A stretch of DNA of 64,000 nucleotides from Octopus sinensis (taxonomy: Eukaryota). Made by a program: the position numbers and the translations under genes. How positions within the stretch are numbered: position 1 is the stretch's first letter; every line of letters begins with the position of its first letter. The DNA is taken from positions 124,001 to 188,000 of the forward strand of contig NW_021835992.1 of assembly GCF_006345805.1 (NCBI RefSeq). The letters are read 5' to 3'. This document shows, piece after piece, positions 1-64,000 of this stretch. Under the pieces are notes generated by a model that did no database searches, was not told the DNA's origin, and saw only the letters and a list, made by a program, of their open reading frames with translations.

Positions 1-726
1 TTGGAGGCTCTCCTGAACCAGCACAGACTGGCTTGTTACCGTGCCAGCCGCCAACCGCATTCTGGCTCTTGGCTTAACTGCCTTCCTTCGACCCATTCGG
101 ACACCTGTCTTGACTCCGACGCCCTCCGTTTTGGCATTTGCCTCCGCCTCGGACTTCCGATCTGTAGTCCCCACCCCTGCCGGTGCGGATCTACTATGGA
201 CGTATACGGGCTCCATGCCCTCTCCTGCAAGAAAAGCGCGGGTCGTATTCCACGCCATTCGGCGATTAACAGAATCATTCTCGACTCACTCGAAAAGGCC
301 GGCTACCCTTCTGTCCTTGAGCCTAAGGGTCTCGACCGTGGTGACGGGAAAAGGCCGGACGGCTCTACGTTGTTCTCGTTTTATTCTGGGAGACCTTTGG
401 TCTGGGATTCCACTTGTGTGGATACCTTCTCAAAGTCTTTCATCAACGAATCGGCCTCTCTTGCTGGGTCTCGTGCTAATAAGGCTGAGCTTTCGAAGTG
501 CCGGAAATATCAGTCTTTGATGGATGACTTTTGGTTTTGGCCAATCGTTGTCGAGACTTCCGGCGTCTTTGGCTCCGGGACCCTCACTTCCCTAAAGAAA
601 TTGGGACATCTTTGTTCTTCGCGGTCCAAGGACCCTAGGGAATTTACTTTCCTCATTCAGAGGATCCTGCTGGCTGTCATGCGTGGCAACAGCTGTTCCC
701 TCCGTCTCGCTGGGAGAATTTATTAG
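1..726 (+). mobile_element. 3' end of CRE-clade non-LTR retrotransposon (zinc knuckle plus restriction-like endonuclease)
   Basis: ORF carries CRCG..HALSC knuckle, RHSAIN, KRPDG, WDSTC, K..KY and PIVVETSGVFG motifs typical of CRE-type RLE C-termini; continues beyond the window start. Confidence 0.82.
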
Positions 727-927
727 TTTGTTGACTTTACTTAGTCAGAATTAATCTAATCTATTAAAGGCGATTGTCATCTAACTTTTAATTCACGCTT
801 TAATGATTAACATAAAATGATTGTGTATAAATAATCTTAAAAACTTTTAGTTTTAAATTGCTATTTTAAATTTGCACGTTTACTTTCTCGTTGGCTGTTT
901 GTTTTGTAGTATTTAATTGTAGACGAA

Positions 928-1602
928 ATGCTAAGATTACAACGAAGATTGGCAGCCGACATACTTAAATGTGGGAAAAAACGTGTTTGGTTGGATTCAA
1001 ACGAGACACAGCACATATCTAGTGCCAACTCAAGTATATCTCTAAAATATATCCCACTAGGACAAAGTGTTCGAAAAATGATAAAAAACGGAATAATTTT
1101 CCGCAAGCCCGTAAAAGTTCAATCACGTGCCCGAATACGTATAAAACTGGAGGCCAGAAGGAAGGGTCGCCACACTGGAATTGGGAAGAGGAGAGGCACT
1201 GCAAACGCTCGAATGCCTCAGAAACGTCTGTGGATTAACAGAATTCGGATTCAACGTCGTCTTCTGAAAAGCTACAGGGAAAGTGGGAAAATCGACCGTC
1301 ACACGTATTGCCAATTATTTGAATGTCCAGATATCATCGAATATATCTGAAATGTAAGGGAAATACATTTAAGAGTAAGAGGACGCTCATGGAATATATT
1401 CATAAGAATCAGTCAGAACAAAAGAGACTCAAAGAAATGAGGTGGACAGTTGTTATTTATTGGTAGTGATTTGGCTGATGCAAAGAGGAAGAATGTGAAG
1501 GATAAGAGGCTGAGGATGCAGACTAAGAAAATGGAGGAGTCAGGAAAATTGAAGGCTCAAGATGTCCAAATGGATGTGGATGTTCCTGCCCTTATTAGAT
1601 AA
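928..1602 (+). CDS. RPL19: 60S ribosomal protein L19 (eL19), 4 coding exons
   Basis: [23 protein letters not shown]...[21 protein letters not shown]. Removing GT-AG introns 1034-1060 (27 nt), 1305-1330 (26 nt) and 1442-1466 (25 nt) gives a continuous eL19 frame ending at TAA 1600-1602. Confidence 0.97.
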
Positions 1603-2247
1603 TTATTTTTACTGGTCTTTAATTTTTTCATTGCTTTTATTTTGGTGATTTAAGCATATGATGTGAAATATTGAGTTTTACTGAAAGGTTATTTTAAAAT
1701 TATGAGTTAGTAAATTTTAAATTGAGTTGCTGAACTATTGTCTATTATCCGCATAGAGTACGAGCCAAGGACTATTTGTGTAAAATATTTTCCGAATAAA
1801 TACAATTGCGACTTCAACCATTGAATATTTCAAAAATGAGTCGATAACAACTAAAATTTAATAATTCAAATTTTTCTATATGACAACTTGGATGCATAGA
1901 CCTTTGAGTTTATTGATTAAATAAAAAATCTACTGGTTAATAACAACATATTTCCTGTCTAAAGTTAAAAAATAATATTTTACTGTTGAATTTAGAGGGA
2001 ACTAAAACTGTGTTCCGTGATTAAAGGAAATTAACTGTTCAAATTTAGTTGTATAATTTTTTAACCAAATAAGGAAAAACTAAAAATCCATTTATTGAAT
2101 TAAACACAAGAAGAAACTATGAACAAAGTTTATTTTTTATGAATGTCATCAAAATCAGTTTAACGTTAATTATGAACATTTTAAATATTGCCATAAATAG
2201 AGAAAAACCAATCATAAAAGTAGAAATTAGATCGCAAATAGATTGAA

Positions 2248-4159
2248 ATGGTGTTAATATTATTTATATTATCTGCTCAAATAATACCAGAATGTCTTCC
2301 TCCAACAATGGACATGTCGGACTCAACTTACTTTCTGAATTATTTAAACTACACCATACAATGTCCCATAGAAGGTATACCAGATCATGAATATAAGTAA
2401 ATGATAATTAAATAATATATTTATAGATGGAGTAAAGATGGGATTCCCATTGACTTTACGCAAGATTTACCGTATTATAGAGATGGCAGAAATCTCAGAT
2501 TCAACCAGGACTACAACATATCAGGAATATTTAGTTGTACTGTTGAAAACCAATGTGGTCGAGAGACATCTCTCCCATTTGAAGTTGAGGCATTAAATAA
2601 ATATACTGGTATTTCGAAATTGTGAATAATTCTAGTTTTTAACGAATATCCTCTTTCCTATGCAGTTTTAAAAAGTAAGGGCGTTAGTACTGACTGCACC
2701 TGGTATAGCCGTTGCCCAGCTGATGGATTCAAACAAATTATTAAGTTCAATTCAAGCAATGACAGAATACAAACGGAAAATAACAATCTCTACATTAAAT
2801 ATTTTATCAAGGAGGATTCATTTTGTCAGTTCATATGTGAAGGCAAATATGAAGAAAAAATTTTTCAGTTTAATAAAGTTGAGCCCATGAATAAAAAAAT
2901 CGCACCCGTGGCAGGACACATATTTCCAAGAGGAAACCATGTACTCATCAATTTTAATACAGCTGGACAAATTAATCCATGTATATTTTTTGGAGAGTTT
3001 GTCAAATAATATTAATTTTAGAATATATGACTCGATTTCGTATTACGAGGGGAAAACGTTAATAGGAACTGATGGACTATTGGTGGGTCTAACTGCGATA
3101 TATCCAACCCGGGAACTAATTTGCATTCCTTCGTATAAGAATTATAAATATTTGCATCTTGAAAGAAAATTTAAACTTTCTTTTTACGGTAATATATTTT
3201 TTTAATGTTAGAACCCCCTTCTATTTCCCATGATTTTGCCTCAATGAATAAAACAAAAGGGGATAATGCGACGTTTAGGTGTACCTGGGTAGAAGGATAT
3301 CCTGAACCACAAATTAAGTGGTATTTGGATTCAGTAGAATACGGTACTATTTGACTGCCAATTCGATTTAGGAACACATCCAATTGATTTTGAGTCATTT
3401 TTATCGGAGGATAATACAACGTTAACAATTATAAATGCAACTCAGTCATTGAGCATTCGTTGTCTTGTTTACAACGAATTTGCAAGAACTGCTAAAACGG
3501 TTTTCCTCAGAATCACAGAAATGCCAATTATATTCCTACCTTACTATAATCGAATTGAAAAGATTGGAAGAAATCATTATAGAATTACATGTGGTGGAAA
3601 AGTCGATTCAATCAGAAAAATGAATTTCAAATGGTTGTTTAATGGACTAAATACCACAAAAAATGATCCCTCCTATAATATACAATCCAAAGGAAATATA
3701 AGCAATTTTTTATTTCATTTGAAATCCAACAATGTTCCAGAAAATGATCCTCCAGCAATGAATCTCACCTGCATTTTATCTGATGGATTTTTAGAAGATT
3801 TCTATACAATCAAAGTTTTTTTGCACTTTGGTGATTTTTTTAATGTATATGAATTTAGAGGAAAAAAAATCTATTTCTCTCGTATACATTCTGCTGATTT
3901 TGTTTTCGATAATTATTTTTGTTGGAATTTCATTGTTCGAAATATTTGTATACCGTCGAAAAATTAAAGGTTTTATTTTATAAATATATAATTTTAGATG
4001 AAAATCTCACGTATAGTTTAATGTATTTTTATTTTCAGGTCTTCGGGGATTTTTAATCGTGAGACCCACAAGAAGTTGAAAGGATATTGTACTATTAAAT
4101 CAGAACACACGAATGCAATGGCTCCACAAACATTACAAGAGATCTATACTTATTACTAA
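2248..4159 (+). CDS. Multi-Ig-domain type-I membrane protein (IgSF adhesion/receptor-like)
   Basis: Manual splicing gives signal-like MVLILFILSAQ, an I-set Ig (IQCPIEGIP..YKWSKDG..GIFSCTVENQCG), further Ig-like C..W..C units (FRCTWVEGYPEPQIKWYLD; ITCGG..FKWLFNG..LTCIL), a TM segment (LVYILLILFSIIIFVGISLFEIFVY-RRKIK) and a short tail; introns about 23-30 nt. Confidence 0.75.
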
Positions 4160-4479
4160 ATATATAATTTAGATTAGTTTTTTAATAAATATGGATTTGT
4201 TCAAATCATGCCTTAATTCAGGAATTTAAAAAAGGAAATTTTAGCGTATTAATATTAAATTCATAGTTTTCATTAAATTATTGACGTGAACTCGACAAAT
4301 TGTCTGACTACAAAGTGCATAGCACTTAAAGTTAGTACAAAAAGACAAAAACCTACGACTCTACTAAAAAGCCAATTAAACTAGATAAACCTTTGGAGAG
4401 CAAAAAAAGAAAGGTGTAACCTAGTTTTAAACAATTAACATGCTCCGCTTTCGATAAAAGCAAAAAGTTCAATCTCCAT

Positions 4480-4900
4480 TCTAAAGCAAAAAATGTTTCG
4501 AGGCGTCGGATAACATTACAAAATCAGGATTCCTTAGCCTTGAATCAAGAAAAACAGTTGCTCGGAATATGTCATTAGTTGCTCGGAAGATGTCAGCCTT
4601 AATCTTAAATGGGATCCCTCAATGGATTTCTAGCCAAGTAAACTTTCACCTGAATAAAACATTCGTCAAACTCCTGCGGTCCGGTGCTCTTGATGTTACA
4701 AATTTGGACATACGTCGAATATAGAAAAGACCTGCTGCCTACTCTGCGGAGAACAACACGATCATAGAAGCTGTTTTTCGGAACAAACAGAATACTTAAA
4801 AATCTTTCGAACGGATTCTAATCAACTGTAGTCACCCCAGTTACCTGGAATGCTACGTTGGATGCCCTATAGTGATGGTAAAGAGCAGGAATCAATTTAA
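4480..4900 (+). mobile_element. Degenerate copy of the gag-like ORF1 seen at 18463-19467
   Basis: Fragments such as SALILNGIPQWIS and HLECYVGCP mirror VLVLKGIPHWIS and HLACYGGCP; many indels. Confidence 0.5.
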
Positions 4901-7900
4901 TTGCTTTCAATGAGTTCAAGCTTAAAGAAAACCAGTCGTTCAATTTTCTATGATACCGCTCCTTGGTATAAACCGAGGATGGATGATAAAATCCCCGAAG
5001 ATAGAAAAATCATTTCAATTCATTTTGGATTCAAAATCTAGAAAATTAAATAAAAGGCGTGGATTTACTTAGCGACTCTCAATTTCATAGTGAGATCTAT
5101 GCAAGGATTTAACTTACTCCATTACAAATTAAATTCAAAATCATATCATACTACAAAAGAAAATGAAAATTAGTACTAATAGTGTTTGTAGTTGATTCCT
5201 GTCATTATTTATGACCATATAAAGAAAAAAAAGTGGCGGCAATAGTTCGTATTATAAAGGGTTCCCATTTACTTAAGAAATTTTTCCTTATCATAAAGAT
5301 GACAGAAAATTTATATTATACAAGAATTACAACGTTTCATATTTGGCAGGAGGTTAATACCTAATTCTCATTCTTTATATTTCTTTCCACAAAAAGTTTG
5401 ATAGCCTAGATAACAATTATGTGCAAGAAGATTGTTTTCGAATATCATCAATAAAGCAAGTTTTTTAAGAAATCTTTTTGCATAAGTCGGAAAAAATTTC
5501 AGATCGCGTTCTAGGAAGGTTGGAATAGATTTTTGAAACGATTTTAAAACGAGAAAATCAACGTTTGATTTAATTTTATCAACTTTTAGGTTATTTCGTA
5601 ATTTCAAGTCAAAAGGTAAAATTATAAATTCCACTACACAAAGCATTAGCCCTTTTAGGAATATTAAAACTAAGAGTTTGAACAAATAATTGACATTTAT
5701 TTGCTGACTAATGAATCTAAATAAAAAATGAGAAGGCGAATCTTAGTGCTCAGTATATATCTTTGGGAAATTATGTATTTTTGAATACTGCATGTAACAC
5801 TAATTCGAGATAAAATTAGTTAATTATTGATATTTAATTAGGCACAGTGCTTTCTGCATATCATATTTCTCGATAAGGGATTCTGACAGAGGTTGCAATC
5901 TAATGTAAATAAACAAACCCACCATATGCTTTCTCGGTTATTAGTGTTGCCTCGCTGATTGGATATGCATTTATTTTCACACTTTTGTCAGCTAATAAAT
6001 TGGCAGAGGTAAAACAAATTCGTAATTCTTATAAGAGAACATCTAAGTATACATGGTAGTTTGGGACCCATTGGAGAATATTTTTGGTCTCCGTCAACAC
6101 TACACAGTGAGTAATCTAAAATACTAAATGTTTAGCGTACCACTAATTTTGCTGGACTGCACAATAGTACTCGGTGGGAAAAAACGCCTCTTTGAATGTA
6201 ACTTTTATTCCATGTCTCGCAACATGTTCTCCATTGAATTGACAGTTGTTCAAAAACCTAATTTGAGATAAGCAATTCAAAAACACTTTTGCAAAGTCAG
6301 TTATTAAACTTATTTTCTGAGGGATAATGCCAACAATATTTTTTAATCCGGGTGGTACAAAAATGCACTTCTTAAGCATTTCAGAGCAATGACTGGAATA
6401 TAGAAATAATCAACTATTTTAGTTTTATCATTTTCAATTGTATACCCCGAAAGTGCAGTAAATGTTATTAATAATAATGCGTTCAAAAATAGTGAAGCGT
6501 TGAGGTCTACTCCATTAATCACCACCCAAATAGAGACACACCAACATGACTCTACCAATCCGTTCCATTCAAAAATGTGGCTAATATTCCCACGAAGGGT
6601 GCGAAAATGAGCAATGGAATAAAGATGCTAGTCCACCTAGGAGTAATTTTAGTGTCTTTACAATAGACCGAAATTGTCCCGACTTGATTGAAGACTTGGG
6701 TAGAGTCCAAACAAGGCAATGTATTAAATAAATATTAGAATGAATGGGTTGTTTGATCAGTTGACAGGACATTACCCTTGACTAGGCAGACTCGCTTGAA
6801 CAGATATTAGAAACCGCCGACAAAAAGATTGATTTTTTAGAGTTATTATCAATTTATTTGGATTTCATGTCAAATCTTTATATAAATATTAAATTTATAT
6901 AAAATATAATTATGTTTGATTCCTTGTGGTCTTGTATTGAAAATAATTGGATAACTTAATTTCACTGCAAACTATAAGCCAAGATGAATGGAACATGCTC
7001 ATACAGTATGATTATATAGTGGAATAGAAAGAGTTACACATACATGATTCCTCCTATCCATTTGGAGTGACCAACACCCTCCGTAATTTCATAGAACGAA
7101 TAGTCATCGCCTGAGTAATCCTCACACTAACCAACCAAGGAAATCGAGAACCAGGAGGATTGTCTTCTGGAGACATATTCTCGAACATTCCACAAATTTA
7201 TACTATTTTCCCGCCAATTGTGTGATATATTTTGTGTGCACGTGGCCCACATCAATCGAGTGTTCAACCACGTGACATACCACGAACATGCCCTCGACCG
7301 AGGGTGACTAATCACTCCTCACTTGGAAGACATCGACCAAATGGGACACCAACTCACCTCGAAGCACTCTCCACACTCGAACAGTTCGACAGTCCACTCA
7401 ATCTTCCAGGAGCTTCGAAAGGGAGGGAGAAGACAGCCCCATTGTCCCTTGTGGCAGTGGACTGTCCATTCAGTTAATAGGAGGAATGGCTGTCCAGTAC
7501 GACTGTGCTCTTCGCCTGCTGGAAATGTGAAATCTCCGCAAACCCAAAGCACGTGGAGTTGAATTCATTCGTGAAGGTCAGCACAGTTATCGAGGTTGGT
7601 CATTGACTAATCCAGACATACCAACACGTGGACAAACTGACCCACTTCTGGGAGGGGTTGGCACACCGATTTGTGGACATGCATTCTGCCTGTGAATAAG
7701 GTTGGTGGAGTGGGATATTGACAGATTCGAGAACTGTTGGCCATAAATGACAAAATGTTCCACACTCTAATATACGAGTAGTGTCCTCCTACTTGTACAA
7801 TGAGTTGTTCTACAAACACAAAAACTACTTTGAAAAGTATTTTATGGATCATTTGAATTCGATGGACTACCCACGTGTGTGATGATTATTACGTAATAGG

Positions 7901-8749
7901 GGCATTGGATGTGCTGCAGTTGTTTGAACAGAGTGGACTGTCGGACTTGGCCAGTCTGGTGAGGAAACAACTCAGTCAGTCACTCCTCATCCCCGAGGAC
8001 ACTCAGCCATCGGAGGTTGTGTGAATCAGTAGACAGTTTGTGAGTGTGATTGAGCATATCACACTTCACTCAGGTTGTTAAGGAGTTGAATGGGTGTTCT
8101 CCACTGAGAATGCAGAGTATTGTGGATGGGGAGACGTGCAATCCCTTCGAATCAGTATCCCCTCTGTGTGTTTAGATATCCCTCCACACTGCCCTCAGTG
8201 GACATGTCCCCCTGTCCCTTTCAGTGATGTCACACTTGTCCTCATTTGTTCTATTCGAGCACATGAAGCATTTCTCCACGTATTTTCTCTTCATCATTTA
8301 GAAATACAAATCAAATTTTATTAAACGACTTGATTTTTATGGATATGAATTCCACAATAATTTAGAACGTGATACCATTTCTCTAATTGAGGTAATTAAT
8401 AAAATATTCAAAATTAGAGTTCTTGTGGGGCATCATCTGTGTCCTCTATTAAAGAGATATTCAAATGCTTAGACACATCCTTTTCTCAGAAATTCAACTC
8501 TTGGTTAAACGTGGACACTTGTCCGTTTATTCCGTATGTCATTTCGGTTGTTGACTGTTCATAATTATAGCGCGGGAATTGGACAAACACCGACCAAGTG
8601 TCAGTAAGCATGTCCAATTTACCCGAGCCACTTTTATTTTACACTAAATCAGTATTAAATATAGTTCATTGATTTTTATTTAAATGAATATAAAACTCGG
8701 GAAATTGAATTTGTTTTAGATTATGGATATATAGAATTGGAGATATCAA

Positions 8750-9281
8750 ATGAGGAATAGAAGTGACAGTGGTGGTGAATCCCACCCAGGCAGCCCTCCT
8801 GATGAGAATGTCTGTGATTGGTTAATATTCCAGGGGAGACTCAATGTCCGACCTATCTGCCCTGATTGGACTGGATGCCACCACACTCCCCCACTTTTAC
8901 ACCCCGATGGTGGTGGCCGGTATTCTGGTAGGTCATTGAGGTGATTGTGGTAGACTGTGGAGGGGTCGACTATAAGGGAGGGGGGAATGAAGTGATTGAC
9001 TGTCGGCCAGTGTGTGATGACCAATGGGGGAGTGTGGAAAGGGAGGATGACCGTGATGGGAGGATGTGGGTGTTATCGTCAGTGATGAGTCGTATTATCA
9101 AGCGGAATGTGTTACCGACAGCTCACTCTGAGTTGTTAGAGGGGGTGATGGTGTGTGTAATGTGTAGATTGGTGATATGCAGTCTGTGAGTAGTGAGGAG
9201 GTTAAGGATGCTCTCGAAATGCTCATCAACAGGGATATAATCAGTCGACATTCCAATGATTGCTATGTGTTCAATCCTTAA
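8750..9281 (+). CDS. Small spliced ORF ending in a cullin/APC2-like C-terminal winged-helix
   Basis: After removing three 23-26 nt GT-AG introns the frame ends SSVMSRIIKR..HSELLEG..EVKDALEMLINRDIISR..YVF*, resembling the cullin neddylation-domain pattern; no upstream cullin repeats seen. Confidence 0.4.
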
Positions 9282-9533
9282 TACTTTATTCATTCAATTA
9301 ACTGTGCAAACCAGCAGTCTTAGCAGGCATTGTGAATAACAACCGGGTGTATTCCTTTATTAAGAGTCCTCAGTTTAAAAAGATTAGTGCAAGGGGTTTG
9401 TTTGCAGCATTTTTGTTGTTCTACTTTGTCTTTATCCAATTTACCACCAAACACTGTTTTTTGGCACCTTGAGAGACTTGGCTGTATTTACTACTCTCCC
9501 CTCTAATGCTGGTTTAAATATACAATGAATATA

Positions 9534-12076
9534 TTATTATTATTAGCACTGTCATAGGAACATAATGTAATTTAAACTAATTAAGTTCCCACATGTGCCA
9601 CATATGAGACTATCTTTTCGGTCATAATTTTCCATGATGTGCGGTTGTATGCTATACTCCTGAGAGTATCTAGGTCGTCTCCATTTTTCAGTTGTCTTTT
9701 AACGCGTTGTAGTTCTTTTGAGATTACAATAGGTAATGTATTTCGTGGGCGTCCTCGGGACGCAGATCTTTCGTCCTTTGCGTAATATGATTCCATTGCC
9801 CAGTTAGCATAGACATCCTGGTCGAGTCTTAGAATGTGGCCCAATAGGCGCCAACGTGCTTCGGTAATGTCCACACTGACGGGTCTGCTGTTGCAGATAT
9901 TGTATAGGGTGGAGTTCTTGATTTTCTTTGGCCAGTTGATGCCAATAAGAATTCTTAACTGTCTTCTATGGAATGCATCAAGAGATTTTGATTCAGACTC
10001 AGATATTCCCCATGTTCCTCCGTTGTACAAAAGTATGGGTTTAATAAAAGCATTGTATAATTTGGCACGTAAGGCCGTTCCAACCTCGCGGTTTCGTAGC
10101 CAAGTGGTCCGCAGTTTGTTAAGTGCAACAGTCGATAGCATCTTTCTCCTCATAATGTCTTCACTATCTCCTAAAAGAGTTCCAACTTTTTTCGAGTTTC
10201 GCCATTTTTCGTCTGTTCTATTTGCCTCCCGGTTGATTGTTACATATTCGGTTTTTTCTATGTTCACTTTAAGAACCATTTTTCCAGTGCATGAGGAGCA
10301 ATGTTCAGCAGTTCTTCGAGTGTCGACTTATCATGAGACAAAAAGTCTACATCGTCGGCATATATCACTTCAGTTATTGAAGTAGTCTTCACTAGTTTTC
10401 TCAGATCTCTTAGTGCCGCTTCAAGATAGACAATGAATAGTACAGGTGATATTGAATCACCTTGGGGCGTTCCAATGCTTGTTTTGAAAGATCTTGATTG
10501 TACGGGTCCGATCTTCACCGTTAACTCGGTGTCTATAAGTAGTGCTCGAACCATTCTGATCGAGTCATTGTCAAGAATGGTTTTGAGGATCTCCATTAGC
10601 TTGTCTCTGCGGATTGTATCAAATGCCCTGCTCATATCAATGCCCAATATTGTGGTCGCCATTTTAAATTTCTGAGATATGGCACAGATCCATCTATGTC
10701 CCCATACTACATCTGCAGTTGATCGCCCAGGCCTGAATCCACTTTGGCTAGCCGACAGATATTCATTAACAGGGTCCTTAATACGTTCCAGTGTTACGAG
10801 TGAGAAGATTTTCCTTATTGTGTTCAAGAGTATGATTGGGCGAATGTTGTTAAGAGGACCTTGCGGCTTGTTGGGTTTTTGGAGAGGAATTAGCGTTCCT
10901 TTCCCAATAGGCGGTATGGTATTTCCATGGAACATCTCGTTCAGGAGATTTGTGATTATAGTTGAGATCTCCATTGGGGAGTACTTTATCAATTCACCGT
11001 TGATGTTGTCTGGACCCGCCGCACGGTTGTTTTTTAATTTTTTTATAGCCTTCAAAACTTCAAGGTGTGTTATTTTGTTGTTTAGATAACGTTCTTCACC
11101 CTCATCGAGAGCATCGGCCCTGCCATTGAATAGTATTTCGAAGTGGTCGGCGATTGTATTTACCATTTCGATTGGGTTTCCAATTGTTTTCCCATGTTCA
11201 TCGTGCACAACCAGTTTTGTTTTCTGTTGTCGTCGGCGTAGTAGTCTGATGGCTGCGTACATTTGCGCACCATCCTTTAAGTCTTCAACTTCTGATATTC
11301 GAGAGTTTAATAAAGCTTTCACGTATTTAAGATTTTCCTTCTTGATTGTTCTCGATATTTTCCTACGTTCTCTTTTGAGTTTTTCCTTTGCCTCCTTGTC
11401 GTTGGTGTTTTCAATTTTCAGTTGGATGGCTTTTTGTTTTGTTGCCATTTCGGCAACATTTGGATTCAATGGGTTTGAGTGGTTTCTGAATGCAGTCGTT
11501 CCAATGGTTTCCGTTGCAGCTTTGTGAATAAGTTTTTCTAATATATCCCAGCTTTTGTTTGGGTCTTTTACCGTTTCTGTTACTTTTAGGTTTTCGATGA
11601 TTGCCTGGGAGTATTTTTCCTTGGTAACATCTGATGTAATCAGTTTTTCCACTGAGTATCTAATTCGGTTTGATTCATTTTCTTTTGAAAGAGGCGATCC
11701 AAAAATTCTTTTCAGTCTCAATCGTGCCACAATGACTTTGTGATCGCTCAGTGTAAGTGCCCCGCCATATGACCTGGCATCCAGCAATCGATGTTTTTCT
11801 TCTTGTCTACAGATGATATAATCGATTGATTATAGATGTTGACGTACTCCCCATTTTTGTTTCTTCTAGTCCCGGTCCACGTGGTTTTATGACGTGCCGC
11901 ATGAGGAAAGACCGTATTGCATAGCAGTAGCTTGAATATGCTGCAGAAGTTCACAAGCATTTCACCTGGTGCATTTCTTATCCCCCGTCCATGTCTGCCC
12001 ATGAACACTTCTTCACCACGGCCTTTGCCTGCCTTAGCATTCCAATCACCGGCAATTAGTATAAGGAAGGATGTTT
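9534..12076 (-). mobile_element. 5'-truncated RTE-clade LINE (APE C-terminus plus RT), two frameshifts
   Basis: QIDYII/SDH APE motifs; RT with QSGFRPGRST, GTPQGDSISP, YADD; RTE C-terminus RWRLLGHILR..GRPR; (TAA)n tail at about 9534-9545; candidate 8-bp TSD TGAATATA (9526-9533 / 12077-12084). Confidence 0.9.
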
Positions 12077-12138
12077 TGAATATAAAAATTATTAATTAAA
12101 ATTATTTATTAAATTTATTAATATTAAATAACACTTTT

Positions 12139-13823
12139 ATGTGTGTCTTGATGGACATTGAATCAAGCAAATGCAACATGATGGGAATTAATGACACAAA
12201 AGCAGGAATGGAAGGACTGGACCGTGACAAAATAAACGAAATTATTATGGAAGCCTCGCGGGGGTCAATCAACCAACAGGAGAGAGAACAGTCCATACAA
12301 GAACGAGTTAATAAACTAACTTAACCGAGGAAATGATTCAAAAAGGCACCAATTCGGCAGATTTGGTCATCCAGAAAATCAAGGAAAATGCAGACTTATC
12401 TCGCACATTTCTCCACATCGACCTGGACTCATTTTTTGCGTCAGTGGAATTGCTGGACCGTCCTGATTTGGCCGACAAGCCAGTGGGGAGTACATCAATG
12501 TTGGCCACGTCCAATTACATTGCAAGAAGGTTTGGTGTGCGTGCTGGGATGGCTGGATTCATTGGACGCAGACTTTGTCCCGATTTGGTCATCATTCCCT
12601 CCAATCACTCCAAATATACTCAAATTAGTCATCGAATTAGAACTATTATCGCCACCTATGACAGGGACTTTCATGCGGGCAGTCTGGACGAGGCTCTTCT
12701 CTCACTCGACTCCCATCTGCAAGCCCGTCTACAATCAACTCCCCAAGATCGCACATTTCTGGAAGCCACTCTCAATGCAGGCGGCTGTTCGTGTCACCTT
12801 CCTATGAATAAACTGACAAGTCAGTCTCTCCATGCTCAAACAATGACTTTGGTGGATTCCACGACGTGTCAGATTTGTTCGCTTGTCATCGAAGGGGACC
12901 GAATTTGGAGGACATTTGGCACAGGCGTGGAGGATGTGGCCCAAGAACTTCGTTTCCGGATCAAACAACACACTCGGCTGACAGGCTCAGTGGGAGTAGC
13001 CCACAATTCAATGCTGGCCAAAATATGCAGTGAAATAAATAAACCGAACGGGCAGTATATTTTGGACAAGTCAAGCATTTCCTCAATTGGAGAATTCATG
13101 GCTGAAATGCCAGTTTTGAAAGTGCCTGGAATTGGGAAAGTGACGACTGTCCTTCTCAATGCGATTGGAGTTTGGACATGTGGGGATATTCTCAGTCAGA
13201 GAGGACTACTGACTTGTCTGTTCAAGTCCGTGGAATATTTTCTAAGTGCGGCCATTGGCCTGACCAAGTGTCGCCTAAATATAAGTCAGCAAAAGTCGAT
13301 TAGTGTTGAGCGGACATTTCCCTCGACTGGTAGTCTGAATTATCTTGTATCCAAATGTGGATATCTCGCCTGTATTCTACACGAGGAATTGATTAAGGAA
13401 GATTTCGAAACACGGGGATTGTCCATCAAACTCAAGACTGACAAATTCAAAATATCGACTCATTCGCTTCTAATTCACTCCTACACTCAAAATCTATCAG
13501 TAATAAGTACTGCGTGTATTGGACTTGTCAAAAGACAGTTGTCGTCTTCTCGATTTGCTGGAAGGTCTTTTCGATTGTTGGGAATTCGTGCCTATCGATT
13601 AAGACCTGCAACTTCTCAGAATTATATTGACAGATTTACTGTGGTTGGATGTGTCAATACCTGTTGTTGTGCATGCTGTGGTTCTGCTAAAAGGCAAAAT
13701 ATAAAAACTCAGATGCAGCCGCCAATCAAAAATCAGAAGAAAAAAAGTAATAAAAAGCAAAAACGGGATAAGCACACCTCCAAAATTACTGACTATTTTT
13801 TAAAGAATAAACATTTTGTGTAA
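12139..13823 (+). CDS. POLK: DNA polymerase kappa (Y-family); frame break near 12320, possibly a pseudogene
   Basis: MGINDTKAGMEGLDRDKINEIIMEAS N-clasp, HIDLDSFFASVE, STSMLATSNYIARRFGVRAGM, SLDEA, NKPNGQY, KVPGIGKVT, KSISVERTF, RLLGIR. Confidence 0.88.
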
Positions 13824-14239
13824 TAAAACTAGTAGTATCACGTGTTTTTAATTCTTCGATTCAAGTATTCAATGAAATAAGGAAACACACTTTTCAGTGA
13901 TTAATTGGTGTTTTGCTGTGGTAATCAAATATGGTCCCAAAACTAATTGATTAAATATAGCGCAGGAGATTCACGATTAGGGCTTTGCTTGGCTAAAGAG
14001 ATTCTATCAATAAGATATTAGTTTTTCAGCTAAAAAGGTAATATTTTCACAAAATTAGAAACGAGACTTTAAACCTGATAAATATTTTTTTAAATGCTAC
14101 AAAAAATGAGAAAAATTTAAGTCTAGAACTTCAATCAATGTTAATCAAACTTTGTTTTTTTATTCAAGAAAGAAAATAGTCATTTATGTTCGGAACAAAA
14201 TTCAAGCATTACAACCTCAGCGCTTTCCCCTCGTCTTTA

Positions 14240-14480
14240 TCCGGACAAAGAGGCTTTGCCTCTCGGTTTGGAAGTATGCGCATTGCACCCATGAGGCTGC
14301 AAGAGCACGGTTGATAAAAAGGATTTACACTCTCTTTCTTGCCGACCCAGAGCCGGATGATTTTGTCTCGGATTGTCTAGGTACCGGAGTTCGCTTCGAT
14401 CTACAAACAAACAGATTTCGACCGAAGTGATGATAAGAGACTGAAAAAATGACAAATCTTCCATTCTGTGAAGGCCCGAC
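14240..14480 (-). mobile_element. Degenerate RLE-type non-LTR retrotransposon 3' fragment
   Basis: Broken frames resembling the C-terminal helix of R2/NeSL-like endonucleases (INRALAASWVQC-like); weak. Confidence 0.3.
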
Positions 14481-15856
14481 ACTCTATTACATGCACGGGT
14501 ATGTTACCCGAACTTCTCCATACACCACTTTTTTGCTCTCGTCGTATTAAAAACCTCCACTGCTATTTTTATGAGGTCGTCAACGTTATCTAGTCGAATT
14601 GCAGTTTTTTATAATTCCCGATTGTCCTTGATTAGGACCTCAAAACCACTGGAAAGTGCTTTAATAAAAGATTTCGCCATGTTACGAAACAGAAAAACAA
14701 ATAAAATTAAATCAGCCATCAATACCAGTCTATTTCCTTTGATTTTAATTTAGGATAAGAAAATTATAGATTTTGTTTGAAATGCCGACTTTATTTAGTC
14801 GAAACGTTTCAATTCAAGTATGAATTCTTCCGATATTATTTAGACATTGACGTTCAAAAAAGGCAGGAGTTAACTTCAAATGTAATTGTATGAGAATTCT
14901 GTGTAAATGCCAAAACGAATATAATTCAAGTACATAGTCCAACTGTAATATAGTGTGCAGATATGTACAAACAGAGCAACATGAACAGCTATTTCGATAC
15001 TAAACAAGATTGGGGAAATGATTCAAGTCAGTCTTACTTTGAGGGATGAAATCGGGGTGGAGTTAATAGAAATGAGCAACACTTTCAAGATGATTGGGAT
15101 TTTTACTGGTTGGCTCCTCAAAAAATCGGGTTTTTAATCAATTACCTATATACAAATTAAAAAAGAAATAAATATCTGCTTATAAAATAAGTAAAGAATT
15201 TTAAAAAGATTCAAATAAGTGAAAAATTTAAAAAACCTTGCCATTTGTGAAAAACCGGGACTGCCTGTTTTAATAATACATGTTGTCAATCGAAATGGAC
15301 ATCACTAATTAACCATAAAGCAAACAAAAAATTCACCGAAAGCATCATCAAAACTAACTGCGATCTATAAAAATGAGTAGTTCGCCTCTGAGTCGTGCCT
15401 GACAAAACTCTTATCTTATTGAAACAACTACTTGCCCCTGTGAGGATTGGAATCTGCCTACCATCGGTCAAACATAAATGCCAATGAGTTCTGCTTTATT
15501 ATTGTGGAACTACCACTCTTTTGTATACTTCACCTAACTGGACGCTTTCATAGTTACTCTGCACTGCTGGATTCCACTCACAGCGGAAACCTCAAGGATC
15601 TTTGCAGAAAATGGCAAAAGACCAAATCGAATAAACTTTCTAACGACAAAAAGTTATAATCACAGAGGGAAATTGAGAGGAGTTCTTGACTCTATAAGCA
15701 TTAAAGCAGAACGAATGGTTTCACACATTCTTAGAGATTTTGAGCAGAAGGGCACTCACTGTTTGAGAAAATAAGGAATCCAATAAGCAATATAAAAATA
15801 AAATATAGAATACCACTATGGGGAATTCTGTCAATCAAAAGTACAAGAAACAAAAA

Positions 15857-15928
15857 GGTCCCATAGTGTAGTGGTTATCACATCGGACTCTGAATCCGGT
15901 AACCCGAGTTCGAATCTCGGTGGGACCT
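15857..15928 (+). tRNA. tRNA-Gln (anticodon CTG)
   Basis: GGTCCCA/TGGGACC acceptor stem, TAGTGTAGTGG A-box, TCGGA-CTCTGAA-TCCGG anticodon arm, GTTCGAATC T-loop; downstream T-run. Confidence 0.97.
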
Positions 15929-16299
15929 GTATTTATTTTTTTTTATTCTGAAAAACAGTTTAATGAACACAACAAAGTAAATAACTACAAGTTAATTAAT
16001 AAAAGCTTCATGGACGGGAAGCCGACGCGATCGAGTATTTAATTTCAAATATTTATTTTTAAGCTAAGCTATTGCTTAATGTTGATTATAATGTTACATA
16101 CTTATTGGAAAGAACATTATGATGAGGAATATTATTGGGAAGGAGTCTCAGCCAACCGAGGACTCGATGAGTATCAATGGTAGAAGACGTCATGGGATTG
16201 CCTTTATCAAGGCTTATAAAAATCGCGAATAACCAGGGGCGTGGTGAAATTGGCTCATGAGATCCCGAAAGGTCGGACATTACTTAATTGGATAACCTA

Positions 16300-18360
16300 A
16301 CATAAACTATGTTTTAAAATTTATTTAAATAAAACTTTAAATAAAATAACACAATTCCGAATAAAATAGTATTAAAAGACCCTTCAGCCTTCGGAGTCCA
16401 CTCTACGAGCTCCACTATCTTCCCGATCTATCATCCCAGGGCCCACACTTCCGTCAATTTTAAGTCGTTTCGATCCATCCAGAAAAGGAACATGGTAGGC
16501 ATCCTCGACAAGTCGACGCACCGCGATCTTTCGGTCACCGATCCCGTTAGCTTCCTCGTATTTTGAGAATACCTCCTCAACCCGGGCTTCATAATCCATT
16601 TGCGTAAGACCTCTTCGAAAGTCCAGCACAATGCTCTCCATCGTACGCTTAAGCACAATTGATTGCATATAAACAATCAGATGTTCCCTCACTCTGATCG
16701 AGTCCAAATATTTTTTAAAATATTTAGACACAATGCCATCCCATGTAAGGACAACAGGAATTATATTCACTTTGGCCTTGTGAATCAGGGATAATTCATT
16801 AGCGAGTAAATCATATTTTTTTAACTTTTCAAGTTCTACTCGCTGTAAATTATCTTGAGAAGTAACTCCCACTTCCACAATCCAAATTACGTTCTTTTTT
16901 TATCATATACTAATAAATCAGGTTTGTTATAACGAACGGTAGAATCAGTCTCGATTCGAGTGTCCACCCGTATCTCAACTCTTTCATTCGATATAACCTC
17001 CTGCACCGAGTGTGTCTTCAACCTTTTTTATTCTTGATATTGTTCCTTTACTTGTGTTGTACTTTTTCATTAGTTGCCTCTCAGATAAATTTTTCTTCAA
17101 AATTTCTTTAGCAATCTTCAATTTAGTTTCGTAATCCATAACCACAACATAAAAATATAAATTGAAAATAAAACAAAAAATAATTAATTTATTATAATTT
17201 TATTTTATTTTTAATTCCTTATAAATGATTTTATGGTGCCCCAAAAAATTCCATAATTTTTTATCGATTTTATTTTTTTTCTGCCAAAATGTACTTTTGG
17301 AATAAAGTGCCCCAAATTGCGGGGGTGCCCCAAAATCCGAGGGTGCCCCACCCCTGGGGTCTGCCCCATTTTGGGGTCGGACTGTATAATAATTATAAAT
17401 CGATAGTGCATATTCATTAACTGATTTGAAGAAATTTCCAGAATTTAGCTTTGTATTAGCAAGCTTCTTAATCCTTGCAATTGCTTCAAGACATCCATCA
17501 CTTCATTACTCTTCATTTCACTAGATTTGTTTTCAATGATTCCAAGGTAGCGATATCCTTGCAATCCATCCAATACATATGCTTCATCACCCAATGCCAT
17601 CGAATTTGTTGCAGACTTTTCGAAGTTCTTCAACTTATACAGTGACGGCATGCATGTTATGGGCCTCAAGTCCTTTGGAGAAGTCGGATTCTTACACTTT
17701 GGAACCAAATAGGTTACCCCAGTATAAAACCACTCTCCAGGGTAGTAATTATTTCCAATAATCCTCATTATTTCTGCATAAATAAATTTGTGAAGACAAT
17801 CAAGCTTCTTGATGAAGTAATTAAATACTCCATCACACCCAGCTGCCTTCCAATTGGGTAGAAATTTAATAACATCCATTAACAACTCCTCATTAATCTT
17901 AATCGGATCATTCTCAACTCCAGTAATTCTTCGGAGAAGCGGATAATCACCGTTTAAGACATTTTTAGGTTTCCATACACTCTCCCAGAATTCAGCACAC
18001 TCTTCCTCATCAATATTTTGGATAGTAACTGGCTCTTCAGATTCAAGGTTCCTGTAAAACCTTCTTCGGTTTAGCTCAAAGTTCATATTATCACAACGGA
18101 ACTTCCTCCCCGACTTAAATAATTCCTTCCGTTTTTCCACAATCTTGATCATTTAGTTCGCTCATTCCGAACTTTCCTGTACCCAAATGATGATAATGCA
18201 TTTGCCGCCTTTGGTTTTTCCTCCTTGGTCAGCTTTTTTTCAAAGAATTTTGTAATAAGTTCTAGTTTTTCCTTCAGTTCGCAAATAATCTTATCAAAAG
18301 AGTCCACTGGGTCTTTCTTAGCAGGGTTCCTCATAGTCAACTTCTCATAAGCCACTTGGG
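16300..18360 (-). mobile_element. Degenerate, internally deleted R4-clade retrotransposon related to the 49105-52733 element
   Basis: FELNRRRFYRNL, KAAGCDGVFNY, DLRPITCMPSLYKL, YRYLGIIE; RLE end NKPD..EVGVTSQD..KYDLLANEL. Confidence 0.85.
17030..17384 (-). mobile_element. 5' arm of pogo/Tigger-like DNA transposon inserted in the R4 copy
   Basis: Terminus TA|CAGTCCGACCCC with repeated subterminal TGGGGCAC motifs, then CENP-B/psq-type HTH start MDYETKLKIAKEILKKNLSERQLMKKYNTSKGTISRI; right arm missing. Confidence 0.6.
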
Positions 18361-18462
18361 CTGATATATTATGACACAGTCGGATAAATGGACACGCGAA
18401 TAAATGGACACCTGGCTTAAAAATATTTAAAAAATATATAAATAGTTATTTTATACATCAAT

Positions 18463-19600
18463 CTGCTTCCAAGGCCCGGATAACCTTACAGAAGTCCGGC
18501 ACCTTCATTCTAAAATTCAGATCGCCCGAGGATGCTGCTGCTTTCAAGGCAGAGCTGTCTCAATCGAATATGTTTGGCGAAGGCGGCCATAAACTTGCCT
18601 CAGTAGCTGAGAAGGCCTCAGTCTTGGTCCTTAAAGGAATCCCTCATTGGATCTCGACAGAGGATCTTAACCTCCACTTGAGAGAAAGTCTAGAATCGGA
18701 CTTCAAGTTCGAAAGATTCTCTCGCAATGGAACCGACATGCCTATCGGCAGACTCACGCTGGATTCCAGAGCCGAGGCCAACACCCTCATCCGCTTTGGA
18801 ATAACTGCGGGCTTCAGCCATATCCGCTGCGAATGGCACAAGCCCTCAGCAACGAGATGCTTCCGTTGCAATCAGTTGGACATACGTCCTACAGATGCTC
18901 CGAAAAACTCCGTTGTCTCCTCTGCGGTAAAGAACACAGGCACCAAAACTGCCTGAGTTCCAAGCCGACACCGAATGTCCCAGCTGCAAAAACTTGCATT
19001 AATTGCAAGAACACTGGGCACTTGGCGTGCTACGGTGGATGTCCGTCTGCCAAAGCAGCAACAGCAGCCTCAAGGGTTGCGAAGAGCCCACAGACTAAAA
19101 GCCCAGTACGCTGGGTAAAAGCCGAACCGATAAAATCAGTCTGGACAAAAGGGTCTTCCCCAAGTCCGTCTAAAGTCGATGTCTCTATTCAGACGTCGCC
19201 GGCCCCCAGCACACTCACAAGCGCGGAGTCAAACACTAATGAGTGCCATAACTCAGAAGTGGTCCGCTCGGCTGTCCCTCATAAGAGGAGAAAAACCCAC
19301 CGTGACAAAGCTTTGTCACAAAGAATAGCCCACTCGGAGCAGGTCATACTCAACAGAGATGCCCTACTGGAGTGCTTCCGCGATTATGTAGGAGCCCTGA
19401 AGATATCTGGAGTGGATATGAATATGCTGCAAGAGCTCTTGCTAGAAGCGAGCAATTCAGCAACATAGCCACTATTAACTCTGGCTCACGACAGATGAAT
19501 TGGACGCAAGCTCAGAAGAGTTCAGTTGCCTTGGCATCAGTCTCGTCCTTTCACCGTCCTTAATTCCTGTCACTTTCTCTTTCTCGGTTAATTACAATAA
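18463..19600 (+). mobile_element. gag-like ORF1 of an I/Jockey-group LINE with three CCHC knuckles; no adjacent ORF2
   Basis: RRM-like region, then CFRCNQ(L)GHTSYRC, CLLCGKEHRHQNC, CINCKNTGHLAC (one frameshift near 18880); stop 19468, short 3' region with AATAAA. Confidence 0.72.
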
Positions 19601-19701
19601 ACTAAATTCAATTCATGGGTATTTGTCAATTTATAAATTTTTTGATTGATCGCATCTAGAAATTGAGTGGTCGCTCGCTGCGCTCGGAAATGCCCAGCGC
19701 C

Positions 19702-21318
19702 TGTGACATATTATGTCACCGGTTTTATAGCCCACCGAAATCTAAAAATCATCAGAAAATAATTAACTTTGATTTTCTTCTTTTTTATTAGTTTTTATAT
19801 TTCTGCCTGTTGCATAAATCACACATCATTCATTTGTGCTTTACATTTTTAAAATAAATAAAATTTTATCTATATTTAATAGGAGTCAATAAAAAATAAG
19901 AATTAATTCATTTAAAAAAATCAAATTTTTAATCAAATTTTTTTTAATCTACTTAAATGCACGTTTGATACTGTTTCTCCATTATCTTTATTAATAGTAC
20001 ACGTAGTTTCAAATTTTTATGAAACTGTGTACTTATTTATATCCAGTTCGTCATATAATGGGTATCTACGGTTACCAGGGTTATCATCCCTGTCGTGTTT
20101 CAGCAGCACTGTATCTCCAATTTCAATGTCTTCTGCGTCATATTTCCACTTACGACGTTTTTTCATTTTCTCTCCAGCTTTAACAAGGTTTTCATGCACT
20201 TGTTTCTCAGTTCTTTTATCGTCATTTTTAAAATAATTCGAATTTGACTCATCACTTAAATATGAATTTTGAATCATTTTTTTTGGCGAGGAGTGTAGTT
20301 CTGGATTTGTTCCGTCGAACATTAACAATGCATTTATTTGATCTTCTGTTCTCCTTGAACTCTTTTCCATTGTCTGTTTGCAAGATAAACGGGGATCGGA
20401 TTGAAAAGGAAATCTTGTTTAACTTTCTTGTTTTTTATCAAAATATTTATTTCTTAAAAGAAAACAGAGAGACAAGAGAGTTAACAAGAGGACTTCCCCG
20501 CCTCGTAGATGGAGAAACAGTTTCCACGTACAATGGCAAGGGAAATCCTCTTGCGAGAAATCAGACGACCAGCTTTTTGAGGAAAATGAGTGACCTGTCA
20601 CCGATTACGCCTGAGGTATCAACGGCGATCGGGGTAAACAGATAGCGTTCCAAGAAATCGAGAGATTGGTGTACTTTGAAATCTTTAATTCTTCTGCTCT
20701 GCTTTCTTGTTATTTCTTCAGCTGATTTCGTTTTTGCAAGTTTTACCACTGCAAATTTGGAAAAGGAGTCGATTACAACAACCAACTAAGACTTATTCAA
20801 AAAAGACCCATCCATAATTGCTGTTAAGGTTTGAATATCTCCTTAGATCCACTAAATCTGCAATCAATAAGTTTTAACTTTAGCTCACTTTCTTCTAGAG
20901 TAAAAAAACGCAGTTTTTTATTTCTGACTTTTATATACGTTTTTTCAGGAACTTTGAAGCAAAAACGATTTTTAAGCGTCCTGAGCCTTCTCCTTTTCTC
21001 TTTATCGTATATAGTAGTGGTGTCATCAAAATTTTTTATTTCATTAAGTTGGTTTGTCGTTAATTTCAAAAGAACCATATTCTAATTGAACTTAATTGAA
21101 CAACCCTACTTATTTTCACAGTTTTTAAACTTTATTAATAAAAAGTTATAGTCTTCACGCTAAAATATTTAAAAAAAAGAACAATAAATTATTAAAATAA
21201 TTAAGAAAATCATTTTTTCCAATGAAATTAAATATATGAAAAATATTATTATTATAAAATATGGCAGTAGGTGGGTTATCCAACCCAGTGGGCTATAAAA
21301 CCGGTGACATAATATGTC
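19702..21318 (-). mobile_element. Ginger/TDD-like integrase DNA transposon, internally deleted
   Basis: 31-bp perfect inverted repeat GACATATTATGTCACCGGTTTTATAGCCCAC (19705-19735 / 21288-21318), TG start at 19702; integrase fragment VVIDSFSKFAVV and C-terminal IGDTVLLK..RYPLY. Confidence 0.7.
20440..20685 (-). mobile_element. CRE-clade 3' fragment inserted in the Ginger-like element
   Basis: FTPIAVDTSGVIG..FLKKL and QRISLAIVRGN-like motifs matching the 1-726 element. Confidence 0.68.
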
Positions 21319-21760
21319 CTAGATTTCGTCAATACAGGTCGGGGGATTAGTCGCTGTAAACTCAGCAACTACTTTGTTCAATCCAGACATTATGCATTCA
21401 TCCACGTATGAGTGTGAGATCTTCTTCGTTGGCCTTCTCTCAGTCCGGTCCGACTTGTTCACGCAACTGTAAGCATTGACAAATTCCTCCTTGCATCGTT
21501 TAACCAGGGAAGGCTCAAAAAATGGCAACAAATAGACCATCCGCCTCTCGGAACACGTTTGAACCGACTCTTCACTGACTCCAGAACTGCATGCGCCCAT
21601 TGTGATTGATCACTCTTCTTGATAGAAGAGAGAAGACCTCGGAGAGAATGGATCCTCTGGCTTACATGACGCATCGCTCCACCAACTGTGTCGACCGAGT
21701 CTTCAACCGTTTGTAAAGGGTTATGATCTGATATTTCGGTAGAGCAGTCCGTATTTCCAC
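21319..21760 (-). mobile_element. Degenerate retroelement fragment (probably CRE N-terminal region)
   Basis: Broken frames with FKRVPRGG motif; abuts and may truncate the right Ginger-like TIR. Confidence 0.4.
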
Positions 21761-22215
21761 AAATTGATAGAGAATTTCATTCCAGCGACATGCACTACAA
21801 GAATCAATAAAATAAATCTCCTATGTTTTAATATTCTTAATTATAAAAATTGATTTCTAACTAATCCATGTCAACCTTTCGAGCGTTTAACCAGCCGCAC
21901 GACAACAAAAAGAAAAATAAAATAGGAGACACTAATGAGGACCCTTATTCGGAATTATTTCGAATAATTAACCACTTTGTTCTCTTTCTTGCTATTAAGA
22001 AGTCGTGTGGCTACTAGTACAAGCAAATCTTAAACACTAACGTGCTTGTGGCAACGCGATATATTATCCAAGAAAAAGAAAGTTTTGTTTTAAATTAAAG
22101 CGTAAAAGCTAGTTTTTTTGCAATGATGTTATTTCTGTAACAAAAATAAAGAACATTATTTTAGAGTAAAAGTGATTTTCTTTTATAATTTTCCTATTTA
22201 ACCAAGACGAATTAA

Positions 22216-23720
<1,505 letters not shown>

Positions 23721-23988
23721 TGATTGAAACCCAACAAATTACCTATTATAATTATTTATATAATCCCACATTTTTCAATTTTAATTAAATTAAAAATATA
23801 GTTTATTTTAATAAATATTATTAATATTTAAAACTACATATTTATACGAGAATCCAATTTGCAAATTTTATAAGTAAAAATAATTTACTAAAATATCTTT
23901 TAAAAATATTTTTTTAATTATGTAGACTTTATTAAAACTTATCGTAAATGTATAAAAATAATTTATAACGGCATTGTATCTTGTGGTG

Positions 23989-24235
23989 ATGGATATTTCA
24001 GATTTGGGTTTCGATGAAGATGACAATTTCGAGGATTTTCCAATAAAAGGTTTGGAAACAATTTTATTATCAAGAATGGGACGACTCCCAGGATCATTTG
24101 GCTATGAGTGCATGGAATATCGACTGGGACGAAGATATTATTGAGGCAGACTTTTCCCAAGATTTAAAGTTGTTTCCCATTAATCAATTCAGAAATGAAA
24201 TTGATAAAGTAATGAACAATAAAATGGATTCATAA
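23989..24235 (+). CDS. SEM1: SEM1/DSS1 26S proteasome lid / BRCA2-associated acidic peptide (absent from ORF track)
   Basis: Removing introns 24050-24074 (25 nt) and 24169-24192 (24 nt) gives MDISDLGFDEDDNFEDFPIKEWDDSQDHLAMSAWNIDWDEDIIEADFSQDLKNEIDKVMNNKMDS*. Confidence 0.9.
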
Positions 24236-24419
24236 TCTTTAATTTTAGTTTCTAACCTTAGCTTCTTGTTTTAATGTTGAGATTTTTTACTCAAAAATGT
24301 CTTTAAGTACAAAAGTTTAAAGCTCAGGGTGATCAATGTATGGAATTTTTCTTTGATTATTTTTTAATAATTAGTTTATTGTAAATCTTGTTTGACATTG
24401 TTATGTGTTTATTCTGGAA

Positions 24420-24960
24420 CTAAAAAACAGTGTTTGAAAGATGAAAAGAGAGTGTTTCAAAAAAGCAATTAAAATCTGAATTTTTGAGATTCGAATATTT
24501 TTCAACTGCGATCGATGAAACAGTCGACGTTATTGGAATTGCACAATTAGCAATCTTTTTCCGGGTTGTGATCGAGATTTTAATATTTATGAAGGATTTG
24601 ATTTAAGGAAGCTTGTATGTTTGTGCACCGATGGTGCTCCTAAATGGCTGGACGACATGCAGGAGTTGCTACTAAATTGCAATGCAGATACTGTAATAAA
24701 TTTTTCCAATTATGAAAGAAAACTGAATTTGTTGATTCAGGAATTTTAAGAAAAATGCAATTTTTTCTTGTCTTTTGAAGAGGAATTTTCATTATTCACA
24801 GCAATATTTGAATGGAAGTGTCCTAAATGTCTTGCGCACTGTGCGACAGTCAAACCTCCGGCACGCAATACTCTCATTCCACCTGACAAATTTTTGTCGC
24901 TACTCTCGGAATTCCGGAGTGACCGGAGATCCTTGCCAAAACAGCAATAATTTGCGTTGC
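24420..24960 (+). mobile_element. Degenerate hAT transposase fragments related to the 45752-53870 element
   Basis: Nucleotide similarity to the reverse complement of 46240-47100 (AIDETVDV motif, CTDGA motif). Confidence 0.7.
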
Positions 24961-25049
24961 TGATACTCTATTCAACATAATATCAGGTTTTAGTAGTGAT
25001 GGTGAAAATTATTTTCGTTTCCTACTGTTTGTCCGGGTGCGGCCCTCCG

Positions 25050-25600
25050 GAAAACGGCGGCAGTAAATCGGATATCTGTGGCTCAGCAGATTAAAGATCA
25101 ATGTAGCACCTTCCTAACGCAACTTTCGACTTACTTTTGGTTACGTCAGACCGCCCATCAAGCATCAAGTCCCACAAACCTCACAAACACAATCAACATC
25201 TAGCGCAATTAGTTAACAGCAAAATGATGCAGGGCGATGTCTCGGATGCTGTTTGCTTAATCTCATCCATGGCGACCACGCTTACCCAACGTCATCGACG
25301 GGTTCCCTGTTAGACAACGAAACATGCAGAGGTACGGTGGATGTGAAAGGCCTTCATCTCCTCTCCTGCCGCCGGAGCACAAGCCGCTCGTCTCACCATG
25401 GAGCAATCAACGACGTAATCTCAAGACCACTAAATAGCTTCCCCAATGTGCTAGAACCAGCCGGGTTGGACAGAGGGGACGGCAAACGCCCGGATAGGAT
25501 GACCACGTTCCCATTCCATTACTGTCATCTGCTTCTTCTTCCGGCTCTGGGCTATAACTCCTGGCCCGTCGCGCTCGCAGATCGAACTTGCCGCGCACTT
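25050..25600 (+). mobile_element. Degenerate CRE-clade retrotransposon pieces
   Basis: GLHLLSCRR..HGAINDVI..LEPAGLDRGDGKRPD. Confidence 0.7.
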
Positions 25601-25876
25601 CCTGACGTTGTTATTTTGATTATTAAAGTAACGAAAGTTTACCATAATTATTTTTTTGTATGAATATAGATTAGAATTACAAGATTACAACCGATATCAA
25701 CGGCTGCTATGATCATCACCATTATGGTAGTAAAAACAGAACACACGATTAATTTATCTTTGAAACATCTTTAATATAAAATTTATATCAAAAAACCATG
25801 ATTTTTAAGTATCGGGGAGTAAGTAATAGGTCTGCTGGAGTTTTCAGATGTGGGCGGAATACTGTAATATACACAG

Positions 25877-26642
25877 ATGGACAACAAAACACAGTTGCCT
25901 GCATCCAGCACTACATCCAGCAGTGGAGGTGGGTCGAAGGGGCCGGTGAACGTGTTCAGTTCAACCGAAACAAGGAAAGCAAAGAAGAAGGGAAATATAG
26001 TCAAAATAGCCCCATGTCACTCGAAAGGAGGCATTCCCACTCGAGCAGTGGTGTCGACTGCAGACAAGTCTTCCCACGTGATAATCAAGTCCTCTGTAGA
26101 GTGTGGTGGATTACTTTATAGATCTCGGATGACGAGTTCAAGTCCTCCACACACAAGCCATGTAACTGCTCCAAATCTCGGTGTCTTAAACTGTAGGAGT
26201 ACATAATATTGCCAGTTACTGCGAGTGCTTTGCTAATGGGGCGTGTTGCTACAACTGTAATTGTGTGGGCTGCCACAACACGGAGGGACACTCCGCGGAG
26301 AGAGCCACTGCCATCAAAATCCTCCTTTCTCGCAACCCGACTGCCTTCGCCCCCAAGATTGGTACTCTCTATTTCCTACTCAGACGACCGATCACACCAA
26401 AAGGGCTGCAACTGCAAGAGGTCGGCCTGTCTAAAGAACTACTGCGAGTGCTATGGAGTACTCCCCCTCCTTACTCTCAGGCGGGCATTCCCTGCTCTCT
26501 CCTCTGTCGGTGTGAAGGGTGCCGTAATTGTGACAGCCAATACAATCGACGCAGACGGGGCACACACTCACTTAGGGAATTCGAGCACTACATTCACACA
26601 CGTCTGTCATTCCCTATATTTGTAGTACGACACGACCACTAA
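25877..26642 (+). CDS. LIN54: LIN54/tesmin CRC-domain protein (DREAM/MuvB subunit)
   Basis: Spliced (four 22-26 nt introns): [66 protein letters not shown]. Confidence 0.9.
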
Positions 26643-26818
26643 CACTATTCTTAATACACTCTCTCATATATATATTAATCACATAAGTCATTCCACTTTC
26701 TCGGCAAAGTAATCTACAATATTAAAGGGAATAACCAGTCCTGGGTTTGAGGAGTATTCTTCTTTGTATTCTGAGACTGTCCTACACATCAACACACTAA
26801 CACTCACATTGGCTCGAC

Positions 26819-29524
26819 TCAGTCCACCACGGGGGGTTTGAGTGGCAGACGACCATCCATTCCTCCATCCATCCACGCATGGCAAAGAGAAGGACAAGAC
26901 AGGACAGGAGCAAGCCCGTCTGTGCTTGTGTCGACCAGTGACTACACATCAGTCGACCAGTCACCTGAGCAAAGTCGCACGCAGTGACCTCAAAATCTGA
27001 GGAGATGGCCGAAATGACTTTGTTGGCCTCGGATAGACTGACATCGAGGAGAGACACGTCATTGATAGAGATCAGTCTCATGTCCTTCCGGAGTCGTCCA
27101 TCTCTGCCAATTACCCCGTGGTCGTCGATGTGGTCAACAAATATGCCCCCGTCCATTCCCTTGGCCACCCTCACTCCCACGTACTCATATCCACTCATCT
27201 GAAGACGAAAACTCTAAAATAAGCAAAGAAGGCGACCATATATCCGTGGGGAATGGGGTCTTCACTGACTACCAAGGACAAAGTCTCTTTCTCCCCAAAC
27301 AAGTGGAGTATCTCAGTCCGAGACAAATGACAGGCCTTCAACCCGTTGATCTACCAATAAACAGGGAGGGGCACCAGCAATATCCTCTGACCAGCGCGGA
27401 GATGGGTGTGAATGTCGGCCGTGACTATGAAGGGACCCCCGTCAGTGTTGGAAAATGGGAGTGCAGTAATGTCACGTCCCCCGTGGACAGTTATTCCAAA
27501 TCCGTGAGTGGCATCTCTGCGCAAATGAACTCTCTGAGAGTGAGGGAGGAGTGTGACCTTGAGAGGGTAGTGAGAGACGATCCCTGCCTGTGTGACCAAA
27601 TCAAGAAGGTTGGTGGAGGAGTAGTGAGGGAGTGACCCCCTCTGGACGACAAAGTGATATTGAGGGGCAGATGTGAGCACATTCACGGCCTGCTGATGGA
27701 GAAGACCTTCCATGACAATTCCATTAACATTCAATAGTTTATCCCCCACTTGGAGTGTGTTGTGATTTAAGGGAATGGATTGAACAAATATTCCCTGGAG
27801 GTGTGGAGGAGGAGTACCCTATCATCCCCAACGTAGGGATCTGAGTCGACTCCCCCTGCAATCGCCATTCCTTGAGTGGAAGGGAGAGTAAAGTGAAGGA
27901 GGGGTGTAGGACTGTGGGGGGAGTCCTGGGGGAGGCGAGGTATACGACTGTGTGAACAGTCCTGTGGAAGGAGAGATATAGGAGTATGGGATGACTCCTG
28001 CGGGAAAGAAGGCAAAGGAATATAGGGGGAGTCCTTTGGGAGCAGAGGCAAAGGAGTGTGTGAACAGTCCTGTGGAGGGATAGGTGTAGGAGTGTGGGGG
28101 CAGTCCTGTGGGAGGAAGACGGAAGTGAGGACAGGGGAGTGTGTGGAATGGTCATAGTCAGTCTGAAAGACAACCATCGGACGAGTTTGCATGTCGGACA
28201 GTCTGATAGACTTGAGAGGACAATGAGTGAGAGAAGTGGGCAGATTACGAAGTCTGATGTATAAATAAAGACAACCTATTTCCGGAGACATCAAGTACTT
28301 CCAGATGAGAAAGATTGCCCACATGGTTTGGAAGATTATCAATTTGATTATCACACAAATTGAGAATGGAGAGAGAAGTAGCAGAGAAGAGAGAATGTGG
28401 GACATCACTAATATCATTCCTACCCAAATGAAGTATTCTTAGACAGGGAAGTGTGCCCAATGAGGACGGAATAGTCTACTATGACTAAACAAATCACCTG
28501 AATATGATTGTTGGCCACATACAACTCAGCAAGACTAGAACAGTTGGCAATAGACTGAGGGAGTGAGTGTAGAGAGTTATCATTCAAATAAAGAGTGATT
28601 AATTGATCAAGTCGGCCTACCACTCACATTCACTCACAACCCATCGAATGAGGCAGTTCACTCAGTTTATTAAAAGACAAATCCAATTCTTTCAGACTCC
28701 CCAACTCCCCAATCGAGTCAGGCAGTGTCTCCAACAAGTTATCCCCCAAATCAAGAGTCTCCAATCCACACAACCCCCCAATCGACTACAAATAGACCAC
28801 ACAGTACCTCAGGCAGTCTCCTCAGACAATTCTTCTCCGCCCACAGTGTATGCAGTTTATGACACTCTCCAATCGACTCAGGCTGCCACTCACCCTCAAC
28901 CCATACCAGACACTGCAGAGTAGTCGTACTCCCACAGTCCAACAACTCCAAGTTCACCAGACACCCCAACGACGAGGGCAGTTCGGAGATTGGGTTAGAC
29001 CGTACTTCCAATGACATTAAATTGACAAGCAGGCCAATATTCTCGGGAATGTGGGTTACATAACAAAAGTTGAGATCCAGACAAGTTAGTTTGACTAGAT
29101 GACAGATGCAGGCCGGGAATCTACTCTTATTTGGTTATTTTACGTTGAGAATGAATTATTTGCTATTTTTAGACTTTGAAGGTTTCTGCATTCCTCCAAT
29201 GTCATCGGCAGGTCCTCCAAGGCTATTCTATTACTCACTCCACCTACCATTCTTTGACAGATTCAGTTCCACCAGGAGTTCCAGTCGGACTACTCCACGG
29301 GGAAGTACGCGGATTTGGTTGTCGTATAATGACAGTCGTTCCAGCTTGGTCAGTTCGAATAATACTTCTGGAATCTCGTAAATGTCGTTCGATTCCAGGT
29401 CTAGTTCTTCCAAGTTCTTCATTTTTATAATTTGTCGGGGAATTTCTCTTAGTTTTGAACTGCATTTCGAGAATGTCGATATTCGCGAACTTTGTCTCCC
29501 ACATGGTCCACAAAAGGCATTCAT
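26819..29524 (-). CDS. SCRIB: Scribble-like LAP protein (LRR array, LAPSD, three PDZ domains)
   Basis: LRRs ([15 protein letters not shown]...), [27 protein letters not shown], PDZs [44 protein letters not shown]; many 22-25 nt introns. Confidence 0.88.
27896..28111 (-). repeat. In-frame 36-bp x6 tandem repeat (PQDxxHxPxPxx) in the LAP linker
   Basis: [72 protein letters not shown]. Confidence 0.9.
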
Positions 29525-29699
29525 TCTTTACAATTTATTTACATTTTATTTTCTTCTAATTAAGTGCAATTTAATTACCGATTATTTATATTGACTAATA
29601 TAAATATTCTGACGTAATTATTTACATTTTTTATTAAGAGTCATTGTTCAGTCCACCATATTTACTAAATATAAAACGACGTTAAAATGTTTATTTATG

Positions 29700-30896
29700 A
29701 GTGTAGAATTGCCACAAGATAACGCCTCAGTGGCTAAGGATTCTTTAATGGGAGGAAAACATAGCCTTTATGATCCCAAGGTGTGTACTACGAATTTTTT
29801 CAATAGCAAAAACCACAACGTTATTTTAAGTATAATTTTTTTATTGTTTGCCAACACCTGGACGTGATTCTTTTTGAGTAGTACTCTTCAGACAATAAGG
29901 TTCATTTCATCGTACTCACTTTGGTCAAATTAAATCAGGCCAATGTAGTAGTTTAGCAATGAGATCGCGTACACGTTCAAGGCATAAAATAAGTTCAGTG
30001 CATTGAGGCGATTTTTAACATTGGTTCTCTATTACGCCCACCCTCCACTACACACTTTCTCGTTTAGGGCGGATTAATGAGGTTGGCTCTCAATCATACA
30101 AGATACTTATAGCCTTACCACACACAGGGATTTTAGTCTCCGACCTGTTGTAGTTGAGCTCCAGACCCACAGCTTTGCGGCAATGTTTTCCTTCCACCTA
30201 CTCTTTGGGGCAGGCCTCTGGGTGATTTCTTCATATGTTGTCTGTGTCGAGTACAAATAGAGAGAAATTTCGTCCATTCGAGCTAAAGATACAACCTGAG
30301 GACTCTCTGTACCATCATTCTAATAAAAAACGTGGACATGTCGAAGGAAGAGAACGTGAGTCAGCCAATCCGCAAGTTCTTTAGCAGAATCCGTAACTCC
30401 AAGTGGCATTCTCGTGTGACCTGTATAGAGTGCTCATCCTGGGTACCTGTCGCAAACACGGAAAACTGGTTAAACAACTGGAATTGAAGTACAACTTCAA
30501 AATCCATCACCTGACCTCACCATTGGAACCCCTGACCAATATTCTCCCGCGGGTGGTCTTCCGTGAAAGCATCAACTCGGAAAATTCCATGAAAAACTGA
30601 GGAAGAAACCGACAAGTTGCGACATTTTTGGACTCACGTGGAAATACATTGAAGGGTTGATCGAGTCACATGGAAACGGGGAGGCGGTGATCGGTCCCTT
30701 TTTATTTGTGGATATCCCCTATGGCGGGAACGTGGGTGATTGGTTTGTCCGTAAATGGAACGACAGAATAATCCCGCTGTTGAGACAAGCTCTCCACTCC
30801 ACGTCCTCGACGGAACCCTTCGAGTGGGTCATGGAACGGATTCCGTGGAAGGTGACTCGACTGTTGATTAACAGACTTGGCAATATTCACAAATAG
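29700..30896 (+). pseudogene. Neuron navigator/unc-53/CTTNBP2-like AAA-domain gene, frame-disrupted
   Basis: VIGPFLF..WFVRKWNDRIIPLL..EPFEWVMERIPW and LILGT..LELKYNFK..EPLTNILPR; two frameshifts near 30598 and 30640; 5' limit uncertain. Confidence 0.6.
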
Positions 30897-31399
30897 TCTG
30901 TTTTATTCTTTTTTTAACTGAATTTAATCAAAATATAGTCAAATCAAACACAACGAAGAAAGCAATTTTTCAACTGGAATCAAGTCTTGTCAACGTTGTC
31001 CATCCGTGAGTCCTTCCGGAACGATATAGTTGCAGAAAGGGGATATCCTACCTTCTCTGGTCACATTACTAATTAAAACTCTTCATTATGATAAATGAAG
31101 TTTTGCTCGGCGACGAGAATCATCTCCCACCTCCATCTCTTTGCATACAGAAAAAACTGTAATGAAGATTTGGTTGTAGACCTCCGAGGATATGCAGTCC
31201 AGCGCTCATCGCTGACTAAATGTTAGGAAAAGACTGGAACCCCGAAGACTGAGGGAACAGTTTAATATCGACTATGAATATGATATGGTTAGTGCTATAA
31301 CACTTTTCATTATGCTCGATCGACATTTGTTCGAATTAGGCAGTGAGGACTCTGCTTAGTAGTTCTAGGCACACGACAAACAGCAATATGCTGTTGCTA

Positions 31400-33270
31400 T
31401 GTAATGTGCTCCTCTCTAGCATTTGTTGTATTGTAGATGCACATTAAATCTGTCCATCACAGTTGCAACAAATTTTATAAACCACAAAGAAGAAAGTTGA
31501 GGACTGGAAGAGAAAATTGGAACTTGTTCGAAAGCACTTTGAGCGTAGAGTTACAGATGAAGAGAAAAAAATCACCTATGATATTCTCAGGTCGCTGAGT
31601 TACAAAAAATCAAAAAAGGAAGAGAAAGAAAGAAGTATGTCGCATATCGAAGACACTATAAAAATATTAGAAAAGAAAATTACTGTGTATGAGTTCAGAA
31701 GGGAATTCAACCACGACAACCGCTCTTTCGAATTATATCAAAGAGCGTTCTACAGATCTTTGGACCCTGCTGATCATTTATCATCTAGCATGTTTAACCC
31801 AGATAAGTGTTTTAATTTTTGGAAAGATATTTGGTCTAAAAGAACCAATGCCTGTCAAAATGAGAAAATGAACTTGCCAGTCAAACTGGGCAGAATCTGA
31901 TATATTCTCTGTTAGTCAAGAACTTTTCGAAGATGTTATAAAATATCTTCCAAATTGGAGATCCTGTGGCTGCGACGGGGTGTATAATTTTTTCATTAAA
32001 ACATTTCGAATCTTTACATCCGTATATTTATACTGAAGTCTTAAAAATTTGTAAAGAAGAGTACATACCGAATCATCCCAAAAAGCCTAACTCGAATCTG
32101 CCAAAAGACCTCAGACCCATAACATGCTGCCAAACCTGTATAAAGTTCTCACTAAACGCGTAAATATGAAATTAATAAATTATTTGGAATATTATTCGCT
32201 TGTTTCGGATAATCAACTTGGATGTAAAAGAAAATGTCAAGAAGCCAAAGAACAGGCCTTGATTAGCAAGAGTATAAACCTGGCCTACAGAAACAATTTG
32301 TTTACATCCTTGATAGATGTGAAGAAAACTTTTAATAGTGTGGATCATAACTTTCTTTATCACGTTTTGGACTGCTCTTGGATCACCAGGTTCGTAAAAG
32401 TGATTTTGACCCAGTGAAAGCTGAAACTCAACCTGAACAAAAAATAATCGAAAAAATTTGAATAAAGTTCGGGACCCTACAGGGAGATGCTTTATCTCTA
32501 CAGTTATTTACGCTTGTAATGGACCCATTGAGCTGATGAGATGATGGAAAAAATAAGTGTAGAGATCAAAGCACGTATAAAGAGACTAACAGGCACGAAA
32601 CTGAATAGTATTAATCTCTTTAAAGCTTTAAATGAGCACGCTTTGTCCCTTTACAATTATTACATTGGATTGATAGACATAGAACCTGATGAGTTTGAAG
32701 TAATTGACAGAGAAATTCGTCTACAACTTAAATCATATCACATACACTTGAGACCTGCAAATTGTCAGAGGCTATATCTCCCTCGTACATACCTTGGAAG
32801 AGGATTGGAATCAATATCGATGAAGAGCGAAAGAATGTTACTGGAATTCTATACTGACATAAAAAAATCGGTAGGCTGTCTGAGAAAGACTGGTATTCTG
32901 CAAACTGAAAATTTAATGAAAACCCATTTGGACGCCATCGCAGACTACTTAAAGCATAAATACACCAAATATGAACAACATAAAAAATTTAAAGGAAATT
33001 CAACTCAAATGCCTTCTTGATATAATCGAAACGAAAAGTTTACATTCATCACTTTACAAATGCAACAAAAACATTCATCCCGATATTAAAGAATCTTCTT
33101 TGTGGTTGCAGGAAGGCAATATATGCCCAAGTAGTGAGGGTCTATCTTGCTTACTGCAAGATAGAAATCTGTGCTGTCAGAACGAGATGTAAATTGTCCG
33201 GAAAAACTCGACAAATACGACCTACTTGCAAGTGAGATCGGACTGTTACATAGTGCCAAAGTACAAATTT
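31400..33270 (+). mobile_element. Degenerate R4-clade retrotransposon copy
   Basis: SFELYQRAFYRSL, KCQEAKEQALI, GTLQGDALSL, LNSINLFKALNEHALSLYNYY, RLYLPR..GRGL, KYDLLASE. Confidence 0.85.
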
Positions 33271-33344
33271 TTAACAATTACGAATTAACACTTAAAACAA
33301 ACGACGTGCGCCCTTGTAATAAAAAAGAAGTAAATTTGCAAAAA

Positions 33345-33689
33345 TTGCCATATCAATTTCTCATTAAAAATTTGAACAAAAAGTTCCCTTATCTCATGTG
33401 GATTGTGATGTCGAATTCGTTTCGAATTACCAATCCAACCGAACTTGCAAGAATGTGGGGGGAGTTGAAAGACAACCCGAGGATCCTTAAAAGAGAAAAA
33501 GGGCAGAAAAATACATACACCTTTTATGAAGATATTTGGTTAAAAGATATCCCTTGGCAATCTATCGAGGAATATACACCTACTTACTCGAATGCATATG
33601 AGCCCCCACATAATTATGACCTCATGCAATCACATTTTGGGGAATATGAGGCCCCACACACTGAAAATCAAAGCAACTTTCCGCAGTGA
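33345..33689 (+). pseudogene. ETS-domain transcription factor remnant lacking the recognition helix
   Basis: PYQFLIKNL..LMW..SFRITNPTELARMWGELKDNPR|ILKREKGQKNTYTF aligns with the ETS fold except for the MNYxKLSRxLRYYY helix. Confidence 0.6.
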
Positions 33690-34329
33690 AGTTATGAAAA
33701 ACGCCTCTTTCCTCAATATTACAAAGATCTGTCAAACTTTGACTTCTTTTATTGAAATTATTCATTCTTTAAATAAAATTTCCATATATTAATTGTTATA
33801 TTTATACAAAATACTAGGTTGGGAAAGAAATGATCGATTTTCTCTTAGATCTGACCCAAATTTATTGATTATCGATTGTTTTAAAAAAACAGTAAATTTG
33901 CAAATGGGATTTTTTATTAAAAGTTGGGCTATTTCAAAAAAAGTGTTCAAGTGTTTTCAAAATCTGTAAATTGCATACTCTATTTAAGTAAGTTTCTTAT
34001 TTAACAGAAAATCACAAACACTTAATTAAATAAATTAATTAGGTAAGCCAGACAACCCGAAGGAAGGTCGTCAGCTTTTCAATGTGATATTTAACCATCT
34101 TTATAATTTATTTATCTTCTCATTTTCATAGTAGATCTCATATCTTAAGTACACATTACATGATTCCTTAGTTTGAGATGAAAAAGGCATAGAGGAAGTC
34201 GAACAAGCTAATATAGTCGGCCATCATGGGGGGGAATTTGTCCTGAAAAAATTTAACAGTACTCAAGTGTCTTTAAAGCTTTGATTTGAGTACGCCTTTA
34301 TAGAAACCCAAATAGTACTCCTCTGTTTC

Positions 34330-34560
34330 TAGGGATGCTAGGAACCTGGCCAACGGATGTCTGATGGGAGAAATCCTCGGATATTACTTTCCAGAAGACC
34401 TGAATAATAATGAAATCATTTATTTTCAAGACTTGAAACACAAATTCAGAATTGGAAGCGAATCAAAAAAGTAATTCCACAAGTCTGACGAAGGTTGTTG
34501 CCAAACACGGTCTTGATATCCCCGACAAAGTCATTTAAGGTATAATCCACAGAAAAGAAG
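34330..34560 (+). pseudogene. Possible SPEF1/CAMSAP-type calponin-homology gene fragment
   Basis: NLANGCLMGEILGYYFP and KIQNWKRIKKV-like segments in shifting frames. Confidence 0.33.
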
Positions 34561-36017
34561 ATTCGACAATATTTTTGGTCTCCAAACTTAACAAAACATT
34601 GACGAATTGTAAAATAAGTGTGCAGGATGACAAAAAATGTTTTCTGGGATTGATTTCGACTGCCAAAATATTCTGCCGATGTATGCTTGCAACACAGTGG
34701 CCAAGTCTCTCAGAACAACATCAAGTCAACAGAAATCAGGCAGAACCCCGAGATTACGAGAGTTTAAAATAAAGTCGTTTCCACTAAATGCAAAATAAGC
34801 AAAGTTATACAAAAGTCCTCTACTGGGAACCTTTTGCTGTGGCAAAGTACTTCCAAAAGAACCAAACAGGAAATAATATTCACATATTCTTACGTAATAA
34901 ACAAAATCAATGACCTCGAACAGCAAATTTCAAAAAAATCGGAAAAGATTATTATGAAAATTCCGGTCTTAATTTTGACCAAAGACGAAGTGTTTGAGAA
35001 TACGCCAAGAATTGAAATCGTTAAAAGAAATTTATACATTGTGGGATTATTCTAAAAATGAACTCGGTGGCCAAGCCATCCCTGACCCAGATTGAAGAAC
35101 GGAGAAGAATGATGAGAAATCAACTCAGGATCGCCAGAATGAATTGATTTACTAAATAAAATTTAACTAATCAAAAAAGAAGGAATACATCTTAAGGAAA
35201 TTTATAAAATTATGGATTCAAATAATCAGGGGGATATTTTGAAATTAATGTTTGATAAAATCAACACGAAAACTAACAAATACTTATCAGAACGTACAAT
35301 TTATAAGATTTAAAACAAAAATTATTATAAAATTTTATGTAAATTAATACGATTCTGCAAATAATATTCGGCGTTGGGGTTTAATTTGTCTACGAAAACA
35401 TCACATCAACGGATATATTTACATATAATCACTTTCTCACTTACTCCACTGACTTTTATAATCACGTCAGATTCATCTAGTAAAGTGGCGCGATTGTTAT
35501 CTGAATATTTGACCAAAGATTCTGTTGACAGTTTCCCATCCTGCAAAATATAGTAATTTACCAGGAACTTTGAATCCACATGGACATTCTTATTTATAAT
35601 CGGACTTTTCTACTTAAATCAAATTTATAGCAATGCACGTTTTGTGAGTTTCCCTTTGACTGTGACTGCTGCATGCAACAATTGATACTAATAGAAGTAA
35701 ATATTACATTAACACCAATTAGAACAATGATAAATTGCTAGTGAGTAATCAACCACATTAATGTCAATACAGTAAAAGAATTCCTAAATGACTTAGATAT
35801 AATTATCAGAACGCCCTCCATTATAAACAAAAGCTATGCAGGATTGACATTCGAGAGAGTTTTTTTACATAAATAAAAATCCGAGTATTTGAAAAATGCA
35901 CTCCTCGACAAAAAATGATTCAAAATCAAGAAAATCATGTATTTGATTGTGTTAGAATTTTGAAATTTCTTCTTTAAAAGACAGAATCACCACTCTTTAT
36001 CTTCTCTGTTTTTTTTC

Positions 36018-37086
36018 GGTACTTTTCTATTTCATGAATCACGAAAATAGGCACTAAATTAATTAATGAAAATTTATTTGAATATTAGAGGAAAAATTAA
36101 AAAAATGAACTATGCCGATTTTGTAAATATTATTATAAATTTTTTTAAATAAAATTTTGAATTTTTTAATCGGTTGTGTGAATGGACGGTCACGTTGGGA
36201 TGAGAAAATACGCAAAATTGAAGGACTACTTTTAGGTACGTGGCTCGAAGGCACGACAGTGTCCTTAGAATCTTGTATTCGTTTTATTTATATGTGGAGC
36301 TTCGACAGACACATTTTATGGTGTCGGCGTCAACTGGAATGGAATGGCCAAACGATATGTAATTGGTCTCACTCGCTGCGGGAGGTATGTGCTGCATATT
36401 TAGCAAATCGTCCGAACACACTGATTGGTATTATATTATTAGATTGCATAGGTGGAATTGAAAATGTCGTAAAAGTTGACGAAAGTATGTTTTCGAAAAG
36501 AAAAAATAATGCGGGACGGATTCTCCCTCAACAATGGGTGTTTGGGGGAATCTGTCGTGGAACAAAAGACTGTTTCCTGGAGATGGTACCAGATCGCTCT
36601 AAAAGAACGTTAACCGCAGCGATACAGCGAAATATCGCACCGGGTTCAGTGATACACTCTGACAAATGGAAGGGTAATTGTAATTACTTTATTCTTGTTA
36701 ATAGGTTATTCAACCCCAGATCTAAATGCTCTTGCTTATATGCACCTTACAGTAAATCACAAGTTTATTATAATTCATTTATAAATTTGCAGACGAAATT
36801 TTGTAGACCCGGAGACCGGTGCACATACCCAGACTGTTGAGAGGTTCGTGTAGCAAAAATTATATACAAAAATATAGAATGTGGGGGAACGCAAAATGGC
36901 GCAATAAGAGACAAAGAGGAACCGCACGCCACTATATGGGTGAATACTTTGCAGGTATTAAATATTCTGATTTAATTTGTAGAATTTTTATGGAGAAGGC
37001 AAGTGAGCCATTTGGACAACGCATTCGACGAATTGTTAGACGCAATCGTGCAACTATTTTCGTGATTCATGAAATAGAAAAGTACC
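36018..37086 (+). mobile_element. Merlin (IS1595/ISXO2-like) DNA transposon with intron-containing transposase
   Basis: 33-bp perfect TIR GGTACTTTTCTATTTCATGAATCACGAAAATAG (36018-36050 / 37054-37086); T-run+C TSD (7 of 8 nt match); VDES..WVFGG..SDKWKGY..TQTVERMW after removing 5 introns. Confidence 0.92.
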
Positions 37087-37419
37087 TTTTTTCATTTTTT
37101 CTCCTAATTTAGTAGTATTTTTGGTGCATCATGACATACTTATTTATTTAAAAATATTTTAAAAGTTATTCTAATAATAGAAAATGAATTTTAAAATTTT
37201 TAATATATATTTAATAATTTATTTAAAATTAACTTAATATAATAATAAATTAAATTTAAATTTGAATTTACTTTTCAGAAAATATTGTGTACTAATGTCG
37301 AAAAACACAGCAATAAAAAAAATTTTTGCTTCTCAAGTTAAAGTTTTAAATGGCGAAACAAATCGCTCAGTCGAGCTCACAGATTACTTCAGGTACTCTC
37401 ATAACTCCCAAACATAAAA

Positions 37420-39025
37420 ATGGCTAAATTAGTATTTAAATATTTCCATTTTTGTATTTTTTATTACTCCTTAGAGATTATATCGCAAAATATATCTCTG
37501 CATACAAAAACTATAACGAGGTAAGCCAAAACCATCACGACTAGGAAATCTCCGAAATCACAAAGTCCTTTGCCCAAAAATTTTCCAATGACGAAAAAAG
37601 GTGCGAACCTCAAATTCTAATCAAAGATATTTGGAGACCAACTTAATGTGGACTTTGAGATCCTTCCGAAAGGAGATCGAAAACTCACAGAACTTGACAG
37701 AAATCATAATGATGCACCAAAGCCAACTCAAAAAAACATCAAAAGAAGTTGTGGAACGCAGAAAAAAAGTAATGGAGTGAAAACTAACATAGATCATGAG
37801 TACACTAAAAAAGCGTCAGGCGGACGTCGACCATTTCCTCAGCCGAGTCCTGAAAGAACACAAGGAAGTTGTGGAAGCACAAGCAAAAAATAAATCAATG
37901 CAACAAAAAATAAGCAGGTTAGTCAACAAATTGCGACCTCTGCAGAGACAGTGTGGCTGCTGCGTCTTTGGCGCATCAAAAAAGAGAAAAGGAGCTCAAA
38001 AAAGTGAGACTATTTGGAGTGATGGGTAGTTAGGGGTAAAGTCAAAAGAGTCTGAAATCAAATTGAATGTACACAAATTAAAATACAATTCCGATCTTAT
38101 TGCTGTAAATCGTCTAATCGAGCTACATGGATCAGAATTAGGAAATTTGATAAATGTATACTTCCAGGAAATAATATGATAGGAATACATCACGGAGGAC
38201 AAACCAGTCGTCGATCAAGTCCGATATTTAGTGGAGTCCATTAAAAAAGCTCACGATTCCAGCACTAAAGAATGTGCACGTCTGATTGGACAACTAAAAG
38301 AGGTTTCCCAATATTTTCCTCACTTTCATAGGAAAATAACTTTTCTAAAAAAATGTTCAACGCCTTTCCGGTGTGTTCCAGCACTCGGAGATTAAATCTC
38401 CACCCACTCTACTCAATTGAGGACATGGACGAGACAAGTGTCAACCGAGTTCTCAGTATCTGGAAGGAGACCATGGACAAAGCCCAACAACGACTCCGAC
38501 ACCTCCAAAAATGTAAGAATCTAACAGGAAACGACAAGGAAGCAATTATCAACACAAAAGTATGACTTTATTTCACATTTTAGCATCAAATCGACATGTG
38601 TGGTGTCGTCATTGATAAATTGTGTTCTTCTAATGAGCCGGATATCCTCCCCGACTTGGATGTCATTTCCGAGCCCAATGTGGAGGTCCCCGAGTTCATC
38701 CCGGACTACAACAGTGTGGTGTCCTCTGACGATGACTTTGACGAGGCCTACCATGCAATCCAAGCCGAATATGATGTATATTTATATTAACATTCCTAAG
38801 TTGCCTATTGAAGAAGTGACTGCAGATAGTTACCGTGTACTTCAGTCGTATAAGGTTGTCGTTTTGTGACATTTCCAGGCTGAGGACGAGAGCAAGATTT
38901 CGTTGGAAAAGGGAGAGGTCGTTAAGTTGTGCGAGCCATTTGACGACACCAAGTGGTGCTTGGTTGTGAAGGATGGGCACAAGGGATACTTCCCTGGACC
39001 ATACTTGCAACTTATCGAGGATTAA
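37420..39025 (+). CDS. Coiled-coil (F-BAR-like) plus C-terminal SH3 protein
   Basis: SH3 after splicing a 24-nt intron: YRVLQSYKAEDESKISLEKGEVVKL..WCLV..KGYFPGPYL*; helical N-terminal region; start and exon structure partly uncertain. Confidence 0.6.
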
Positions 39026-39699
39026 TTAACTTATTAAGAATTATCTTAATGTTCTATTTTGGGATATTTTATGGTTGGAATTAGTTGGGCTTTCATAGTG
39101 CATTTGTCAATAGTAGATCTATTAACTAATTAGACAAATATCTTTTTTCAACTCATTTTTATTACAAGTATCAATGCTGTAAGAATTTACAGCGTTGAAA
39201 AGTAAATACAATCGGTTTTCGACTTGAATCAGACCTCGGGCTAAAGCACTTTAAATGATTTCTGTCAAAAAATTAATGAATCATTTTGAATGAAAACCTT
39301 GATTGAAACTAAATTTATTACTTTTAGGAAAATCAATTATTTTTTACAGTTTCCATATCCGAATGAAGACTTTTCCGTCGGAGGAAGCAATTGGGGATTG
39401 CAGTTATAGACCTACTGAGGCATTAAATGATGTGTTGTCTCGCCTGCCTTCTCGAGTGGTGGACGAGTCTGGGAAATGTCTGGCAATCTCCATGATGATG
39501 TGCATCACATTCAATGCGAAACTCACAACAAATCAACCACCTGATTGCAAGCAGGCATTTGTCTTTTGTGTCGATTTCTTTTCGATTGGGAACACTAAGT
39601 ACTGAGGGATGCTACCTAATTTAGACATTGGCAAAACAATACTTAAGAATTCCTCTGTAGGCAGCATAAAAAATATTTTATGTTATCAGTGATAACAAA

Positions 39700-40982
39700 T
39701 AATCAGGGGGATACAAGCGCTGCCAGCTGGACATATCAAGGGTCGATGCAGGCGAAGTTTCCGAAAGGGAGATCCTGGCAGCGATCTCCCGAAGTAAGAA
39801 CACCGCGGCGGGGCTAGATCGGATCCCTATGTCCATCTTCAAAAAGGCCCCGCCGTTGTTGATCACGGCCTTACAGGTTTTGTTTAGCGGGAGCTTGCGA
39901 CTTGGGATGATTCCTTCCAGGTGGAAAGTGGCTGAGGTAATCCTCATTGGAAAACCTGGGAAGCCTCATGATGTCCCCGGGGGATATAGGCCCATTTCCT
40001 TGCTTCCCGCTATATCTAAAATCCTAGAAAGGATCATGCACCAAAGGCTCCTGGAGGAGCTGATGGTGGCTGACGCCCTCCCGGAGTTCCAATGGGGCTT
40101 CAGGGAGGGTCGTTCATGTGGAGACTGCTTGTGGAAGGTGTCTTCCGAAATGAAGAACGCCCTCCAGAAAAGTGAGTTTGGTATGTTAGTTAGTCTTGAC
40201 ATAGAAAAGGCCTTCGACTCGGTGTGGCACGACGGCCTGCGAAGTTCCCTCGCCACGTGTGGGGTTTCTCCGTGTCTAAGGCGCTGGCTGTCGGGGTTCC
40301 TCGAATCTCGCGGTCAGGTCGTGCGACACCAGGGGGTCTTTTCTAAAGTCGCAACAGTCCTTCGCGGGGTCCCTCAGGGTTCTGTGCTGAGTCCCACACT
40401 GTTTAATATCTTTATGGCCTCTGCGCCTATGCCAGTCAATGCTCGTACTGAAATGGTGATCTATGCAGACGACATTATCCTCTGGGATCAGTCGATGAAA
40501 CCAGAGTGTGCGTGTCGTAGGCTACAGGTTGCTGTGGATGAACTTGTAAACTGGTGTGGGAGTAGGGGTCTAAAGATGTGTGCGGACAAGTGCAGTGTCC
40601 TTAAAGTCTGTAAAAGGACGAGGGGTTACACTAATTTTATCCCTAGGTTATCGCTGGACGGGTCAGCGATCGCTGTAGTTGATCGGACGACTTACTTGGG
40701 CGTGGTCTTCAAGCAGTCAGGTAAGTTCGATGATCACATTGCACGTACTAAAATGCGTGCAATGCAGCGATTAAGCGCGTTGCGTGCTTTCCACTTGAGG
40801 AGAGGTGCCTGGTTCCGTGTGTTCAACGCCATGGTGTTACCCGTGTTAACCTATGGCGTGCACGCTTGGCACTTCTGCGAGGACAGGGAGAAGTACGTTG
40901 ACGCGCTTAAGAAAGTAAGAAGACGAGCCATCCGGCTAGCCTATGGCTTAGGATGGCGTGATGAGCTCTCCAACGCCCAGGA
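39700..40982 (+). mobile_element. Non-LTR RT fragment (I/Jockey/R1 group), truncated at both ends, fused to 28S rDNA
   Basis: WKVAEVILIGKPGK..YRPISLL, QWGFREGRS, LDIEKAFDSVWH, GVPQGSVLSP, YADD, YLGV; ORF stop falls in rDNA sequence. Confidence 0.85.
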
Positions 40983-42240
40983 ATAGGGGCGAAATACTAA
41001 TCGAGCCATCTAGTACAGGGGTCGGCAAAAGCAGGCTCGCGAGCCTTTGAAGGCTCTTTAACTCTTTCGGTAGGCTCTTTCAATTTTTAACTATTTTTTT
41101 TTATAAATGATTTCAATTTTTAACTATTTTTTTTGTTTTGTTAATAACAAAAAATCTTTGCACGTTTAACATTAATTTTTTGTGGTACATCGATATATGC
41201 CTAGCAAGAAAAAAATTAATAAAAAATCGATAATGAGCGACATTTTCAATCAAAATGGACTGAAACTTTTGCATGTACGTCTAATTCAGAACAACTACCG
41301 AAATGTCTCATTTGCCAGGAAACTTTGAATCAAAATAAAAAGTCAAATTTAGAGAGACACTTTAACACAAAACACTCAAATTTCGCCAAAAAATATCCAA
41401 TTGGTGATTCCCGAAAGAAAACTGTGGAAGAACTTACAAAGAATAATCAGTTCGAGAATTCTGCTTTTAAATGTTGGTCTGACAATGCCAGGACTGCAAA
41501 TATTGCCAGTTTTTTATTAAGCCACGAGATCGCAAAAGCCACGAGATCGCCGATGGGGAATTGGTCCCAAATCGCAAAAAGGGAAACAAAATATTTTACA
41601 TTTTCCTAAATTACGCTAATATTTGAAAGAAAATGATCGAACTATAAATAAAACTTATTTTAAAAATGTTCTTTTGTATATGAAGGAATCTTTCAATGAC
41701 AGGTTAAAAATGAATGTTTAAATATAAAAAGGTTTAAGGATTTTAGAAAAGAAAAAGCAACACTATCGTTTGTTATAAACCCTCTACGTGCTAAAGTCAG
41801 CAATTTAAATTAATGCGTCTAATTAATTTAATTTTCTAAAATGAATTTTTAATTATTTTTTAATTAATGTCTATTTAATTTTATGAATTTAAATTTTTGA
41901 CAAGTGGTAAAAGGTGGCTCTTCAATTTTTCGAAATTTCCAAAAATGTTCAAAATTGGCTCTTCTCCAAAAGTATTTGCCGACCCCTGATCTAGTAGCTG
42001 GTTCTCTCCGAAATTTCTCTCAGGATAGCTGGTGTTCGTAAAAAGTTTCATATGTTAAAGCGAATGATTAGAGATCTGTGCTCAGATTGGGTGCATACTA
42101 TTCTCAAACTTTAAACACGTGAGATATGTGGCTCACTTGATTGGAGGCACATATAGAATTAGAGTACCAAGTGGGCCAATTATGGTAATCATGACTGGCG
42201 CTGTGGGATGAACCAAACGTCTAGTTAAGGTGCCGATCGA
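40983..42240 (+). rRNA. 28S (LSU) rRNA fragment / pseudogene interrupted by a hAT
   Basis: Rejoined sequence ATAGGGGCGAAA..CTAATCGAGCCATCTAGTAGCTGGTT..CAGGATAGCTGG..TAAAGCGAATGATTAGAG..CTATTCTCAAACTTTAAA..CTGGCGCTGTGGGATGAACC..GTTAAGGTGCC is conserved LSU core. Confidence 0.9.
41016..41988 (+). mobile_element. Non-autonomous hAT (Buster/SPIN-like), 973 bp
   Basis: TIR CAGGGGTCGGCAAA; 8-bp TSD ATCTAGTA (41008-41015 / 41989-41996); BED-like CLICQE..LERHFNTKH remnant. Confidence 0.95.
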
Positions 42241-44631
42241 CCCCGAACGGGCCTTACACTGCAAACTTTCCCATTAAGGAAGCACGGTATTACTGAATTA
42301 GTAGGAAGACGACTGAGGAAGTGGTCTTACATTGTCGCTGCGGAACAGCTCCCACCTAATAACTTATCACAAAGAATATTAATTAAAATTTAACGAAGTT
42401 GAAAAGCACAAAGAAATTTTGCATGATGTTATAAACAATAAAAATACGACGATCAAAAAAGTAATGAAAAAATTAATGAATTAGAAATTATTATTATTTA
42501 AGCCAAACAAAATCACCGTCTTAACCATTAACTAACACGTTCAGGTGATTCCGACACTTCTCAACAGTCGAGCCATCTTTTCACGATGTTCAGACCGTGA
42601 CCCCACACACTTTCTGTATGTACGGTGAATGGTTTGTGGTCCATTTCCACGATCCCCCCCATTTGCCTCTACGAGAGACTCCAGTGTTATATGGACAATT
42701 TCCCTATCGGTATGGTCCTTCAGTAGGTTGATAGATCTTTCTTGGATTTTTTCGATTTTTAGCCGGTTCGTTGCCGCCAGGTTACAGCCCCAAGCAGCAC
42801 ATGCATAGCCTATTGTTGGCTCGATATACTGCTTGTAAAGGGTCTCTACCCCTGGCGGATAAGTTCTCCCACAGTTCCAAAGGAAGGCTTTTACAAAATT
42901 GATCTTCTTTATACAGGTTGATACGATCGATTCTACGTGAGGTGAAAAACAGAGGAAAGTATCAAGCGTTACTCCCAATATCTTCTGTGTTTTCTTTTGT
43001 GGTATTGGGACTCCATTCAGCGTGACTTCAATAGTTTTCGTCCCCATCTTCCTATTTTTCGTGAATAGAGTGACTGCTGACTTTTCGGAACATGCATGTA
43101 GTCTGTTTTCATATAGCCATCCATATAAGTCGTCCAGTATTCTTTGTAGTCTTTCCTTCGCGTATTCGACATTTACATCCCTAGTTTAATATTGGCAGGA
43201 TTTTTGATAGTTTCCATAAGTTCGGTATAGAGTTCGTGATTAATGACGTGTTATAGATCGTGGTTAAAGCATTTATTGAAACAGGGCCCAAGTGTTTTAG
43301 TAGAATAAGTGGAATTCCATCCGGTCCACATGAGTTTGTTTTCTTCTGATTCGAGATTGTTTCAGACACCTCTTCAGGAAGAAAATAAGTCGTCGGGGGC
43401 CTTTTGGATGGCTTTGATTTTAATCTTGGCTGTGAGTTCATTTTTTATAAGGAATATGACTAATCTTGACACAGTGTTTCATAAAATTGTTTAGATTGAG
43501 CTGGTATGTTTCTGTTTTACGCTCGTCAGGATTCTTCAAGCGTCTCAACATCGTCCACATGGTCGAAATAGAGGCTTGTTTATTCATAGCTCTAGAGATT
43601 CGGCTGAGCTTCTTCCTTTGGACTTGGTTGGTATTATTCGTAATAAGCATGTTTAGAGCCCTGATTCGATCGATGATTCCTTTGGGTCGATACTTTCTTT
43701 TCTTGAGGCTGATTCTTTCTCTAATTAGTTTTTTCGTTCTTGAATCATATTTTGAGCTCCCACTTCTTATACATGCTCTTCTGATAATCAAATTTCTTGA
43801 ACCTATGATAGTTTTGTTGAAGCTTTCCACTGCTCTGTCAAAGGAAGAAAAATTCTCAGGGTGGAAGTTCTGGAGTCTTGAATCAACGTAATTTGCGAAA
43901 GCATTCCAATCTGCGTTTTCGTAATCATAGAAATAAGTTGGTTTCAGTATGGCATGTGGAGAACAGTTCATTCTCATTGAGTGGTGGTCACTTCGGAGAT
44001 CATAGCGGACCGACCACTTGATGATAGGGGAAAGCCGAGGCGAGCAAATTGATAGATCTGGCGATGTCCTCGTGTCCTTGGAGTTGTAGGGTGTCCGAGT
44101 GTTCTTTTTCGGGTTGTTAAGGATTATTAACTTCTGCAATTGCGATACCAAAAGGTTTCCTCTGGCATCGGCAGTCTGATATGGGAATCAAGCGGGATGC
44201 TTCGCGTTCAGGTCTCCGCATAAGAGTAGGTTATCCAATTTATCAAGGCTTGACAGGTCAAAACGATAACCCTTCTTGCATGAACCTGGGGGAGGTACGT
44301 AGACATTGGCGATTTCAAGTCTTCCGTAGGAGGTCATAAGTGAGATTCCAATTATTTCGGAGTTGGAGTCCTTCCTTAGGCTTGCATACGGTAAGGGATT
44401 CTCAAAATATTTTATTCCTCTTTTTATAAGGGTCAGTAGACCCCCGCCATGGTCAGACTTGCGGTCACATCGTAGTGCATCATATCCAGCAAAAAGAGGA
44501 GTAGGGATCCGTTCCGAAAGTTTCGTCTCTTGGAGAAGACAGACATCTATTCGGTTCTCCTCCAAAAAACTGTCAAGGTCCGCCGTCTTTCCTCGAATCC
44601 CGTCAATATTTAGGCATTGTATTGTTAGCTT

Positions 44632-44655
44632 TGGGCCGGGATTCTGTTCCACGTC
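44632..44655 (-). other. 2A-like ribosomal skipping motif (LLLLTSGDVEQNPGP)
   Basis: DxExNPG/P consensus immediately before the APE domain. Confidence 0.9.
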
Positions 44656-44743
44656 ACCTGAGGTCAACAGCAACAATCGATGGTAAGTGCCAACGTTGAG
44701 AAGATGCCGTGCAGGGGGAAGTCTTCTGGTTGGCGGGGAGCAA

Positions 44744-44811
44744 ATGGTTCTCTTTAGATACCGTTTAGGACTGTATCCGGCGCCACCAGAAAAGGTAAAC
44801 CACATGACGCG
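44744..44811 (-). ncRNA. Candidate HDV-like pseudoknot at the 5' end of LINE A
   Basis: Manual pairing: P1 GCGTC/GGCGC, P2 GTGGTTT/GAACCAT, P3 ACC/GGT, P4 GATAC/GTATC; covaries with LINE B. Confidence 0.45.
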
Positions 44812-47800
44812 CGCTAAATAATTGTATTCACCGTACATACAGAAAGTGTGTGGGGCCACGGTCTGAACATCGTGAAAAGATGGCTCGACTGTTGAGAAGT
44901 GTCGGAATCACCTAAACGTGTTAGTTAATGGTTAAGACGGTGATTTTGTTTGGCTTAAATAATAATAATTAGAAGATTTAGACAAAAAATAAGACAACGA
45001 AAATCGTTAAGTCCCAGCGGCAAGGACGCAGTGTGCGTTGCCCCGAACAATGGCCAGGCCGATGCGCTGGCGGAACCAGAGGCCCTCTCTCGTGTCCTTG
45101 AGCCTCCTCCCGATGGACTGCCCGACCTCTTTGAGGAACGAGTCAGTCTCCTTCCCCGCAGCTCCAGCGGTTTAGATTTAGTTTTAGATATTCCTCAAAG
45201 TTCGTTAAAAACTTTTAGTGTCTCAGAAAAGTTTAAATTGTGGTTTACTTTGCAAACAAAGAACCTTTTCACATCTTCCAAAGTGTTTATGTGGCGATAA
45301 TACAATAAGTTGTGCTTTTTGCTCTATAGTTTAATAGATTTCTATTCTGTTTTTTCACTTGATTTTGATTAATTAATAAATCATTATTTTGTAAAACATT
45401 TTTTTGAAATAATCAGTCAATTTCAAATTTTTCTTATTTCTTAAATCTTTTCCAAGTTGAAATCTAAGCTTATCTTGAATTTTTTTATTATGAAATGTTC
45501 AAATTAGGTCCAAAAAAATAGAGAAGTTAACTAAATTAGATGAGTCGCCGAGCGGATGGACAGGCAATTTCCACGTAGTATCGCGAACGATATCCGCTGA
45601 AAAAGCCAGCTCGTTCTTGAATTTTTTTGCACCTTCTCTTTAAGAAGAAATTTGTAGACACTTTGCAATTTTAATTTTTGTTTCAATAGAAATCTTGGAA
45701 TGCATTACAAAAAGATAAGTATCAAGTGTTCAAAAATAATATGTCTTAAAACAGGGGTGTCAAACTCATTTCGCTTTGAGGGCCGCATTTTGTAACAATT
45801 TCGTTTCGAGGGCCGCATTTATAATAATTTCTCATTAAGGGAATATTGATTCTGATATTTATTATGATAAATAACCAAAATAAGAGAAACTAAATTATTC
45901 AATCATCGCCCCTTAATTTTGGTGAGAGCTGCTTCCATAGGATTGACATCTTTTTTTAGATACAATTTTTGATATGTCAGGCTGAGCTATTCGTGTAGTA
46001 CCGACTTTTATTAAAGAGAATAAATGTTCATCAGTTAGTCCTGTTCTTTGAGCAGTTTTTGTGCTTTTCATAAATGAAAAAAGCTGTTCACACATATATG
46101 TCGAACCAAACATAGCAATGATTCTTGTTGCAAACTTTTTAAAGTTTTTAAACTTTCCAGGAAGATATAAAAAGAAAGCAGGTATTCCAACCTCCAAATA
46201 TTTAGCTTAAAGTATAGAATCTGATTGGATTTCGAATAGTTACATTTGTAAACTTTTATCTGCATTGGAAACATTAAAAGAGAATGGTGATGCGAATAAT
46301 AAAAATTGTTGTTCAAAAGACCAAAAATCATTAAATCTTTCTTGAAATTCCTTTAACAACGATTCTAGTTGTTTTTCATACTGAGAAAAATTCATTACAT
46401 TATGTGCATCAACAGTACTCCTGATCCAAGATTGGCTTTTCATTTCGTCTGTGTTTTGCCATTTCATCTCCATAAATAAAATTATTTCCGATCTCAACAA
46501 ATAAAATCTTTTAACAAATTTGTGAAGTAATAACCAGAGGACTGGAGTATAAAAAGGAATGTCGCTGAACTGATTATTAATATCTGTCAACAGTTTACTA
46601 AACTGCCGGTGGTTGAGGGGATGACCTCTGATATAGTTTACTGTTTTCGTGACCAAACAAATGGTATTTTCCATTTTTAATATCTTTGAGCACAAATATT
46701 GCTGATGAATAATATAATGAAAATGAGCAAATGATGACCCGGGATTTACCTTTTCTATTTCAGCTCGCAATTTAGCGGCAACGGCAGCATGTCGTCCAAC
46801 CATATTCGAAGCACCATCAGTGCATAAACATACAATCTTCTTCAAATCAAACCCATATTTAAAGAGAATTTGTAGTAGTTTTATAATTTCTATAAAAATA
46901 TCTTTACTTGTAAGTATCGTGCATTGGTACCAGTTCGAGAAATTCTTTATAAATATTAAAATCTGAATCACAGGCTCTAAAAAAGATTGCTAATCGTGCA
47001 ATTCCAACGACGTCGACTGTTTCATCGATTGCAATTGAAAAATATTCGAATTTTAACAAATCAGACTTTAATTAGTGTTTCAAATTCAATGCCATTTCAT
47101 TAATGTGTTCGGCAACAGTATTTCTTGTTAATGAAATATCTTTGAACAAGTGGGCGTCGTCTGGACAAATAATATTCGCTGTTTTTACAAGGCATTGCTT
47201 AATGCAGGTGTTCTCAACCGGGGGCGAATCGCCCCCCTAGGGACGAAAATTTTGTAAAGGGGGGCGATAATTTTGTACAGGGGGGCGATAATATATTTAA
47301 TAAAATATTCGAATTTGAAAATAAGAAAACGATCAAATCGTTATTCACAAAGCCAGTACATGATGGTTATTAAACATTTATTTATATGTAGTTGTGGGTG
47401 CGCACATCGCTTCTTATAAAATTGCTGAAATTATTGCGAAAACTTCCAGTTCTCATACTATCGCAGAAAATGTAATAATTCCATCACTGGAAGTAATAAT
47501 ATTGGATGTAATGCATCAAGATGCTTCTAAAATTATTAAAAGTCTACCTCTTACCTCTTAGCAATGATTCGATTCGTCGAAGAATTGATGAAATGGGTGA
47601 CAATGTAAAGGAAATCCTTATTGAAAGACTGAAGCGAAGTAAGTTTTCATTACAACTTGATGAAAGCGTCATTGTAGATAGTAAAGCTGTTTTAATGGGA
47701 TTTGTGAGGTTATTTTCGAAGTTTTAATAAAATTTAGGTATTTCGATAATGAATGTGTATTAAATGAGGATTTATTGTTTGTCGAATTATTGGAAACCTG

Positions 47801-49104
47801 TACAACTGGAATGTCAATATATTCCGTAGTAAGTAAAAGGGTTTTTTGAAACAAATGGAATATTATTTGAAAATTTGGTTTCATGTGCGACTGATGGTGC
47901 TATGTCAATGGTTGGAAGATATAAGGGATTTGTTGCTCTTATTAAAAAAGATTATCCATGGGTCATTACGGTTCATTGTATTTTACATCGCCATCAACTG
48001 GTATCGAAGATTATATGTCCTGATTTACATCAATCTTTGAATATTGTAATTAAAACAATTAACAGAATAAAACACGAAGCAAATGTGATCGTCTTTTTAG
48101 AAAGTTTTGTAAGGATGCTTGTGAAGATTTTATTCGACTTTTATTACACACGGAAGTAAGATGGCTTTCAAAAGGAAATGCTTTAGAAAGATTTGTTAAT
48201 CTTTACGATGCAATAGTCGCATTTTTGCAGACTGAAGAAGACTTGGTTTTGGCAGAAGAGATAATTTCACGAAAAAATGATATATTCTAAATTTTGGCAA
48301 TCAAAAGATCTACAAATGAAATTTCCAAATTTATGGAAGGAAATGAGTAATGTACTATTGACATTCCCCACCACTTATTTAGTTGAAAGTGGATTTAGTT
48401 TTGTCAATCATAATACACCAGCGGTTCTCAACCGTGGTCCCCAGAAAATTTTTAGTGGTCCCCAGGAATTTTCGAAAAATAAAAATATATTAAAGTTAAA
48501 ACTCATTGTACAATTAAGAATAAATCAAAAACATTGAAATTAATCTGATTTGATTAGCGTGGTTTATCATTCTATTTATGGTTAACAAGAATCGTCGTCT
48601 TTGGTCGGATTCTTACGTACAATTTGGATTCACTAAATTCATTGCCCCAAATAATGAAATAAAGGCAAAATGCATGATTTGCCATAAAATTTTGGGAAAC
48701 AATTTACTGAAACCTTCTCAACTTAGGCGCCACAAAGAGTCTGTACACCCAGAAAATTCTTCCTCACATGAATATTTTAAAGTCAAAAGAACGAAGTTTG
48801 ATTCACAGCCAAAGCTTGAGTGGTTTAATAAATATCAAGATAAACCGAGATTAGAAGCATCATATGCTGTAATTTTAATTTATATCTAAAACAAATAGGT
48901 CTCAATGATTATCGCAAAAAACAAAGCTGCACATAATTCTGGTGAAAAATTAATCAAACCAGCGGCTCTTGAAATGGCTCGAATTTTGTTTGGTCCGGAT
49001 GCAGTTACCAAACTTAAGGACATACCATTATCCAACGATTCAATTTCCCGTAGAATTTCAGAATTGTCATCTGATATCCTGAAGCAATTAATTAAAAGAA
49101 TCAA

Positions 49105-52100
49105 AAAACTATATCCCGTTTTAAAACCAATAATAAATTAATAGTTAATCAGAAACTAAGCAGATCTCACTCCAGCTCGCTGATATCCACTCTCCTTCTC
49201 TTGGAAGAAGAGTCTACTTCCAGCTGCCTCTTACTCCCCACTACCACATCTGATTCAACCATTGCATCTTCTTTAGCATTCATTGGGTCGTCTTCATTTT
49301 TGCATGCCATCTCCACATACCGGTTGGAAGCAGAAGCGTATTCTTCACCAGATACCTTCATTCCGTGCTTGTGTTCGATCATCATACTCTCGAGCGTTCT
49401 TTTCAGTACAACGGATTGGATGTATGTCCTCGTTCCTGCTTCAATAGATAGTTTCTTCATATAATTTTTAAAGCATTTCGAGACAACTCCATCCCATGTC
49501 ATAACCACAGGAATTATTTTTACTTGACAGCTATACAGAAGCGAAAGCTCACTTGCCAATAGGTCATACTTGTGACACTTTTCAACCTCCACTTGCTTGA
49601 GGCGATCCTGTGAAGTAATACCCACTTCAATTAGATTTATTTCGTTTCTGACTTTGTCGTGGACAAAGATATCTGGCTTGTTATATTCTACTTTTGTTTC
49701 GGTGAGGATTGTACAATCAACCCTGATTTCAACTTTTCCCGTCGACAGTGTTGACTGAACAGAATGTCCCTTCAATCGTCTTGCTTTTTTGAGTCCATAC
49801 ATTCGGCACAAGTTAAGGTGAATACACTTCACAACTTCGTTGTGTCTCCGGAGATAATCACTGTTGAGCATTTTACCACACTGAGTAGCCATGTGGTCAA
49901 CAGTTTTCTTGCTTTTCTTACAATGATTGCATAATGAGTCAGCGGATGTAAAGAACAAGTTTCGATCTTGCAGAAGACAATACAATGCTTCACTTCGTGG
50001 CCCATTATTTCCATTAGATAGCCATTCTGAGGATGCAGGTAAATCAACATTAGGTTCATCCACACATTTGAAAAGCACAGAATGTAGTGCTTTAGAACTA
50101 ATTTTCTTTTGTAAATATTGTATCTGACTGGACTTTAGAGACTCCATAGTAATACTCTTCTTATCAATAATTGCATATTTGGAGGATAGAAATCCTGCGA
50201 TCATAGCCAAATGCCATTTATTCATTTTAATTACACGCAGAATCCCCGCCCTCCGTAAGCATATAGTTGACATATTTTCCAGACTCGTAAGGAACTGAAA
50301 GAGCATTAGTTCACTTTTGAAAGCAACTGATGAAAGCCCTCTTCCAAGAGCCTTCCGGTTTAAATACAGTCTCTCTTTATTTGCAGGTTTGAGATGTAAT
50401 CTGAGCGACGTAAGCAATTGCCGTATTTGTCTGTCAATATCATCAAATTCAGAAGGTTCAATATTGATTAGCCCAATATAATAATTATATAGTGACAATG
50501 CATATTCATTTATAGCACGAAACAGATTCACAGAGTTGAGTTTTGTTTTCGATAGCATAGTTATCCTCTTCTTAACATTCTCAAAGATAGAGTCCATAAC
50601 TCTATTCTTAAGAACATTGCTTCCACCATCTTCAAGTACACCCAAATACCGATATCCATTGATTCCGTCAATAGTCTTACAACATGATAATGATTCCAAA
50701 TTAGACGCTGATTTTTCTGAATTCATCTCCAAACCAACAATTTTAAAAAATCCGTTAACAGCTTCCATCATTTTGAGTAAAGTGTCTTGTTTGAGAGCAA
50801 ATATTTTTAGATCGTCAATAAATAGCAAATGATTAGTAGAATATGTTAACATATTGGGATCTTCCTGGTTAATTTCAAGTTTTGGAAACACGGAATTAAG
50901 GATCCTGCTTAGAGGATCTAATACCATAACAAATAGTAAAGGAGACAATGAGTCTCCCTGTAAAATTCCTCGGTTTAACTTCACTGATCCAATTCTTCTA
51001 CCTTCCATATGCAGCTTTACTGCCCACTTCTTAACTACGCTCTTCACAAAGTTTACGATCCAAAGCGGGATTCCAGAACAATCCAAAACGTGAAACAAAA
51101 AATCATGATCAACTGAGTCATATGCTTTCTTCACATCGACCCAAGCAGAATAAAGGCCATTCCCGTACTCCTTGTTCAAACATTGGTTAATGAGAGCTTG
51201 CTCCTTGGCGCCTTGACAATACTTCCTCGTTCCAAGTTGGTTGTCTGAAATTAGGCCAAATGCCTCGACAAAATCAGCCAGTTTAACATTAACACATTTG
51301 GTGACAAGTTTATACAATGTCGGCATACACGTTATAGGACGTAAGTCCTTCGGGGTCTCACAATCATCTTTTTTAGGAATCAAATATGTTATTCCAGTGT
51401 AAAACCAACTTTCAGGCATGTACTCTCCATTAATTATTCGGGTTATCTCGTGACACAGAAATCCATGTAATGATTCCATCTTCTTAATGAAAAAGTTATA
51501 TATCCCATCACATCCACATGCCTTCCAGTCAGGAAGATACTTAATAACATTTCCAAAAAACTCTTCCGTAAACTCTGGAAGCATATGTTCAGCACAAGTA
51601 GTTCGTTTTCCAACAACGTCATAAGATTGAGGCCTCCCATTTCTCTCGCTCCAGACTTTTTGCCAAAAAGAGACACATTCTTCATCATCAAATCCATACA
51701 GCGTCACTTCCTCTTTCTTTGTTAAATCTCGATAGAATCTTTTTCGATTTAATTCAAAGCACTGATTATCCTTACGAAATTGCTTCCTTGAATTATGAAC
51801 TTCTATTTTCTTATTGTTAATCCTAATCAGGTCTTGCAATAATATCTGAATCCTCGACAGCTCACCTTTCTTAGTTTTCTTATACCCATAGCGACAGAGA
51901 ACATCCATTACCTTTTGCTTTTCAGATGGAGGTAGTGTTTGATTGGAATGGGACTTAACAATTTCCAATTCTGCAGATAATTTTGAAATTTTCTTTTCAA
52001 TATTTTCTACCCATGTGCTCTGTGCTTTGTCTCTCATGGTTAGAGATAAATACGCACATTGAGCAGCATATAGAATATCAGAAATGCTATTGATATCATT

Positions 52101-52733
52101 AGGATGATTATCTTTCGTAATATAATATATCGCCGAATTCAATCCTGTCAATATATCAGTTTTCAAATATTTATTTTGAATTTTTGGAGTTGGTTTACGT
52201 GAATCCCTTGGAATCGATTCAATATTCTTAATTTGTATATTCAACTCTTCTAGACACTTTCTAAAAGTGGAAATTTCTGAGCTCTCAAGAAATTGCTTCT
52301 GATGGCAATTGCTTCCATAATTATTATCCACTCTCATTGGTTTAACCATTCCTTTGAGTTGACTGAGACTTGCACTCTTCGAGAATTTTGAATTAAACTT
52401 CTCACGGATAAGGTTCCATCCACCTCTTGGTATCCTCCCAATTCTTTGCTTCGTGGCATAAACAATCTGAGGCACCCACTCAGCTTCAGAAACACAAATA
52501 GCATCATCGATAATGGCCAAAAGGGAATGCAAGTTAGTTGGGATAGTAGGATTCCCAGCAATTGGATTGTCATGAATACTAGTCCTTGTGCTGTTATCCA
52601 GCCCCAGAGACGACACTCCTGCACTTGTTATGTTATTTTTATCCTTTTTCGCAGGAAGGCCCCTAGGATTCGATTTCCTCATATCATTAGGAACGGACAT
52701 GCACAACACCACAACAACTATTCTATCGCTTTT
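49105..52733 (-). mobile_element. Apparently intact R4/Dong-clade non-LTR retrotransposon, nest level 4
   Basis: 10-bp TSD AAAGAATCAA (49095-49104 / 52734-52743); removing it restores the hAT frame LIKRINKSKCRISIQLDESTD. Confidence 0.92.
49167..52712 (-). CDS. RT plus CCHC plus restriction-like endonuclease polyprotein (1181 aa)
   Basis: GAKEQAL, DVKKAYDSV, GILQGDSLSP, NHLLFIDDLK, RLYL..GRGL, CNHCKK..HMATQC, RRHN, KPD..IEVG..KYD; first ATG at 52700. Confidence 0.93.
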   Translation of the reverse strand: MVLCMSVPNDMRKSNPRGLPAKKDKNNITSAGVSSLGLDNSTRTSIHDNPIAGNPTIPTNLHSLLAIIDDAICVSEAEWVPQIVYATKQRIGRIPRGGWNLIREKFNSKFSKSASLSQLKGMVKPMRVDNNYGSNCHQKQFLESSEISTFRKCLEELNIQIKNIESIPRDSRKPTPKIQNKYLKTDILTGLNSAIYYITKDNHPNDINSISDILYAAQCAYLSLTMRDKAQSTWVENIEKKISKLSAELEIVKSHSNQTLPPSEKQKVMDVLCRYGYKKTKKGELSRIQILLQDLIRINNKKIEVHNSRKQFRKDNQCFELNRKRFYRDLTKKEEVTLYGFDDEECVSFWQKVWSERNGRPQSYDVVGKRTTCAEHMLPEFTEEFFGNVIKYLPDWKACGCDGIYNFFIKKMESLHGFLCHEITRIINGEYMPESWFYTGITYLIPKKDDCETPKDLRPITCMPTLYKLVTKCVNVKLADFVEAFGLISDNQLGTRKYCQGAKEQALINQCLNKEYGNGLYSAWVDVKKAYDSVDHDFLFHVLDCSGIPLWIVNFVKSVVKKWAVKLHMEGRRIGSVKLNRGILQGDSLSPLLFVMVLDPLSRILNSVFPKLEINQEDPNMLTYSTNHLLFIDDLKIFALKQDTLLKMMEAVNGFFKIVGLEMNSEKSASNLESLSCCKTIDGINGYRYLGVLEDGGSNVLKNRVMDSIFENVKKRITMLSKTKLNSVNLFRAINEYALSLYNYYIGLINIEPSEFDDIDRQIRQLLTSLRLHLKPANKERLYLNRKALGRGLSSVAFKSELMLFQFLTSLENMSTICLRRAGILRVIKMNKWHLAMIAGFLSSKYAIIDKKSITMESLKSSQIQYLQKKISSKALHSVLFKCVDEPNVDLPASSEWLSNGNNGPRSEALYCLLQDRNLFFTSADSLCNHCKKSKKTVDHMATQCGKMLNSDYLRRHNEVVKCIHLNLCRMYGLKKARRLKGHSVQSTLSTGKVEIRVDCTILTETKVEYNKPDIFVHDKVRNEINLIEVGITSQDRLKQVEVEKCHKYDLLASELSLLYSCQVKIIPVVMTWDGVVSKCFKNYMKKLSIEAGTRTYIQSVVLKRTLESMMIEHKHGMKVSGEEYASASNRYVEMACKNEDDPMNAKEDAMVESDVVVGSKRQLEVDSSSKRRRVDISELE

Positions 52734-53879
52734 AAAGAATCAATAAAAGTAAATGCAGAATAAGTATTCAATTGGACGAGTCAACTGACATTTCTAACGT
52801 CTGTCATAATTTTCATAATGTTCATGTTATTTTATAATAAATATTCGAACATGTCTAAACCTGGCCCTGACGAGGCCAAAAATTGTGCGCTAATACCAAA
52901 AAATGTTTATTTTATTTAAGGTGGTCCCCACAAAATTTTATAGTGCAAAAGTGGTCCCCAGTCTAAAAAAGGTTGAGAACCGCTTTAATACACAATGTGA
53001 AAGAAATGGACTGGAAGTGTGTTATAGAGGCGATATGCGCCTAAAGTTGAGCAGAATTAAACCCGACATAGAATATTTAGCGAGTAAACATCAATATCAA
53101 GGGTCTCACTAATAATTTTTAATAAAAATTCAATTTTTTACATTTGATTTATTATTTTATATTTTGATTTTTGAGTTATATACAAAAAACAACCAATTAA
53201 AGGACAATTCCCAAAAATTTTTAAATTGTATGTGGACAAGGGGGCGATAAAATTTCAAAGGGGGGCGATAAAATATCTAAGGGGGCGATGAACAAAAAAG
53301 GTTGAGAATGCCTGGCTTAATGAAATCACCATCACAATATGATTTTCCATTTAGTGCAAGCATTCTGCTGATTTCATAGCTTGCAGTGACTAATGCAGTA
53401 CTTCTATTATGATTTTTGTGAAATGATTTTTTAACGCAGATAAATTTTTTCGCAATTCATTTAGCTTTGAAACACGTATTGGACCTTCTTGGTTAATAAG
53501 CAACTTAATACCTTCGAAATAATTTTATGATAAATGATTAGATTGATAATGCCCCTTAGGTTGTATTCTTTCGGTATAGCGATAAACTTGTTACATATCA
53601 AACAATATATTTTTCCATCAACCATTGTGCAAAAATAGAGAAGTTCCCATTTATCTTTTAACATTCTCCGTTCATCTTTCAAGCACCGTTTCTTTTTTAT
53701 TCCAGTAGAAGCACGTGACATTAACAAACACGATTTAAAAATACAATTAAAAAATTTAATTAAATGTAAAAAAATAAAAAATAATTTTTTGCATTTTATA
53801 TCCATTAAATCAGACCGCACGCACTTATGTTTGGCAAAGTACACTGAGGGCCGCATGTTTGACACCCCTGTCTTAAAAA

Positions 53880-53995
53880 AACCCCTAACTCTAATCCCAA
53901 CGTATACCTGGCGTCTAGCCCAAAACTTAGCTTCCACCCTAAACTGACTTTTATCTCCAAACCTAATCTAAACCCTAATCCTAACCCTTAATACT
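53880..53995. repeat. Degenerate CCCTAA-like (telomere-like) repeats
   Basis: CCCTAA CTCTAA TCCCAA ... CCCTAAA ... CCTAATCTAAACCCTAATCCTAACCCTTA. Confidence 0.45.
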
Positions 53996-53999
53996 TAAA

Positions 54000-56900
54000 A
54001 AGTTTTAATACTTAAAAAGTTAATGAAAATTTTAATTTTGAATAAATTTTTATAGAGTTTAAGTTATTTCTTAATTGTTTTAAGTCTTGAGATGTGTACA
54101 TTTGGTACAATCTCACCATTTTCTCCTTCTAAAAAATACTGATCGTTTTTCACACTGATGATCTTGTGTTTGCTGAAATCAATTCCGTCATATAACGGAT
54201 ATCTTGGCCGATTGGTGTCATTATCTGTACGTAGAAGTACAAGATCGCCTTCTGATGGCCTATCCTCATCGTTTTTCCATTTTCTTTTTTTATTCATTTT
54301 TATACCGACAATGTTTTTGAAAGCTTCCTTCCTTTCTCTTTTTCTCAAGTTCGTCATCACTGTCATTTTCCAAATCCTCTTTTTCTGTATCATCACTAGG
54401 GCAATTTAAGTTAAAAAAGTTAAAATATATGAAAATGTGTATTTTGGCTTAAAAGTAAAAATAAAGTATTTTTTAAATGAAATAGTTACTTATTAAAGAA
54501 AAAAATAAAGTTAAAAAGTTAAAAAAATTTTTTTTATAAAGTTAAAAATTTTAACTTTATTTAAAATAGCGCGTGGGTGTTTAGTATGCCAAGAACTGCA
54601 AAAACAATGTATTTTAAGGCAAAAAAAATTGTTATTGAATATCCGCTGGAGTTTTTATTACGAGAGAATGGCGAGTTGCAATGTCAACTTTGCTTATGCA
54701 CAGTCAGGTGTGAGAAAAAGCATTTTGTGAATTCTCACCGAGAATCGAAGAAGCACTCAAATTTATTAAGTTTTTACAAATTAATATAATTTTTAGAGAA
54801 TAATTTCTATCAGCCTTGTTTGGACGAGTTACCCAATGATGACTGGTCAATGCAAGTCACTAAAGCATTTATTCAATGCGATATACCCTTGCATAAATTG
54901 ACTATGCCTCCTCTAAAGAATTTATTCAAGAATACTTCTTTGCCTCTTCCTTCCCAATACAAAGCAAGAATGTGCGTTAAACAATTGAAAACTGAATATA
55001 TTGTATTATTTCAAGAAAAGTTTAGGTTTATGAATATATAATTTTTTAGAAATCAACTTGTATTCGCCATAAGTGACGAGGTCACTATTCGTAGTCAAAA
55101 ATTTGTTGCAGTTTTAATGGGGATACTTAAAAATCCCGATAAAACTTATTTGATTTCTTTCGTAAAAATTGATAAAACTTCTACCAAAGAAACAATTATT
55201 CAAATTGTTGACGATACGATTAAATGCGTTTTAATTGAAAGACAAAATTTCCTTCTCCTAATAACAGATTCCGCTAAATATATGCTAGCAGGTTTTAATT
55301 TAACATATAATTCCTATATGCTAGCAGGTTTTAATTTAACATAGCTGGAAAAGTTCTTAAGCTTTTATATCCAAGGTTATTTCACGTAACTTGTGTTGCT
55401 CATCTGATGCATAATTGTTCAATGAAAATCAGGACTATTTATCCTGAAATTGATTCTCTTATTGCATCAATTCAAGCGGCAATAACAAAAAATAACAAGA
55501 GAAAACGACTATTTAATGAAATTGGAATTCCACCTCATGTAGTTTTAACTAGATGGGGTACTTGGCTAACTGCTGCATTTTATTATGCAAAAAATTTAAT
55601 ACATGTGATAAACATTTTCAAAACAATTCCTGATGATGGAATCATTGTTCAGGCTGCAAAAAATAGCCTAAGAGATGAATCTCTAGTAAAAAGCTTAAGT
55701 TCTATTGTTATAAATTATTCGACAATTCCAGGTAAAACTAGTTTAATAATAGCAGAATTATTGTGCAAATTTGAAAGTTCTCACTCCTCAATAGAGTTAG
55801 CTTACAATGAGCTAAAGAATTTAAAATTTGACGACGAATCAGATATAATTGAAAAATATTTGAATGAACGATTACAAAAAAATGATTTATGTCAAATTAT
55901 AAGAATGACAAATTCATCAATTTCTCCTGAAGAATATTGTATGCTTTTAAAGTGTCAGCCTTCATCCTCTTCCATAGAACGATGCTTCTCTCAAATTAAA
56001 AACTTTATGAGGGATAACAGAAATTTTAATATTGAAAATATAGAGAATTATGTTATATGTTTGTATAATAAATGATTCTTAAGTTAAAATTTGTTAGGTT
56101 AAAATTTTTGTTTTATAGGTTAAAATTTGGTTATTTTTAGATTAAAAAGTTAAAATTTTTAGGTTAAAAAATCGAAGTTTTTAGGTTAAAAAAAAATTGC
56201 CCTAATCATCACTGTTATGCCCCATAAGCTCTTTTCGATGTGTTTCACTAACTAAATTGCAATTCTTGATTCCCATAAACAGAAAGAAAGGTATCTGCCT
56301 TGTCGTCGAGTGAATAGTGTAATTATAATCCTCGACAATATCATTGATAATATTGACATAACGTCTTAAACAATTTTTGATTCACTGGTAGAGGAAATCC
56401 AACCTTTTACACTCTTATTAAATCTAAAATTAATTAATGCAGAAAACACCTTTCTATTTGTCCCTGAACCCAAGGGGCCCGTGGTCTTCCAAATATGTGT
56501 GAAATATTATACTTCTCGCATAGTTCTTCCAATACCCATGAATATGAGTCGTTCAACGATGAATAACGTCGTAAATCGACTAAGTCTGCAATATATCGGT
56601 CACGTGGTCTGCTCGCAATGATGGGTTTGATCTCTGGTTTGGTGCTCACTAATCGTTTTGACTAATTTTAAATAAAGAAACATACTTGACAGAGGGTACA
56701 TCTACCGATAGTCTCTGTAATCTCTATCCTTCTCAAATTATAATACTTGCATCTTAGCTTGCTATACAGCCTGTCCCTCCCAAAGTGATTTTTATTGTGC
56801 TCGGCCTAATGAAATAACACTTTTCAATAAACCTTAATGCATTTCATTTTTAGCTAATGGTCCTCCACACAAAAGAAACGCTTGAGAACATCATCAACGA

Positions 56901-57100
56901 GAATGTAAGTAATTTCATCCTTAAAGACAATTGATCTGGCTATTCTCTTAAGCCGCATTCGCTGGAACTTGCTCTTGTTATCGAAGACACTCAAATCGTC
57001 TTCATTGGACTTGAATTCTTTGATAATTTCCAATTCTTCCCTAGAAAGTGTCACCTGACGCATTAAATCACGCAGCTTTAAATTTAATTATTTTATCAGT
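54000..57100 (-). mobile_element. Second Ginger/TDD-like integrase element, split by the 54397-56204 hAT
   Basis: IIASRPRDRYIADLVDL, GRPRAPWVQGQIER; C-terminus EGDLVLLR..RYPLY homologous to 20017-20370; ends not resolved. Confidence 0.65.
54397..56204 (+). mobile_element. hAT (CGGBP1/Ac-like) with a transposase that is intact after splicing (54586-56075)
   Basis: TIR TAGGGCAATTT; TSD ATCATCAC (54389-54396 / 56205-56212); CQLC..H..H finger, SDE, TDS, CVAH, TRWGT, SIERCFS. Confidence 0.93.
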
Positions 57101-57852
57101 ATGTAAATAACAAAAAGATACAATAAAAACTAATCATGTCGAAATTAAATAAAAAAATGTCGGAATCTATCAGTATGTAATAATATTAAAATAAATTAGT
57201 AAAGTGCCCAGTGGGGTTTTGATAATTTCCAAATTTGGAAATTATTGATGAAAAATTTACTAAAAAATAAAATCGCCCCAAAAAGCGACGGTGCCCGAAG
57301 GCAGGCTTTTTGTTGGGACGGGGTTCGACTGTACTATGGATATGGAAATAAAATTGATTACTATTTTCAATAAATAATGATTTTGACTTTTTTCATTAAT
57401 GATGTTAATTTTTTTGACAATACGATTGTATAATTTAAGATGTCATGTTATTTTATTCTTTTGTATTGTTTTCTCACATTAACACAATTAGGTAACAAAA
57501 TAGCCTATATTTACCAACTTGTAATTCTACTGATTGAATAAAAAAGAATTGGGTTACCATCGATAAGGAAGTGTCTGAGCCACAACGAACCCTTAGTATG
57601 ACTCACAGAGTAAGAGCGTTAAAATTGCCTTAATATAAAACTTTCCATTTTTCGAATTACATAAGTGAGTTGTTATCGAATTAGTTGAGTAAGAATCACC
57701 TTTGTCTGTCATAACCGGACAGCAGTATGAGTGACTGAAATGCAATACGCCTCGTCGTTTCTTAGCAATATTATATCACTACAATGGGCCAGCAATTAGT
57801 TCCCCTCGAATTGATTTGAAAATATTAACAAAAATAAAAATCAATGTAAAAT

Positions 57853-58279
57853 CTACAATAAGGTGACACTGGCAACATTGGACGTGCTTGAAGAGGAAAG
57901 AAATCCTCCGTCCAAAGGGTCATTGCAGTGCTCGATGAGTGCCTTTTCAAGGATGACCGAATCCTCCTTATAGCGCTGAGTCTCCTCAAAGGCAAATTCA
58001 TATCTCCAACCAATCTTGGTCCCGCACCCGCGACAGAAGGCGTCCTGGACCAAGTGAGGGCCGGTCAGCATGACTTGGTGTTTAGTCTATATGACATTGA
58101 GGACATGGCTGTACATCACCAAATCGGAGGTTGACCACTTTTTTGAACAAGTAGGCCTGCCCGGAGCCTCCCGTGAACCTGCGGGACTGAATGTCCTCGC
58201 GATTCGCGAAGGGGACGTGGCATTTCTTGCACTGGTAGAAACTAGTGCCGTTTGGGTGAATGAAATATTTAATTCCCAT
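57853..58279 (-). CDS. YPEL5: Yippee-like protein, YPEL5 type
   Basis: [23 protein letters not shown]|28-nt intron|[36 protein letters not shown]. Confidence 0.92.
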
Positions 58280-59179
58280 ATTAATAATGACGCACGAATA
58301 ACTACAAAATCTGTTCGACAAAATCACAATAATCAGTAGGAATAAACTATTTATGATATAAGTAAAACATATTTATTACATTTATTTGTGTTCTGGCTCC
58401 ACGGTAAGACCAACCGTTGTAGGAGAAACAGCTATGACAAAAAAAACGCAAAAAATAAAGGACACGTTCGGCTTCTCAGTTTTGTATGCCAACTTTGAGT
58501 TGTGTGTGCTTTCACTGAGACCTTCTGATTCAATATTTACGTCATTGAGGTTAAAGCGGCGTTTGATGTTTTCACAGCGTACTTGAATTTACTAGATTGA
58601 CTGACAACGGCATCGGCAATGACGAGTCAAAAGTTTTCCCACTCGGCCTTTGAGGGTAGACGGCGGTGATAGACTAAACCAGATGTAACAACTGTCAAGG
58701 GAAGGTTCCTGAATGAATATGACTTGCTTCGATGCTTTTTGATGTCTTTCAAGAGTTCCTTGATTAAAGTCAATTATTTAATAAATACGGCAATGATATT
58801 CTTGAAGCATTTGTTGGTGAATTTAAAGGGTCCAAATATTGTCTTCAGAGATTTAAGTCAAAACATAATCTGAAATACACAACTTTATGTGGTGAAAGAT
58901 ACTCACAAACACTTCCATGTTACCGTCTTTGAAATTTTTACTGAGAAAATTGTAAAATTTGGAAAAAACGTATTAAGCTGCTCCGAAGCTGTTTTAGATA
59001 CGAATAACACACCTTCCAAATTATTTGTAAAAAATGCTCAAATTTGTTTTAGTTTTAATAAGTCTGAGAAACAAATTACCTTTAATTTATGCTGTAGTTA
59101 TCCTGAAAGAAAATTAAAATCATTAATATTCGACAAATTTCAAAATCCCCATCGTCTATAAAAATTCGAAAGTTCTAAA

Positions 59180-59385
59180 TTTTGTTTTTACAAATTCTAA
59201 TAAATATTGGTCTGCTGACGGTTATTTTGGAAGCATCAGACTTTTCTTTTAGTTTCTATTTAAAAAGCTTTAACATTTATTACAGCTCCATTGATAATGA
59301 ATATTGTGGAATAAGCCAACGCAATGTTACTCTTGTCGGTTATGGAGTAGAAAGGAATGAATGCCTCATTAAGAACAATTGACAG
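59180..59385 (+). pseudogene. Papain-family (cathepsin L-like) C-terminal remnant
   Basis: LEASDFSFSFY..IYY..C..VTLVGYG..LIKN; catalytic His and SWG missing. Confidence 0.5.
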
Positions 59386-59437
59386 ATTTTAACATAAAAA
59401 AGAGTGACAAACAAAAATAAGAATCAAAAAGAAAACA

Positions 59438-61364
59438 TCAACTACCATGAAGATCTTTAAGCCTACTGATCTCATCCGCAGTGATCAGCCTGAATAAGGG
59501 AACAGCCTCGCCAAGTTGATGTCCTTTTCTCAAAAGAGGACGGAAATGAGTGGGGGCACACAAAGTGGAAATATCATCGGGGAGGTTGAGTTGACGAGCC
59601 AAACTGGCTGCTGACTGGGGAATGAAGGGAAAGATGAGATAAGCCAACAAACAGGCCAAATTGCACATGAGTGATGTACAGTTATATGCCTCACTCCTAC
59701 TCAATTATTGGCAATCAGTAGACTTGGTTGAACTGGTCTTTACTTTAACCCACGGCTGTTGTGACTGGATAAAAGCATTGCCGAGACGGGAAATGGACAG
59801 GACATCGTAAATGGAAGCCACAAACCTGATAATAGAGACACACATACTTGCAATTGTTCATATTAGTGTGATAACTCTCCACCAAAGGACCAATCTGAGC
59901 TAAAAGTTCAGCCATCTCCTCTGCGACCACCACACTGCCCACAACCGAGTCAAAGAACTTGTTGCAAAACACAATAGCCCTACACATGTTCAAAACTAGG
60001 GACCGGTTGATAAAATTGCCAAGATTGTTGACCAAATGACTGTTAATACACGTCAACATATCATCCCAGTGGAATGTGGAGTCCTAATGTTACAAAAGTG
60101 GTAAAACATGTCCTTCGGGGCGATTGATGAGGAGGTAGAATCTCCAATAATCGGAAGGAATCCCCGAATTTTTTATATCCAAGCCAAAAACTCCGATTCC
60201 CCGTGACTTGGAAAACTTGGTGGTCTCGTAGTTTAAATATTCAGTGGCACTAATGCGAGACACGAGCGTGTAGTCCTCTCCTGTGCCCAGAAGGGAGGAA
60301 GGGAAGACCACCGAGTGGAAAGGCACGTTATCTTTAGCCATGAAATTGGTCAGTTGGACATGTGCTGGATTCTTCCACCACAATTGCCAATCAGGACAGT
60401 AATTGGCTGTGATCGAAATGTAGCCGATTGGGGCGTCAAACCAAACGTAAAAAACTTTGTCTGTGAAGCCTTCTAAGGGGATGGGAGTCCCCCATGTGAG
60501 GTCTCGGCTTATACAACGACTTTTGAGTCCTTCCTTTATCCAGGCGGCCGAGATGGCGACTGCGTTGGCACTCCACAGCCCTTTGGAGGTGGCCATCCAC
60601 TCTTCTAGTTGTGGTTGTAACTAAAAATTAGAAAAATGACAAACTGAGGACAAATCTAGAAATAAGTGATTAGAACTGCGGATTATTGGACTGGCACTAC
60701 AATTCTTGCATTTGGGGGATATCAGTTCAGTGGCCTTGATTAGTCGGCCACATGAATCACATTGGTCCCCTCGAGCGTCATTATATTGACAGTTCGGACA
60801 CTGTCCCTCGACATATCGATCAGCAAGGAACATGTTGCATGTTGTGCAGTACAGTTGATCGACCCACTGGGAGGAAATATAGCCATTCTGATTGAGTTGT
60901 GAGAATATTTGTTGAGTAATTCTAAAATGGATAAAAGCACTGTACTCTGTTTGCAAGGGAGTGGTTGTCCTTCCGAAAATGTCAAAACTGATGTCAATCC
61001 AGTCGTACACTTCTGAGTGGAGTTTGTGGTATTTTTCACATATTTGGGAGGGGGAGAGTCCTTCCTGACGAGCCTTGGTCTCGGTGGCTGTTCCGTACTC
61101 GTCTGTGCCACAAATAAAGAGAGTGGGGTAGTCACTCATGCGGCAATATCTTGGATGTGGATTTTGGTCTACCTTGCGTACATATCAGCACTGAGGACAC
61201 ACCCCACGATGTTGCCGAGGTGGGGAATGTTGTTGACGTAGGGAAGGGCACTGCATATTAATTTGTTGGGTGTGTCTGGCTGGGGAAGGCTGCAGTGCTT
61301 ATACACGTCTATACATTGGCTTTTCTCTAATAGTTCTCTTTTTGTAAAATATTTGCTCCAACAT
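59438..61364 (-). CDS. MARS1: Cytosolic methionyl-tRNA synthetase (catalytic core only)
   Basis: [14 protein letters not shown] (HIGH), CGTDEYGT, Zn knuckles, [16 protein letters not shown] (KMSKS), NNLGNFINR; several 24-25 nt introns. Confidence 0.95.
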
Positions 61365-62042
61365 CGCCCACACGTGCAGTAATTATAACAATTTTTTATT
61401 ATATATTAAAACATCTACTTTCTACAATTGGCGGCCATGTAAATGCAGGGAATCTTATTAGACCATTATTAAACATTTAGTTGGTGTCCTTGTATGAGCG
61501 TATGGATCGTTTAGGATAGTCAACTTATTGAGTACGGAAAGGATATATTCGCCACGAATGTCGGCCGGTTGAGACCGGAGCCAGAGCGGATGCTTGGCAT
61601 TTAGGTCGCCGCATAGCAGCAAGTCCTTCAGTCCGCCGAGTTTCAATAAGTTGGGTGTGTATTTTGAGATAAAAGAGGTCGTCGAGCTTTGCGGTGGGAC
61701 ATATACATTGCATAATGTAAAATGTCTTGAGGGTGAGAGAGGAACTTCTATGGAGATTTGTTCAAGGATAGGATCGTCTTGGCACAGGGAGGAAATGAAT
61801 GTTGTAACGTCGGTGAACACAAGCCCATCCTTGACAATTGTCAATAGTCCTCCACCAAGACATCTCGTCCGGTCCTTTCGCAGTACACTGTAGCCAGGGA
61901 ACCGAGGTGTTGGGGATGACGCGGAGAGTTTAGACTCCTGGATGAGGGCAATGTCCACTTTTAATCGGGATAGAAGGGAGCGTAGCTCCAGGACCTTGCT
62001 TCGTACTCCATTGATATTCAGTTGTAGGATAGTCAGAGAATC

Positions 62043-62066
62043 GGGCCCCGGATTCAGTTCCACGTC
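62043..62066 (-). other. 2A-like motif (FLHLAGDVELNPGP)
   Basis: DxExNPG/P consensus immediately before APE (LTILQLNING). Confidence 0.9.
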
Positions 62067-62144
62067 GCCAGCCAGATGTAGGAAAGAGAAAGGGAAGTTG
62101 GAAGGCAACCCCTCCCAAAATCGTGAAGGGGGGGAGAAGGTAGA

Positions 62145-62210
62145 ACGGTTCTTTTTCATGCAGAATATGCACTGGGCGCCACCACAACAACAGGTGAACC
62201 GCATGCCGCC
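62145..62210 (-). ncRNA. Candidate HDV-like pseudoknot at the 5' end of LINE B
   Basis: P1 GGCGGC/GGCGCC (one mismatch), P2 GCGGTTC/GAACCGT, P3 ACC/GGT, P4 TGCA/TGCA; no obvious catalytic C in J4/2. Confidence 0.4.
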
Positions 62211-64000
62211 ACGTAAATTAATTCTTTAATCACCACGGACCGTACTATCAAGACTATATAACGACTCCATCAACTTACGTACGATACCTAATATATGGAA
62301 AAACTCCCTAATTACGCCAATCCTAAAGCCTGGGAAACCAAAGGATGCCCCCTCTTCATACCGCCCAATCTCAATAACTTGTATCTTATCGAAAGTACTG
62401 GAAAAGCTCGTATTAATGCGAATCTCTCCTGTCCTACAACTGCCAGAATTCCAGCACGGTTTTAGACCAGACCGTTCCACAACGACCCACTTGTGTTCTG
62501 TCTCCCAGTTTATCACTGAGGGTTTTAACATGGGAACACACCTACGGACGGCCTTAGTATCTATTGATATACAAAAGGCTTTTGATTCTGTCCCGAGGAA
62601 ACTCCTAACGCGGAAGATATTTGATTCGAACTTACATCCGAACATCAAACTGTGGTTGGAAAATTTCTTAACTGGCCGTCGCGGAAGGGTCCGTATCGAC
62701 AATACTACTTCAAGATCAAGACTACTGCCCAATGGTGTCCCACAAGGCTCCCCTTTATCTCCTCTCCTTTTTAACCTATTTCTACATGACCTACCCACTA
62801 CTAATGACCCAGACATAATGTTCTTATCCTATGCGGACGACCTGATTATCGCTGCAAGAGATAAATCTCCTTCTGTGGCTGTCGCAATGGTCCAGTCACA
62901 CCTCAACCGTGTATGTGATTGGCTATCTGCAAACATGTTGTGTGTGTCTGCATCCAAATCCCAATTCACCCTCTTTACTACTGACAGAAGATTCAAGAAT
63001 GGGCTGGAACTATTCATTGGAGACAAACCTATTCCCTCTTCGCGTACCCAGAAGATCCTTGGCGTGGTTTTCGACTCCTTAATGACGTTCTCAAGTCACG
63101 TAGAGGAGGCCCTAGCTAAAGGTCTGCGGAAGTGGAACGTCTTGAAAGCTCTGTTAAAGAAGAGTCCCCTCCCCCTGAAAGATTGTGTCAGCAAAGTCTA
63201 CCAACAAGTGATTGCCCCGACGGTTGAGTATGCCTGCTCAGCCTGGAGGTTTGCTATTGCTTGTTCGAAAGCGGAACGTTTGAACTCACTCAGAAGGAAG
63301 ATTATGCTCCACACTGACACCTCAGTTGGCAGTCTTGCTTCCGAGGAGGCGACGCAGAAGAATGGACAGGGTTTCCTACGTTTCTGCAAGGAACTGGGAA
63401 ACCCACTCAAGGAAAAGGTGGCACATGCAGAGGAATTTCGGTCGGTTATAAAGAAATGCACTCCAATTGAGTTCCTCTGCAGAAGGAAGAGAAGGCTTTT
63501 CCGGATTACGGTCGGGTCATCAGAAGATCATGTAAGGAAAGTACGGCTGTGGTTGGAGGCAGGGATCACCTAATTAGTTAGTTCTGACCTATCTTTCTCG
63601 GTGATCTTGGAGTTAATAAATAAATAATAAATAAATAAACATTTAGTCGTACGTAATCTCGTCCCTCTGCCGATCCTTTGCTTAGCTGAATCAGTTCGGT
63701 TGAACAATTTGGGCGACAGGAATGGTTGGGATACCAAGCCAGTCCTCCACAAGACGAGGTATCAATCACTTGTTAGTCACTCCACCGAAACATGTATATT
63801 CCAGGATTCTACAGTTGACGAATCATTCGCCTTGTAGGCCTTCTCTTTTAGTGGGCCACCTCATTCCGAATGATCTGCCGATATAGTCCACAATCACTGT
63901 TCTCTTCTACATGTAATGTCCTGCAAACAACCCCAGTCTCTCAATTTTCGACCTTCGCAACAACACGTGTCCCCTCTAAAACAGGAGTTGTCGTTATTGG

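Follow-up and report, generated by a model that had tools for sequence, protein, structure and literature searches.

Among the closest described systems are the 5′ inversions of L1, which are ascribed to twin priming (Ostertag and Kazazian 2001) and are described in PMC2912911 and PMC12016303. There, reverse transcription is primed at the two nicks of a single target, the oppositely oriented cDNAs are joined by their 3′ ends within the structure and one target-site duplication (TSD) encloses the product; the second primer pairs with an internal site of the RNA already in use, and the inverted piece is an upstream segment that has no tail and shows an overlap of about 12 bp. A second group comprises human L1 insertions built on two templates. 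PMC11702581 describes two opposite reverse-transcribed sequences in which the DNA ends were extended from different templates and ligated, and antisense Alu/L1 and tRNA/L1 chimeras have been reported as opposite-orientation insertions of human L1 (bioRxiv 10.1101/2025.02.02.635956). Junctions of such insertions carry microhomology or untemplated bases. With respect to the element class considered here, 2A-bearing LINEs with a single ORF have been placed in the Rex1, L2, L2A, Crack, CR1 and Ingi clades (PMC3708506).

We analysed a window of 64,000 nucleotides, the whole stretch of DNA under study, from Octopus sinensis contig VCDQ01002782.1, and found a full-length LINE on the minus strand joined head-to-head to a short plus-strand copy of its own 3′ end. 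The whole structure (42479–44974) corresponds to about 166.5–169.0 kb of the contig. The locus is most likely a rare variant of known twin priming and not a new kind of element. Its features, in window positions, are as follows:

42479–42486, no strand: left TSD copy, AATTAGAA, read directly, adjoining the tail of the long element
42487–44818, minus strand: long element, a full-length, internally deleted single-ORF 2A-APE-RT LINE with frameshifts and stops (three-frame translation)
42487–42499, minus strand: A(AAT)4 tail in which the long element ends, seen as ATT repeats when read on the plus strand
42500–42560, minus strand: 3′ UTR and predicted hairpin (GGAAUCACC / GGUGAUUUU), the hairpin spanning the stop codon at 42541–42543
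43183–43184, minus strand: junction of the internal deletion, with 532 bp gone (the RT core, 7625–8156 of paralog L001) and a 2-nt filler
44188–44807, minus strand: first open stretch of the ORF, with the ATG at 44805–44807, comprising 2A plus APE; a 205-aa RefSeq protein
44634–44657, minus strand: 2A ribosome-skipping motif DVEQNPGP, directly upstream of the APE domain (translation)
44808–44818, minus strand: very short 5′ UTR with the family 5′ terminus, TTTAGCGCGCGTC preceding the ATG
44819–44825, no strand: 7-nt filler TAATTGT at the head-to-head junction
44826–44969, plus strand: short arm, a 5′-truncated copy with the element's last 131 nt and a 13-nt tail, including the complete predicted 3′ hairpin
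44967–44974, no strand: right TSD copy, AATTAGAA, read directly

The long element matched paralog L001 at 95.9% and 93.3% in two BLAST blocks, and its nearest protein was the product of Octopus sinensis LOC115229065 (92%). Its features are those of an APE-type LINE: an APE endonuclease (Pfam Exo_endo_phos, E = 1.1e-7, on 44188–44859 of the minus strand), an RT downstream in the same ORF, which is full in L001 and has lost its core in the window copy, and a simple-repeat tail; homologs of the element protein carry PF00078. Like the elements of PMC3708506, it has GDVExNPGP just upstream of APE, one ORF and a mollusc host. The single ORF, very short 3′ UTR and trinucleotide-repeat tail are also RTE-type traits. 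An RTE assignment was not adopted, RTE-2_OV having a zinc finger and 600-nt UTRs; since the nearest named proteins are of BS and X-element type and 2A-bearing LINEs have been reported outside RTE (PMC3708506), we did not file the element under RTE. An earlier note on this DNA had put the apparent 5′ end at about 44811, but homology with three full-length paralogs (L001, L004 and L005) extends the element to 44818, a terminus common to all three, and a sister family has an analogous one. The same three copies share with the window copy the 3′ end GGCTTAAA(TAA)n. Folding predicted the 3′ stem in L001 as well, and a version differing by one compensatory pair in the sister family (63563–63607); individual z-scores are weak (−1.4 to −2.2).

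The two outer ends of the structure form an inverted repeat of 145 nt (42486–42630 and 44826–44970) with 143 identical positions and 2,195 nt between the arms. Direct reading of the sequence located the two mismatches at 42542/44914 and 42600/44856, and self-BLAST of the window gave 98.6% across 145 nt, so that the arms described in the earlier note proved exact to the base. The outward (TAA)n tails that it reported were also found, as (TAA)4 on each side within an identical 13-nt A(AAT)4 at 42487–42499 and 44957–44969. Comparison with the paralogs revealed the family state at both mismatch positions in the long arm, whereas the substitutions 44856 (T>C) and 44914 (G>A) occur in the short arm only; the subfamily-diagnostic states, compared with L001 and L002, are identical in both arms. 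Post-insertion mutations or RT errors could thus account for the differences, which makes them a weak basis for the two RNAs that had been deduced from them. The 145-nt duplication itself requires two copying events, for which one RNA used twice would suffice, and two differences in 145 are compatible with two RNA templates, with repeated use of a single RNA and with mutation at a later time. Between the arms, the spacer previously noted as short and AT-rich is indeed present and measures exactly 7 nt; the inner junction reads ...CGCGCTAAA-TAATTGT-ATTCACCG..., and the filler matched neither the element nor the 5′ flanks of paralogs.

The direct repeat of AATTAGAA around the whole structure was borne out by reading both copies. 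The right copy opens with AAT (44967–44969), which at the same time forms the last unit of the tail, and only TAGAA (44970–44974) is therefore unambiguous; the TSD argument rests on 5–8 bases, three of the eight being ambiguous with the tail. By inspection of the locus we found no separate TSD around the long or the short part alone; independent TSDs had been named beforehand as the sign of two insertions. A TSD survey of L001, L004 and L005 revealed no clear repeat of at least 8 nt adjoining the element ends, and a possible 7-mer repeat surrounds the composite at L005. Insertions lacking a TSD thus occur in the family, and the missing inner TSD is accordingly weak evidence against two separate insertions.

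Six family copies were inspected and five paralog loci compared. The inverted arm was present in none of the three other full-length copies (L001, L004 and L005), all of which have the usual 5′ terminus and a (TAA)n tail without terminal repeats, indicating that the arm belongs to one insertion and not to the family; a family-level architecture was ruled out by these copies. L002 is truncated at both ends and is uninformative. Self-BLAST revealed no further family copies in the window, and a comparison of the joined flanks with the remaining window sequence and two loci returned, in place of a paralogous empty site, one irrelevant 74% match. Metagenome scans gave no match for the empty site or the family 5′ terminus. 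No record of the same or an orthologous locus was obtained through the neighbouring ORFs at 46240–46971, 39829–40986 and 49167–52700. The annotation within 10 kb consists of transposable-element ORFs only, and hence offers no host gene as an orthology anchor. Transposase-like ORFs lie nearby at 36157–36840 (DDE_Tnp_IS1595).

Like L1 twin priming, the octopus locus shows opposite segments whose 5′ ends meet within the structure inside one TSD. Unlike in L1 twin priming, the 3′ terminus itself is inverted and carries a separate (TAA)4 tail, so that 145 nt are present twice, and the internally primed, tailless inverted segment with a few-base overlap was not found at the locus. The likeness to two-template L1 insertions lies in opposite ends that were apparently extended by RT and ligated, with the hallmarks of one target site: the tails at 42487–42499 and 44957–44969 face outward and the 7-nt filler lies inside. 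Those cases are products of human L1 machinery and usually involve two different kinds of RNA, whereas both pieces of the octopus locus come from one subfamily of a non-L1 LINE, in a copy fixed in a germline assembly. The view that such a structure was unknown for APE LINEs was overstated, as opposite two-template L1 insertions have been reported (PMC11702581; 10.1101/2025.02.02.635956).

Penelope-like elements have a GIY-YIG endonuclease and a different RT. The locus resembles them in that inverted copies of one end flank the retroelement copy, and differs in that the element is APE-type and its paralogs have no terminal repeat. A Penelope-like element was ruled out by the APE-type endonuclease, APE being the one domain found with Pfam.

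We infer that the locus arose by a single integration, with reverse transcription started from each of the two target nicks at an RNA 3′ end and the cDNAs joined head-to-head, and we consider this reading likely. The long part runs from the 5′ terminus to the tail, the short part is the exact 3′ terminus, and both abut AATTAGAA. The site before insertion would have read ...AATGAATTAGAAGATTTAG..., with one AATTAGAA. During one retrotransposition of a 2A-APE-RT LINE in the O. sinensis germline, both staggered target nicks would have served as TPRT primers. The plus-strand 3′-OH (...AATTAGAA) would have been extended on element RNA from the (TAA)n tail to the 5′ terminus, yielding the 2.3-kb long part, and the minus-strand 3′-OH (...TTCTA(ATT)) would also have been extended from the tail of an element RNA, for 145 nt only. 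The two cDNA 3′ ends would then have been joined in the middle of the structure via seven untemplated bases and the gaps filled, leaving a 5–8 bp TSD around the whole. This would be twin priming with one change, the second primer having begun at the RNA 3′ end and not internally; the template for the second cDNA may have been a second RNA molecule or the same RNA re-used. A short arm with the whole predicted hairpin and the tail is what would be expected if reverse transcription began at the RNA 3′ end. Furthermore, the sister family has a classical twin-priming 5′ inversion in the same window (61470–63647, inside its own 12-bp TSD), so that second-nick priming does occur with these elements. 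One insertion with one TSD and both nicks primed, as the earlier note proposed, fits every feature tested and is the most economical reading; the note's argument for two RNAs is weak, and the novelty was overstated.

The same arrangement could have resulted from two independent insertions, in which the long or the short copy came first and another copy of the same subfamily subsequently inserted head-to-head, no more than 7 bp from the 5′ end of the earlier one; the outer AATTAGAA repeat would then reflect the TSD of one insertion together with a chance match, or chance only. Transposable elements are very abundant in this genome, L005 has two directly adjoining copies that belong to different subfamilies, and the full-length copies without clear TSDs indicate that TSD-less events exist. 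Nevertheless, the second hit would have to fall almost at the 5′ end of the first copy, only a few bases away, the two parts lack individual TSDs, and an exactly abutting repeat of 5–8 bp around the composite would have to be explained as well (p = 2.6e-4 to 1e-2). These values were obtained empirically within the window with a tolerance of ±3 nt, the chance of a flanking repeat being 2.6e-4 for 8 nt (4.7e-4 for AT-rich 8-mers) and 1e-2 for 5 nt. We regard two insertions as distinctly unlikely. That the composite pre-existed in a source copy and was copied whole, through a transcript from the outer tail of the short arm or by segmental duplication, is quite improbable: the family comparison covers six copies only, which leaves room for such a source, but the arm is absent in three of three other full-length copies, the TSD would abut only if the transcript had begun precisely with the first base of the inverted tail, and the search of the remaining window sequence and two loci returned no other copy of the insertion flanks.

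Rearrangement of DNA after an ordinary insertion, with inverted duplication or repair synthesis copying the 3′ 145 bp to the 5′ end, would agree with the inverted duplications that break repair yields and with filler bases that resemble end-joining. It appears very improbable, however, as the copied piece must begin exactly at the end of the tail and then be inserted precisely where the element's 5′ terminus meets the right TSD copy. An assembly artefact (a chimeric read or a misjoin at the repeated 145-bp segment) has in its favour a repeat-rich region and contigs from noisy long reads (assembly method as cited in 10.1101/2023.05.16.540928). But a misjoin would give neither matching flanking repeats nor a clean junction at the true 5′ terminus, and the same paper cites the O. 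sinensis assembly as PacBio-based, so that the 2.5-kb structure lies within read length, being shorter than a typical PacBio read; this explanation is exceedingly improbable. Snap-back copying of the cDNA's own 5′ end was rejected, as it would need to stop exactly at the cDNA/target boundary and its product would be a hairpin, not a duplex insertion. hAT elements leave an 8-bp TSD, and a DNA-transposon-like unit with 145-bp terminal inverted repeats would be in keeping with the 8-bp repeat and with the transposase-like ORFs at 36157–36840. Its likelihood is nonetheless close to negligible, the termini being LINE tails and the interior a complete LINE from 5′ terminus to tail, and a TIR DNA transposon was rejected on finding no second copy with these inverted termini in the window or the five paralog loci.

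If a single event with priming at both nicks is the correct reading, the locus would be a natural snapshot of an integration intermediate of a non-L1 LINE that recognises its own (predicted) 3′ hairpin. Reverse transcription from the second target nick would then be shown to be capable of beginning at an RNA 3′ end as well as at random internal positions, with implications for the number of RNAs and RT subunits per integration site and for the resolution of second-strand synthesis in non-mammalian hosts. Being one locus, it serves as an illustration and is no discovery of a principle. We consider it unlikely that tail-to-tail double priming is a recurrent outcome for LINEs recognising their own 3′ hairpin and not a one-off; a complex with two element RNAs or two RT subunits would then start symmetrically at both nicks. 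Recurrence would mean that LINE copies with long terminal inverted repeats are produced regularly; hairpin-RNA or small-RNA loci and foldback-prone sites could arise from such copies in cephalopod genomes.

The event leaves a near-perfect 145-bp inverted repeat with arms 2.2 kb apart, and a hairpin could form in read-through transcripts. The octopus is an animal known for heavy RNA editing, and such a hairpin could plausibly be edited or processed into small RNAs.

We found that the inserted unit at 42479-44974 ends on both sides in the same LINE 3' end. Direct reading and a repeat scan revealed an inverted repeat of 145 nt (42486-42630 against 44826-44970), with arms that are 99% complementary and 2195 nt apart, and when 42479-44974 was compared with the entire window by self-BLAST, the arm pair was the sole match (98.6%). 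The arms mismatch at 42542/44914 and 42600/44856, exactly as the earlier note had described them. An identical 13-nt tail, A(AAT)4, was present on both outer ends (42487-42499 on the reverse strand and 44957-44969). The direct repeat claimed around the whole unit was also located, with AATTAGAA at 42479-42486 and again at 44967-44974; because the first three bases of the right copy are also the last tail unit, the TSD measures 5 to 8 bp. Chance occurrence, taken as the frequency of a k-mer repeated at the same spacing within the window (tolerance ±3 nt), was 1e-2 for 5-mers and 2.6e-4 for 8-mers, rising to 4.7e-4 where the 8-mers were AT-rich. The head-to-head junction consists of 7 bases, TAATTGT (44819-44825), between the two cDNA 3' ends and without a match nearby, a filler with the usual look of untemplated addition or end joining.

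Translation of the minus strand at 42487-44818 gave one reading frame, interrupted by a few stops and frameshifts, with the following features.

44805-44807, minus strand: ATG of the element frame
44634-44657, minus strand: 2A ribosome-skipping motif DVEQNPGP
In the element frame, minus strand: APE endonuclease (Pfam Exo_endo_phos, E = 1.1e-7)
In the element frame, minus strand, in this order: linker, RT start, RT C-terminal region
42541-42543, minus strand: stop codon, only about 40 nt ahead of the tail

The top protein match was an Octopus sinensis product (92% identity), and the named distant relatives were reverse transcriptases of the BS and X-element type. A neighbouring ORF matched O. 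sinensis contig VCDQ01002782.1 exactly, which places the window at about 124-188 kb of that contig. N-terminal 2A in single-ORF LINEs has been described from the CR1, L2, Rex1, Crack and Ingi clades, molluscs included (PMC3708506), and an RTE label was not adopted. A sister LINE family in the window carries an N-terminal 2A as well (DVELNPGP, about 62047-62070, minus strand), and the 5' UTR is merely about 13 nt in both families.

Six family copies were reached, including the window copy and two at locus L005. Full-length copies of about 2.87 kb were found at loci L001, L004 and L005, the copy at L002 was truncated at both ends, and the additional L005 copy measured 353 bp. All four full-length copies, that of the window among them, start identically with (T)TTAGCGCGCGTC followed by ATG, indicating that the long element extends to the family 5' terminus. 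The earlier note was thus right that the 5' end is reached, while the homologous start moves it from 44811 to 44818. Relative to L001, 532 bp of the RT core are missing from the window copy (junction 43183-43184, with a 2-nt filler), which therefore cannot be autonomous. None of the other three full-length copies has an inverted arm, so the arm is a property of the window insertion and not of the family. Clear abutting TSDs were not found for these three either, which weakens purely TSD-based arguments.

At L005 (O. sinensis VCDQ01001570.1) the full-length copy (99% identity to L001) heads a tandem pair that spans 4988-8214. The second copy, 5'-truncated and of the window's subfamily, follows in the same orientation after 10 bases; both carry their own tail, and a possible 7-bp repeat, ATAATTG, encloses them. 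A template switch could have produced the pair as a chimera, or two insertions could have landed side by side. About 100 bp beyond the second tail, at 8307-8370, lies a diverged (77%) piece of the family 3' region in inverted orientation.

The best-supported account of the window structure, and probably the correct one, is a single insertion event at a single locus, by twin priming with the second primer at the RNA tail. The plus strand, ...AATTAGAA-3', runs directly into the antisense tail and then the whole element to its 5' terminus; the minus strand, ...TTCTA(ATT)-3', runs directly into the antisense tail and 131 nt of the 3' end. First-strand cDNA primed from the plus-strand nick would give the long element, cDNA primed likewise from the tail by the minus-strand 3' end would give the short arm, and the facing cDNA 3' ends would be joined across the filler. 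ATT allows the minus-strand primer to pair with the tail and the plus-strand primer is unable to do so, a hint that the short arm was perhaps the regular first-strand event.

Twin priming, a mechanism proposed for L1, explains about 20% of the insertions of that element (PMC12016303; PMC2912911). Its classical second primer sits at an internal site, whereas here it would sit at the RNA tail. The sister 2A-APE-RT family provided a textbook twin-priming 5' inversion at 61470-63647, from which about 750 bp are absent between the inverted and forward parts.

61482 to about 62219, minus strand: inverted 5' part (APE; ATG 62202-62204), element 5' terminus mid-structure
About 62220 to 63635: forward RT part, ending in a (TAAA/TAA)n tail
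61470-61481 and 63636-63647: TSD TAAACATTTAGT

Second-nick priming therefore occurs with these octopus elements. In a long-read study of induced L1 expression, some insertions combined sequences of two transcripts, and comparative genomics of L1 chimeras put antisense Alu/L1 and tRNA/L1 insertions down to a two-template process (10.1101/2025.02.02.635956). In a limited literature search, no homotypic, double-tailed copy was found described for a non-L1 LINE.

Both window arms were aligned with L001 and L002. They share CGTG against CACG, TTTTG against TTCTG and a 2-nt gap, which places them in one subfamily apart from L001 and L002. The two differences between the arms had been read as a sign of two RNAs. 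Both proved specific to the short arm: T>C at 44856, and G>A at 44914, which turns the TGA stop codon into TAA. Two such transitions in an arm of this length can stem from later mutation or from RT error and are no proof of two RNAs. Two copying events are still needed, since 145 nt of RNA is present twice; a separate RNA for each event, or a single RNA that was released and then copied again, would explain this.

A hairpin, GGAAUCACC / GGUGAUUUU, was predicted in the last 75 nt (42500-42560, minus strand), spanning the stop codon directly before the tail. The same stem was predicted in L001 (8787-8832), and the sister family (63563-63607) retains it with one compensatory change, A-U to G-C. 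Taken singly, the fold z-scores were modest (-1.4 to -2.2), so the evidence is merely suggestive. The hairpin may serve these LINEs as their 3' recognition element, and would agree with the type of LINE in which the RT recognises its own 3' end. The short arm includes the entire element 3' end, and the predicted hairpin within it would fit a second cDNA begun at a genuine RNA 3' end.

Two separate head-to-head insertions are unlikely: the second would have to land no more than a few bases from the 5' end of the first, and the flanking repeat would be coincidence. Copying of the composite from a master element is improbable, given that its transcript must begin precisely at the outer tail and that the other family copies reached give no support. 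Even less probable is an inverted duplication at the DNA level, whose boundaries would have to be tail-exact. An assembly artefact ranks lower again; it would not yield a TSD, and the O. sinensis assembly is PacBio-based, as cited in 10.1101/2023.05.16.540928. A TIR transposon is hardly credible, contradicted by LINE anatomy across the entire unit.

Elsewhere in the window, an ORF of 496 aa that lacks introns and encodes the DNA polymerase kappa/DinB-type domains IMS and IMS_C (12333-13823, plus strand), a gene in the assembly annotation, looks like a retrocopy. Two neighbouring open stretches adjoining the twin-primed LINE (60090-61139, minus strand) encode, with no introns, much of a methionyl-tRNA synthetase catalytic domain; they probably represent a processed pseudogene. 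Furthermore, a reverse transcriptase domain is encoded in an unbroken ORF of 1181 aa (49167-52712, minus strand); this ORF, annotated as a 1101-aa protein, may be an intact retroelement from another family.

What the first reader, a model, noticed from the sequence alone, without database searches (positions are those of the whole stretch)
61470..63647. Twin-priming-type 5' inversion in a non-L1 LINE
Seen: one 12-bp TSD (TAAACATTTAGT) brackets an inverted 5' arm (pseudoknot-2A-APE, minus, 62210 to 61482) and a forward RT-plus-tail arm (62230-63635). The APE-RT linker is missing (about 0.8 kb by comparison with LINE A) and about 19 nt of AT-rich sequence lies at the junction. Established: this geometry is the twin-priming signature known mainly from mammalian L1. 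Inference: both family members in this window used second-strand priming, so it may be a regular pathway for this family.
Basis: partly seen in the sequence, partly recalled or inferred. Interest (0 to 1): 0.8.

Follow-up and report, generated by a model that had tools for sequence, protein, structure and literature searches.

The report
Half-inverted LINE insertion in octopus
A young jumping-gene (LINE) copy in an octopus genome has its front part flipped relative to its back part inside one pair of insertion scars. This is the "twin-priming" pattern known mainly from mammalian L1, here seen in an unrelated LINE type; it is one clear example, not a demonstrated rule.

Summary
An exact 12-bp duplication (TAAACATTTAGT, 61470-81 and 63636-47) brackets two arms. 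One is inverted (62217 to 61482, minus): 5' terminus, leader, 2A and a C-terminally cut APE. The other is forward (about 62230 to 63635): RT, 3' stem-loop and a (TAAA)n tail.

The window is Octopus sinensis contig VCDQ01002782.1:124001-188000. Against an intact sister-family copy (refA), the inverted arm ends at nt 730 and the forward arm starts near nt 1540, so about 809 nt are missing. The inverted arm reaches the clade's conserved 5' terminus. The unassigned junction is 0-12 nt, not 19.

An arm with no tail, a composite-wide TSD, open ORFs and no breakpoint repeats favour one event in which both nicked strands primed cDNA synthesis (confidence 0.8).

The 0.8-kb gap is larger than most L1 cases. 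Microhomology at the internal priming site, and one RNA versus two, cannot be tested without more copies.

"A regular pathway for this family" is not established. LINE A is a sister family (46-52% aa) with a different variant, a 145-nt inverted copy of its own 3' end ("dual priming" type). Four other LINE A-family copies have no inverted arm.

Verdict: a new member of a known kind, of moderate interest.

The parts
61470..61481 (+). 5' copy of the target-site duplication TAAACATTTAGT. Its 3' end is the proposed top-strand primer.
   Evidence: Exact match to 63636-63647; shuffle test 17/20000.
61482..62042 (-). Inverted arm, APE endonuclease domain, cut at its C-terminal end at 61482. This equals refA nt 730, after ...HTRTP.
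   Evidence: Pfam Exo_endo_phos profile 1-182/225 and Exo_endo_phos_2. 46% aa identity to refA, ending at nt 730.
62043..62066 (-). 2A ribosome-skipping motif DVELNPGP at the end of a 46-aa leader.
   Evidence: Translation. LINE A has GDVEQNPGP at the same place. 2A is known in single-ORF Rex1/Crack/L2/L2A/CR1 LINEs (PMC3708506).
62130..62217 (-). 5' terminus and leader of the element. The ATG is at 62204 and the conserved terminus is TTTACGTGGCGGCATG. Helices lie in the order P1-P2-P3-P3'-P1'-P4-P2', with P1 crossing P2.
   Evidence: Alignment with the 5' ends of four LINE A-family copies. Helices listed; P2 compensatory pair. No Rfam match.
62218..62229 (.). Inversion junction: 12 nt, TTAATTCTTTAA, that cannot be assigned. 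It may be extra nucleotides or the first bases of the forward arm.
   Evidence: No homology in the protein frame. 17/19-nt resemblance of 62218-62239 to refA 1545-1562.
62230..63573 (+). Forward arm coding part: open frame with a complete RT domain and C-terminal region, stop at 63571-73. It starts at about refA nt 1540.
   Evidence: Pfam RVT_1 2-204/205; 52% aa identity to refA from nt 1555.
63564..63606 (+). 3' stem-loop spanning the stop codon (GATCACC ... GGTGATC).
   Evidence: RNAalifold with LINE A copies: 10 pairs, one compensatory A-U to G-C change.
63613..63635 (+). Microsatellite-like tail, TTAATAAATAAATAATAAATAAA. It runs into the TAAA of the TSD.
   Evidence: Sequence.
63636..63647 (+). 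3' copy of the target-site duplication.
42486..44970 (-). Comparator 'LINE A', a sister family. The body is 44825 to 42486, with a 533-nt internal RT deletion. A 145-nt inverted copy of its own 3' end lies at 44826-44970. A candidate 8-bp TSD, TTCTAATT, flanks the whole.
   Evidence: Inverted repeat 145 nt with 2 mismatches. Mapping on refA. Flanks read.

Best explanation
This is the product of one target-primed reverse transcription event of a young, single-ORF, 2A-bearing, CR1/L2-like LINE in Octopus sinensis. Both 3' ends of the staggered target cut served as primers.

Inferred steps, with what is shown for each:
1. The element's endonuclease nicked the bottom strand at 5'-TGTTTA^ATAATG-3'. 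The primer end TTTA-3' can pair with the UAAA tail unit. cDNA 1 ran from the tail to about position 1540 of the element. Shown: the tail abuts the 3' TSD and shares a 4-nt overlap with it.
2. The top strand was cut 12 nt away. Its 3' end (...CATTTAGT-3') started a second cDNA at an internal point of a LINE RNA, near position 730 inside the APE coding region. That cDNA ran off the RNA's 5' end. Shown: antisense APE sequence starts directly after the 5' TSD and ends at the clade's conserved 5' terminus.
3. The two cDNA 3' ends were joined, with 0-12 unassigned nucleotides, and filled in. About 0.8 kb (the APE C-terminus and linker) was copied by neither cDNA. Inferred.

Whether both cDNAs used one RNA (classical twin priming) or two RNAs is open.

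The copy is dead on arrival, because the ORF is split and partly missing. It lies next to methionyl-tRNA synthetase exons, which are on the minus strand.
For: - An exact 12-bp TSD encloses both arms; chance is about 1e-3 or less.
- The orientation and order of the arms match the prediction for top-strand priming.
- The inverted arm has no RT, 3' UTR or tail, so it cannot be a TPRT insertion of its own.
- The inverted arm ends within a few nt of the 5' terminus defined independently by four LINE A-family copies. This is expected for a run-off cDNA and unlikely for a random breakpoint.
- Both arms have the LINE A family as nearest relative at comparable distance: 46% in the APE and 52% in the RT. 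The next relatives are at 42% and 41-46%. Base composition is similar: GC 0.49 and 0.47.
- Both arms are stop-free over 248 and 447 codons and the TSD is perfect, which indicates a recent single event.
- No inverted or direct repeat longer than 19 nt lies at the breakpoints.
- The 12-bp TSD falls in the 10-20 bp range reported for 5'-inverted L1 inserts (PMC4245944; PMC11702581).
- A sister-family copy 17 kb away also carries an inverted arm inside a TSD.
Against: - The gap between the two internal breakpoints is about 809 nt. In induced L1 events it was 1-10 bp (PMC11702581). In human L1 long-read data 46% lay within 20 bp (PMC12016303).
- Microhomology between the TSD 3' end and the RNA at the internal start cannot be examined, because the element's own sequence beyond position 730 is unknown. 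71% of L1 cases have 2 bp or more. The sister family gives no match there.
- LINEs with a 3' stem-loop and microsatellite tail are thought to start reverse transcription by recognising their 3' end. ZfL2-1 gave no 5' inversions in culture. Internal initiation is therefore not expected a priori.
- This is one copy in one assembly. No reads, empty site or second family member could be checked.
Confidence: 0.8

Rival explanations
1. Two-template version. The top-strand cDNA was copied from a second RNA molecule of the same family, not from the RNA used by the bottom strand. The two extended ends were then ligated.
For: The 0.8-kb gap between breakpoints is unlike the close spacing expected when the second primer anneals just ahead of the first RT. 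Opposite-orientation inserts from two different RNAs are documented for L1 (PMC11702581). LINE A's duplicated 145-nt 3' end is most simply explained by a second RNA ('dual priming', PMC2837659).
Against: The arms do not overlap and are in collinear order, as a single template predicts. Nothing distinguishes the arms by sequence or composition.
Confidence: 0.3
2. Secondary copy. The inversion arose earlier in a source locus. The already rearranged element was transcribed from outside, mobilised in trans and 5'-truncated at 61482. The TSD then marks an ordinary insertion.
For: It would give the same TSD-bracketed structure. It cannot be excluded without a genome-wide search.
Against: It needs an extra event and a read-through transcript. 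No second copy was found in the window or in the five O. sinensis loci examined. It still requires a twin-priming-type origin for the source.
Confidence: 0.07
3. Post-insertion DNA rearrangement. A full-length copy inserted normally. Later its first 730 nt were inverted and the next 0.8 kb deleted.
For: Inversion-deletions occur. The arms are collinear parts of one element.
Against: One breakpoint would have to fall exactly at the element/TSD boundary and the other at the element's 5' terminus. No inverted repeats at the breakpoints could mediate it. Open ORFs and a perfect TSD leave little time for it.
Confidence: 0.05
4. Two independent insertions plus a deletion, or an assembly error. The 12-bp repeat would then be a coincidence.
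For: The region is rich in transposable elements. The TSD word also occurs once more in the window, at 6123-6134.
Against: The sequence flanking the forward arm alone (TTAATTCTTTAA versus TAAACATTTAGT) shows no duplication. The inverted arm lacks a tail. The chance of the 12-mer is about 1e-3 or less. A mis-join would not create a TSD or place the element's 5' terminus at the junction. There are no Ns in the region.
Confidence: 0.04

Closest known systems
Twin priming / 5'-inverted L1 insertions (Ostertag & Kazazian 2001, cited)
   Same: One TSD around two arms of opposite orientation. The forward arm carries the tail. The inverted arm is made of more 5' element sequence, and its element-3' end abuts the 5' TSD. 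The TSD is 10-20 bp. The junction has few or no extra bases.
   Different: The element is not L1. It is a single-ORF 2A LINE with a 3' stem-loop and a (TAAA)n tail. The gap between internal breakpoints is about 0.8 kb, not a few bp. The inverted cDNA reaches the RNA 5' terminus. Microhomology at the internal start is untested.
5' inversion of zebrafish Nimb-2_DR in DT40 cells (Yamaguchi et al. 2014, PMC4245944)
   Same: A non-L1 LINE with about 12-bp TSDs that produced a 5'-inverted insert.
   Different: That was a single insert in a heterologous cell-culture assay. This is a natural germline copy in a cephalopod, from a different clade. ZfL2-1 (5-bp TSD) gave none in that study.
'Dual priming' and poly(T)-headed L1 inserts (Meyer et al. 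2010, PMC2837659); opposite-orientation two-RNA inserts (PMC11702581)
   Same: LINE A (44970-42486) has an inverted copy of its own tail end at its 5' side within a TSD. This is what tail priming on both nicks predicts.
   Different: It applies to LINE A, not to the element in the finding, whose inverted arm starts internally and has no tail.
2A-bearing single-ORF APE-type LINEs of the Rex1/Crack/L2/L2A/CR1 clades (Odon et al. 2013, PMC3708506)
   Same: An N-terminal leader ending in D(V)E(x)NPGP directly before the APE domain, a single ORF and a microsatellite-like tail.
   Different: The clade was not assigned by phylogeny here. The nearest named relatives are unannotated Octopus sinensis proteins.

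Membership tests
Twin-priming-type 5'-inverted LINE insertion | A single target-site duplication encloses both arms | tested here: met
   12/12 exact at 61470-81 and 63636-47; 17/20000 shuffles.
Twin-priming-type 5'-inverted LINE insertion | The forward arm ends in the element's 3' tail next to the 3' TSD | tested here: met
   RT ORF, stop codon, 3' stem-loop and (TAAA)n tail run into 63636.
Twin-priming-type 5'-inverted LINE insertion | The inverted arm consists of element sequence lying 5' of the forward arm, with its element-3' end abutting the 5' TSD | tested here: met
   The inverted arm is refA 1-730 and the forward arm runs from refA ~1540 to the end. The APE C-terminal side is at 61482.
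Twin-priming-type 5'-inverted LINE insertion | Both arms derive from one element family or template | tested here: inconclusive
   The arms share the same nearest relative at similar distance (46% and 52%) and have similar composition. No family consensus is available. One RNA versus two is undecidable.
Twin-priming-type 5'-inverted LINE insertion | Typical but not defining: internal breakpoints close together (a few bp of deletion or duplication) | tested here: not met
   The gap is about 809 nt. L1 comparison: 1-10 bp in 32/32 induced events and within 20 bp in 46% of human polymorphic or somatic events.
Twin-priming-type 5'-inverted LINE insertion | Microhomology between the top-strand 3' end and the RNA at the internal start | not testable with these tools
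   The element's own sequence beyond position 730 is absent from this copy and no other copy was reachable.
APE-type single-ORF 2A LINE (CR1/L2/Rex1/Crack group) | APE and RT domains of non-LTR type | tested here: met
   Pfam Exo_endo_phos, Exo_endo_phos_2 and RVT_1.
APE-type single-ORF 2A LINE (CR1/L2/Rex1/Crack group) | 2A motif D(V/I)ExNPGP upstream of the APE, in frame | tested here: met
   GDVELNPGP at aa 46-54 of the minus-strand ORF. It is also present in LINE A, refA and LINE C.
APE-type single-ORF 2A LINE (CR1/L2/Rex1/Crack group) | Placement in one of those clades by RT phylogeny | not tested
   No reference clade sequences were available. Database hits carry no clade names.
   Helices in that order are found in the element, LINE A and LINE C, with different sequences in P1 and P4 and one compensatory pair in P2. 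There are only three families. The element's P1 has an internal mismatch.
   No such Rfam hit at E<=1 or E<=10.
   J4/2 is GAAAAA in the element and TAAAGA in LINE A, with no C. Genomic copies start 8-10 nt upstream of P1.

The most novel reading that the evidence does not exclude
In this cephalopod clade of 2A LINEs with 3' stem-loops, reverse transcription primed from the second (top-strand) nick may be a frequent, element-encoded part of integration and not an occasional accident. It would start either at the tail of a second RNA (LINE A) or internally (this element). A shared first-strand stop near position 1540 would mark an RNA break or pause site. That would extend twin or dual priming beyond L1 to 'stringent' LINEs and provide a natural system in which dual priming, only postulated for L1, can be seen directly.
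Probability: 0.15. Interest if true: 0.55.

Novelty: new member of a known kind. Interest (0 to 1): 0.35.

Why it matters
In the papers I could search, 5' inversions are described almost only for mammalian L1. In cell-culture tests an L2-clade element gave none and a Nimb element gave one (PMC4245944). It has been argued that inversions depend on features of L1 and on host factors.

A clean natural case in a cephalopod CR1/L2-like LINE, plus a tail-primed variant in a sister family nearby, shows that second-nick priming is not restricted to L1 or to vertebrate hosts. It fits the idea that a 3' overhang of 10 nt or more is what permits it.

It is also practical for annotation. Inverted half-copies of this kind would be miscalled as two separate fragments.

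Tried and rejected
- Other copies of the element in the window: none at nucleotide level.
- Protein database searches with the RT arm and the APE arm: the best hits outside the LINE A family are 46% identical, so there is no second member of the element's own family. An exact look-up of its RT ORF is not on record.
- Host identification through the MetRS exon: uninformative, at most 62% identity. The host was instead identified through LINE A.
- HDV-like or any other Rfam family at the 5' leader: no hit. MAFFT did not align the P1 3' strands of the three families, so no formal pair count was made.
- A suspected third inversion at 50.8-51.3 kb is an artefact. The region is one continuous 1181-aa RT ORF.
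- The first idea that about 15 of the 19 junction bases align with LINE A's 5' end was corrected. Only TTTAG/TTTAC onward is shared by all four LINE A-family copies.
- Ostertag & Kazazian 2001 is not held in the library, so L1 features are taken from papers that cite it.
- Literature searches for twin priming outside L1 gave only the Nimb-2_DR case.

Full report
**1. What is at the coordinates**

- TSD: the 12-mer TAAACATTTAGT occurs exactly at 61470-61481 and 63636-63647.
- Inverted arm: directly after the left copy, the minus strand carries an uninterrupted ORF (62204 to 61458, 248 codons). It reads as a 46-aa leader, GDVELNPGP (2A), and then an APE endonuclease domain. The domain matches Pfam Exo_endo_phos only over profile positions 1-182 of 225, so it is cut off at the TSD.
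- Forward arm: from 62230 the plus strand is open for 447 codons, with a complete RVT_1 domain, up to the stop at 63571-73. A short 3' UTR and a (TAAA)n-like tail follow and run into the right TSD copy.
- Chance: a shared exact word of 12 nt or more between the two 90-nt boundary zones arose in 17 of 20000 shuffles. Because TAAA is also the tail unit, the duplicated target is 8-12 bp.
- A third copy of the word at 6123-6134 (minus strand) is unrelated.

**2. Origin of the window**

- The APE arm's only database hit was an Octopus sinensis protein. That protein is the LINE A family.
- Fetching its paralogues gave locus L007, which is 12618/12618 identical to window 38188-50805.
- The window is therefore O. 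sinensis GCA_006345805.1, contig VCDQ01002782.1, positions 124001-188000.
- The insertion lies just upstream, in gene orientation, of methionyl-tRNA synthetase exons on the minus strand at 60621-61306.

**3. Reference for the missing part**

- O. sinensis loci L003, L005 and L006 hold 2.87-kb copies of the LINE A family ('refA'), which are 99% alike.
- The layout is collinear: 5' terminus TTTAGCGCGCGTCATG, leader-2A-APE-linker-RT, a stem-loop across the stop codon, and a (TAA)n tail.
- The element's APE arm is 46% identical in amino acids to refA and ends at refA nt 730.
- Its RT arm is 52% identical, aligned from refA nt 1555 (arm residue 6), so the arm starts near nt 1540.
- About 809 nt are therefore absent: the APE C-terminus and the linker. 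Two more distant full-length relatives from ENA sample ERZ25073846 give 860-896 nt.
- No relative is closer to either arm.
- The arms have similar base composition: GC 0.49 and 0.47, GC3 0.53 and 0.49. This is consistent with one source family but does not prove it.

**4. The junction**

- Four LINE A-family copies with different upstream flanks all begin at TTTAGCGCGCGTCATG.
- The element's homologue, TTTACGTGGCGGCATG, begins at 62217. The inverted arm therefore reaches the clade's 5' terminus, as a run-off cDNA would.
- Only 62218-62229 (TTAATTCTTTAA) remains unassigned. It may be extra nucleotides.
- Alternatively, 62218-62239 matches refA 1545-1562 at 17 of 19 nt with one 3-nt gap. That would start the forward arm at about 62218 and leave no filler.
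- The protein-level alignment favours 62230. This is unresolved. Either way the forward arm starts within about 6 nt of refA 1540.

**5. Mechanism**

- On the plus strand the order is: TSD, antisense element from position ~730 down to 1, junction, sense element from ~1540 to the tail, TSD. This is the product expected if two things happened.
- First, the bottom-strand nick (5'-TGTTTA^ATAATG-3', whose TTTA-3' end can pair with the UAAA tail unit) primed cDNA 1 at the tail.
- Second, the top-strand 3' end (...CATTTAGT-3') primed cDNA 2 internally on LINE RNA.
- The two cDNA ends were then joined. The geometry is shown by the sequence; the enzymology is inferred.
- The 12-bp TSD fits reports that 5'-inverted inserts have discrete TSDs of 10-20 bp. 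Those reports also suggest that a 5-nt overhang, as in ZfL2-1, may be too short for a second initiation (PMC4245944; PMC11702581).

**6. Alternatives**

- The inverted arm has no RT, 3' UTR or tail, so it is not an independent TPRT insertion.
- The forward arm alone has no TSD of its own.
- No repeats at the breakpoints could mediate recombination; the longest nearby are 14-19 nt and lie elsewhere.
- A later inversion-deletion would need breakpoints exactly at the TSD boundary and at the element's 5' terminus.
- A mis-assembly would not make a TSD.
- Two readings remain open: retrotransposition of an already rearranged source copy, and the use of two RNA molecules.

**7. What departs from the L1 picture**

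- The two internal breakpoints are about 0.8 kb apart.
- In induced L1 events they were 1-10 bp apart (22 deletions and 10 duplications among 32).
- In human long-read data 46% were within 20 bp.
- Microhomology at the internal start is present in 71% of L1 cases. It cannot be checked here, because the element's sequence beyond position 730 is unknown.

**8. The 'regular pathway' inference**

- LINE A (minus strand, 44970-42486) carries a 145-nt inverted copy of its own 3' end, including the tail, directly before its 5' terminus. The copy has 2 mismatches. The whole lies inside a candidate 8-bp TSD, TTCTAATT.
- The plain full-length copies L003 and L006 lack the inverted piece, so it is not part of the family's structure.
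- This is a tail-primed variant. It is what Meyer et al. called 'dual priming', and it is akin to the two-RNA opposite-orientation inserts seen with L1.
- LINE A belongs to a sister family, not the element's own.
- Of five LINE A-family copies examined, one has an inverted arm. L004 is simply 5'-truncated. L005 is full-length plus a tandem 3' fragment.
- The sample is tiny, and four of the five copies were picked because they encode annotated proteins. The inference is therefore neither confirmed nor refuted.

**9. The 'pseudoknot'**

- In the element, LINE A and a third family (LINE C, L003 about 1185-1060, minus strand), the leader can form helices in the order P1-P2-P3-P3'-P1'-P4-P2', with P1 crossing P2.
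- P4 and P1 differ in sequence between families. P2 has one compensatory pair.
- The topology resembles HDV-like ribozymes, which I recall from my own knowledge are known at the 5' ends of some LINEs. Several tests argue against calling it one.
- No Rfam model matches, even at E<=10.
- J4/2 lacks a C in the element and in LINE A.
- Genomic copies start 8-10 nt upstream of P1.
- I treat it as a conserved 5' RNA fold of unknown role.

**10. Verdict**

- The twin-priming-type interpretation is the best explanation (0.8).
- In the held literature the only non-L1 precedent is one Nimb-2_DR insert in cultured cells.
- This is a new member of a known kind, of moderate interest. The generalisation needs a genome-wide census, which these tools cannot run.

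Noticed in passing
window 42486-44970 (minus strand): LINE A has a 145-nt inverted copy of its own 3' end, including the tail (44826-44970, 2 mismatches), directly 5' of its 5' terminus. The whole lies within a candidate 8-bp TSD, TTCTAATT. This is the 'dual priming' structure postulated for L1. LINE A also has a 533-nt internal RT deletion (refA 1638-2169).
   Followed up: partly
L004 9583 (refA 1539) and window ~62218-62230 (refA ~1540-1545): A plain 5'-truncated LINE A-family copy starts within about 6 nt of the position where the finding's forward arm starts. For two random points in 2.9 kb the chance is roughly 0.4%. This may mark a first-strand pause or an RNA break site.
   Followed up: no
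L005 5988-9214: A full-length LINE A-family copy is followed, after about 10 nt, by a 343-nt 3' fragment of a different subfamily in the same orientation. Both lie inside one 12-nt TSD with one mismatch (TAATATAATTG... / TAACATAATTG...). It looks like a template jump between two RNAs in one event.
   Followed up: partly
window 42007-42306 (+): A 300-nt fragment of eukaryotic 28S rRNA (Rfam LSU_rRNA_eukarya, 174 bits, model positions 960-1386 with an internal gap) lies about 180 nt beyond LINE A's 3' end. Its origin was not examined.
   Followed up: no
window 62130-62217 (-), 44728-44818 (-); L003 1060-1185 (-): A conserved 5' leader fold with crossing helices (HDV-like helix order) includes the start codon. 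It is seen in three 2A-LINE families, has no Rfam match, and lacks a C in J4/2 in two of the three.
   Followed up: partly
window 63564-63606 (+), 42511-42556 (-): A 3' stem-loop spans the stop codon (GATCACC/GGTGATC versus AATCACC/GGTGATT), with one compensatory change between the two families. It is a probable RT recognition element.
   Followed up: partly
window 49167-52712 (-): An intact 1181-aa ORF has an RVT_1 domain and no recognisable endonuclease domain in Pfam. It is annotated in O. sinensis as an 1101-aa gene product. This is another, possibly active, retroelement.
   Followed up: no
window 9532-11939: A 2.4-kb stretch is 99.9% identical to L005 1026-3435, from a different contig, and contains an RT fragment. 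It is a very young repeat family.
   Followed up: no
window 39829-40986 (+): A 385-aa open RT ORF belongs to an unrelated LINE family (29% identical to the finding's RT). It starts at about the same RT-N-terminal position as the finding's forward arm.
   Followed up: no
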